Shown piece by piece: positions 1-44,554 of a stretch of DNA of 44,554 nucleotides. The stretch's first letter is position 1; the number at the start of each line of letters is the position of its first letter. The stretch spans positions 1 to 44,554 of the forward strand of contig JYFJ02003250.1 in the NCBI GenBank assembly GCA_000934665.2, written 5' to 3'. Under the pieces are notes generated by a model that saw only the letters and a list, made by a program, of their open reading frames with translations, searched no databases and was not told the DNA's origin. Both the position numbers and the translations under genes were made by a program. Origin of the DNA: Catajapyx aquilonaris (lineage: Eukaryota).

Positions 1-288
1 CAACTACTTGAGCACACGTGAACAGGAACTTACTCTTCTTACTATAAATTGACAGAAGCGTCTGCTACTTAGGCGTACGCGTGGCATTAGATCTGGACAG
101 CCCATGGACACTTCTATCCCAGCGCAATAGAAAAGGCCGATCCGTTATTCCTTCCCGCAGCGGCGCTAGTAAAACAATGGAATCTCGCTGTGCGTGTCGT
201 TCATTCGCCATAACAACTATAGCGACGATAGCGACCCTCCTCCCGATTACTAGGTTTATCAGCGACCCCCCTCCCGAATACTACCGAT

Positions 289-449
289 CACGGTCTTAGC
301 TACCGATAGCGTATACCAAGATGGCCGCAATATGGAGATGTTCACGATCCAGGTCACATCATGGCCACCTCCAGTCAGCGCCACGGCGGGAATGAGTAAC
401 GGAACGCAAAATGGCGGCGAGTTTCCCGACCTCTCCTTCTAAGACCGTG
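289..449. mobile_element. Possible short non-autonomous DNA element (CAC...GTG termini) upstream of methyltransferase 1
   Basis: 11-bp inverted repeat CACGGTCTTAG (289-299) / CTAAGACCGTG (439-449) flanked by GAT on both sides (286-288, 450-452). An alternative 8-bp direct repeat GATCTGGA (90-97, 450-457) makes the boundaries uncertain. Confidence 0.3.
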
Positions 450-651
450 GATCTGGATGACATGAAAGTGCCTGCTAATTGCTGACGTGACATTATCCTA
501 AAGTGCGCAGGCGCCACATATACATACTGTGCGGTTGACGTTGCAAATTTTCAATCAGCTGATGGCTTCTCACTAGTTTGAGAAAGACGTATTGTTTTGA
601 TTGTGTGTGAACTTCGAGGGCCAGAGAAAGACAGGGGACGGATACCGCAGG

Positions 652-2460
652 ATGAGCCACAGGTACTTCGAAGGAGCAGACCATGCACGGACCTACGCCC
701 AGTTCAGACCCCATGCTCCCAAATCAGTCGCAGACACCGTCGTTGCCTGTCTGAAGCAGAAGGTATTACATAATGTGGCTCAAATTGGTGGTACCGGCTG
801 GCATGTACAACAATTTATTTCCCTCGTCATTAGTACGACGGTGCTCTGAGTAAAGCCATTGATGTTGGGTGCGGCAGCGGACAGAGCACCATGGCACTGG
901 CATCGCATTTCCAGTGTGTCTTGGGTGTTGACGTGAGTGCGTCGCAGATTGAGGAGGCCAAGAGCATGCCAAAACCAGCTGACGCTACAGGGAAGGTTGA
1001 GTTTGCGGTCTCTCCAGCTGAGACTTTGCCTCTGGATGACTGTTCTGTGCAGCTGGTGTCTGCTGGGGTGGCCTACCACTATTTCGATGCTGCCAGGTTT
1101 GCGCAGGAGGTCCAGAGGGTTCTGCAGCCCAACGGAGTTGTCGCTGTTTACATCTACGACCTTCCACGAATTAATCATCCAAATGGAGAGCGTTTGAAGG
1201 CTGTTATTGACGAGGCAGGTTGAAATAATCGTAAAGGTTGGTTTCGATGGGTTGTAATGTTGATGCTCTGATTCAGTTCTTCATGCAAACCTCCACCAAT
1301 ACTGGTTCCATGGTAATGAAGGAGTTAAGGGAACGGTATGAGCAATTTGCGCCATTTCCAGAAGTTATCAAGTAAGTTGTTTAGAATATGCATTGTTGGA
1401 GATATCCAATTTATCGACAAGAAAGTTGTACTGATGCCTGATGCAGATGTTTAAAAAGTGTCAGCAACTTTTATTTCAGCAAAGAGCAATGCGTCGTCGG
1501 GAATGCAAAACCTCTTTTCTCACGATAATGTCATTTTACAGGACAAGGAAAAACATGTTCGTGCAACACCTCGCAAAATTTCTGCTTACACGGTAGATGA
1601 GTGCCTTGCAAAACCTCCTATAGATTAACTTTTCTTTGTGGGTTTATTGCATCATTATTGTTTGACAATACTTAATCCTGTCGTCATGAAGAGGTGCAGT
1701 ACCTCATGGGCATAAGTGTAGGTATGGTAACTGCCTTACTTAAGCCTACGTGATCACAAACAGGAATGGCCGCCATTGTGGCTGGTGAAAGAAATACGAG
1801 GTCTTGCCACCGATCTCGGTTAGCTGTTGGTGACGTGGTTTTGCCACGTGACCTAAACACCCACTCTCATTGGTCCGAAAAGTACGAGCTTTTTCAGGTC
1901 GACATGGACAATTTTTCGGCACACAACTACATGAGTAACTCTATTTCAGCCAAATTGCGAGTTACGAGGTTTTGCATTGCCGACGACGAATGGCATTTCG
2001 ATCATATTGATTCATTTTGAATGAAGTACTAATGATATTGAGACAGTTACGTCATATGCAACTGAAGAATTTTTTTGCCGTGGCAGACTATAAGTTTATG
2101 TTGATCAAGTTAAATGATAACTAACTGGTTTAATTTTACAGGGATGAGAGTTGCTTTGCAACGGTGAAGGGCACTGGATCGTGGCTGAAAGGTCTGGTCA
2201 TGTCTTGGAGCCCTGTAGATAAATACTACAAGAAACATGGTGAAGATGAAGGGAATCGTTTTGTGGATGAATTTTGTCAAAAGTTGGTACCAGCCGAGTG
2301 AATCTCATAATTCATTGCATTTTTCCAGTTGAAGGGGCGTTATGACATGATTTTTTCCCACAGAGTTTTGAATGAAATGGGAGCTACAACTGCCCTGGAA
2401 GACACCCCCATGGAACTGATATTTTATTATGGCATCTGGATGAGCCGGAAGCCACAGTGA
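652..2460 (+). CDS. Class I SAM-dependent methyltransferase (Methyltransf_11, DDB_G0268948-like), paralogue 1; exons 652-762, 834-1214, 1277-1371, 2142-2282, 2364-2460
   Basis: Spliced frame MSHRYFEGADHARTYAQFRP..., motif I AIDVGCGSGQST, GVDVSASQI, SVQLVSAGVAYHYFD...EVQRVLQPNG, ends MSRKPQ*. Intron phases are consistent (intron 2 needs a GC donor) and the structure is collinear with paralogue 3. Confidence 0.9.
1492..1988. mobile_element. Inverted-repeat-bounded insertion (MITE-like) expanding intron 3 of methyltransferase 1
   Basis: CGTCGTCGGGAATGCAAAACCTC (1492-1514) vs GAGGTTTTGCATTGCCGACGACG (1966-1988), 22/23 inverted match. This intron is 770 bp versus under 100 bp in the two paralogues. 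No clear TSD. Confidence 0.55.
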
Positions 2461-2858
2461 GACATGTAATGATGATGTGGATTAACACTGCCACAAATTA
2501 TTGGGACCATTGATTTTTTCATGATTACACTCTGATTAGATGAATCTAGAATAATATTTATCACAAGGTCGTCAAGGATGAAACTGATTATTATCTATCA
2601 GCTATGTACAAAACCAGCTATCAATCACACTTTAATCAGCCTAGATTGCGACCTGTAAGAGAATCGAATAACCCCACTTCATAATAATGTATTGCAAAAC
2701 TTATACAGCTTGAAAATAATAATAATTGGTGATAATATAGTTCAGAGAATGCGCTTGAGAAGAATCTTGTCTTACTCATTTATCATCAAGATTATAAAGC
2801 AATTCATAGCATCCACATGCCTTTAGGAGTTTAGGAGAAGAAACAATTAGTAAGCAAG

Positions 2859-4016
2859 ATGAGCCACCGGTATTATGCATGTTCTCCTCATGCACAGGCA
2901 TATGCAGAATTTTGACTCAGTACCCCACAATGTGTGTCTGATAAAATTATTCCGCTCCTGAAAGAAAAGGTAAGTTGCATGTTTTGTACCTAACATGTTG
3001 GAATTCAATTACATTATGTTAATGCTGTGCCTTAGTACACAGGCCCACTGGAAATGGCTGTTGATGTTGGATGCGGCAGTGGACAGAGCACCATGTTGCT
3101 CTCCAAGCATTTTGAGAAAATCTTGGGAGAAGGCATAAGTGCATCTCAAATCAAAGAAGCAAAGAATTACTCTCTGCTAGTGAAGTTGCAGGGAAGATTG
3201 AATTTCCAGTTGCATCCGCTCAAAAACTTCGGTGCAGTTGGAATCTTCAGGGGTGGCCTTCCACTACTTCAATGCTACCAAATTCATGAAGGAAGTACAG
3301 AGAGTACTGCAACCTAATGGAATTGTGGCATATACTACTACAATATTCCACAAATTGTCTGTGCAAAAGAAGGTTGTCTGCAACTTGTTATTAGGGAACT
3401 AAGTTGAAGAGAGAACCTGTCGTCTGTTGCATCTGATGACTTGTTAATTGCTTCGTCTAATTTTGGTGTGCAGTTTAAAAAAAATTTGACCAGAGCCTAC
3501 ATGTGCCTACAGTTTTAAGACCATAAAGGAGAAATATGACCAGTTCTCTCCATTATCAGAAGTTATCAGGTAAATCGTTTCTGTAAATTTTGATGACACC
3601 TCATTTGTGTCTTACTTTTAATCATTCTGTTTAGGGACAATAGTTGCTCAGAAACATTGAAGGGCACTGGAACTTTGTTACCAAGCCTGATGAGGACGTG
3701 GGCCCCTTTTGAAGCTTTACTACCAACGCAAGGGTGAAACTGAAGGGAACGGTGTGATCGAAGAATTTTTACAAAGGTTCGTAGTCAGTGCAATATGTGA
3801 GGGTCACTTATGGTCACATGCACCAGCCTGTTCCTGGCTGGCAGCTACAGTGCAATCAAAGCTACTCTCTGGTTGTTTCATGGCTTAATTATTGCATGGT
3901 TGTTCTTGCTTCTTTGCAGAATATTGGATGAGATGGAAGCCAAAAATCCACTGGAAGAAACACCAATCGAGCTAGTGTTCAATTATAAAATTCTGATGAG
4001 CCGGAAGACACTGTGA
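2859..4016 (+). pseudogene. Methyltransferase paralogue 2, pseudogene
   Basis: MSHRYYACSPHAQAYAEF then in-frame TGA (2913-2915) where paralogues have Arg. Exon 2 is frameshifted (homologous GKIEFPVAS and GVAFHYFNA...EVQRVLQPNG are out of frame with AVDVGCGSGQST). GVDVS is changed to GEGIS and the intron 2 donor reads CTAAGT. The last exon ILDEMEAKNPLEETPIELVF...RKTL* is still recognisable. Confidence 0.85.
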
Positions 4017-4634
4017 GATAAAATAATAATTGAATGCACACGTGTGATGCCAATTAAAATGGCAATATAATGAATACCATGTGATTTAAAACTCATTGTA
4101 GGTAAGTTATGTGATAGTTTAAAAACATACAGAGTTGGGTTTATTAATGGGTTTCACTCACTTATCCGCAAGGGGGCTTGGAACAAATTATGTAGGCTAT
4201 TTTGTGACCGAATGTATGGCAATTTGAAGTGACAATAATAAAATATTAGCAAGTTCTATTTCTTAATTTTTATAAATGAAAATATGTATAACGTGTTGCT
4301 AATATGCTAATATTGTGAGCTGTATTGGCTGCATTATCTTGATGGCAGACTACATAATTGATAATAATTATGTCATTACAAATGTGTGAGAATAATCCAC
4401 AGAGATGTGCACAGTAAATTCTGCAGGTTATCAACCTGTAGTGTACTGTAGAGGATGTCACTGCACCACACAGTCCTGAGGAAGTTCAAGGTGAACTGCT
4501 TGACTGATTAATATGCTTATCATGCAGTCATAATGTGGCAGATTGCCAAGGCTACACACTAACTGGCAGTAAGGTTCATGCGCATGTGAGAAACGTCATA
4601 TGTAGCTGGCACTAGTGCAAGTACAGGCATCAAC

Positions 4635-5766
4635 ATGAGCCACAGGTATTTTGAAAGTACTCCACATGCACAAGCATATGCTCAGTTTCGACCATGCATG
4701 CCGCAGTCATTAGCAGACAAAATTGTGTGGTTCCTGAAACAAGATGTAAGTTCGACACTGTTTATGGCTTGATGTGTTGCATGTTAGTGTCACATATACG
4801 ACAGTGTCCTAGTGTTGTGCCTTAGTATTCAGGTCCACTGAAGATGGCCATTGATGTGGGCTGTGGCAGTGGACAGAGCACAATGGCTCTGGCTACACAT
4901 TTTGATTACGTTTTGGGAGTGGATGTCAGTCCATCACAAATCGAGGAGGCAAAAAATAGAGTGAAACCACCTGATGTAAAGGGAAAGGTTGAATTCAGAG
5001 TGAGTCCTGCAGAAAAGCTGCCCATTGAGGATAATTCAGTGCAGCTGGTGTCAGCAGGAGTGGCTTTTCACTTCTTCGATGGAGCCCAGTTTATGAAGGA
5101 GGTACAGCGAGTACTGCAACCAAATGGAGTGGTGGCTGCTTATGTGTACAATTTCCCACGCCCACTTCACCCCAAGGGAGATCAAGTACAGGAGATGATA
5201 AAACAGGCAAGTGAGACGTACTTTTTTGTACATTAAAGTATTACTAAAAATTATCTTGTTACTCAGTTTTTCTTCAAGTATGCCTTTAGTGCAATTGGCA
5301 CTTACCCATTAATAAAGGACAAGTATGATGCTTTCACTCCATTTCCAGGAATGATCAAGTATGTCTTGCTTTTCATATGAGAAGACGAATTCTTCATTTT
5401 AGTCAACAATAGCAATAATTCACATGACTAATTTCTTTGACATAGAGATGAGAGTTGTTTTGCTGAACTGAAGGGTACTGGATTGACCTTGAGAGGTCTG
5501 ATGAGGTCATGGAGCAGTGTGGAAGCTTACTATCAACAGCACGGAGAAGAAGAAGGCAATCACCTGATTGGCACATTTTGCCAAAGGTTGGTGTGATGCA
5601 GCCTGCCTTTTTGTGTGCTTTTTCTCTAGGGTTACATTACCAACGTCTGCCTTTTCTTTCATGCTGCAGTGTCTTGGATGAGATGGGCGCCAAGAGTTCT
5701 TTAGAGGAAACACCAATGGAACTTGTCTTTCAATATGATCTTCGATTGGGCCGAAAACCTACATGA
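4635..5766 (+). CDS. Class I SAM-dependent methyltransferase, paralogue 3; exons 4635-4745, 4826-5206, 5267-5358, 5446-5586, 5670-5766
   Basis: MSHRYFESTPHAQAYAQFRP..., AIDVGCGSGQST, GVDVSPSQI, SVQLVSAGVAFHFFD...EVQRVLQPNG, ends LGRKPT*. Same intron positions and phases as paralogue 1; AATAAA at 5893-5898. Confidence 0.9.
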
Positions 5767-7470
5767 GGAGTGCGGTACATTTATGATCATGTTAGTGTTT
5801 GGCACATAAGCAATATTATGTTTTAAAGTAAATAGGTTTTAGTTATTTTCACATTTTGTAAGGTGAAACTGATGCAGTACAACCAAGGGCTCAATAAAGT
5901 TAGGATATTATGTGATTTTTGCATGCATTACTTGACAATATCATCCAAGGGGTTGATCATTCCTCATTGACCAATCCTGGCCCCACTCTTCCATTATTTA
6001 TTTGTAATTATTGGGATGTGTGCGTGTGTGGGATGCAGAGATTTAAATGAGTTGATTGATCCACTGCTTCTGGAAAGGCTAGATAAATAATTATGAGCCA
6101 TCACAGGATTATATTCTTGCTTGAAACATCAGGACAAAAGTGGCGCTAGATTATGATAGGATTATTGGTTGATCCCACCCGAAAAAAATTTAACATCATT
6201 CTGTGGAGGTAATATTTGAAGTAATGACCGATTTATTAATTTGGTACAAGGTCTCTTGTTTCTGACATTCTCCATATTGCATTTACACACGGCTTCAAAA
6301 ATTATGCCGGGTATATCTATAACCGAATATAATATTGTCATAATGAGCATTCAAATGGTATTTTGTTGAGCATTCAAATGGCTACCTTTCTATGGACCTT
6401 GAAAATTGTGGGTAATACAGGGCGGGATAGCAATATGGGGTAATAGTTCCTGATTAGCTGCTATTTGAATGCATTTGACATAAAAATATGAAGATTGTGC
6501 ACATATCCTCCAGCTGCTGCCAAAGGTGAAGATGTGATACAGTGATTCGTGCCTGATATCTGCTGTGATAACACCAGAAGGTTAGTTCGCTTCCTATTTT
6601 CATCGATCTGTTGGCGTACAGTGGGACAACATTCTTCATAAAGATAATGTTTATTCCACATTTGTGCTAAAACTGTACATTGAAAATTTTCTAGAATAAG
6701 AAAGACTTATTCATGACAGGATCAGTATCACATGATCACAATAATATATTAATTATAATTAGCATGCACTGAAGTTGTATGGGTAACTTTAAAACAGTAA
6801 CAGCACATGATTGTGCAATGTATGACCTTTTCCGATTTGCCTGATATCAATGGTGGCACTGATAGTAGTTGACCAAATAATCTACAAAGTTTGTTTAGTT
6901 CATTGGAGTCAGGATAAATTTTCAGGTGAACATTATTATCAGCCTGCTGTGTAGTCTACGATTAGTAGTTTCGCTGTATTTTTTTGCTGAAAGTTATACT
7001 ATAGGCTCAATAGGGGTATAGGGCAGTTATGTTCAAGGTTATGATGCAAATGCAACATCACACATACGCGCCAAATATGAATAGGTCTTCCGGGGGACTG
7101 CTGCTGCTGGCTGATACCAAACAAACAAGGAAAACCAGGGCCTCCAATGGGGCCTGCCTTGGAAAAATTTCAACTGATGTGGTGAGAGATAAGGGGAGGT
7201 TTGCTTCCTGGAGATAGAGGGCTGTACCATGTCGGACATGTTTTCCTCCTTAATTTGAACTTATGTTATCGACATTAAGGCTATCCTAAGGCATGTTGTT
7301 TTCGAAAAAATTTCGCATGTGGCAAATTGATCTCGCCAAAAGTCAGGCAGAATAGGACGAAGTAAATAGGAATGATTGGTGGGTCAGTTCCCAAGAGCAG
7401 ATGTACAGTAGGCCTACAGTATAATAGAGCATGTTATCCTGTGGTGAGGATGTATCTAACTTATATCGTA

Positions 7471-7704
7471 CAGTGTTGTGAAAAATACACGTAATTGTAA
7501 CACCTTGGATTTTCAAAGCGATGCTTTTCTGGGGTTTTTATTCTCGAGTGCAACAACAATCGCAATCTGATCACAATATAATAATGCCATAAATGCAGCT
7601 TCCTGAAGAGTGTAACATTATTGTGGTCGTGGTTTTACTCGGGGAAAAAATAAACATATAGACTTGGAAAAATGCTAAGGCGACTATTATTTTTCACAAC
7701 ACTG
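7471..7704. mobile_element. MITE-like element with 17-bp terminal inverted repeats
   Basis: CAGTGTTGTGAAAAATA (7471-7487) / TATTTTTCACAACACTG (7688-7704), perfect match. No convincing TSD. Confidence 0.5.
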
Positions 7705-7938
7705 TTCTTCAAGAACGTGCCCTTATACAGGTATCAAAAATTCAAAATGTAATGTGACATCGCTCTTTGAAGAACATACTACACGCAAATCGGTCCTGTG
7801 AAAGGAAAATCCACGTCGATGTAAGTCAAGCCTGTCGGCTTATTCATTCTGACTACGATTCTGACTATGTTCTGCAACCTCACCGCACGTGTGGCATAAC
7901 TTTCATGCTGCAGCAATGTAATATAATCACATCGGGCA

Positions 7939-8228
7939 ACCGAAGCAGTTTGGAGTAGGGGATACGGTGTCCGATTGCTAATGGGGAGGTCCTGGGATCA
8001 AATCCCGGGGCCGGCAACTCTGACCGTGGTTTTCTGTGGTTTCCCACTGTCCTTCCAGGAAAATTCTGGAGTTGTTTCCGTAATTAATAGGCCACAGCCG
8101 CTTCCTTCCGTCCCTATATCCTATCCCATAAAGCGCAGTAAAATGAAAGCAAAGAGTTCCAGGCAAAACAAAACTTCCCCCCTAAAGAGCCGATAGGCTG
8201 ATAACGGGGTATGAATTATTATTATTAT
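7939..8228 (+). mobile_element. tRNA-derived SINE, copy 1
   Basis: Degenerate Pol III A/B boxes (B-like GGATCAAATCC), (ATT)n tail, 15-bp TSD TAATCACATCGGGCA at 7924-7938 and 8229-8243. Aligns end to end with the copy at 33508-33803. Confidence 0.9.
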
Positions 8229-8482
8229 TAATCACATCGGGCATGTCAATTGCGTCATCCTTACAGGAACAAAAGCGAAAACGAGGGAATCAAATGCCCG
8301 TTTCTTATTTTGTATCAACACTAAAACACAAGAAGTGCATAAAATATATAATTATAGTTTACTATGACGGTCACATGTAGAAACGGCCAATCCCACATCG
8401 CAAGAACAAAATTAATGAGCCAGTTCATTAGCTCATGAGAAGCGCTTGGTTCTCCAATAACGCACAATCGCAGTTCTTCCGG

Positions 8483-11400
8483 TCAGTAATGCCTGATGAT
8501 CAGCGTGGACGTGATCCTGGAGCTGTGCTCGACATGAAAGTCCTTCACAACCCGATAACAGGTGCACATGTCCTGAGCCACGAACAGAGCCGCGGACAGC
8601 GTCGTCGGGGGAGAGGGCAGGAAGAACGTCATGTGCAGAGAGTTGTGGTAATGCACGTGGGCCGGGCGCCCCAGACACTCGATCATGAGGACCTTGAGTT
8701 GATCCACTTCCCACGGGAAGTCCTCCACCACTTGGGCCTCCAGGTACAGGTGCACTTCCACCAGTCCCACTGGCTGCTTGTGCATTTCGCTTCCGATTGG
8801 CATCGGCGCTTCCTTCTTGGACTCTACCGACTCTTTCGACACGTTGCGTCTCCTCCTGAGGTACTCGTTCCCCAAAATCTCGGTCTCGGATTCGGTCTTC
8901 TGGACCCCCGGCTTCAGCTCCGACTGCCAGGAGTTCACGCTGGATGCTCGCAGGATGGACTCCAGGCGACCTCCGGGTCCCAGCACTGCCACTCGGTCGC
9001 ACAGAGCCTCGCAGGAACCCCAGCCAAGCCCGGAACCACTCCCGACCTGCCAGGGCGCACATGTTACTCCACCTGCTACTTTCAAGAAACAATTGCGCTG
9101 ACGATTAGAGCTGCATGGTATTACCAGGAGGATTCCCGATTTCCGCGTCTTTTTGAGCTCCCTGATGGCTCTTCGGAGGGACGCCCTTCCTCGGACGCTG
9201 TCGTGCAGGTCCCTGAGGGGATTGTGCAGAAGGACCAAGGGAAGGGTGCCCATGGCTGCCTGGGCGATCCGGAGGAGCTGCTGGTAGGAGCTGGCCAGGT
9301 GCCCAGTCCTGACCCTGAGGTGGGCAGGACCCAACCCGACTATTCTGGCCCACCTTTTGGCCTGCAGCCTGGACTCCCCTTCCTCCAGGCCCCGCATCAG
9401 GCCGATCATCCAGAGACTCTCGGCCGCGGTCAGCTCGGCGCAGAACCCCAGGCCTTCCCCGGGGCAGAACCCAACCTTGGTCGGCCACCCGTCCCCGATT
9501 CCGTCCACCCAGATGCCCATAGTCCGCCTCTGCCCGGACACTATCTCGGCCAGCCTGCTGGTTCCCTCGGGGTCACCCACCACGGCCACGCACTCTCCCT
9601 TCCTCTGGGCCAGAGACATTCCGTGGACCTGAAATAACTCGACGAGGGTCACGATGGGTCACTGCAGGTTCATCCCATTCCTCTTATTACCTGCCTGAGC
9701 ACCAGGGCCCATCCGCAGCCGGCTTCGACCTGGCCCATTTCCAGAAGTCGGTTGACCCTGTACCTCTCGAAGCAGGCTGAGCTCTGCCCGATCCAGGGCG
9801 CCCCTTCTGAGTCGGCCTCATCCTGGCAGGCTTCCTTCAGGCTGGAGGGCCTCCTGCGAGCTTTCTTCCAGCCCATCTTGCCTTTCCACCAGAGGAAGAA
9901 GGCCAGCAGCAGAACCTGGGAGACCAGCACGGCGCTGTCTTGAAACACCCCAGGAGCCTGTATCTCGACGCCCCGCTGTCCTCCACCGGCTGAGCGGAGC
10001 GCATCTTCTTCCGGCTCATCCTCCCAATCTTCCTCGCCCGTGTCCAATTTCCACCACTGGAAGTCCTCCTCTTTAGGGGCGCGCTTGTCCTGCAACACCC
10101 AGATGGAGTTCTCCTCTCCCATGTCCTTCTCTCGGTACTCGGTCATGTTCACCTTCCAAGCCAGCAGGCGGGACTGGTTTGCGCAGGGTTTGTCACCGCA
10201 GGACCAGGCTGTCGACGCATATAGTAACACAGAGGGATGTCACAATTAACAGGCAAGCTAATATAAACCACACCACTTTTCACTTACCGCAACATCGGTA
10301 GTTGGTGTTGGCAACGAAGTCCCGGCTGTACTTGATGGTGGAAGGGGGCTCGAGCATCTCGCAAGCGGTGTATACCACCGACTTTGAGAGCAGGTCGCAG
10401 CGGCCGTTCAGGGCCATCAGGAGGAGCAACCTGGCGAACCCGTCCCCGAGGGTGAATCCTGGGAAGGCGACCATCAGGACGATCCTAACAAATTCCACTA
10501 CTCTCCAGGGGATGCGGAGGACCTCGGAGTACAGCGCCCGCACCATGACAGGCGCCACGGTAGCGGTGCCGATGTGGAGAAAGGTGAGGAACGTCGTGCT
10601 CTTTCCGCCCAGGATCAGCATGTAGCCCCAGCCCCACATCAGCAGGCTGCAGATGCCAAGCATTGGCACAATCCACACCGCCACTGTAAACACCAACGAG
10701 TCGAAATGGCTGCAGCTGTAGAGTGGACATAACAGTACCGATGCAGGGGGAATCATAACTGCAGGTCGTCCAGCCTCCAGTGGCTAGACTGGCAGAAAAC
10801 AAGGCTACGATGTAGAGGTTAGAAATTCCGAGAAGCAAACTGCTAACGACTTATAGACGGCCATGAACATTGGGGTGCCCCTGATCAGATACGCACTGCC
10901 ACTCCCGCATTGCACCTTCACCACTTCACGCCTACATGCTAGACTTGTTTTGGGCCAATCCATCCACTGCCATGTTCCGAAAGACCGTGCACGTACGACT
11001 CCACGTCAAAAGAAAGTTGCGGACAGACGTGCCCTAGAAAGGTACCCCCTCACCCCCTGCCCTTGTCTAGAGTCCTGATGGTTGTTTATAAGGCGCCAGG
11101 ACACACACAGACGATGTCCGAAACTTTCTTTGACATCGACTACTCCTTCATGCGCATGTTGCGTATACCAAAGGCTTCTGGCTCAATGATATCGTTGTAA
11201 ATCAAGTTGACCAGGGAGGTGGCGACGAGGGAGATAGAGAGGATGATCGGCATGTGGGCCATCAGATAGGCCATGGCCATGGTCATCGGCCGGGATACGG
11301 GCGCGGCCATGTGGATGTGCATCGACAGGTTCCTCGCCTGCTTCAGAACCGGGTGCATCAAGGCACCGGCGAGCAGCGACATCGCCACGACTAAAACAAC

Positions 11401-14400
11401 CGTGCTCAAAATGGTGCAAGTCACCATCCTGCACGCAATAAAAATGATGTATAAATTTATACACTCTGAGGTGACACGTACGCTACAACGTCCCGTGTTT
11501 CCTGACTGACCTTGACCTCGGGGCGTGCTGCAGAAAGCCGTACTCGAGCTTGTCTAGACGCGGGAGGGGGTGGTAGATCGTCTTGATGGGATGGGCCAGG
11601 TCCTTGAGAAACGCCCTGCTCTGGGCGTTTGCCAGCGCGTCCATCTCCAGGTTGGCCGTCAGAGGGTAGTAAGGGTTGAAGTAGATATTGACGTCCATGT
11701 ACAGCTCCTCGTAAGCGTCGTGTTTCATGGTCAGCTCCAGCCCTCCCAGGCAGTGCCTTCGGTACCAGTCGGGATCGAGCTGTCCCAGTTCTTTCAGATC
11801 TGCTGCCATGTCTCCAGTGCCGTTCACAATTTTGACTAGGTTGCCTGCAACGGCGTGCCATAGAAAGTTAAGACAAGGGTACGTCGTGGTCCAACCCAAA
11901 GACAACGACGTGTGAACCCGGCTTCACGCTGTAATATACCTTGGAACAGCTCGGGGAAAGCCTTCACAATTTTACTAGAGACATTTCCGCCGGACCAGAA
12001 CATCATGGTCGGATCTTTGTACGCCTCCACAGTGACATAAGCAGGCGGCGCATCCCACGGGGTTGTCTTTGACTGCTGGTCGGACCCCACTTGAATTTCG
12101 TAGCCAACTCCCACGGGGTCTTCCGTGCCGGCCATCCTCATGATCACCGCGGCGACCACGAAGAGCAGCAGGTACAGCAAGATGTTCCAGGTGAGGGTCC
12201 AGGGGTTCCTCCAGACCTGGGCCACGCTCTTGAAGAGCAGCGCCGAGAACGGCCCGGTGCTTCCTCCGAGCCCGATCCTGGGCGGCTTCTTGGAGGAGGA
12301 CCACCAGGTGGTGTCCTCCTCGAGGGCCAGCAGGTCCTTCGCGTTGTGGATGCCCCTCCGCACCGCCTCGTCCAAGGTGACGTACCTGAGCCGCACCGTG
12401 GCCGAGGCCTCCAGATCCGGCATGGCCTCAATCAGCTCCGACCTCAACTGGGGCGGCACTATGGCCGCCTCGCTCTTCCCTTCCCCGAAAGTGTCCTCCT
12501 CGTCGTCCCGGTCTATCAGGTTGGCCGGCTCGGCCCACGGGAGGACCCTTTCCAAGAGACCCTCCGTCTCATCGCCTGCCACCTCAACCACGTACCCGGC
12601 TTCCACGTCCCTCAGAACATCCTTAGGACGGTGAGGAGGAAAACAAACGTCTGAGGAATGTCGGCTTCTCTAACCAACACAGTAGTAATGTACCTCAGGG
12701 GATCCGAAAGCCCAGAGGAACCGGCTGCGAAGAGCCGCCACCTTCCATCCCATCTCGAGGGCCTCCCGTCCGTCTGTGGTGGTCAGGACGATGGGAATGT
12801 CCCTCTCTTCGGACATTGACGAGAGGAGGTCGCGCAGCTGGCTCCTCTCCCTCTCGACCTCGTGATGGTCCAGGGAGGGCGAACTGGGCCAGCTCCAGGG
12901 CTCGTCTAGCACCGCCAGATCAGGGGTTCCCACCAGGCATATCCCGATGACCAGCCGGGCCTGCATGGCCGGAGGAAGGTCCTGCGCGGTCCAGCGGGAC
13001 ACGTGCAGGAGGGACAGCTCCTCCTCCATGCTCATGGCTTCAGTCAATGGGTCTTTCTCACCTCGAAGCTGAAACGGAATTGAAATTGCGCCGCGTACCA
13101 GCAAAAAAACAATATTATTGGTACACACCTTGGCGAACAACAGCAAGTTGTCCCTGACTGTGAGGTGCTGGTGGAAGCAGGAAGGGCCGAGGGTCAGCCC
13201 CACGTCTCCCCAGAGCACAATCGGGCCCAGGGGCCGCCCCAGGGACAACCTAGTTCCGGCCAGGGTGGAGCACAGAGACGTCTTTCCGGAGCCTTCCTGG
13301 CCCCACACCACAGTCATGGTCCCCTGCTCGAAGACGACCGTTTCGGTTCCCCTGAACGAGCCCCTGCTGCTGTCGGTGAAATTGGCCAGATGCAGCTCCA
13401 TGCCTGCCACGATCTCGCCCCTCAGGTGCGCCGGCCACGCCTCGGACACTTCCGGGTGCGGGTGCCGCACCAGGTGCATCACCCGAGCCAGGATGGCTCC
13501 CACACCCAGGTACAGCGGCACTGAGGAGGCCAGGCAGATCAGGGAGTACAACAGGCACCAGTCGTCCACACGGCCTACGCGGTCCACCTGGTCGAGGGAC
13601 GCTCCTTTGACTATGTCCTGCCAGTACAGGTTGTCTCCTGCGTCGGACCGCATGGACAAGAAATAATGTTGACCCTTCTGATTCATGACTGTAAGGGCAC
13701 TCAGCACATACCATTGATGTAATTCAATGCAATTACTTGAAGGGCGAAAATGAAGCTGCAGTGGGGGTGCAGGAAGGACACGATGAACTTTGCCCAGGCG
13801 ATGATCTGAAAGTAGTGGTCATGCAGCAGGCCAGACGAAACGTATCCTGCGACCAGCCAGGTCCCCACTGTGACGACCGTCCCTGCGAAAACTGACACAA
13901 GAACAGAGTCACCTCTCATCGGACCACCTTGCTGTTACGCTCACCTGTCCGGGTCAAGGCAACAATTATGGAGCAGAATGCCAGGTTGGACGCAGCGAAC
14001 AGGAGCAGCGTCACGAAGAGGAGTGAGCAGCTGGTGGTGTCCAGCGCTGCTCCGTTGCCTCCAGAGAAGTCGTAGGTTATGATCCAGCTGGATATGGCGC
14101 AGGAAACGGCCAAGGGAATAAAGGCGCCCAGGTACCAAGCCAGGTACTGCGTCACCTTTCCTGCTCCAGCTGCTCTCTCGGATTCCTGGACATAAATTAT
14201 TCAACATGAAGGCTGCTTAGTGGACGACCCTGGAACAACCACTTACCGCGATTCCGCACTCCCTCTCTTGCAAAATGGCGTGAACCAGGATCGCCCAGGA
14301 AGCCAAGAACCCGAGGGGAAAGAAGTAGATCAGGCAGGTGACGTGGGCCATCTTGGTGTCGCGTATCGTGCGGACGCGGGTGGCAGGAAACGGAATCGTG

Positions 14401-16135
14401 TAGAAAGAAGGCTACGGAATTCAACAGTGTGGTACTATAGTATATAGATGACAAACAGACAGCAAAGACTGGGCCAAACCTTGACGTAGAAATCCTGAAG
14501 TTCGGAGCAGTCGTCTCCATGACAATGCTTGGAGTAGTCCACGACAGGAATCCATTGCAGGAAGTGGAAGCGACGTCGAAATAGTCCCACCACTTATTAG
14601 TGGGAGGAAAATTATTTCGAATATTCGTTATGTAACTACGTATGTAAGGAGCCAGTGGTAGAGCAGGGCAGCCGGTACACTCCAATTAACGTGGTAACTA
14701 ATGCCGATTGGAGGCCTTCATGAGTCAAAAATTACCTCACTTGAAGGGATTGAACGAGTGTAACCAGTTTTTCGACTCTACCACTATCAGTACAACATTG
14801 TTATAATGCAACAGTCGCGATAAGGAGGATATACCTTCGTTGCTTATCTGCTCAGGTTCCAGATTCCAGTACTGAGACACGAGGCGGTTGCTCAGCTCGT
14901 GAAAAAGCCTGTATTTGATGGTGATCTGCGTTTGGTCTCGGCCGACATGGTCAGCGGTTTCGTTTGCCGTTGGGTCGTAGACGTACGCGCCTCCGAGGTA
15001 ATTGTACTCTCTGCTTCTGTACGCTTCCAAGAGGAGATCTACCATTTCTTGCTCAGTCTCGACCAGCACGATATCTGAAAAATCACGTTTATGACGCATC
15101 CGAGCGAAATGGCACAAATGAGGGGTGTGGTGGGAAAAGGTGATAACCCACAAAAGTGTAATTTTTCAGGAGAGCGAATTGAAGTTTGCGTTCTCTTCAC
15201 AAATCTGCGACTTATGATCGAGTCAATGTTGCCTTCTCGTGTATATATGATACGTCTTCAGAAAGTACTTACGCTCTTTGGGCAAAAGCAGGCTGTTTCT
15301 GGAGAGATTCTTCAAGAGGTCGTCGGTTGGTCCGTAAGCCATCTTCCACATGAGAGCCTTATGCTGTAGACTCTGCTCGAGGGTGGCACTGGCCACGTGC
15401 TCTGCATCCATGGTATCATCTTCCCGCGTCTGGATCGTGTTCCTCAGAGGAGACAAGTATGGCCTGTACCCTACATCACCCGATTCCAACACCTTCTCCG
15501 GAATCTGATGCTTGTCGTTCACCTCAGCTTCCAGTAGTACTGGCTAATGAGACAAGTAACATGACGCAACGTCTTTCTCATTGGTGCCCGAAAGTGTCAA
15601 GGGGTGGAATTTTCGTCCCACTGCCAGTTACTACTTAGCAGTGCCAATGCCAACACTGGTACTGCTAAGTTAGCAGTAACTGGCAGTGGTACGAAAATTC
15701 CACCCAAGAATAATTTCTTAGCTCCAACTTGGAGGTTATGTGTACAGTACAAATCCTTCAGACCCATGGACTAGCTCATTATCGCGGAATAAAAGGTGAA
15801 GACAGAATAAAACCACATGTAAATATACCTCTAGAGGCTCAGTGACCTTGTAGACAAAGGCTGGCGATTTGTGTCGTACGTGTACGACCAGTCCTGCCAT
15901 AATAATAGGAAACAACAGTTCGCAGAGGAAGAGGAGTCGAAGGCTCCGTCGTCGAGCCCATTGCTTCCAAAGGAGGGCCCAAAAAGGGGCTCCGACTGGC
16001 CGACCACCGTACTTGACTCCTTCTGTTTGAGAGAAGGACAAGACCACATCACCCCAATGCTCATCCCTTCGGACACTGCCTTTCCTCATCCACATACTTA
16101 CCATGAACGTGAAGTTTGTTGCGACACAAAGCCAT
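8483..16135 (-). CDS. Full-length ABC transporter, subfamily A (TMD-ECD-NBD x2), highly divergent with degenerate NBDs; multi-exon
   Basis: ABCA-type N-terminus FWALLWKQWARRR...ELLFP (15880-15990), ILQERECGIA|ESERAAG, NBD1 Walker A GQEGSGKTS, LTVRDNLLLFAK|LRG, LAVLDEP, AFGSPE|DVLRDVEAGY, second-half FSALLFKSVAQVWRN, NBD2 GECVAVVG ... CEALCDRVAVL, stop at 8483-8485. Probable ATG at 16135 (MALCRNKLHVH). Hand-joined exons keep frame with GT-AG introns; a few donors in the first extracellular domain are weak or uncertain. Confidence 0.85.
15602..15705. mobile_element. 104-bp hairpin MITE in an ABCA intron (possibly PIF/Harbinger-type)
   Basis: Arms GGGTGGAATTTTCGTCCCACTGCCAGTTACT... / ...AGTAACTGGCAGTGGTACGAAAATTCCACCC, nearly fully palindromic, with AAG on both flanks (15599-15601, 15706-15708) as a 3-bp TSD. 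Confidence 0.7.
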
Positions 16136-16283
16136 TACGGAAGGTCAGTGGAATACGGATCAACACCGACTGCTGTTCATTGTTGCTCGATGTTTGTGCA
16201 GAACTACGTTGCCATTGGTGATGGCAGTGATTTAATAATGAAGTGATTGCTCATCAAACATTACACGGCATTTAGTGCAAAAC

Positions 16284-16289
16284 TTTATT
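16284..16289 (-). terminator. Candidate polyadenylation signal (AATAAA) of RPTP paralogue A
   Basis: TTTATT on the + strand, about 300 bp past the RPTP-A stop codon. Position only. Confidence 0.35.
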
Positions 16290-16582
16290 TTTGCATGGTA
16301 GAGTTTACAAATTAATGTACGGTGCTTAGTACAAGGAAGCTCCATATATTCGTAATTTCTCTCAAAAACAGATTGGGAGTAAATTTCAAAATACACTTTT
16401 CAAGATGGCAAGGCAAGACATAATAGACGCCGGTCAACTTACACAAGGAACATATTTTATCGATAAATACGAAAAAGTGGCATGTGATAGTAGGGCTTAA
16501 GCTTTTCTGTTATTATTAACTCGCATAGAATAATATTTGACATAACAGCAATGTTACTCATCGACGTAGTACGTTTCAGTTT

Positions 16583-18726
16583 TCACTCAAAGTTGTTGTA
16601 CGTCTCGAAAGCTTCCAGGAAGTTCAATGCGCAGTCGTAACAGTGTCTGTACTGCTCCTGTTTTTTAAAAGGAAGAAGGACACAATCATTAATGTATAGG
16701 ATTGACGAATGTATAAAATAATAGCCTACTAACCACATTTGGGATGAAACTTGTATGACTTTGCCGAATAATTTTTGCAGCCAAGTAGACATCTACTTCT
16801 TGCTCCAACTTCATCTTGTCAAACACAAATGATACGCCGGCAAATAGACCGCAGGCAGAAGCCCCATCACTAATAGAAGAAACAGTTAATAACAATCAGA
16901 ATATGAACGAATAACTGTACATGATGACAATCCATAACTTTTTCCTCTCTCCCCTTGAACAATGCTGTTTTTCGGTACAAGTTGACTTACTAGCAAACAA
17001 GGGTGATTGGACCACCTCTAGGCGGATGCACTCTTTCCAGCACACAGTACAAGCTTAGTAGGTCTGAACTTGTGGGCAAATTAGACGTACGATTCCATCC
17101 AGGGAAGTGAAGCATGCTGACCAGACGAGATCTTTCAGCCGACTTGAATGAACGAGACTTACATTAATGAGTCCGATAACACTTAAGCTTTCCACTTACA
17201 TTGTCACTGTTGGTCATAGTGATCTGTCTCTGAACAATATTCAGTGGTGTCGACTCTTCTCTGACTTCCAGTGTCAGACAATCGAAACTAATGGGAGCAT
17301 GCTTGGGCCAAAATATCGGCGTGTTCTACAAATAAATAGAGACAGTAATTGGTTTTGAAGAAATGCACTTATTAAAGGGCTTCCAACCTGATTGTATTGC
17401 TCCGGTTCTTGCAAGACAACAATCGTGTGAGACTTGTGCTCGTAGACCATTTGCCAGAAGTGACTTTGAGTGTGTGGTAGAGGCAGCTGGGTGGCTATGA
17501 AGCGATTGATGTGTTGATAACCATTGACTGAAACTGCATTGATGAAGTTGCCTGCTGGACCACTCTCATAGGACGAGATGAATATCCGACTGTGAGGCCC
17601 TGGATATATCTCTGGGACCCGGATTTTCTCCAGCTCTTGCGGGATGGGTGTCTGGTTTTTAGGCAGCTTAAACCTGGTCTCCTCCAGCTTCCGGAACTGT
17701 TCGTCCATGTGCATCTGACCTGTTCTTCCTGTTTCTGACTTCAGAAGTGGAAGTCTGTTCCTGAAGTCAGTGCAAGGTATGCTCCAATTCTGGCCGAACA
17801 GAACTTCGACCAAGGTCAGGTGAACGAATTTGTATTGCTCCTAGAAATTTAATGAGAGTGGAGAGAAAAATACTTATTGTTTACTCCAGCAACCATTTTA
17901 AATAGGAGTAAAAGTGCACATGTCTTTCATTGTTGCTTCTGGTTTCTGATTAAATCCTCTTCTCATCGGCCACAATTCATAATTATAGTTGCGGCATGAA
18001 AATAAATCGCGAACACTTACATAACTGTCGATCATATTAGGTCTTTGAGTCCTCATAGTGCTGAAATGTTTCAAGCAATCGATGCTTGCCTCTGCCGCTG
18101 CTCTCTTCAGCATCGTGTCCAGAAGTATGATTGTACCAGTTCGACCAACACCAGCACTGGAACCAGTCATTCTTGTAACCTTGTGTTACAGACAATTATT
18201 CTAAAAGAATCTTAGTACCTGCAGTGTACGAGTATTGGTCCAGGCCCTGATGGAATCAGCATAAGTCTCTTGGCAAAAGATCCGACTGATTGGGGGTAAA
18301 ATGGGACTCCGTGGTCGGGCCAGGATGTAAAGTGTGCGTGTATCACCTATTCGTGACACATATAAACATAAAAATGGTGACTTATGTTCACTGTATTTTG
18401 TTGGCTGACTGTGGAGGAGTATTCATACCTGACGTTCTTTTCCATTCTTCTGAACAGTCAATTCACGGATAATGTAGTCGGCCAGCAGGATGTTTGTTTT
18501 GAAATACGTGATCTCTACCTCTCCATAGCATTCAGTTTGGTTTTCATTGGGCCAGTATTTCTCACACTTTTTCTGAACAATATGAACATTAGTAGAATAT
18601 AAAACGTGGCAGTAGTGAAAATTAAAATGGGAAGTCTTATGATGGTGAGCAGCTTGGGTGCGATGAAAAACCATTTATTATTTTTATACTTTTTCGAAGA
18701 AAAAAGTCTTAGGCCTATAGAACGGC

Positions 18727-18773
<47 letters not shown>

Positions 18774-21700
18774 GGGGACAGGTATCAGAAAGACAGACAG
18801 AGCCGTGCTATTTGTTGCACTACTTTTTACCGGAATAAGTAAACTTGACATGAATACAATTATGTGATTTCGTATGCATACGAAATCTCCTTCAAGCAAC
18901 AATGGGTCCCATAAGAAGTGCCTCCTTTTTCAACATAAGTTCAGTCTCGTTTACCTTCTGTTAAGAAAAGTGGGGTTTCCACAGGATGCGAGAAACTTAC
19001 TTCGCAAGTACATGCTTAAAGTTAATTTCTTCACATATCAAAACATTCAAAGCTGTGATTAATTTATACAGCAATACACACCATACCTTCTCATTTTCAA
19101 CAACATTTGTAAGCATGACGATCAATTTGACTCCTTCTTGCCAGACCATCCTCCAAAAGTCGTCAGTGGTGTTTTCCTTAGGACCTTGCGTAGCAATATA
19201 CGCCTTCTTGCAATTATACCCCTGTAACAATAATAGTTGATTTAGAACACTAATAAATAATATCTTTCTTGCCAAGAGGTTATAAGGAAACGTTTACGTC
19301 AATGTAATTGGCGTTGATGTAATCAGAGCACATATCGCTCGGAAGTTTCTCCAAAATGACACGAGTGTGGTCAACTGAAGCAAAGAGAACGTGTTAGAAC
19401 TAACTCCAGAATTGTCAAAATGTGACAGGCGGTGCCTTACATGGCACCAAGTTTCCGTATCTGTTTTTGACTTTGTTCTGAGGCAGCTTTCCGTATTCAT
19501 TCGTACGAGTCTGCACTCTCTGGGAAATCTGCTGGTTTGAGTAAGAATAAATTAATATAACAGCCACTCAATAGCAAAAGAAATGGAGCGCACTTTACCT
19601 CATGTTGGGTTTGCAATTCATGGGAAGATATAGCTCTTTCCACATACTTCTCGAAGTTAATCAGCTTGACTGGACGCGACGTGGATTCCGGTGGAGATGG
19701 GTCGTAAGTCTCGATAACCTCTTCATTTTCTTGGTCCTCATATGCATCATATGGAGAATGAGATACTTCCTTTTCTGAAAAGTGGTTAAAACATAATGTG
19801 GCAAGTGTAATAAGCGAAGTGTAATGAGAGTGTGTTACCAGGCCCGTGCGATGTGCTGCGCTCCATCCTATCGTAAATAGGAAGGACTATTTCTTCCCTG
19901 TGTATGCTGGCTCTGGGAGTCTTTTTCTTTCTATGCCAATAAGAGTGAGAGATTTATTAGTCTGTTATAACCACAGAGTGGAACATAGACTATACCTGTA
20001 AATGATTATTGCAGCCGCTAATATAGCAATGATGACAGCTGCAGCAATAATTCCGATAATTACGGAATATGAATCCCCATCGCTCTTTCTTTCTTCAGGA
20101 GATCCTTTTGCTTCTGTAAGGTAATTGCGAGGTAATAGAAGATATTATGTCTGGCTTTAATAAAAAATGAATAACTTTAAAATAACAAAAGATTACAGGT
20201 ACACGGTAATTATTCACATTGGTGAAACTTCAAAAAATGAGATAGGAAATTATTGACGCGGCCGTCTTGTGAGATATTTTGGCATTCTTAAGTATGCATT
20301 AAATCGTGTACTTATTTGAACACACAAGTGCAATTAGTGGACTCACCCAAATTGAAGTTATTTTCTGCAAAACTGACAGCGTAACTTTTTTCGTCTTTAT
20401 ATTCGCTGAGGCACAGTAGCCCAAACGTGTAGTTGACATGTTTTTGCAGAGCGAGGTCTGTAAAAGTTCCATACTTCCCGGTAGCCATTTCATCAGTCCC
20501 CAGTAATACTGTGAGGTCTTCCTTCTCAAAGAAAATTAAATACTTTATGTAGTTCGTTACTTGGTCTTTCACATGACATGTACAGTACTAAACCTGGGAA
20601 ATCTCCTTTGCAATATAAAACTGGTTGCCTCTCGCTACTTCACTGAGCTTGGTTTTCAGATTTCGCAGTGTATACAAATGAAAATCATGATCCACAATTC
20701 CTCCGCCCGACTTGACGATCACAAAACATGCGCTGTAAGTGCAGGTGAAAAGTGTGATCTTAAAGCCCATTCTGACCAAATGATAATCAGAAAAGCTACT
20801 TAACCACATTGACACTTAACCTGTCTGCACGGGCATCTAATTGCACACCATACAAATTCAGTTTCACTGTGCTATTAGAAACAGAACTAATGTCCACATC
20901 TGGTTTCCGCGAAATGACTGGCTCTGACGGTGGAGTGCTAAAGATTTTGGTTACTGGCTCTCCAGTCCCTGAGCCAGTGCTGGCTGACACTTGCAGTTGG
21001 TAAGTAGTTGAAGATTCTAGGTTGTCAATCTAGAGAGTTCATAAGATGCAGTAACTTAATGGTTTTAACGGAATTATGAAACACAGATTAGTTAAAATTA
21101 TATTACATTATATTATTATGTTTTTAGGTTCTTTCTCATGTGTTTTATTAGTTCATATGTTGGGTTAGCTTGCATCTCCCTTCATCGCTGACTACCCCTC
21201 ATAGGGAAATGTCGGGATGTTGTTGTTGTTGTTGTTGTTGTATATTACTTTTTAAAACACATCATTAATGGCTATTAAATGGCTCAAGTGGCCCACCTGA
21301 GGAGTGACAACAAGTGAGAAAATAAGTTTTAAGTGTGATTAACTTACGTCATATTTATAAACCCTTTTAGCTTCATCTGCTGGAATGGTTCTGTTGAAAC
21401 TGGCTTCTTTTGAGTCGCCGACAACGCTCATTGTTACGATGAATTTGTCCATGTTTCCATTGGGTATATCCGGGTACCCGACTTGCAATGAAATTCGGTT
21501 CTTCGTTTTGTTGGTAATATTGACGAAAGAAGGAGGACTAGGCTCTGTAAGAATATGCGCAATGTTATACGTCCTGTGTATGGTATGCTTTATATCTGTG
21601 ACCTAAAGTCAAGTACCTTATATCTACTTACTTCCTTCCACAGTCTTGATATCCCGAATTATTGCTGCCTCTCCGAAATCACTCACATTTCGATTTTTTG

Positions 21701-24700
21701 GAAACACCTGGTTTTGTTTTCCAATAGAAAAATGTATCAGTCGTGCTTGCAGTAATAGTAAACTCGCTATTTCAGACATACGTACAGTAGGCCTAATACA
21801 TAAAATGACCTAACACACTGTATCCTTATGAACATGTATTGAGTTCCATTACACGAATGAGTAAATTGTGGAGGTAGACTTTCCAGTTTCCACAAAGATG
21901 TAAATAAATAATACCGTACCTTATAACTCACTATAACTGTAACTTGCCCAATCAAAAAAATACCAATAGGCCTACTTACCATAATATTTAACCTGATTGT
22001 AAGTAAGAGTTAGCATAATGTGCTTTTAAACAGCAAGTAATGTAGTTATTTTAACCCTGTAACTATTATTCAAGTCGTCTCATATTACTTGCCCTAAGTC
22101 ATAATTATTTGGCCACCCCCAAAGAAATGGAGTGGTGGGGTTATACACAGGATGTGATAAAAAGTTTCAATTAAGATTATCTGGACTTTAGAATGGATTA
22201 TTATGGATAGTAACAATTGAGCTAGGAGGATATCAAATTGGAAGTTAATTTGACAGTTAACAACTGAAATAAATACGATTATACCTTGGACAGTGAATTT
22301 CTGCGGGGTCTGGTAAAAATTGCTGCCACTCTGTTTATTTCTTACTTAGCGGGATGTAAATGTTGATAATGAACCTCAGGGGCCACACAAACCCAAAAAC
22401 AGTATTGACATTAATTACAAAAAATCTACCACAGAATTAGAAAACATTTATCATGGCTTGCAGATATGAAATTTTCTGTGCATTTTTGAATTAAGGAATA
22501 TTTAAAGCCATTTTACTTTAATTGAATTGAAATTTTTTATCATAGCACATTGGACTGAGTTCTAGATAAACAATACTATCACATTTTAATTTATTAATAA
22601 ATAACACCGTTAAATGTGGTACAGCCAAGAGTATCAATTTCTGAAAAAATCCACTTGCGATAAATACTGTTTAATTCCGTGGTAGATTTTTTTGCAATTA
22701 ATTTCAATACAGTTTTTGTGTTTGTGAGGCCCCTGAGGTTCATTATAAACATTTACATCCCGCTAAGTAAGAAATAAACATAGTGGCAGCAATTTTTACC
22801 AGACCCCACAGAAATTCACTGTCCAAGGTATAATCGTATTTATTTCAGTTGTTAACTGTCAAATGAACTTCAAATTTGGTATCCTCCTAGCTCAATTGTT
22901 ACTATTCATAATTATCCATTCTAAAGTCCAGATAATCGTAATGGAAACTTTTTATCACATCCTGTGTATAACCCCACCACTCCATTTCTTTGGGGGTGGC
23001 CAAATAATTATGACTTAGGGCATATTAGACCTATAAATTAAATTGCGAGCTGCATGAGACAACATGCGTATTTTACGCCCTTTTATGAATATGAAACTAA
23101 TTTTACAATTTAAATATTACTATCTCTTTATAAACTGAGGGCCACTCACGTTAACTGAGTAGACGGACTCAGGGTTTAGGTTTGTGATAGTTGCGCACCA
23201 CAAGTCGTCCCACAGCCCACATGGTTCAGGAGCACTTTGGGCGCGAGTATAGCAAGGTGGGTCTTGGCATGTTGCGTCCTGTACCTGATGGGCATACACA
23301 TCATATCGTGCAATCTCTCCACACGGAGGCCAAGGAAGGGCCCATCTGACAGATATTTGACTTCCGTCTTTGGAATACGCCATCAGGTTCCTCACTGGAG
23401 GGGGAGCTGAAATATTTGACATTTACAATACTTCATAATTTCTTTCTTTTTAATATTTCCTACTCTGTACATAGCTGAATTGGCTCTTAGAATAATTATT
23501 ATATTCCAACCGTTGCATTGCTGATAGCTAAGCAAGGAGGAGGGAAAATTGCTGCAATGATATTATTGCAGGCTATGTATTGAACTGGATTCTGGTTACA
23601 CTGCTGAGGTTTGTTTATAATATTATGCAATCCTCCACGAGTCTGATAATTATTATGTTACAGTTGCCGTGTTAATAGATCCATCATGTGGAACTCTAGG
23701 GGGAAAAATAATTACCGAATCACCACCACATGGCGCTACCCTTAAATGGAAGACATCTTTATACCTGACGGAGGCAGTTTAACGCTGATGTTGAGACTTT
23801 TAGCCATGTTTCCTTCATTGTCATTGTTGACCACCCACACGGACAAGACGTATGTAGTGAACGGAATCACATCTTTTTGTAAAAAGGAGATGGCGTTGGT
23901 CACTGATGTTGCATTGGTGCTGGAAAGCCAAGGATCCGGGCTCACTAGTCGCACCCTGTACCGAATCGGACCATTGCGAAAGCGACAGTCTGGTTCTTTC
24001 CAGTTGAATGTTAAAGTCTTCAATGTTTCTGAGTATTCAGTGGGCTGTTCATGCTCAGGCTCAGGTTCAACGTCCGGCACTGAAAAAGTGACAAATATGG
24101 TGGAATCAAACAATATTATTGCAAGAGTTTGGGTTGAAAATGTTTATAAGAACATTGTTACCGCCTGGTAGAGTGCTGCCATAGACAATTTTCGATGGCC
24201 CTGTGGTTCTTTCAGTCGCTGCTGAAACTTCAACTTTGTAGTAAGAATACGGATGCAAAGGTTGCAATACGTAGCTTCTAGCAGTGATATCTTTTGGTAA
24301 CCATGCTACAGGAGAAGATTCTATGCAAGCGAGGTGTTTGACGAACTGAAAGGATTTTAACAAGTATCTATAAACTTCCTTATGTTATATATTGTTGTGA
24401 GACATGCTGAGATATGATTTGGTAATTCAAGATTTCAGGTGCTCTCTGGTTGGTACCATGCTAAGATTGGTAACTTCTCTTAACCGCTTTCTTGATTGGT
24501 TAGTGCGGTAAGCCAAATACGGTAGTAACAGACAAACAACACCTGCAATCTTGGATTAAATACCTCACACTCACAGTCAGAGCTGTGGTAAAAATATCAT
24601 CATACCTCAACTGTTAGAGTATAGTGCTCGATAGGACCATCAGGCATTGCCGGTTCTTCCCATGATATCAAAAGAGATGTATTAGATTGTGACGTCACTT

Positions 24701-25722
24701 TCAATTGTGTTACTTTTCCGGTACCTACAAGCGATGATGTAAAATGTTACTTATTATCGTGTCATGGTCGTTGCATGGATTGAAGGCAGGGCAAATTGAT
24801 GCGCAAAATAGACAGACATGAAGCAATCCAAGGAGGCATAGTCTACTCACTTATTTGGCACAGAGGCTGCATGTATCCATCCTGGCAGCCTTGTCTACAC
24901 TCCCCGGTAGAGGCGTCGCAGGCGTTACCACTAACGCATTTGCCGCATATTTTTCGGCAGTTACTTCCGTAATAACCACTGGTGCACGCTAATAAAAATA
25001 AAGTGATGTTATAGTGGCACACGCCGAGATGTGTCTCATAATGACTTGATAACTTTGGTGGTTTAGACACATGAATAATATACCTGTATTCAAAGATATG
25101 AAGTTTAGTGCATCCTATGGATGCATAGCCTTTTGCTTCTCACCTCTTTTGCACGTAGGTAGCCGATACCCATCTTGGCATCCGTATGCACACTCCCCGG
25201 TAGAGGTGTCGCAGGCGTAACCATTAAAGCATCTGCCACATGTATGCTGGCATTTCTTTCCATAATAACCTCCCATGCACTCTAATAAAGGTAAAGTGTG
25301 TGAGTAGCGCGTTCCGAGCAGGAATGGCCCATACCAGGCCTTGCTTGACGGTTAGTAGCCATAATTAATTATAGGAATGCAATGCGTCTTAAAATTTATA
25401 CACATGCACGGATGCGCTGAAGTGGGTAGCCTAGTGGGCTGCATGAAAAAATCCAACCATGGAGTTAATGCCGACGAATGAATGGGTACTCATTCTCACC
25501 TAGGCAACGAGGAGGTTGGTATCCCTCTTGGCAGCCTGAGAAACAGTTCCCAGTTACGTAGTTGCAGTAGGTACCAGGAAAGCATTTGCCACAATCTTTT
25601 TAAGAAATTGGTTCAACAACAATCACCTGGACACATTAGGGTGCATATGGGTTAAGTTGTACACTCTTACCATAGGTAGCTACGACTGGTATAGAGAGCA
25701 GAAAGAGCATTGCCGCCAACAT
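16583..25722 (-). CDS. Receptor-type protein tyrosine phosphatase, paralogue A (signal peptide, 3 laminin/MEGF-type EGF units, 4 FN3 plus membrane-proximal domain, TM, PTP D1, pseudo-PTP D2)
   Basis: Signal peptide [17 protein letters not shown] (ATG 25722); EGF exons 25500-25595, 25144-25281, 24851-24988; FN3 exons about 20800-24725; [23 protein letters not shown] (about 20000-20065). D1 motifs [54 protein letters not shown]2 motifs FINAV, FIATQLP, HFWQMV, LVCYDGASACG. Ends FETYNNFE*. Confidence 0.92.
18682..19022 (+). mobile_element. Possible Helentron-associated (DINE-1/HINE-like) non-autonomous element in an RPTP-A intron
   Basis: Layout of TTATAC start with a short inverted repeat (ACTTTTTC/GAAAAAAGT), then a (TCTG)n microsatellite and a 3' stem-loop TGCGA...TCGCA. 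Architecture resemblance only; boundaries approximate. Confidence 0.3.
18727..18774. repeat. (TCTG)12 microsatellite
   Basis: Directly visible perfect tetranucleotide array. Confidence 0.95.
21170..21241 (+). repeat. (GTT)n tract with a short upstream stem-loop; possible 5'-truncated non-LTR (RTE-like) 3' end
   Basis: ...GCTGACTACCCCTCATAGGGAAATGTCGGGAT followed by about 8 GTT units. The microsatellite is certain; the retroelement origin is inference. Confidence 0.45.
22090..23022. mobile_element. Fold-back non-autonomous DNA element, about 930 bp with about 360-bp inverted arms, in an RPTP-A intron
   Basis: TGCCCTAAGTCATAATTATTTGGCCACCCCCAAAGAAATGGAG... at 22090 is the reverse complement of ...CTCCATTTCTTTGGGGGTGGCCAAATAATTATGACTTAGGGCA ending at 23022. 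Arms align to about 22450/22660 around an AT-rich spacer; no ORF. Confidence 0.88.
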
Positions 25723-27950
25723 GCTTCCTTTGTGTGTGTTGACGCCCAGTATGCACTGAGTGACACTATATGGTATCACTCGTCCTAACAAGAAAAAATA
25801 CTGCAAGAACCAGTGGTGAAGGATAGTGCGCAAGTATTTTAGCTCGCCATAGCTTACGTAATGCAGTGAAAATGTCAAACAAGATTCAACTTCCTAGCAG
25901 AGTGGGGAAAGGTTTACCGGAAGGGGTGTATTATCAGAGTTGGTTATGTGGTGAGATTAACGCAGGGAACAGTAAGCTTTCCTTATATTCTATCAGCCGA
26001 ATGTTTTATATTCAGACATTCTGAGCTGCCTTGAATTATTGCCACATTAAAATTCACAGTGACGCAATTGGTTTGATATTTTGCCTAAATTATTTCAGCT
26101 TCCTGGTTAAAATCAAAACTGTATGTAGCAAGTGTAGACTATATAGCAGGCGTGTAGGCCTATACAGATTTAGCTCTCATATATTGCGGCGTGTTGGCTA
26201 TTGATAATTTGGTACTATTTGCAGGAATTTTTCAGAAGGGGACTCAAGCAAATTACAATCAGTCCACAATGAACACTTTAGGGTCTGATAAAAACCGTGC
26301 AGCTGCCATCAGATATACTAGCTTGGGCCATACAATGGATATTGAAACAATGAGAAGGTTAGGCCAGTACTCGTATTTATGGTGCAAAAATTCGAAATAT
26401 GATAGTAAGATAGATCACGGCAGATTTTTCACATGCTTATTCTAGCATTTGTCAGGTTTTGGAATAACTTAATTGTATTTGCCGTGCTTTGATGATACAG
26501 GGCACATATTTCATTTACACGGTATATTGACCTGTAATGCGTAGCTGAGACTTGTCACAAGTCTCTGCTATTACAGGTCAATATACAATAATGTTAGTTT
26601 CAAAGTTTGAAAAAATTATTATTGTATATGTTAGGCTCGTATCTGACGGGATATTGAGAGCAGAAATATGTATTATTTTGTTCTATACTAAAGCCTCATG
26701 CAGACCTCTAACCAGTTTGTCAAAAATTTATATAAATTTATATAAATAAAAAAATCAATTTTCTTGTAATGCTTATCTGCTGAATAAATTCCAGTGTATC
26801 GAGAGATAAAGAGTAATCTAGGTGAATCAAATAGGCTATAAGACAATAATATTGTCGAGAAGGTGAGTGGATGTAACTACTGTTCTTCCATATAACATTT
26901 ACCATTTCAGACAGTGTTACAATCGACCCCGCCCTCTGTTACAACCTCACCCCTATATTGGGGTCGGTTGTATAACACTCTATCTTGCCTCGGAAAAATA
27001 TTTATAAATCTACTAATTTTTTCATCTTAAGATTTTATCATGTTAATTTTACAAAGAGGAATGTTACCTTATTTTCAGCATGTCCTAGCTAGAAACTTTG
27101 CCTTAATGCATATGTAAATGAAATTAAAAATCAAGACTAAAGTATTACAACCGACCCCGATCTCCCTTATAATACTAGTATGTATATAATTTTTTGCGGC
27201 AAATGATATGAAATATTGGATGTCAAAGGTGATCGAATAATTTCGACTGCAACAAATCCAATGCACCATTACAGGTAACTTTTTTCCAGGCATTGACATT
27301 CCCAGAGGCTAACATCTTGGGTGACACATCTTGAGGCGCATATACGGGCACACATTGGGACACTCAAAATTATTTGCCTGTTTTTACAATGGGAATTTTT
27401 CGGGCTATGACCGATCTCTTTTGTATGAAGGAAGAATTGACGGTATTTTGAAGACATAATTATTTATCTGGGTGCGTCTGGCATATGCGAAAAAAGCACC
27501 TTCATCGTATGATTGAAGTCACTCATTGCAAGGTTGTGGCTAATGGCAATGTAAATAATGTTCACTGACCACTGATACTCGTAGAGTTGTTAACAAAAAT
27601 AAATATTCCAAAAAGGATTTGGAACAGGAGATGAATGTTGCAGGTCTTTAAAAAATAGCCCTACATGTTTTTAATTACTCCGCATTTTATTTATTAATTC
27701 CTTGATACAAAAAGGAAGGAATACATCCAAAAATGGGCAAGAAAGTAAAATACTGTAGCATGTATAATGTTACGCAGCACAATAAGAAGCGGTTGAGATT
27801 CAGTAATGCAGGCAAATATACTATATGAGAACTATCCAGTTCGGTTTGTTACAATCTGTAATGTCTGGTCACACACCAAATTCGATATGCCACTGCACAC
27901 TTGCAAAATAATTGCCACATTTTAAAACATTACATAATATGATTAGTCTA

Positions 27951-30900
27951 TCACTGAAAATTGGCGTAGGTCTCGAAAGCTTCCAGATAGTTCACAGCAC
28001 AGTCGTAGCTATAGTTGTACTGCTCCTGTAGGAAAAGAATCAGTCGCATTTCAAACCACGTAATGTTCACAATACATTAAAGGCAACTGCTGCTGAGACT
28101 ACTCACTTCATTGGGGATAAAATGAGAGTGACTTTGTCGAATACTCTTCGCGGCCAAATAGACATCGACCTGCTGTTCCAACTTCATTTTGTCGAACACA
28201 AAAGACACTCCGGCAAAAAGACCGCATGCTGTGGCCCCATCGCTGCAACAAGTTTATAACGAAACGTTATTCATGTACTGCACTAGATTATGCATTACCA
28301 ATATTTCATAGGAATGCTACTGACTAGCACACAAGAGTGATTGGTCCTCCACTTGCAGGGTGCACTCTCTCCAGGACACAGTACAAACCAAGGAGACTCG
28401 GATTTACAGGCAAGTTTTGCTTCTGAGGCCAGTTCAGAAGGTGAAGCACATTAACCAGGCGAGGCTTTTCATTCGGCTGGAAAAATAAGCAATGAAAGAC
28501 ATGCCCACATTTTAAATTCATAGTTAGTGTTACCCTGTCTTGGTTCCTCATGAGTATCTTCATGTGAACAATATTGTCGTCTGATGACTCCTCCCTGAGT
28601 TCCAGTCTGACATACCCGCGTGTGATGGCTGCTTCGGTGGGCCAGAAGATCGGTGTATCCTATAAGTCACAAGTGTCCAATTAGCAACATTGTCCCTCAC
28701 TATTGACAAGCCGCCTTCACCTGATTGTTTGGATCCGGTTCCTGCAAGACCACAACAGTGTGTGACTTTTGCTCGTAGACCATCTGCCAGAAGTGGCTCT
28801 GAGTATGAGGCAAAGGCAACTGGGTGGCAATGAAGCGGTCCTTGTGCTGGTATCCGTGGACAGTGACAGCGTTGATGAAGTTGGCTGCAGGACCGCTCTC
28901 CATAGAAGAGATGAACACTCGGCTATGGGGTCCAGGGTAGATCTCAGGGACTCGGACCCGTTCGAGCTCCTCCGTTTCTAACCTTTGTTCCAGAGGCAGC
29001 TTCTGCTTCTCCTCTTCCAGCTTCAAGAACTGGTTGTCGATTTGCGTCCGACCTGTGTTCTCAGATATTTCTCTCAAGGCAGGCAGTCGGTGGTTAAGGT
29101 CGTCGCAAGGGATGCACCAGTTCTCTCCGAAGAGTATCTCCACCAGGGCAATGTGCACGAATTTGTATTGCTCCTGCATAACAGCGCAGTTTGATTAACG
29201 AATAAAACCAGTGAGATTTGAACTCACGACTCACGTTATTGTCCACCATGTTCGGTCTTTGTGACCTGATGATTCCCAAGTACTTGAAGCAATCCACGGC
29301 CGCTTCTGCTGCAGCCATTTTAAGCATCGAGTGCAGGAGGACGATGGTGCCAGTGCGACCAACTCCAGCGCTGAAACGAGCATTTTTTTTTAAATTTAAA
29401 AAGGTTGTAATGAATATCACCATTGTTGTCACTGTTGTTACCTGCAATGAACGAGTATTGGTCCTAGTCCTGGAGGAAGCAAGATGAGCCTTTTGGCGAA
29501 GGATGCGACCGTTTGAGGGTACATGGGCACTCCATGATCAGGCCACGAAGTAAAATGTGCGTGGGTAAGCTAAAAAAAAACATCATTTTGATATTTGAGT
29601 GTGCAATAAATTTCAAGAGAAATACTATTTGTGGGCTCAACCTCTCTGTTTTCTCCGTTCTTCTGCACCGTAAAGGTGCGGAATGTGTAGTCAGCCAAAA
29701 GCAGGGTTGTTTTGAAGCAGCTCACGGTCACGTCACCGTATGTTTCGGTTTTGTTTTGATCAGGCCAGTATTTTTCACATTTAGGCTACAAAACATTGTG
29801 AAGGAGAATGATATTAGGCTCATTATTCGATACACTGTTGTACTTTTATACCTTTCCACTTTCAATCAGATTTGTCACCATGACAATGAGGTTCACTTTT
29901 TCTTGCCAAATCATCCTCCAAAAGTCGTTGATGGTGGTAGATTTCGGCCCCTGAGTTGCAATGTAAGCTTTTGGCATATTGTATCCCTGGAAAAATAAAA
30001 CCATTTTATATTTTAAAACTTCGAACACTGGAACACTGATTGATAGGCTTTTATTACATCCAGATAGTTTGCGTTGATATAATCGGAGAAGTTGTTTCCC
30101 GGAAGCGGCTTCAAAACTACACGACTGTGATCATCTGCAGAGAAAAAAATGAACAGGTAATACCTGAAAGTGATTTTCGTACACCACGATACGTACATGC
30201 TACCAAGTTTCCGTATCGGTTCTTCGTTTTATTTTGCGGCAATTTCCCGTACTCCCAAGGTTTGGTTTGGCCCCTCGGGAATATCTAAAAGCAAGCGTTG
30301 TTTTAAGTTCCACAATACACTCCCCCATCAACACAGAATGTCACCTCATGCTGCCTTTGCAATTCTCCAGAGTCAATTCCGTCCTCCACGTACTTCTCCA
30401 GATCAATCAATTTTACTCGATATGAGCACGATTCCAGGGGAGGCATGGCTGCCATATCATTCGTCTCCACTCGATGATCTTGAATCACTTGGGGAAGCTG
30501 CTCATCATCTTCCACAAAGTTGTCTGAATAAATTCGTGTCATTAGATACATATCGCAGACTTTAATCACTGACAACTACATGCATTGTCGTACCTTCTGA
30601 ACGAGTGCGATCTAGGTTGTTGTAGGCGGGAAGAGCGATCTTTTCTCGTGATATTGACCTGGCAGCGTGTTTTTTTCTGCACACGTGAATAATAACATGG
30701 GGATGAATCACACATAATGTCATTGATCTTGGTATAAACTCATCCTATTACCGGTAAAGAAGAACTGATCCAACTGCAATGGTGACTAGCAAAATCATGA
30801 TGACAATTCCTGCGATTAGACCAGAGTCGGGTCCTCCTCCTCCTCTTTCTGATGGCGGTGATGGCGTCGTTGGAGGGGGTTCCTTTCCTAATGGCACGAA

Positions 30901-33900
30901 AGACATTCTGCCTAAGTATGCAGGATGACTCTGGAAATTTCTTCAAGGAGATAGACTAGCCTACTACCGTAGGTGAAATATGTTACAAATACATTCTATC
31001 GGGTTACAATTTTCCATCATTTGAAAGTGTTTTCTTCTGCAGTCCCCCGTTCGATTGTGACGTTCGAAGTGCACAGGTTCAAATAACACGCACTACTGTG
31101 TAAAGATTTTATCAAGCATAAGTACGTATTGTTGAAGATAGTTCGGATTTTGTGACTCCTATGAAGTTATTCAACTGTTATTAATAATCTACATGATTCT
31201 GAGAAAATTATTCTGTCAGTTATCAAATGTATTACTTGGTAATGTTAGGTCATATTGAATCTTCTGTCCAAGGCCTGCAGACATGCAATTAATTTCTGAT
31301 TGGGAATGGCCCGTTGGCACAGTTAGCCTCGAACGTCAGTTATATGGTAGACTACAGGCCTACCCATTTTTGGGTCAACGCAACCTATAATATTAGCAGC
31401 TAACACTTTTGATAACCACTGAAAGTAACAATTAGCACCTTAGTCCAAAAATAGCTAAATGAAGCCGACATTCTAAGTGGAACACCCTCTATATGTTGTA
31501 CGTCATATAAGTGTACCAGAGTAACGCAGGGTCTTTGGTTTTAAAATATTTGTCAATAATTATATAGAGTTATAAACAAATTGGTTTCATTGCATGTACC
31601 AAACCGTATTGCTCTCACCCAAGAAAAAGTCCCCATCTGTAAAACTGCCTGTATGGCGCACCTCTCCAGCAAATTCGCTGATGCAAACCAGACCAAACTT
31701 GTAGTACACTTGTTCCAGCAGAGGCATGTTGGGGTATTGCCCGTGACTTCCTCTCGATTGCTCACCATTTCCCACTTCCACCCTCCGAGCCTCTCCTAGG
31801 TTGTCCTAGACACATGTAAAGAGAAACACTCGGGCATTATTGCGTTATGATGATTACATTGAAATACATGCCATTATTCTGCACTCACCTGGGAAATCTC
31901 CATGGCTACGTAAAAGCCAGGCTCTTTGATGATTTCCTTGAATGTGTCTGCCAGCCTTGAATCGGGAGATAATCCGGAATCATCGCCTTCACGTCCTAAT
32001 TTTGGAATCACGATGACGAAGCATGAGCTGAAGAAAATGGAAGGAAGCTGATTGGAATTAATCTGCCCTGGGTTTGGTTGCAGGTCCATTTGGTTGCAGG
32101 GAGACAAATGGCCAGAAAATGTCTTTAACCTGTTTGCATGCAAATCCAGTGTCACTGGGAACACCGTCAGGTTGACAGAGTTGTTTTGAGCTGACCCATA
32201 GTCGATCTGAAGGGTTTGAGAGATGATTGGTTCTGTGGGTGGGGTGCTGATGTCCCTCGTTATGGGTGTCCCTCTTCCAGCTCCAGTGTTCGCAGATATT
32301 TCTATGCGGTATGTTGTGGAAGATTCCAAACCCACGATCTGAGTGCAAATAAAAATAATGCAACAGGTAATTATTATTAAGAGTAAGTTATATCTTGTTT
32401 TTGCATTATTTTTCCAATAGGCCCTAACTGAAAGTGCCAGCATGAAATAATATTTTAATCCCCAGAAAATTCATGCTCTATACTGAATGTTTTAGAATGA
32501 TTTTGAAAATTATTAGGGTGAATTCTTGGCACCTCAAGATTTCTGGATATAGCGGTGTCTTTTGGTCTTATTGTCTCCTATATCAGGGGCGTATAGCTTT
32601 TGCCGGTTGTCTGACGCATCATTGTCGTTGCACTCACCTCTTCGCGCCAACACAAATTAGATAAATAAGGCCTTATCGCCCGCAGTTGTCGTGTTTGAAT
32701 AGTGTTATATGGTAGAATTAAGGTATAGGACGATGGAATAGGACAGCCACCAGTTATCGGTTTGGGTATACTGCACATTTCATTAGTTTTGTTATTACTT
32801 ATCAGTAAATTATAAACACACTGCTTGCATGGAAGAATCTAAATTCATAAAAATATTACTAGGTGGACGAAATATTGGATCCTCAAACAATGCTGGTGCA
32901 TTGTATCAAATATTTATTAGAATAGTGATGAATAAAATAAGATAAGTCGGAATGCCGCATAGGGGAATACGCTATACGCCCCAATCGTTCTCATTCTCCG
33001 TGTGACTGAGATGTGACGAATATCCCCAGATGCTAATTGAGCCCCTCCTCTCCCCCACCCATAACCATGAGATTGAGTCACCAGATCAATTATTACACTG
33101 GTCCAAATATCAAAAAATGGTGAAAAGTGCCATACCATTTGAGCATGCCATCTAAAAGACACAACTCGTTTAAAGCTCCAGGGAGAGAACATGAGGCTGG
33201 ATAAAGTTACTTAACTTTGTTCCCTTGTCGAAATGGGATGTCATCCAGTAACGTGGTATGCAGAATTGCAATTTGGGTGTTGGTTAAAAAGGTACGACCA
33301 CTACGACGCAATAATTTTTCGCTTCATACCCCTGGCATTGGGGGAAGACGCCGTATGTGGACTGGGGGAAGCAAGATGCCAATATTGGTTATTAACGTAG
33401 GGACAGAATGCACTGTCTTGATGAAGGCAACAAACGGAATAATAAAATTTAAAGAATTAGCTGCAAGAGCTGTTTGAGGATCACGATTTCATAAACTGCC
33501 GAACAAGACCGAAGCAGTGGTGGCGGAGGGGATATGGTATTCGACTGCTAATAGGGAGGTCCTGGGTTCGAATCCCGGTGCCGGCAACTCTAACCGTGGT
33601 TTTCTGTGGTTTCCCACGGTTCCTCCATGAGAATTCCGGAGTTGTTTCCTAAACTAATAAGCCACAGCCGCCTCCTTCCTTTCCTTTCCTATCCCATAAA
33701 GCGCAGTAAAAACGAAACGAAGAGTTCCAGTCAAAAAATATCCCCCCTAAAGAGCCGCCGGCTGATAACGGGGTATGAATTATTAATTATTATTATCATT
33801 ATTAACTGCCGAACAAGGCCTATGCAACATGGCCACAACTGGATTAAGTTATAACTCAACTCATCAAAATTTCTGGCAAAGAAGAAGCAAAAGACGTTCA

Positions 33901-36483
33901 TTCAATCACCTGTGAACTGCCTGACTGCGAAAAAAATAAGAAACCACATCAGAATGCATCTTTCTCCAGTAGTTCCTCTATTGCGGCGTCTTGCCCAATG
34001 GCATGGGGGAAGACGCCGCATTTGCAGAGTGTTCTTAAAAATTGATAAATAACACTTTCCTTTTCCTTTATTTACTTTTTATGGTGTAGGCCTGTAGCTA
34101 AAGTTTCGTAGAAGATATCCCTCTATTGGTGGTATTGAGATTGATTCATTAGATTTGCTTTTGCACCAGCGTAAGTGCTTAACTGCGGCGTCTACTCCCG
34201 ACTTACCTTATCGTATTTTCGTTTTTCGAAGCCAACTGGGCTTACCTCGTAATCGTACGTCCTCTTAGTTTCTGTGGCTGGAATTTCTTCAAAACGAGGC
34301 TCTCCATATCGGCTGACTCTTAGTATCGTGACGATGAATTTGTCCATGATTCCGTTAAGAATGTCCGGGTGTCCCACACTCAGACTCACCAGGTTTGTTG
34401 TTTTAGCGGTGATGTTTAAAGATGAGGGTGGCTCCGGAACTGCGAAGATTTACACCATTACATTTAGAGTTAGTGTCAGGGGGAAATGCATTACATTTTG
34501 TCACTTACTTTCTTCCCTCGTCGTAACGGAAACAGTTTCTGCCATCTGCCCATTATCACTTACGTTAAAATTCCTCGCCGTTATCTGGGAATAGGTAATA
34601 TATAGTTTACTCAAGGTGAAAATGTCACACGCTATGAATAAAACTAACGGTGCATAATAACCTAGCAGTAAATTTTCACCAGTTACTATTCCCGTGCAAA
34701 AAATTCCATGCCAAAACACTGTTTCTCACTCTAAAAATGGAAAGCAGCTAAGATTTTGTCCATCACAGCCAGCTACTCTGCTGTGTAATCTACCAGAACC
34801 GAAGGGAAAATCACTTAGTAAGTCAGTTTTACACGGACACCTAAGTCCGCCATAAATCTGTCCTAAGTCCGTGACATACATTCAGGCACATAGTGATTTC
34901 CCCCTCGACAAGAACCCTTCATTTTGATCGGCACCGTTAAACAGTCCTTCATTGTGTAATGAGACTGCTGTGGTGTGTTTGTCAATGGTGCACGAGTAGA
35001 AGCAAGTGACAACTCACCTGAACTTTATAGTTCACATTGTCCCTCAGTTCCTGGATGGTGGAGCAAATGAGATCATCCCACAAGGCACAAGGTTCAGGCG
35101 GGGTGTACTTCTGGTTATTGCAATAGCTTCCTGCGCAATTATATTGTCTCTGGGCGTTGAGGTCATACCCTTCCAGTTCCCCTTGTGGAGGCCAAGGATG
35201 TGCCCATCGGACAGATATTTGACTCCTGCTCTTGGAGTACACTGTCAGGTTGCGCACTGCTGGTGGGGCTGAAAAGAAGTGGTCGGATGTTGAAGGTAAC
35301 AGTTGGAATTGCTTGCTCATTTTGCATGCAATCATTTTCATCTGACCTGATGGGGGTAGTCTCTTCACCTTGATTTCCAGCTCATTTCCTTCACGCCCTT
35401 CCTTTCCGGCGTTGACTAGAAACACTGTAAGAGTGTAAGTAGTATACGGTATCACATTACTTGCTACCCACTGAATGTCGGTTATGTCTGTGGGCTCCTT
35501 CACTTCATTGATCCAAGGATCTGGGCTCGTCAGTTGCACCCTGTAGTGAATCGGTCCATTCCAGAGGCGACAATCTGGAGCCTTCCACCTGAATGTCAGC
35601 GTCTTCCATCGCGCGGCGTATTGGGGCTCCTTGCTGTCAGGCAGAGGCGCTGATTCGGGCACTAGGTCAAAGGTGATGGGGAATAAGATATATGTTTTTA
35701 TTCATATCCGTCGTCAAATCCTGCTGCCGATGCCAAAGAAGCGAGATCTGAATTGTAGCTTACCCCCTAGTAGAGTGTTGAAATATTTTTCTGTTCCATT
35801 TCCTTCTTCTACAGTGTAGGCTGCAACTACAAATCCGTACAGAGAATAAGGACGCAAATCTGACAGAGTATAACTGGTCTCCTCGGTTGTGGCAGTAGAT
35901 TTGGTCATCTCCTTTGGTGGAACTACTTGTGGGTTGCAGGAGTTACGTGCATAAAGCTAAAAAATTATTATCGAAAGAAATATTGAGAAACATGACAAAG
36001 TAAAATCACCACTCTATTTACGTACAGCCGTACGAGACGTACGGCTGTGTATGAATTTCTCACCCAATAAGTGACAGCGTAGTGTCGAACAAGTCCGTTT
36101 GGCATGTCGGGTGGATCCCAAGACGTTTCAAGAGACACATTGGTTCGCGACGTAGCTCTAAGGTTCTGCACTGGTCCAGGAGCTGAGAAGCAAAGATGCG
36201 TTGTTGTAATGCGATTACAATAATGTTGATGCTCAAAATATTTTAGTAAGGAGCATACCGGCTTCTTTAGTGGTTGCCTTTGTAGGTTCAGATGGACTAG
36301 TGAAGGTGCTGTGATCGACAATTCCTCTGACTCGTATTTCATATTCAGTGAATGGACTCAATCCTACGATCAAAGCTGGAGATTCTGGCGAAGCAACACT
36401 ACCGCTGAATCTCGTCATCACAGATATGGCAGATATATTGTATCCCGATATTCGACAGTCGTCGTCTTCTGGCGCAGAATTCT

Positions 36484-36546
<63 letters not shown>

Positions 36547-39500
36547 ACAATGCTGTGATGATGGGATAGTGGTGATGTTAGATGTTGGATGATGATGATA
36601 CGAAAAGGTTTTTAATATGGTAAATGAAATTAATTTATTGCATACCACCCAGGTGACAGTTATGGATTGCGAAGTTACGTCGTCTTCCTTGACTAACACC
36701 CCAATTGGTGGATTTGGAACTGAAGGAGAAAGCAATGGTATTTCGTATATCCCTAAATATCGTCAATCATTATTCTTACAAGGAATCAGAGTCACTCACT
36801 GGTACAAGAAGTCTTGTATTCGGCTTGAGGTATTCGATCACCGTCGTACATATTCCCATCGCTTGTTCTCAATACGACACGCACAAAGTACTCTGTGTCT
36901 GATCTTAACCCAGACAGTTCGTATCGGGTGCGATTGTCGTAACTAGCGATTTTTTGCCATTTTCTTTCCATCCATGTGGATGTCGCGTCGTCGACTCGCT
37001 GAAAACAATAGGGGAAAAGTATGCATATCGGTCCACTCAAAGGGTCCATGTCACTGTCGTCACTTGAGATGATCAAGTGCGGCATATACCGACCTTGAAC
37101 TGCACTCGGAATTGTGTTGGGAATCCTTCCCCTTCGAAATGTGCAGGAACGATCGGAATGGACAACTCCAGAGACCGTGACCCTGCTTCAGATGCGAGTG
37201 AAGGCGGAATGTTCAAGTAGGGATAAGCTGCAGTTGACAACAGAATGAAAGTGCAGTAGTTAATAGTCAACAAGCCACATCAGCTGTACGAGAATAACCA
37301 TCACTCGCAATAATACAGTAATAGCTGCTCACTCAATTTGCAGACTGGAAGAACGTATCCGGGCTGGCATCCTCCTGGACAGTTTCCGGTGTAAATGTCA
37401 CAAAATCCGGAGCCCGAGCAGTTCCCGCACTTCTGTTGGCAGCCTGGACCGTAGTTTCCATTTCGACACACTTGCAACAGAAGGAGAGACATGGACTGGT
37501 ACATTGTGCTGGGTTGCGTAGATGTAGCAGATAGTAGATGTTACAAGAAACTACGAGTAGTAGTGTGCACGATAGAACTACGTGTCTGTATACTTACATG
37601 CCTGGCATTCCTCATACTTATATTGCGTCCAGTATCCCGATGCGCAGGAACACAGTGTTGGAGGCGACGCTCGACACAGCGTGTAACCCTTGCAGTCATT
37701 ACCTGTGCAGGTGCCTTTGCAGTCCTTCCCAAACAAGCTGCGTCCACACCCTGTAAGGCACAATATTGTTATTCTGGAACTGAAATATTTGATATTGAAA
37801 TTTGTCCGCACGAAAACTGTGAAGTCAAAGTGAAAAGTTGCTGCTTCAAAAATATTGTTGTTATGAATGTAATAAACTATCTTAAGAGTATCTGCTCACC
37901 AAATTGGCAACGATTTCCATTGAAACCGGGGGGACAGAGACACACACCGTCACCACATGACCCTCCGCTCAGGCACTCGCGGTCACACTTGGCTGGAAAA
38001 TATAATTATATACGGTAACTTATGCCTACTGTGTATAAAGAGCTACAAGTAGGGCTGGATTGGTATATACCACAGGCCAGGGATTTGCTTACAAGGCAAG
38101 TTATTGTTATTGGTCAGCAGAAATCGAGGCAGAAATATAACCTGACAAGTGGTAAGAATAATTACTCTGAAAAACCAGAATCGATTATGCAGCGGGAGCC
38201 GAAGGTGCTTATAAGGATTCACTTTTTAAAAATCATCACCACTAACTGTAAGTGCTACGTGCTAAAGCCTATTTAATTGACGTCCCATTCAGAAGTTACT
38301 AGGCTTCTGCTGATCATTAACAAAGGGGGCAACCACTTCCCGAATAGGTGTACCAGTACATTGGTTCTTAGAACTGTGTGTGGCGGAACCATGTTTCCAT
38401 GTGGATATTTCTGGTTCTATGTCGGTTCCACCAGCTTCCAGAAAATGCATGCATCCTAGTGGTCCCACATTGTTCCCACAAAACCATGTTCCTTATGAAT
38501 CCCATAATAGTTCAATTAGGAGCCACGTACACTACGGAATAGTTACATTCCGGTTCCACACTGACCTGTACAGTAGGGCGGCTCGAAAAACACTTTTTTT
38601 CGAAAGTTGTAGTTCGCTAGTGAAAAAAAGTTGTGTTGGGCGATCCTTTTAACAGGTAAAAAATCTGAGTCATGTGGGTTAATATCCTACGGCTCCGCCA
38701 GGGGCGTAAGTGACGCAACTTCCGGTTTTTAGTTTTTTGGTGTGTGAGTACACTTACCCGGCCTAAACATGAAAAGTTGTGGCCCCCCGGGGGTGAAATG
38801 TCGTTATTTTCGCGATATGTTGCACCGTTGACGAGATATTGACCAAAACCCCAGGTTCAAAAAAACACCGTTCTGCAAAAAAAAAACACTCTCTTCGCTA
38901 TTTTGAAAACCTTTATGTGCTTTTTATGGATTTTGGGGTGCTGAATCCGAATCCGGCAACAGATTTGCTCCATCACGTACAGCTTTTGAGATATATCGTT
39001 TTAAAACTTTGGACGGTTTACTAGGGGTCTTTCCGAATCAAGTGGGCCTAAATGTTGTTAGACCGCCTCGGATCTTTGTGAAAATAATCACAGATGTACT
39101 AATCTATTCCTTAACGCTTCCTATAAAAATTCAGCCATATTGCTCAATACTATGATGAGGGGAAAAATCGCAAACATCTGGAAATGGCTGAGAATGAGGC
39201 CTTTTTTGGAGTTTTTTTTTCGGTTAGTGCAAGTGGTCAAACCCCAATGAACATATATATCAAAAGAAAGGGAAGCACCAGGACAATGCGCCTATGGAAT
39301 TAGTATTCCTCTAAAATGTAAAAAAATATTTTTATAGCATTTCATTGGTCACTTGCACAGTCACATGCCCAAGAATATATTGTGACCTCAACATGTTCTG
39401 CAGAAAAATTCTATTTTGGATAAAGGTAGATGCACTATATAGATTAAGGTGTGCTGAATCCAGATCTGAAGTCAGAATGGCTCTATCACGTACATATTTT

Positions 39501-42500
39501 GAGAAAACGCAAATTTTGGGAGATACGACACTTAAATCAAGAATTGTTGTTTTTCACAGTTGTCGCAGTGTATATTCAGGACTTCGTAAGGGTTTTCCCC
39601 GCAGGACTGCCCGAACCAGTGATATACGTTTTTGTATAAGTGTAAAAGGTGCGAGAGGGAGTCGGCCAAGGACAGTCGATTATAATTGTTGAGGTCACAA
39701 TATATTCTTGGGCATGTGACTGAGCAAGTGACAAATGAAATGCTATAAAAATTTATTTTTACATTTTAGAGGAATACTAATTCCATAGGCGCATTGTCCT
39801 GGTGTTTCCCTTTCTTTTGATATATATGTTCATTGGGGTTTGACCACTTGCACTAACAGAAAAAAAATCTCCAAAAAAGGCATAATTCTCAGCCATTTCC
39901 AGATGTTTGCGATTTTTCCCCTCATCATAGTATTGAGCAATATGACTGAATTTGTATAGGAAGCGTTAAGGAATAGATGAGTACATCTGTGATTATTTTC
40001 ACCAAGATCCAAGGCGGTCTAGCAACATTTAGGCCCACTTGATTCAGAAAGACCCCTAGTAAACCGTCCAAAGTTTTAAAACGATATATCTCAAAAACTG
40101 TACGTGATAGAGAAAATCTGTTGCCGGATTCGGATTCAGCACCCCAAAATACATAAAAAGCACATAAAAGGTTTCAAATCATCGAAAGAGAGTGTTTTTT
40201 TGCAGAACGGTGTAATTTTTGAACCTGGGGTTTTGGTCAATATCTCGTCAACGGTGCAAGATATCGCGAAAATAACGACATTTCACCCAGAAAGGGCCAC
40301 AACCTTTCATGTTTAGGCCGGGTAAGTGTACTCGCACACCAAAAAACTAAAAACCGGAAGTTGCGTCACTTACGCCCCTGGCGGAGCCGTAGGATATTAA
40401 CCCACATGACTCAGATTTTTTACCTGTTAAAAGGATCGCCCAACACAACTTTTTTTCACTAGCGAACTACAAGTTTCGAAAAAAAGTGTTTTTCGAGCCG
40501 CCCTACTGTACAGTGTACACCGTACAGAGAGTGGTAACCTTATTGATTTCTATATTGGTACTGAAACTACTTGTATATAGTTGATCCNTTGATAAGTAGT
40601 CTAATGACGTAACATTGTGAGTGTTTTTACATTCAGATCAAGCGTCGCATTTTGTATAGGTATAAAGGTAAGTGTAGCTTCGATAATGTGCTACACAATC
40701 ATGTGATCTTTGAGACGGAAGGCTTGAATAATTGTGGACTGCAGTAGTGTATAATGCAATGGAAAACTTACCAGGCTCTTTCACTACACTTCTGAAGACT
40801 GGTCGGCAGTAAACGTTGTTGGTATTCTGTGGATCTCCAATGGGCTGGAACTTGCGCTCTGTCGAGTCACACGTGTCTGGGAATTATTACAAGTTAGTAT
40901 TGTAATTTTTGAGGTGTGAATGTTTGGCCTTGTCATTACAGACGATGGTTGACAAGGCAAATGAAACACACCAAAAACTGCGGGAACTGAAAGGAGACAG
41001 TTGATATTGTGGTTTCAGCATTTTGATGCTGAGGTGTACCGACAACTGAAAGTGCAATATTTAAGAAAGTGCATTTTTCCAGGAAACAATTTGCATCATG
41101 AACGTCACCATAAATACTTTAGTTCCATATATTCCATTGCAAAATATACTCATTAGTCATTACGAAACCACACGAGATTCAGAGAAGCCAATATGGCAAA
41201 AAATATAATCCTATTTAGGTTTCCTTTTTTTTGCATTTATAAACAGGACCTCCTGAGGCATCAGGCCACGGTGCATTTCAGTATAGGCATACTATACAAT
41301 GGAATGCACTGGCCCAGATCCATGGCCCATGGGGTTTAACATGAAGACGTTAGGGATTGTTTACCGCAGCAATCAGTTTCAAAATACTGTAGGAATAAAC
41401 TTTTCACTATCTAAAATAAGATAACCCTGTAATGCCCCTTGGGTCATATCTGGCACACCATTTAGTGCAATTTGGCACTTACAAGAAATATAAAAATTGC
41501 AAAAGTTGCAAAAATTGCACTAAATGGTGTGCCAGATATGACCCAGTGGGCATTACTTAGATTAGTGGGCATTACAGGGTTAAATTCACTTGACTGGATT
41601 TTATTTAAACTGGTTGATGGGGCCTTGAACAATACATAACACTTTCCTTAAAAAATTAGGAAATTTGTAGCACACCATCCTGTATTTAGATATTTAATAA
41701 TCCCTAAATATTTTGCATCAATTATATTCAAAAGACTTAATATCGTGCCATGTTGATCAGAATCTTATCAAGGTTTACGCCAGCTGCACCCTTTGTTATA
41801 CCTTTGTTTTGGCCACATGACCTGACATCGTCAATTACGACAATACTGCTGGATGGAGCTTGTTGGGGTATCACTCCTTCGAACTTAACGTAATATCTGC
41901 CACGTGGTAATTCCGCAACTTTGTGCTTCCACTCCAATTCCTGGATTAAAGAAATGAGACAATATACAAATGCATGTTTCACTGGAAATGCCAATTTGTG
42001 CTTCTACGGAAGTCCAGAAATGAGTTTCGCGTAGGCCTATTAATATATTTAGGCTGATATTTCACTTACAGTTAGTCGATGTTTGCAACACATCTATCAG
42101 TAGTACCGGTATGTTTTCTGGAATAATGAGGTTTGACATTGTCTAGCCAGGACCTGCTCGTTTCCGACTACGGTACTCTTGTACATGAAGGGTACCTTTA
42201 TCCGGATATTTTTTTACCCTATAGTTATAATATAAATGCACGAAACTTGTTTTTGGACTTGAACCCCAGTACGCCAGATTGGAAAAAGTGCGCTCTCACC
42301 TGATCCCCATCCGAGGCTATTCTTTCGAGCGGAACGTAATGTCCATCTGGTGGAGCTGTGTAGATGTTCAGTTCAACTCCAGAGTGAGGTGATAGCAAGT
42401 ACCAAAAACTAATGAATGTAGACGATTCTCCTTCGCTTTTAATGTAAGCGTGAATGCCTCCAACAATTCTGTCATTAGTCGTTCCGCCTTGACTTTTTCC

Positions 42501-43833
42501 CAAGTAGAAGAACTTCTCTGAAAATTAATGTTGTACTTGTACTGTATGATGCATTCTACTAAAACATGCCTATGACATCACTTTTGATTTGGACTCCTTC
42601 CGGATAAGTAACTCACTAGTGCTCAGTTTCCATGAGAGTGGAGTTGTGCCATAATAACCCAACCCAAATGAGGAGTACTTCACATCAATGGTCTCTCTGC
42701 GCTCAACATATTTAAATATTTCCTGGTAAGGAGCAAGTGATCCCAGTCGTACTGTTTTCTCTTGATATGAGAGCCAGAAGTGTCTCCATTCATTACTGTT
42801 CAGGAATGTTCCCTGCAGAGAAAATAACAGCATATTAATTTAATTGTATTAAGGATAGGCTACTCTTAACTGAAGGATTAAGGATTATATTGTCATCAAG
42901 TCAGAAATGAGTTGAATTTTAAGGAGGCGGAATGCTAGGGCGGAATGGAGCTTCGGAAACATACTCTCCCACGGATGGAAGACCTGGTCTGTCCCCCCTG
43001 GGTCATCTCTGCTGGCTCCGTCTCGGGGCGGGATATCCCACGGCCTTTCGAGAGAGCATCAAGCTTGCTCTCTCGAAAGGTCGTGGGATATCCACTCCTC
43101 TAACCACCCGGGGAGTAAAGCCACAAAATGACCAGGACAGGCATTGCACAATGCACAATTGCACATGCTTCTTGCACAGCCTCTCCCTGTCACCATACCC
43201 TTCCCACGGCCCGGATACACATCTCAAGGAGGTTATCATTGCGATGATGGTGGTGGTATAGTGGTGGTGATTTCCACCCCATTAGAAATATGAAAATATC
43301 CGTTTATTATTATTAATTATTATTATTACACTCTGCACTCACCGCTTTGGCAGCATGCCAGTTTTGCTTCGGGTTCGTGTACGAATAACTTCCTCCACGT
43401 CGCCTTCTCAGAGCGGCCCTTGCATTGTCCCATCCCCCAATGATGATCCAGTAGTGGTCGTCACTCTCGTCTGGTCTCTCCTCAGCAGCAAGAAATACGA
43501 AAGCATCATCAGTCCCTTTCACAGAGAAGGATATGTTGTAGGCGTTTGTTGGAACAGACTCGGTTACTCTATTTCCTTGCCTAATGGTTGTCCCATTGAT
43601 TCCTGGAACGCAAGTAGTTTTTAGGCTAAATCGTCTTATTTTTTTACTGCAATGTTTGTATAATGACAGTAATGCAGCCATACGTTCCCATCTGACGTCA
43701 GTGATCGGGGGTACATCCACTTCCCAGCTGGACACCACTCTCCATCCCCCTTCCAATGTCCACGATGACGATGGACAGCCGCCTTCCGTGTTCGGGTCAC
43801 ATAAGAGCGTTCCTTGGCTGCTTAATATTTCAC
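27951..43833 (-). CDS. Receptor-type protein tyrosine phosphatase, paralogue B (MAM-like domain with FAMeT-like insert, Tie-like EGF x3, 6 FN3 plus membrane-proximal domain, TM, PTP D1, pseudo-PTP D2); 5' end not resolved
   Basis: D1 motifs [47 protein letters not shown]2 LVCYDGATACG. Ends FETYANFQ* (stop 27951-27953). [23 protein letters not shown] (about 30755-30820); FN3 exons about 32150-37230; EGF exons 37333-37470, 37598-37750, 37900-37992; N-terminal exons 41802-41940, 42300-42517, 42617-42812, 43343-43602, 43684-43833. Exons between about 38000 and 41800 are uncertain and no signal-peptide exon was identified. Confidence 0.88.
32584..32984. mobile_element. Possible degenerate hAT-like MITE in an RPTP-B intron
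   Basis: CAGGGGCGTATAGC (32584-32597) with 12-bp inverted match GCTATACGCCCC (32971-32982). No TSD seen. Confidence 0.3.
33508..33803 (+). mobile_element. tRNA-derived SINE, copy 2 (antisense in an RPTP-B intron)
   Basis: A-box-like TGGCGGAGGGG (33521-33531), B box GGTTCGAATCC (33565-33575), (ATT)n tail, 14-bp TSD AACTGCCGAACAAG at 33494-33507 and 33804-33817. Same 5' start ACCGAAGCAGT as copy 1. Confidence 0.92.
36484..36546. repeat. (GTA)21 microsatellite abutting a splice acceptor of RPTP-B
   Basis: Perfect trinucleotide array; on the - strand it reads (TAC)n-AG|AATTCTGCG. Confidence 0.95.
38571..40508. mobile_element. 1.94-kb fold-back non-autonomous DNA transposon with about 820-bp inverted arms and TA TSD (Tc1/mariner/pogo-type ends)
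   Basis: TA|CAGTAGGGCGGCTCGAAAAACAC... and ...GTGTTTTTCGAGCCGCCCTACTG|TA. Arms 38571-39393 and 39687-40508 are near-identical reverse complements around a 293-bp spacer; no transposase ORF. Confidence 0.93.
41425..41579. mobile_element. piggyBac-type hairpin MITE in an RPTP-B intron
   Basis: ATAA|CCCTGTAATGCCC...GGGCATTACAGGG|TTAA. Long internal inverted repeat TGGGTCATATCTGGCACACCATTTAGTGCAATTT / AAATTGCACTAAATGGTGTGCCAGATATGACCCA, with a local duplication of AGTGGGCATTAC in the right arm. Confidence 0.75.
42987..43142. other. GC-rich extended hairpin (28-bp core stem, 7-nt loop) in an RPTP-B intron; structured RNA, pre-miRNA or repeat candidate
   Basis: GGATATCCCACGGCCTTTCGAGAGAGCA (43031-43058) pairs with TGCTCTCTCGAAAGGTCGTGGGATATCC (43066-43093) with one G-U. 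Flanks can also pair (CTCGGG/CCCGGG, TGGCT/AGCCA, GGTCAT/ATGACC, GTCTGTCC/GGACAGGC). Confidence 0.6.
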
Positions 43834-43976
43834 CTTTCGAGATATAAGTATGCATGATTGAGCACTCGAATTAATTACTGTGTTCTAGATGCAGCATTAT
43901 TTTTCAAAAAGTGCAATAAATAACAGACGCAAAGTAATGAGGAGTACAGTCACTGAAAGAAGTAAGGTATATAGAG

Positions 43977-44070
43977 ACCCAAATCTGGCGGCATTAGCTT
44001 CCAACAGAGGCGCTCAGCTCTCTCCTTCACGAAGAAGAGCCTCTCTTGGGGGCTAATGTCAGGTTTGGGT
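43977..44070. repeat. Imperfect 94-bp inverted repeat (hairpin or MITE remnant)
   Basis: ACCCAAATCTGGCGGCATTAGCTTCCAACAGAGGC / GCCTCTCTTGGGGGCTAATGTCAGGTTTGGGT. Confidence 0.55.
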
Positions 44071-44304
44071 AATTGGGCCCCAACTCCTTTTTAAAGCGAC
44101 TGCTGTCAGAAACCAATAATTATTCCGGTTGAAGGTTAGTTATAGAATTCATTGTGTATAGTGCTACATTACCATGAACTGTAAGGTACAGTAGGCCTAC
44201 GTTTTAAACCAAACGTCTTGTTTCAAGGTAGAGTGAGGGGTACTACCTAGGGAAACATCCTGTATAGTGTATATGCATATGCGTGTGAAGGACAGCAACG
44301 GTAT

Positions 44305-44422
44305 ACCGGTACCGTATAATATACGGTACCGGTCAGTTATCAAAAAGTTACCCACGAATCTGGAACACCCTGTATATTATACAGGGTGTTCCAGATTCGT
44401 GGGTAACTTTTTGATAACTGAC
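44305..44422. repeat. Two adjacent perfect palindromes; the larger is made of back-to-back mariner-like termini
   Basis: 14-bp arms ACCGGTACCGTATA-A-TATACGGTACCGGT (44305-44333) and 45-bp perfect arms (44332-44376, 44378-44422) centred on ACACCCTGTATA-T-TATACAGGGTGT. Confidence 0.85.
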
Positions 44423-44554
44423 ATCGCCCGATAGCAGTTATTTTTAAAGCTTGTTGTGCCCCTAACCATGTGCTCCATTCTATAGCACTTGCTATATTCG
44501 ATCCCCAGTGGGTCGAAGTAGCAGTAGTTATAGAATGGGGCACATGGTTACGGG

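Follow-up and report, generated by a model that had tools for sequence, protein, structure and literature searches.

Each ATP site of an ABC transporter combines Walker A, Walker B, the Q-loop and the H-loop of one nucleotide-binding domain (NBD) with the signature of the other, and hydrolysis by ABC ATPases needs the H-loop His and the signature. To our knowledge, no ABC full transporter lacks a hydrolysing site altogether, the channel CFTR and the regulator SUR being no exceptions. Proteins with one degenerate site (all ABCC proteins including CFTR and SUR, TAP1/2, ABCG5/G8 and some human ABCA proteins) resemble the protein described here in having a composite site with the P-loop kept and hydrolytic residues lost, and they are the best analogue for a possible remaining role of its NBD1. 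In those proteins, however, a remaining consensus site hydrolyses ATP and powers the cycle, whereas here the second site is wholly gone.

Within the ABCA family, an excerpt of one study credits Eato, CED-7 and ABCA1 with a full motif set in NBD1 (PMC5844305), and according to an excerpt of another, Eato with both Walker A lysines mutated gives no rescue (PMC11900885). The excerpted part of a review states that one site is already off consensus in a subset of human ABCA proteins, and that degenerate composite sites keep the P-loop and bind ATP but hardly hydrolyse it (PMC7756269). This excerpt describes only single degenerate sites, and the phrase "two degenerate" is absent from the review. The premise of the earlier note on this DNA, that canonical ABCA proteins keep both sites, is thus too strong in the light of the same excerpt. 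Since some human ABCA proteins already deviate at one of their sites, what is unusual here is the loss at both. In the literature searched, no ABCA protein was reported to be degenerate at both of its sites.

Gene model and ABCA-like architecture

The gene lies on the minus strand at 16104-8483 (7622 nt) of the window, i.e., the whole 44,554-nt stretch that was analysed. The model was built by hand from the sequence alone and then checked by script. It has 16 exons, 15 introns and 1897 codons; every intron has GT..AG borders, the phases are consistent throughout, and the spliced frame contains no internal stop and a single terminal TGA. The earlier note had seen no stop or frameshift across about 7.6 kb, which holds for this full span. 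Its narrower interval of 8483-13400 does contain the motifs discussed below but misses the end of the gene, as the 5' part reaches 16104. The sites AATAAG, GTTTGG and GTACAT are non-consensus splice sites in the model, which comprises the following parts:

8483..16104, minus strand: whole coding span, script-checked; third-position GC (GC3) 0.77 against intron GC 0.46
15829..16104, minus strand: exon 1, with the first in-frame ATG, an ABCA-type N-terminus and TM1 (residues 58-76)
15273..15543, minus strand: exon 2, extracellular domain 1; phase 0 in, phase 1 out
14835..15074, minus strand: exon 3, extracellular domain 1
14480..14592, minus strand: exon 4, the least certain exon, in the sole frame that fits the phases on both sides
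14247..14411, minus strand: exon 5, TM2 and the stretch ILQERECG (14276-14253)
13945..14185, minus strand: exon 6, TM3-TM4, with weak ABC-2 membrane matches
13712..13882, minus strand: exon 7, TM5 region
13129..13637, minus strand: exon 8, last helix of TMD1 and first half of NBD1
13069..13128, minus strand: intron 8, 60 nt, in frame, stop-free, GC 0.40, reading through in the raw ORF
12694..13068, minus strand: exon 9, second half of NBD1
11940..12621, minus strand: exon 10, post-NBD1 ABCA-type stretch, linker, TM7 and start of extracellular domain 2
12621-12580, minus strand: the post-NBD1 ABCA-type stretch DVLRDVEAGYVVEV in exon 10
12183-12127, minus strand: TM7 in exon 10
11511..11844, minus strand: exon 11, extracellular domain 2
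11169..11428, minus strand: exon 12, TM8-TM9
10288..10758, minus strand: exon 13, TM10-TM11, with FPGFTLGDGF at 10465-10436
9691..10208, minus strand: exon 14, Cys-rich loop, acidic insert, TM12 and linker to NBD2
9125..9628, minus strand: exon 15, NBD2
9047..9124, minus strand: intron 15, 78 nt, in frame, stop-free
8483..9046, minus strand: exon 16, H-loop region lacking His, linker, C-terminal regulatory-type domain and TGA

Exon 13 has an alternative in-phase acceptor 39 nt downstream (exon start 10719). The ILQERECG stretch of exon 5 sits where ABCA proteins, as we assume, have a conserved EKE-type stretch after TM2.

Judged by its sequence, the gene is ABCA-like and collinear with ABCA full transporters. 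The spliced 1897-residue model carries TMD-NBD-TMD-NBD on one polypeptide, in the domain order TMD1-ECD1-NBD1-R1-TMD2-ECD2-NBD2-R2. NBD1 covers approximately residues 565-790 and NBD2 residues 1520-1730, and the hydropathy peaks (residues 58-543 and 934-1475) lie at ABCA positions. Long loops of about 250 residues after TM1 and about 180 after TM7 are seen by hydropathy, which does not cover their fold, with no hydrophobic segment in residues 77-323 or 953-1131. These loops are presumably shorter than those of ABCA1. This protein shares its domain order, the long extracellular loops that follow TM1 and TM7, the CEALC stretch of NBD2 and apparently a "GY"-type stretch after NBD1 (recognised by eye at 12621-12580) with the canonical ABCA proteins, i.e., ABCA1 (7tdt/5xjy), ABCA4 (7lkp/7e7i), ABCA7 (8edw) and Drosophila Eato. 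The earlier description of an intact, full-length ABCA is upheld in so far as the gene is intact and ABCA-like.

Exon 6 scores below the cut-off against both PF01061 (20.2 bits, cut-off 26.9) and PF12698 (14.1 bits, cut-off 31.6), and exon 13 has no match to an ABC-2 membrane domain in Pfam. ABCA proteins have a specific motif C-terminal of each NBD, as stated in an excerpt of PMC2680897. With Pfam PF23321 (R1_ABCA1) as the reference family for the regulatory domains, exons 10 and 16 match no Pfam family at E up to 1, and the regulatory domains go unrecognised. The Atlas clusters nearest to exon 10 have PF26955 (ACT_13) in 16-52% of their members, which is a lead only.

Among solved structures, the canonical ABCA proteins rank at or near the top of the sequence matches, but the likeness is very low (24-31 bits). 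For NBD1 an archaeal MalK-like protein ranks first and ABCA4 second (1.9e-5), while the best matches of NBD2 are ABCA1 (1.1e-6) and ABCA7 (8e-3). A search of 1.84 billion representatives gave 91 matches with E-values of 1e-3 or less, none of them under 1e-10; the top matches were generic bacterial NBDs with few ABCA-like proteins among them. No orthologue or paralogue was found in the libraries searched, which look poor in animal proteins according to a control.

Nucleotide-binding domains and composite ATP sites

The motifs were called from HMMER alignments with ABCA4 and the archaeal MalK-like NBD, from a MAFFT alignment with ABCA-like NBDs, and from column counts:

13302-13276, minus strand: NBD1 Walker A GQEGSGKTS, intact with Lys (exon 8)
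13197-13177, minus strand: NBD1 Q-loop position LTLGPS, Gln lost (exon 8)
12978-12961, minus strand: NBD1 signature LPPAM, SGG replaced by PPA (exon 9)
12918-12898, minus strand: NBD1 Walker B LAVLDEP, Asp and catalytic Glu kept (exon 9)
12897-12883, minus strand: NBD1 D-loop, altered and with an insert (exon 9)
12789-12772, minus strand: NBD1 H-loop VLTTTD, His replaced by Thr (exon 9)
9577-9554, minus strand: NBD2 Walker A position GDPEGTSR, one residue deleted and Lys absent (exon 15)
9472-9455, minus strand: NBD2 Q-loop GFCPGE, Gln replaced by Gly (exon 15)
9298-9278, minus strand: NBD2 signature LASSY, SGG replaced by ASS (exon 15)
9238-9218, minus strand: NBD2 Walker B LVLLHNP, DE replaced by HN (exon 15)
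9046-8999, minus strand: NBD2 H-loop region without His, SCEALC kept (exon 16)

While canonical ABCA proteins have full motif sets, NBD1 of this protein keeps just Walker A and Walker B, and NBD2 has lost all five motifs (Walker A, Walker B, Q-loop, signature and H-loop). The Gln column of the NBD1 Q-loop holds Pro, or Ser one column on, in the MAFFT alignment with ABCA-like NBDs, and Gly in the second alignment, which was used for the column counts. In 62 other NBDs, 38 columns show conservation of 80% or more; NBD1 retains 22 of them, including all those of Walker A and Walker B, whereas NBD2 retains 12. The landmarks KGEC and SCEALCDR are still present in NBD2. The motif changes named in the earlier note for both domains, and the GEC and CEALCDR landmarks it saw in NBD2, were thus found where it placed them, on the minus strand. 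Its proposal to align both NBDs to PF00005 gave a divided outcome, with NBD1 (30.4 bits) above and NBD2 (14.8 bits) below the curated cut-off of 25 bits.

Structure prediction, which the note had also proposed, models both domains as ABC folds. The AlphaFold2 model of NBD1 has a pLDDT of 83.1 and a pTM of 0.82, the NBD2 core has a pLDDT of 85-97, and both match ABC NBD structures. The C-terminal domain after NBD2 is beta-rich in the model (pLDDT 53-78), and the stretches encoded by intron 8 (pLDDT below 50) and intron 15 (pLDDT 32-37) are modelled with low values. These models rest on alignments of bacterial NBDs and contain intron-encoded residues, and they indicate compatibility with the fold rather than proof of it.

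As the sites are composites of both domains, neither has a full catalytic set. Site 1, formed by NBD1 and the NBD2 signature, has Walker A and Walker B but no Gln, His or partner signature, and site 2 lacks every catalytic motif. Both therefore fall short of a competent site (Lys, Asp-Glu, Gln, His and the partner LSGG), in agreement with the earlier claim that both ATPase sites appear dismantled. Judged by its residues, site 1 is capable of ATP binding at best, and nothing remains of site 2. The suggested nucleotide-binding potential of NBD1 fits this picture, as NBD1 alone retains motifs that would bind nucleotide.

Residual hydrolysis at site 1 may nonetheless occur, since the catalytic Glu of NBD1 is retained. 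An ATP-driven ABCA pump, in which site 1 hydrolyses through non-canonical residues and NBD2 is a mere structural partner, would account for the Walker A Lys, Walker B Asp and catalytic Glu that NBD1 still has. Transporters with one degenerate site are also common and functional, some human ABCA proteins included, according to the review excerpt (PMC7756269). However, the known one-site transporters keep the active-site Gln and His and the partner signature, whereas the candidate site 1 lacks all three, and we regard a working pump as improbable.

It could also be argued that the true transcript uses other exons with canonical motifs, or that the locus comprises two genes. The model is hand-built from sequence, with some uncertainty over exon 4, the acceptor of exon 13 and the start codon. 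A scan of all six frames of the 44.5-kb window speaks against such an artefact: it found no Walker A pattern within the gene other than that of NBD1, no canonical signature in either NBD and no CPQ in the coding frame of the gene. The one SGG-type match inside the gene lies in exon 6 (TMD1). The Walker B pattern of the scan was too strict even for the confirmed Walker B of NBD1, and this part is uninformative. Moreover, the introns within and adjoining the NBDs measure just 60-95 nt, leaving no room for hidden NBD exons, and every degenerate motif sits within a long continuous exon. An artefact of the model is therefore very improbable.

Maintenance of the gene and its possible function

While the spliced frame is open, the other five frames contain 18-76 stops, and shuffled sequences (500 of each of two kinds) have on average 51 and 64 stops, with a lowest value of 34. 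Stops arise from 647 of the 17073 possible single-base changes (3.8%), which over 5,691 coding sites amounts to about 216 stops for each unit of neutral divergence. A copy free of constraint is thus expected to gain stops after about 1-2% neutral divergence, indels not counted. Since each motif loss needs several substitutions, the losses accumulated while the frame was being kept.

GC1, GC2 and GC3 of the gene are 0.59, 0.43 and 0.77, compared to 0.39-0.40 GC in the flanks and a GC3 of 0.42-0.66 in neighbouring ORFs. The 5' exons have a weaker codon bias (GC3 0.53-0.66). As the GC bias is limited to exons and third positions, it is no regional composition effect, and it has not decayed. The gene may be highly expressed, considering its GC3 of 0.77-0.85 in an AT-rich genome. 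Separately, GC-rich codon usage on its own lowers stop frequency, and an antisense frame of 401 codons (8432-9637) is also open. The open frame and the difference between GC3 and intron GC speak against a pseudogene that died long ago.

One DNA contig covers 8203-15143 at a depth of about 30, equal to that of the flanks. No second copy of at least 90% likeness aligned to this region, and the gene is single copy; no heterozygous sites were seen in the assembled contigs. The genes next to it have normal Pfam scores (for example Y_phosphatase with 70-75 bits over about 80 profile positions and Methyltransf_11 with 67-82 bits), and the divergence is therefore specific to the ABCA-like gene.

The main rival explanation holds the gene to be a pseudogene that is very young or unexpressed, or a duplicate being lost; its motifs would have gone under relaxed constraint, and it would now be silent, its frame still open for lack of time. 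Such a history would suit the generic NBDs that are its closest homologues in the library, the NBD scores against PF00005 that fall far under the 187-383 bits totalled by multi-NBD ABCA-like library proteins, the several weak splice sites, and the high-copy repeats found within introns 1-2 and immediately 3' of the stop. It is harder to reconcile with the stops expected from the shuffles, with GT..AG and phase kept in every intron, or with a GC3 that has not relaxed towards the values of introns and flanks. Walker A and Walker B of NBD1 are also intact, while the rest of the domain is just 24-33% identical to other NBDs. Furthermore, the motif-removing substitutions occurred under frame-preserving selection, so that only the last small fraction of the history could be neutral. 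Mammalian ABCA pseudogenes, transcribed or decayed, lost function after duplication and carry stops, frameshifts or truncations, in contrast to the stop-free locus described here. Taken together, we consider a young pseudogene unlikely.

We lean, with slightly better than even confidence, towards an ABCA paralogue that is specific to its lineage, has evolved fast, may bind nucleotide at NBD1 and has no hydrolytic pump cycle. Reading frame and codon usage look maintained, and the product probably has the shape of a transporter but has ceased to pump. The gene would be a real single-copy ABCA-type gene that diverged far from all ABCA proteins in the libraries searched while keeping frame, splice sites, membrane topology and codon bias. 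A canonical hydrolysis-driven cycle would be impossible for its protein. By analogy with the degenerate sites of CFTR, SUR and TAP, NBD1 would most likely hold ATP, or nothing, as a structural or regulatory ligand, and the protein would work by way of its ABCA membrane and extracellular parts, without pumping, as a lipid-binding facilitator, receptor or scaffold. This is close to the non-pumping ABCA proposed in the earlier note, of which the intact ABCA-like gene and the two non-canonical sites were borne out; receptor, scaffold, channel and sensor, as the note proposed, are candidate roles. More tentatively, and at somewhat less than even confidence, the gene may encode an animal "pseudo-transporter" kept by selection, with both hydrolysis sites dead and only the ATP-binding P-loop of NBD1 left, serving as a lipid facilitator, receptor or decoy that senses ATP or is stabilised by it.

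Should the locus instead be a silent relic, it would merely exemplify how long a codon-biased frame stays open. If selection does maintain an ABCA protein with no competent site, the ABCA scaffold has a function independent of hydrolysis, for which lipid binding, scrambling, and receptor or scaffold functions are candidate ATP-independent roles. The protein would then be a natural counterpart of the laboratory Walker A double mutants, and would separate the abilities of the ABCA membrane and extracellular architecture as such from those that depend on ATP turnover.

Gene model and surroundings

Between 8 and 16 kb the window has a G+C content of 0.50-0.63, compared with 0.35-0.44 around it, and the minus strand of this region carries a row of long open frames. 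The gene model was obtained by reading the three minus-strand frames by hand against the sequence, and was then checked by script. Its 16 exons begin with the first in-frame ATG (16104) and end with a TGA (8485-8483), and 15/15 introns have GT..AG ends. The intron lengths are 198, 242, 285 and 410 nt, with the rest at 60-95 nt. Neither of the introns 13128-13069 and 9124-9047 shifts the frame or contains a stop, so the raw ORFs, 382 and 391 codons long, continue across them. For the intron that separates exons 7 and 8, a length of 23 nt was rejected as too short in favor of a 74-nt GTATGT..CAG intron; two alternative reading frames of exon 4 were discarded for phase mismatch, and a 5' intron right behind the ATG was out of phase.

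The gene is single-copy, as a single DNA contig spans 8203-15143 with the same depth as its flanks and no second copy at least 90% alike was found. The DNA contigs of sequencing runs X1-X3 had 0 differences over this interval, and there are therefore no heterozygous sites for pN/pS. Contigs of run X5, some of which are spliced, did not cover 8404-15072, which was counted neither for nor against the gene. A search of sequencing runs found no RNA run with this stretch. The gene, the retained motifs and the neighboring features are as follows.

8483-16104, minus: ABCA-like full-transporter candidate
13302-13276, minus: NBD1 Walker A, GQEGSGKTS
12918-12898, minus: NBD1 Walker B, LAVLDEP
7938-8230: very high-copy repeat directly 3' of the gene's stop
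15602-15705: high-copy element in intron 1, with a 34-nt inverted repeat (94% complementary, 36-nt loop); it looks like a MITE
~15119-15175: high-copy element in intron 2
Near 16290: AATAAA, only ~190 nt 5' of the start codon of the ABCA-like gene
17274 to ~24170 and 28324 to ~37190, minus: tandem paralogous receptor-type tyrosine phosphatase genes that combine Y_phosphatase exons (70.6 and 74.9 bits) with exons of the fibronectin type III kind; exon 17274-17840 closely resembles exon 28700-29194
16432-16656 joined to 16733-16833, with a further joint at 17325/17388, minus: spliced contigs of run X5 that omit 76 nt and 62 nt (ends CT..AC on the plus strand), probably representing the terminal exons and 3' UTR of the neighboring phosphatase gene
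36233-36762, minus: long trinucleotide repeat within the second phosphatase gene region, poly-Leu or poly-Tyr by frame
834-1223 and 4826-5236, plus: tandem class I SAM-methyltransferase exons, alike (Methyltransf_11, 66.8 and 82.4 bits), probably a local duplication
43313-43870, minus: ORF encoding a domain of the farnesoic acid O-methyltransferase type (PF12248, 37.9 bits); along with the short introns and the fibronectin repeats of the receptor phosphatases, it hints at an arthropod genome

The repeat at 7938-8230 has a summed contig word depth of ~100,000 vs ~30 for single-copy DNA. A GGTTCGA-type stretch in its loose-end consensus sequences resembles tRNA box B and suggests a SINE; ARAGORN found no tRNA within the repeat.

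The two nucleotide-binding domains

The first nucleotide-binding domain (NBD1, exons 8-9) retains Walker A and Walker B but has lost the other motifs. The Q-loop Gln is replaced (LTLGPS), the aligned residue being Pro/Ser in the MAFFT alignment and Gly in the 63-sequence alignment. The signature has PPA in place of SGG (LPPAM), the H-loop His is Thr (LTTTD), and an altered D-loop is followed by an insert of ~9 residues. These losses agree across HMMER alignments to ABCA4 and to an archaeal MalK-like NBD, a MAFFT alignment with nine NBDs from ABCA-like library proteins, and column counts in the 63-sequence alignment. The second domain (NBD2, exons 15-16) was aligned to ABCA1 and to the same nine-NBD set. 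Its P-loop is one residue shorter and lacks the Lys (GDPEGTSR), the Q-loop Gln is Gly (CPGE), the signature SGG is ASS (LASSY), and Walker B has His-Asn for Asp-Glu (LLHNP). The D-loop also differs and the H-loop lacks the His, while KGEC and SCEALCDR are still present. The motif losses that the earlier note had described for NBD1, and for NBD2 alongside the kept GEC and CEALCDR landmarks, were thus found as claimed in the respective alignments.

Scanned in all six frames, the window gave no second Walker A pattern within the gene, a canonical signature in neither NBD, and CPQ nowhere in the coding frame. In 62 other NBDs, 38 columns reach 80% conservation or more; NBD1 has kept 22 of these and NBD2 12, although four of the NBD2 columns near the H-loop correspond to intron-encoded residues, where the spliced MAFFT alignment is more trustworthy. 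The hand-built model is least secure at its start codon, in exon 4 and at the acceptor of exon 13, all of which lie outside the NBDs, and the short introns close to the NBDs leave no room for hidden alternative exons. That the losses are an artefact of the gene model is consequently highly improbable. Read from the primary structure, these comparisons show that the canonical catalytic set is missing from both composite sites, and that the P-loop Lys and Walker B Asp-Glu are kept by NBD1 alone.

With regard to family, Pfam recognized NBD1 alone within the gene; NBD2, the membrane domains and the regulatory domains all went unrecognized. In the PF00005 comparison proposed in the earlier note, NBD1 scored 30.4 bits. 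Hydrophobic segments lie at the helix positions expected for an ABCA, with loops of ~250 residues after TM1 and ~180 residues after TM7. AlphaFold2, used for the structure prediction proposed there, modeled both NBDs as ABC NBD folds, with pLDDT 83.1 and pTM 0.82 for NBD1, and 10-residue block means of 85-97 with one block at 66 for the NBD2 core. Confidence was low precisely over the intron-encoded stretches. Each of the two models matches ABC NBD structures, and ABCA1 ranks fourth for NBD2; as the models rest on bacterial-NBD alignments, they indicate fold compatibility and no more. The closest family is probably ABCA, on which domain order, loops and the best structural-sequence matches agree.

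Maintained gene or relic

An exhaustive HMMER search of 1.84 billion representatives returned 91 matches at E ≤ 1e-3, none below 1e-10. The best 5 of the 91 were generic bacterial NBDs, and only a few eukaryotic ABCA-like proteins were among the matches. No orthologue was found in these representatives, and the libraries seem thin for animals, so that absent relatives do not make the clade unique. A word-index search of the NBD1 ORF against longer proteins gave no match; as a neighboring phosphatase exon (75 bits in Pfam), used as a control, was likewise missed, this index says little about animal proteins. The first metagenome scan gave no match and the second gave one (L001; 31 residues, 44% identical, no further matching segment), which we take to be chance or generic. 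Rfam had 0 matches within the window.

The claim of an uninterrupted frame was borne out, with 0 internal stops in 1897 codons and phases that agree at all 15 introns. The other five frames hold 18-76 stops, and shuffles (500 of each kind) averaged 64 stops when all bases were permuted and 51 when bases were permuted within codon position, with a lowest value of 34. Since 3.8% of all possible single-base changes give a stop, a neutrally drifting copy would by our own arithmetic be expected to show stops after roughly 1-2% divergence, frameshifts uncounted. The NBDs are 15-33% identical to other NBDs, and this divergence, together with several replacements per lost motif, implies that nearly all of it arose under frame protection. 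The neighboring genes have normal Pfam scores, and the divergence is therefore specific to the ABCA-like gene.

A relic, i.e., a very young or silent gene, is the leading alternative. GC-rich codons alone reduce stop frequency. On the plus strand, an open frame of 401 codons at 8432-9637 lies antisense to NBD2, and we attribute it to the GC-rich third positions of the coding strand rather than to a gene. However, the GC3 of the ABCA-like gene is 0.77 (0.78-0.85 in exons 8-16; GC2 0.43), as opposed to a GC of 0.46 in its own introns and 0.39-0.40 in the flanks, and a GC3 of 0.42-0.66 in neighboring ORFs. A regional cause, be it isochore composition or biased gene conversion, would be expected to lift the introns as well, and a copy long dead should have lost this bias, which is unrelaxed here. 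With the frame also free of stops, we consider a relic unlikely. Of the two domains, only NBD1 has an intact Walker A and Walker B, which we take as selective retention. Open frame, codon bias, architecture and NBD1-only Walker retention point to a maintained gene.

Consequences for ATP hydrolysis

Hydrolysis by ABC ATPases depends on the Q-loop Gln and H-loop His together with the signature of the partner domain. As these are missing, site 1 (NBD1 Walker A/B, Q and H with the NBD2 signature) would at best bind ATP, and the protein would be incapable of a hydrolytic transport cycle. A pump still hydrolyzing at site 1, where the Lys and Asp-Glu persist, is for the same reason improbable. Binding at site 1 may be stable, as in the degenerate sites described in PMC7756269, and site 2, the reverse pairing, would be empty.

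The earlier note had read the gene as a non-pumping ABCA, with the premise that canonical ABCAs keep both sites. Its reading is partly supported by the finding that neither site has a full catalytic set, but the premise was too strong, as one site is already deviant in a subset of human ABCAs, according to the same source. In the literature searched (titles and abstract starts in non-subscription journals), no ABCA described as degenerate at both sites was found; the new aspect would be loss at both sites, not one. Mutation of both Walker A lysines in Eato gave no rescue, indicating that canonical ABCAs depend on those residues (PMC11900885). For the gene studied here we favor, with modest confidence, a non-hydrolytic ABCA-type protein whose role as a facilitator, receptor or scaffold would be carried by its membrane and extracellular parts.

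Follow-up and report, generated by a model that had tools for sequence, protein, structure and literature searches.

A FAMeT module probably nested in a MAM-like domain at the tip of a receptor tyrosine phosphatase in Catajapyx aquilonaris

The classes of receptor tyrosine phosphatases are defined by ectodomain architecture, a MAM domain is the head of one known class, and, to our knowledge, most of these receptors still have no known ligands. In the R2B class (PTPRM, PTPRK, PTPRT and PTPRU), the order of the ectodomain is MAM, Ig and four fn3 domains, as given in an excerpt of PMC2199947. The MAM domain contains four conserved cysteines that form two intramolecular disulfides (PMC5104691, in excerpt). 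Solved MAM domains (8yt7, 5l73, meprin, enteropeptidase) are jelly-rolls with an N-terminal arm, and none of them has a domain inserted after that arm. The Methyltransf_FA (FAMeT, PF12248) domain has a different history, its founding crustacean members having been reported as farnesoic acid O-methyltransferases. According to excerpts of PMC10015273, methyltransferase activity has never been demonstrated reliably in vitro, hormone levels are unaffected in a Drosophila FAMeT mutant, and the known FAMeT proteins are small, with PF12248 either in tandem or followed by DM9/DUF3421.

Here we describe a locus in which these two domains appear to be combined. The analyzed stretch of Catajapyx aquilonaris DNA (44,554 nucleotides, hereafter the window) encodes a group of head exons that, on balance, we believe to form the membrane-distal, presumably ligand-binding tip of a single-pass receptor tyrosine phosphatase, with a FAMeT domain nested in a MAM-like domain. 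The predicted features are as follows.

43684..43833, minus strand: exon A, contributing the N-terminal flank to the outer MAM-like sandwich, with two cysteines, conserved tryptophans and an RWE motif
43603..43683, minus strand: intron A/B of 81 nt and phase 1, which keeps the frame and has no stop
43343..43602, minus strand: exon B, encoding the FAMeT domain up to its middle (first half)
42617..42812, minus strand: exon C, encoding the FAMeT domain's second half
42300..42517, minus strand: exon D, where the C-terminal flank begins, with putative jelly-roll strands and an FWY motif, without cysteine
41802..41940, minus strand: exon E, remainder of the C-terminal flank up to a final hydrophobic-DD-x-x-x-Cys motif
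37900..37992, minus strand: EGF exon, phase 1-1, the first downstream exon able to accept exon E
37598-37750 and 37333-37470, minus strand: two cysteine-rich EGF-like exons, each phase 1-1
27957..37187, minus strand: rest of the phosphatase gene (gene 2), with fn3 repeats, a membrane region and two PTP domains (fn3 and Y_phosphatase Pfam matches)

The coordinates, strand, translations and splice sites of the five head exons in the first-pass annotation were all confirmed in the sequence. The sites are canonical GT-AG, with GT donors at 43683-82, 43342-41, 42616-15, 42299-98 and 41801-00 and AG acceptors at 43604-03, 42814-13, 42519-18 and 41942-41. Joined by coordinates with a script, exons A-E give a single open frame of 320 residues, and the flanks alone (A+D+E, without B+C) give 168 residues. 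The 5' edge of exon A is uncertain, as the acceptor at 43833 is one option among others and its pyrimidine tract is weak, and a signal peptide and about 70 more N-terminal residues are expected upstream of this exon, beyond the window end. Because intron A/B is in frame and open, its retention is possible, and an ORF (43313-43870) indeed reads through it; the spliced form agrees with the hymenopteran heads, where 31 residues separate the RWE motif from the first FAMeT strand. The intron phases are 1 into exon A, 1 at A/B, 0 at B/C, 1 at C/D, 0 at D/E and 1 out of exon E, so that exons B and C constitute a symmetric 1-1 unit with phase-1 introns at the edges of the FAMeT domain, as had been proposed. 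This symmetry suggests that the insert was most likely gained by exon shuffling. Skipping of this phase 1-1 cassette would restore an uninterrupted 168-residue MAM-like domain.

The identification of the insert as Methyltransf_FA stands. The exon B ORF matches PF12248 over profile positions 20-70 of 140 with a score of 37.9 bits (E 1.9e-9), well above the gathering score of 24.2 bits, and the exon C ORF matches positions 79-136 colinearly (15.9 bits, E 0.011), with the match ending two residues short of the C/D junction. The first 19 profile positions are unmatched, and the insert is a near-complete copy (20-136 of 140) of the domain found in the known FAMeT proteins; unlike these, however, the window head has a single PF12248 copy nested in another domain of a receptor. 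A profile of the hymenopteran inserts scores 49.9 bits against B+C, a value reached by none of 1000 shuffled sequences. Among 60 representatives scanned, the companions of PF12248 include F5/8 type C, ricin B, tectonin, DM9, GH16-like and TIR domains.

Forty-three predicted proteins have N-termini that are colinear with the head, and all but one of them (42 of 43) are named from Hymenoptera, including bee, ant and wasp phosphatases; 29 of the 43 combine PF12248 with fn3 and Y_phosphatase (PF00102). A profile built from 22 hymenopteran heads aligns to residues 10-206 of the window head with E 7e-25, indicating that the likeness is not due to chance. Exon A scores 25.8 bits against the hymenopteran N-flank profile (0 of 1000 shuffles reach that), and its phmmer matches are almost exclusively to hymenopteran head proteins; in an HMMER search of the whole library, 4 of 62 representatives (P0051, P0055, P0058 and P0059) also matched this exon. 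On these comparisons of sequence, the N-terminal flank and the insert are demonstrably homologous to the hymenopteran phosphatase heads. The colinearity starts at the first cysteine and reaches the end of the FAMeT domain, and in both groups the head is followed by EGF-like, fn3 and two PTP domains in the same order; nevertheless, identity between the heads is only about 30-37%, and the C-terminal flank is barely alignable. The hymenopteran C-flank profile gives -0.3 bits against D+E, a marginal score reached by 30 of 1000 shuffles, and the position and length of exon D agree with the hymenopteran flank. A search for homologues of exon D in longer proteins yielded 13 candidates, none of which was scored. 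In the hymenopteran flanks, C7 and C15 are present in at least 90% of the heads and C231 and C319 in 22 of 22, whereas the window head has three cysteines and lacks the third of the four conserved positions; it also carries the FWY motif, and the hymenopteran heads show the reverse on both counts.

The modeled structure of a homologue bears on the nature of the flanks. An AlphaFold model of the head of P0072, the homologue from the bee Hylaeus volcanicus, built with 22 sequences (pLDDT 86.2, pTM 0.83), shows two beta-sandwiches. The inner one (residues ~41-205) matches galectin and CBM66 structures with Z 11.5-12.3 in VIA-align. The matches that span model residues 1-322 include 137-150 aligned residues, more than the 118-residue C-terminal flank can provide, so the N-terminal flank must contribute to the outer domain; in this model, the two flanks jointly form one beta-sandwich. 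For exons D and E of the window, position, length and motifs are the grounds for transferring the fold from the homologue, which these exons would then share. An earlier model from 7 sequences, with pLDDT 65 and a poorly defined N-terminal flank, matched only tandem-sandwich proteins in Foldseek and was superseded by the 22-sequence model. When the exon D, E and A peptides were co-folded as three chains without alignments, the score was 0.02 and the mark 0.34, values that weigh neither for nor against the nested fold.

The first-pass annotation had called the flanks MAM-like, a description that fits the fold of the homologue model, if not uniquely, and finds no counterpart in sequence profiles. 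The SR-C MAM domain (8yt7) superposes on the outer sandwich of P0072 with Z 12.4 and rmsd 2.8 over 148 residues, followed by the RPTPmu MAM-Ig module (2c9a, Z 11.5), NRP1 (5l73, Z 11.3) and 2v5y (Z 11.2). Overall, solved MAM domains give Z 11.0-12.4, with 139-150 superposable residues and rmsd 2.8-4.0, and a repeat search agrees on the model matches. The modeled head resembles these structures in its jelly-roll with an N-terminal arm, and the hymenopteran heads resemble them in keeping four cysteine positions, although sequence identity is 10-14%, below the range of profile detection. PF00629 did not match at E<=10 when the window A+B, C, D and E ORFs were scored separately, with the flanks unjoined; it was absent from 7 of 7 hymenopteran heads scanned at the same threshold, where PF12248 was the only match (in 6 of 7), and is listed for none of the 43 head homologues. 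The exon D and E ORFs have no Pfam match at E<=10. Against the PDB sequences, phmmer gave only chance-level haemagglutinin matches for exon D (E about 1), with no MAM, and none for exon E; two head profiles retrieved no MAM chain, their best match being a pentraxin-like stretch of ADGRG4 that falls within the FAMeT part (E 0.15-0.21).

An alternative that deserves attention, although we regard it as unlikely, is that the outer sandwich has no MAM origin, being either a generic jelly-roll akin to reelin subrepeats or CBMs or a domain particular to the lineage, equipped with an N-terminal arm and similar to MAM in its cysteines and aromatic residues by convergence only. The ties of the outer sandwich to reelin repeats, a gingipain adhesin domain and CBM4/22/61 are consistent with this possibility: reelin repeat 8 (Z 12.8), gingipain K1 (Z 12.4), the reelin N-terminal region (Z 12.3) and CBM61, CBM4 and CBM22 (Z 11.0-11.2) belong to a set of entries that tie with or exceed MAM, and the MAM profile matches nowhere. 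However, four entries with MAM or RPTPmu in their titles are within the top 21 of 48,161 chains, and the MAM entries align longest relative to target length (148/189 and 150/174). Moreover, the four cysteine positions in the 22 hymenopteran heads fit the MAM pattern as excerpted from PMC5104691, and MAM heads one known class of receptor phosphatases. These observations would fit a MAM ancestry of the outer sandwich.

If the outer domain is MAM-like, the R2B phosphatases are the obvious comparison. They share with the window gene a single-pass layout, a (here predicted) jelly-roll at the tip, and fn3 repeats followed by a tandem of PTP domains (both the window gene and P0051 have two Y_phosphatase domains in tandem), and the RPTPmu MAM domain superposes on the modeled tip with Z 11.2-11.5. 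Among D1-only PDB chains, the D1 domain of the bee homologue is nearest by score to PTPRK (275.6 bits), PTPRT (258.1) and PTPRM (245.3), with the next chains at 226.8-229.6. In contrast, the window head has no PF00629 match and nests a FAMeT sandwich in the tip, three EGF-like modules follow the head, and no Ig domain was detected in Pfam scans of the window ORFs, P0051 and the head homologues. The short PTP exons of the window do not discriminate between subtypes and do not favour R2B. Given that no Ig domain was found and that the PTP exons give no clear subtype, we did not file the head as R2B, and the R2B link implied by the first-pass annotation is not supported. The same evidence bears on the proposal that the head mediates homophilic cell-cell adhesion, like the R2B MAM-Ig unit, rather than sensing a glycan or a soluble ligand. 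The resemblance of the outer fold to the RPTPmu MAM-Ig module and ectodomain (2c9a and 2v5y, with the Z values above) and the affinity of the bee D1 for PTPRK, PTPRT and PTPRM would accord with adhesion. Nevertheless, we consider this proposal rather improbable: the Ig partner is missing after the head in the window and homologues alike, the short window PTP exons do not favour R2B, and the galectin-like insert, together with the lectin-type companions of PF12248 elsewhere, points to heterophilic binding.

The placement of the head at the tip of a receptor phosphatase, as originally suggested, agrees with its position upstream of phase-compatible EGF-like, fn3 and PTP exons and with the full-length hymenopteran proteins. 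P0051 (XP_034938749.1, from Chelonus insularis; 1968 aa), which combines PF12248 and fn3 with a pair of Y_phosphatase domains, follows the window in colinear order between 43.8 kb and 27.96 kb, its C-terminus falling at 28247-27957, and the window contains one copy of the head. The phase 1 in which exon E ends is compatible with the three 1-1 EGF-like exons downstream. The scores of the EGF exon against EGF_TEN (E 9.5e-6) and EGF (E 5.6e-4) fall short of the curated cut-offs; the two cysteine-rich exons have no Pfam match, and tblastn places residues 425-509 of P0051 at 37364-37477. A search of 37.9-44.55 kb for a signal-peptide exon of gene 2, whether a paralogue of the gene 1 exon or a de novo one, gave no convincing candidate, and no start or signal-peptide exon was detected between exon E and the EGF exons. 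A tandem paralogue at 17-26 kb has the same EGF-like, fn3 and PTP body, is headless and has its own candidate signal peptide.

Taken together, the colinear homologues with a phosphatase and the phase-compatible EGF-like, fn3 and tandem PTP exons indicate that, as far as can be judged from sequence, the head most likely belongs to the downstream phosphatase gene. It is quite improbable that the head exons instead make up their own upstream gene, encoding a small secreted FAMeT protein, with the phosphatase gene starting nearer 38 kb. Exon E could run 22 more codons to a stop at 41737 (ORF 41737-42003), 3.8 kb of repeat-rich sequence separates it from the EGF exon, and the tandem paralogue functions headless with a candidate signal peptide of its own. 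Yet the EGF exon begins at 37992 in phase 1 without an upstream ATG or signal exon, the exon E donor is canonical and phase-matched, and the full-length hymenopteran proteins hold the same order in one chain. That the FAMeT module is a catalytic extracellular methyltransferase is hardly credible, the family name being all that speaks for it, whereas the modeled fold is a galectin/CBM66-like sandwich (Z ~12) rather than a SAM-binding fold and the excerpted reports describe neither reliable activity in vitro nor a hormone effect in the Drosophila mutant (PMC10015273). In the modeled structure, the module has a lectin-type fold, and it is probably not an enzyme.

The nested head at the tip of the phosphatase, which remains the reading that we favour, translates into the following model. 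The protein would consist of the head, three EGF-like modules, fn3 repeats, a membrane span and the PTP D1 and D2 domains. In the head, ~45 N-terminal residues (exon A) and ~119 C-terminal residues (D+E) would pack as one MAM-like jelly-roll, with a complete galectin-like FAMeT sandwich (B+C) spliced into the connection between them. Since the lineage of the window and Hymenoptera both keep this arrangement, the insertion would predate their split. We infer that the tip with its two sandwiches recognizes a ligand outside the cell, probably a glycan or a glycoprotein, and that ligand occupancy could change the location or clustering of the receptor and thereby bring different substrates within reach of the PTP domains. 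A bolder, and in our estimation doubtful, extension is that these proteins are an old, patchily kept class of phosphatases that predates the split from Hymenoptera, in which splicing of B+C switches between lectin-bearing, glycan-gated forms and plain forms. A Drosophila phosphatase might carry a PF12248-type domain.

The possibility that this architecture is already widely described applies to the databases, through the 29 of 43 retrieved proteins noted above, but not to the literature, where we found no paper describing a phosphatase head with PF12248. Searches on Methyltransf_FA returned nothing on phosphatases, those joining farnesoic acid with protein tyrosine phosphatase only an unrelated review, those joining FAMeT with phosphatase ectodomains no paper on FAMeT among those listed, those on MAM with domain insertion nothing relevant, and those on Ptp36E no paper on domain architecture among those listed, judging by title. 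The hymenopteran proteins are public under automatic names (T-, mu-, F- and kappa-like, or uncharacterized), with no described function, so that what is gained is interpretation rather than a new kind of system. Nonetheless, a MAM-like tip with a lectin-type sandwich nested in it would add a new type of ectodomain to the receptor tyrosine phosphatases and would place the enigmatic FAMeT domain in a clearly non-enzymatic context. The head would also represent a clean natural case in which a domain entered an extracellular protein through the shuffling of exons with symmetric phases, for which the headless tandem paralogue provides a built-in comparison within the same window.

On the minus strand of the window, the five exons that the first-pass annotation had assigned to the head have canonical GT-AG borders and the expected translations.

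43684-43833 (-): exon A, the N-terminal flank; entered in phase 1
43343-43602 (-): exon B, first exon of the FAMeT insert; A/B intron phase 1
42617-42812 (-): exon C, second exon of the insert; B/C intron phase 0
42300-42517 (-): exon D, start of the C-terminal flank; C/D intron phase 1
41802-41940 (-): exon E, end of the C-terminal flank; D/E intron phase 0, exit in phase 1

Joined by their coordinates, these exons give a continuous frame of 320 residues, and the flanks alone (A+D+E) give 168. The phase-1 introns before exon B and after exon C make the B+C pair a symmetric 1-1 unit, bearing out the description of the insert as a symmetric phase-1 module; the head as a whole is symmetric in the same way. 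As a 1-1 cassette, the insert could be skipped in splicing without loss of the frame; such skipping is offered purely as a testable idea. Retention of the A/B intron is possible as well, given that its 81 nt are in frame and open; in the spliced form, 31 residues separate the RWE motif from the first FAMeT strand, a spacing identical to that in the bee homologue P0072 (Hylaeus volcanicus). The candidate acceptor of exon A at 43833 has a weak pyrimidine tract, with further AGs just downstream, and all junctions of the head and of the phosphatase gene discussed below are predicted from the sequence. An almost perfect, MITE-like palindrome of about 95 nt (44340-44434) lies 500 nt upstream of exon A.

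The identification of the insert as a FAMeT domain is upheld by Pfam matches to PF12248 (Methyltransf_FA) in both of its exons: the exon B ORF covers profile positions 20-70 of 140 (E 1.9e-9; 37.9 bits, cut-off 24.2) and the exon C ORF positions 79-136 (E 0.011). The match stops two residues short of the C/D junction, and exon B begins one residue past the RWE motif at the end of the N-flank; thus, the domain edges are the exon edges. Elsewhere in the window, 834-5236 (+) holds a tandem trio of similar class I SAM-dependent methyltransferase exons (Methyltransf_11/25, E down to 3.8e-23); their fold is not related to that of the FAMeT module, and they are probably near it by coincidence. At 8000-14000 the GC content rises to 55-60% (35-45% elsewhere), and both strands carry very long open frames; with an ABC_tran match in ORF 12670-13818 (-) (E 6.7e-7), this GC-rich island resembles an ABC-transporter gene that has few introns and an unusual composition.

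Searching 1.84 billion representatives by HMMER with ORF 43313-43870 (E<=0.001) brought up 62 proteins, nearly all matched in the FAMeT part alone. Exon A was also matched in four: P0051 (Chelonus insularis, 1968 aa), P0055 (Cotesia congregata) and the fragments P0059 (Eufriesea mexicana) and P0058. Among the 60 of these 62 representatives covered by the Pfam scan (7 + 53; P0001 and P0013 were left out), none has a MAM domain and only P0051 has a phosphatase domain, its full set being PF12248, fn3 and two Y_phosphatase domains. Word-seeded searches retrieved 6 proteins with the wasp head and 43 with a 7-sequence head profile, 42 of the latter carrying the name of a bee, an ant or a braconid wasp. 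PF12248 and PF00102 are listed together in 29 of the 43, PF00102 without PF12248 in one, and PF00629 in none; the 13 with no listed phosphatase domain are ectodomain-only models or paralogues. Because these searches reach only proteins with exact words in common with the hymenopteran queries, absence of the head outside the retrieved groups is not demonstrated. Several hymenopteran proteins of 1200-1460 aa (P0070, P0075-P0077, P0087, P0093, P0094, P0099, P0110-P0112) share the head and have fn3 repeats and no listed phosphatase domain; they may be gene models cut short or paralogues lacking the phosphatase. In some of them (P0070, P0110-P0112) the PF12248 signal of the insert is gone.

The protein of the window has no close relative among those retrieved, the best head identity being about 30-37%. 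A profile of 22 hymenopteran heads aligns with residues 10-206 of the window head (E 7e-25), a stretch that starts at the first cysteine and reaches the first strand beyond the insert. The parts of this profile were also compared separately with the corresponding pieces of the window head and with 1000 shuffles of each piece.

Hymenopteran profile parts against the window head, with the number of shuffles reaching the observed score
N-flank vs exon A: 25.8 bits; 0/1000
Insert vs exons B+C: 49.9 bits; 0/1000
C-flank vs exons D+E: -0.3 bits; 30/1000

By these scores, the N-flank and the insert are clearly homologous to the hymenopteran heads, and homology of the C-flank is argued only by position, length (119 residues vs 118-123 in hymenopteran heads) and terminal motif. 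Ahead of the first head cysteine, the insect proteins have about 80 residues vs 10 in exon A.

The fold was modeled on the head of P0072 (327 residues) in place of the window's own; the model was poor when built from 7 sequences (pLDDT 65) and confident when built from 22 (pLDDT 86.2, pTM 0.83). In a structural search against 48,161 representative chains, its matches fall into two sets, and Foldseek's own top 943 chains give the same picture. Residues ~41-205 match galectin carbohydrate-recognition domains and CBM66 (Z 11.5-12.3, 124-135 residues aligned, rmsd 2.5-3.4), as well as legume-lectin-like and PRY-SPRY domains (Z 10.8-11.1). Matches in the second set span residues 1-322 and align 137-150 residues.

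Structural matches spanning residues 1-322 of the P0072 head model
7lyu, reelin repeat 8: Z 12.8
8yt7, scavenger receptor C, MAM domain: Z 12.4, 148 aligned, rmsd 2.8
4itc, gingipain K1 adhesin domain: Z 12.4
6a48, reelin N-terminal region: Z 12.3
2c9a, RPTPmu MAM-Ig: Z 11.5
8zi4, enteropeptidase, residues 339-501: Z 11.5
5l73, neuropilin-1 MAM: Z 11.3, 150 aligned
2v5y, RPTPmu ectodomain: Z 11.2
7uab, meprin alpha, residues 263-430: Z 11.0
4l0p, EphA3 ligand-binding domain: Z 10.9
CBM4, CBM22 and CBM61, several entries: Z ~11

Since the C-flank of the P0072 head comprises only 118 residues (205-322), alignments of this length must include part of the N-flank, which is evidence that, in the bee homologue model, the two flanks share one sandwich and form a single domain enclosing the insert. 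The proposed domain-in-domain arrangement is thereby supported for that homologue.

At the fold level, the model would place the outer domain among the jelly-rolls, the class to which MAM belongs. Its best and most complete matches include MAM entries, level with non-MAM folds. PMC5104691 describes the neuropilin-1 MAM as an eight-stranded jelly-roll preceded by a variable N-terminal region with a helix and a single strand; by comparison, the insert here is placed after the N-terminal arm. The same paper gives MAM four cysteines in two disulfides, with which the four flank cysteine positions kept by the 22 hymenopteran heads agree (the first two in the N-flank, the third in a central strand, the fourth at the very end). 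The window head keeps both N-terminal cysteines and the last one; its third position lacks the cysteine and has an FWY motif. However, every test for MAM by sequence failed, whether on the window exon ORFs, the hymenopteran heads, the homologue domain lists or in PDB sequence searches. Given likeness in fold and cysteines and these failures, we therefore describe the outer domain as MAM-like and do not count it among MAM members; the MAM-like reading of the flanks thus holds for the fold of a homologue, not uniquely, and fails by sequence.

Two receptor-phosphatase genes lie in tandem on the window's minus strand. Both have EGF-like exons rich in cysteine, fn3 repeats and a pair of PTP domains, and the window contains a single copy of the head (tblastn).

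~28.0-37.9 kb (-): gene 2, candidate bearer of the head
37992-37900 (-): EGF exon with weak EGF Pfam matches; phase 1-1
37750-37598 (-): cysteine-rich exon; phase 1-1
37470-37333 (-): cysteine-rich exon; phase 1-1
17274-25893 (-), ~17.3-25.9 kb: gene 1, a paralogue of gene 2 that shares its EGF-like, fn3 and two-PTP body

The placement of the head upstream of phosphatase exons agrees with the phase-1 exit of exon E into these three 1-1 exons and with the colinearity of P0051 from 43.8 kb to its C-terminus at 28247-27957 (tblastn). The 3.8 kb between exon E and the EGF exon is full of inverted, transposon-like repeats, and no convincing candidate for a start or signal-peptide exon was found in it; the window does not include the first exon(s) of gene 2. 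Within this intron, a near-identical inverted pair (38617-39155 and 39925-40462) forms a transposon-like inverted repeat: ORFs of 79 and 82 aa mirror each other on the two strands, further mirrored ORFs lie between the two copies, and there is no Pfam match. A long trinucleotide microsatellite between gene 2 fn3 exons (~36440-36560) reads as poly-Leu, poly-Ser, poly-Thr or poly-Tyr, depending on the frame. Inside an intron of gene 1 lie near-identical, inverted 83-aa ORFs, 22094-22345 (-) and 22767-23018 (+), the first of which, the only copy scanned, has no Pfam match.

The suggested link to R2B-type phosphatases was not borne out: Pfam finds no Ig domain in the window ORFs or in P0051, and the EGF-like modules come after the head, so that the defining R2B ectodomain order is lacking. 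The tandem PTP region of the bee homologue best matches PTPRS and LAR (E ~1e-122); against D1-only chains it scores 275.6 bits with PTPRK, 258.1 with PTPRT, 245.3 with PTPRM, 229.6 with PTPRB and 226.8 with 2nv5. The short PTP exons of the window do not discriminate between PTP subtypes.

The domain combination itself is already present in public predicted proteins, named automatically, for example, 'receptor-type tyrosine-protein phosphatase T-like', 'mu', 'F' or 'uncharacterized', but we found no description of a FAMeT-bearing phosphatase in open-access papers or bioRxiv. What appears new is the MAM-like domain formed by the FAMeT flanks, the exon-bounded state of the insert and, judging by 30-37% identity, the apparent occurrence of the same arrangement in an animal that is only a distant relative of Hymenoptera.

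In the homologue model, the inner module would be a lectin-type fold, and in other retrieved proteins PF12248 is accompanied by discoidin (F5/8 type C), ricin B, tectonin and DM9 domains, a glycoside-hydrolase-16-like stretch, kelch/galactose-oxidase and TIR, company that suggests recognition rather than catalysis. The likeliest reading is that the head would be a membrane-distal unit binding a glycan or glycoprotein and would control where the phosphatase acts. The main functional rival to this is homophilic adhesion by the head in the manner of RPTPmu. Gene 1, which has its own candidate signal peptide at ~25.7 kb (ORF 25636-25893) and no head module, makes with gene 2 a natural pair without and with the head.
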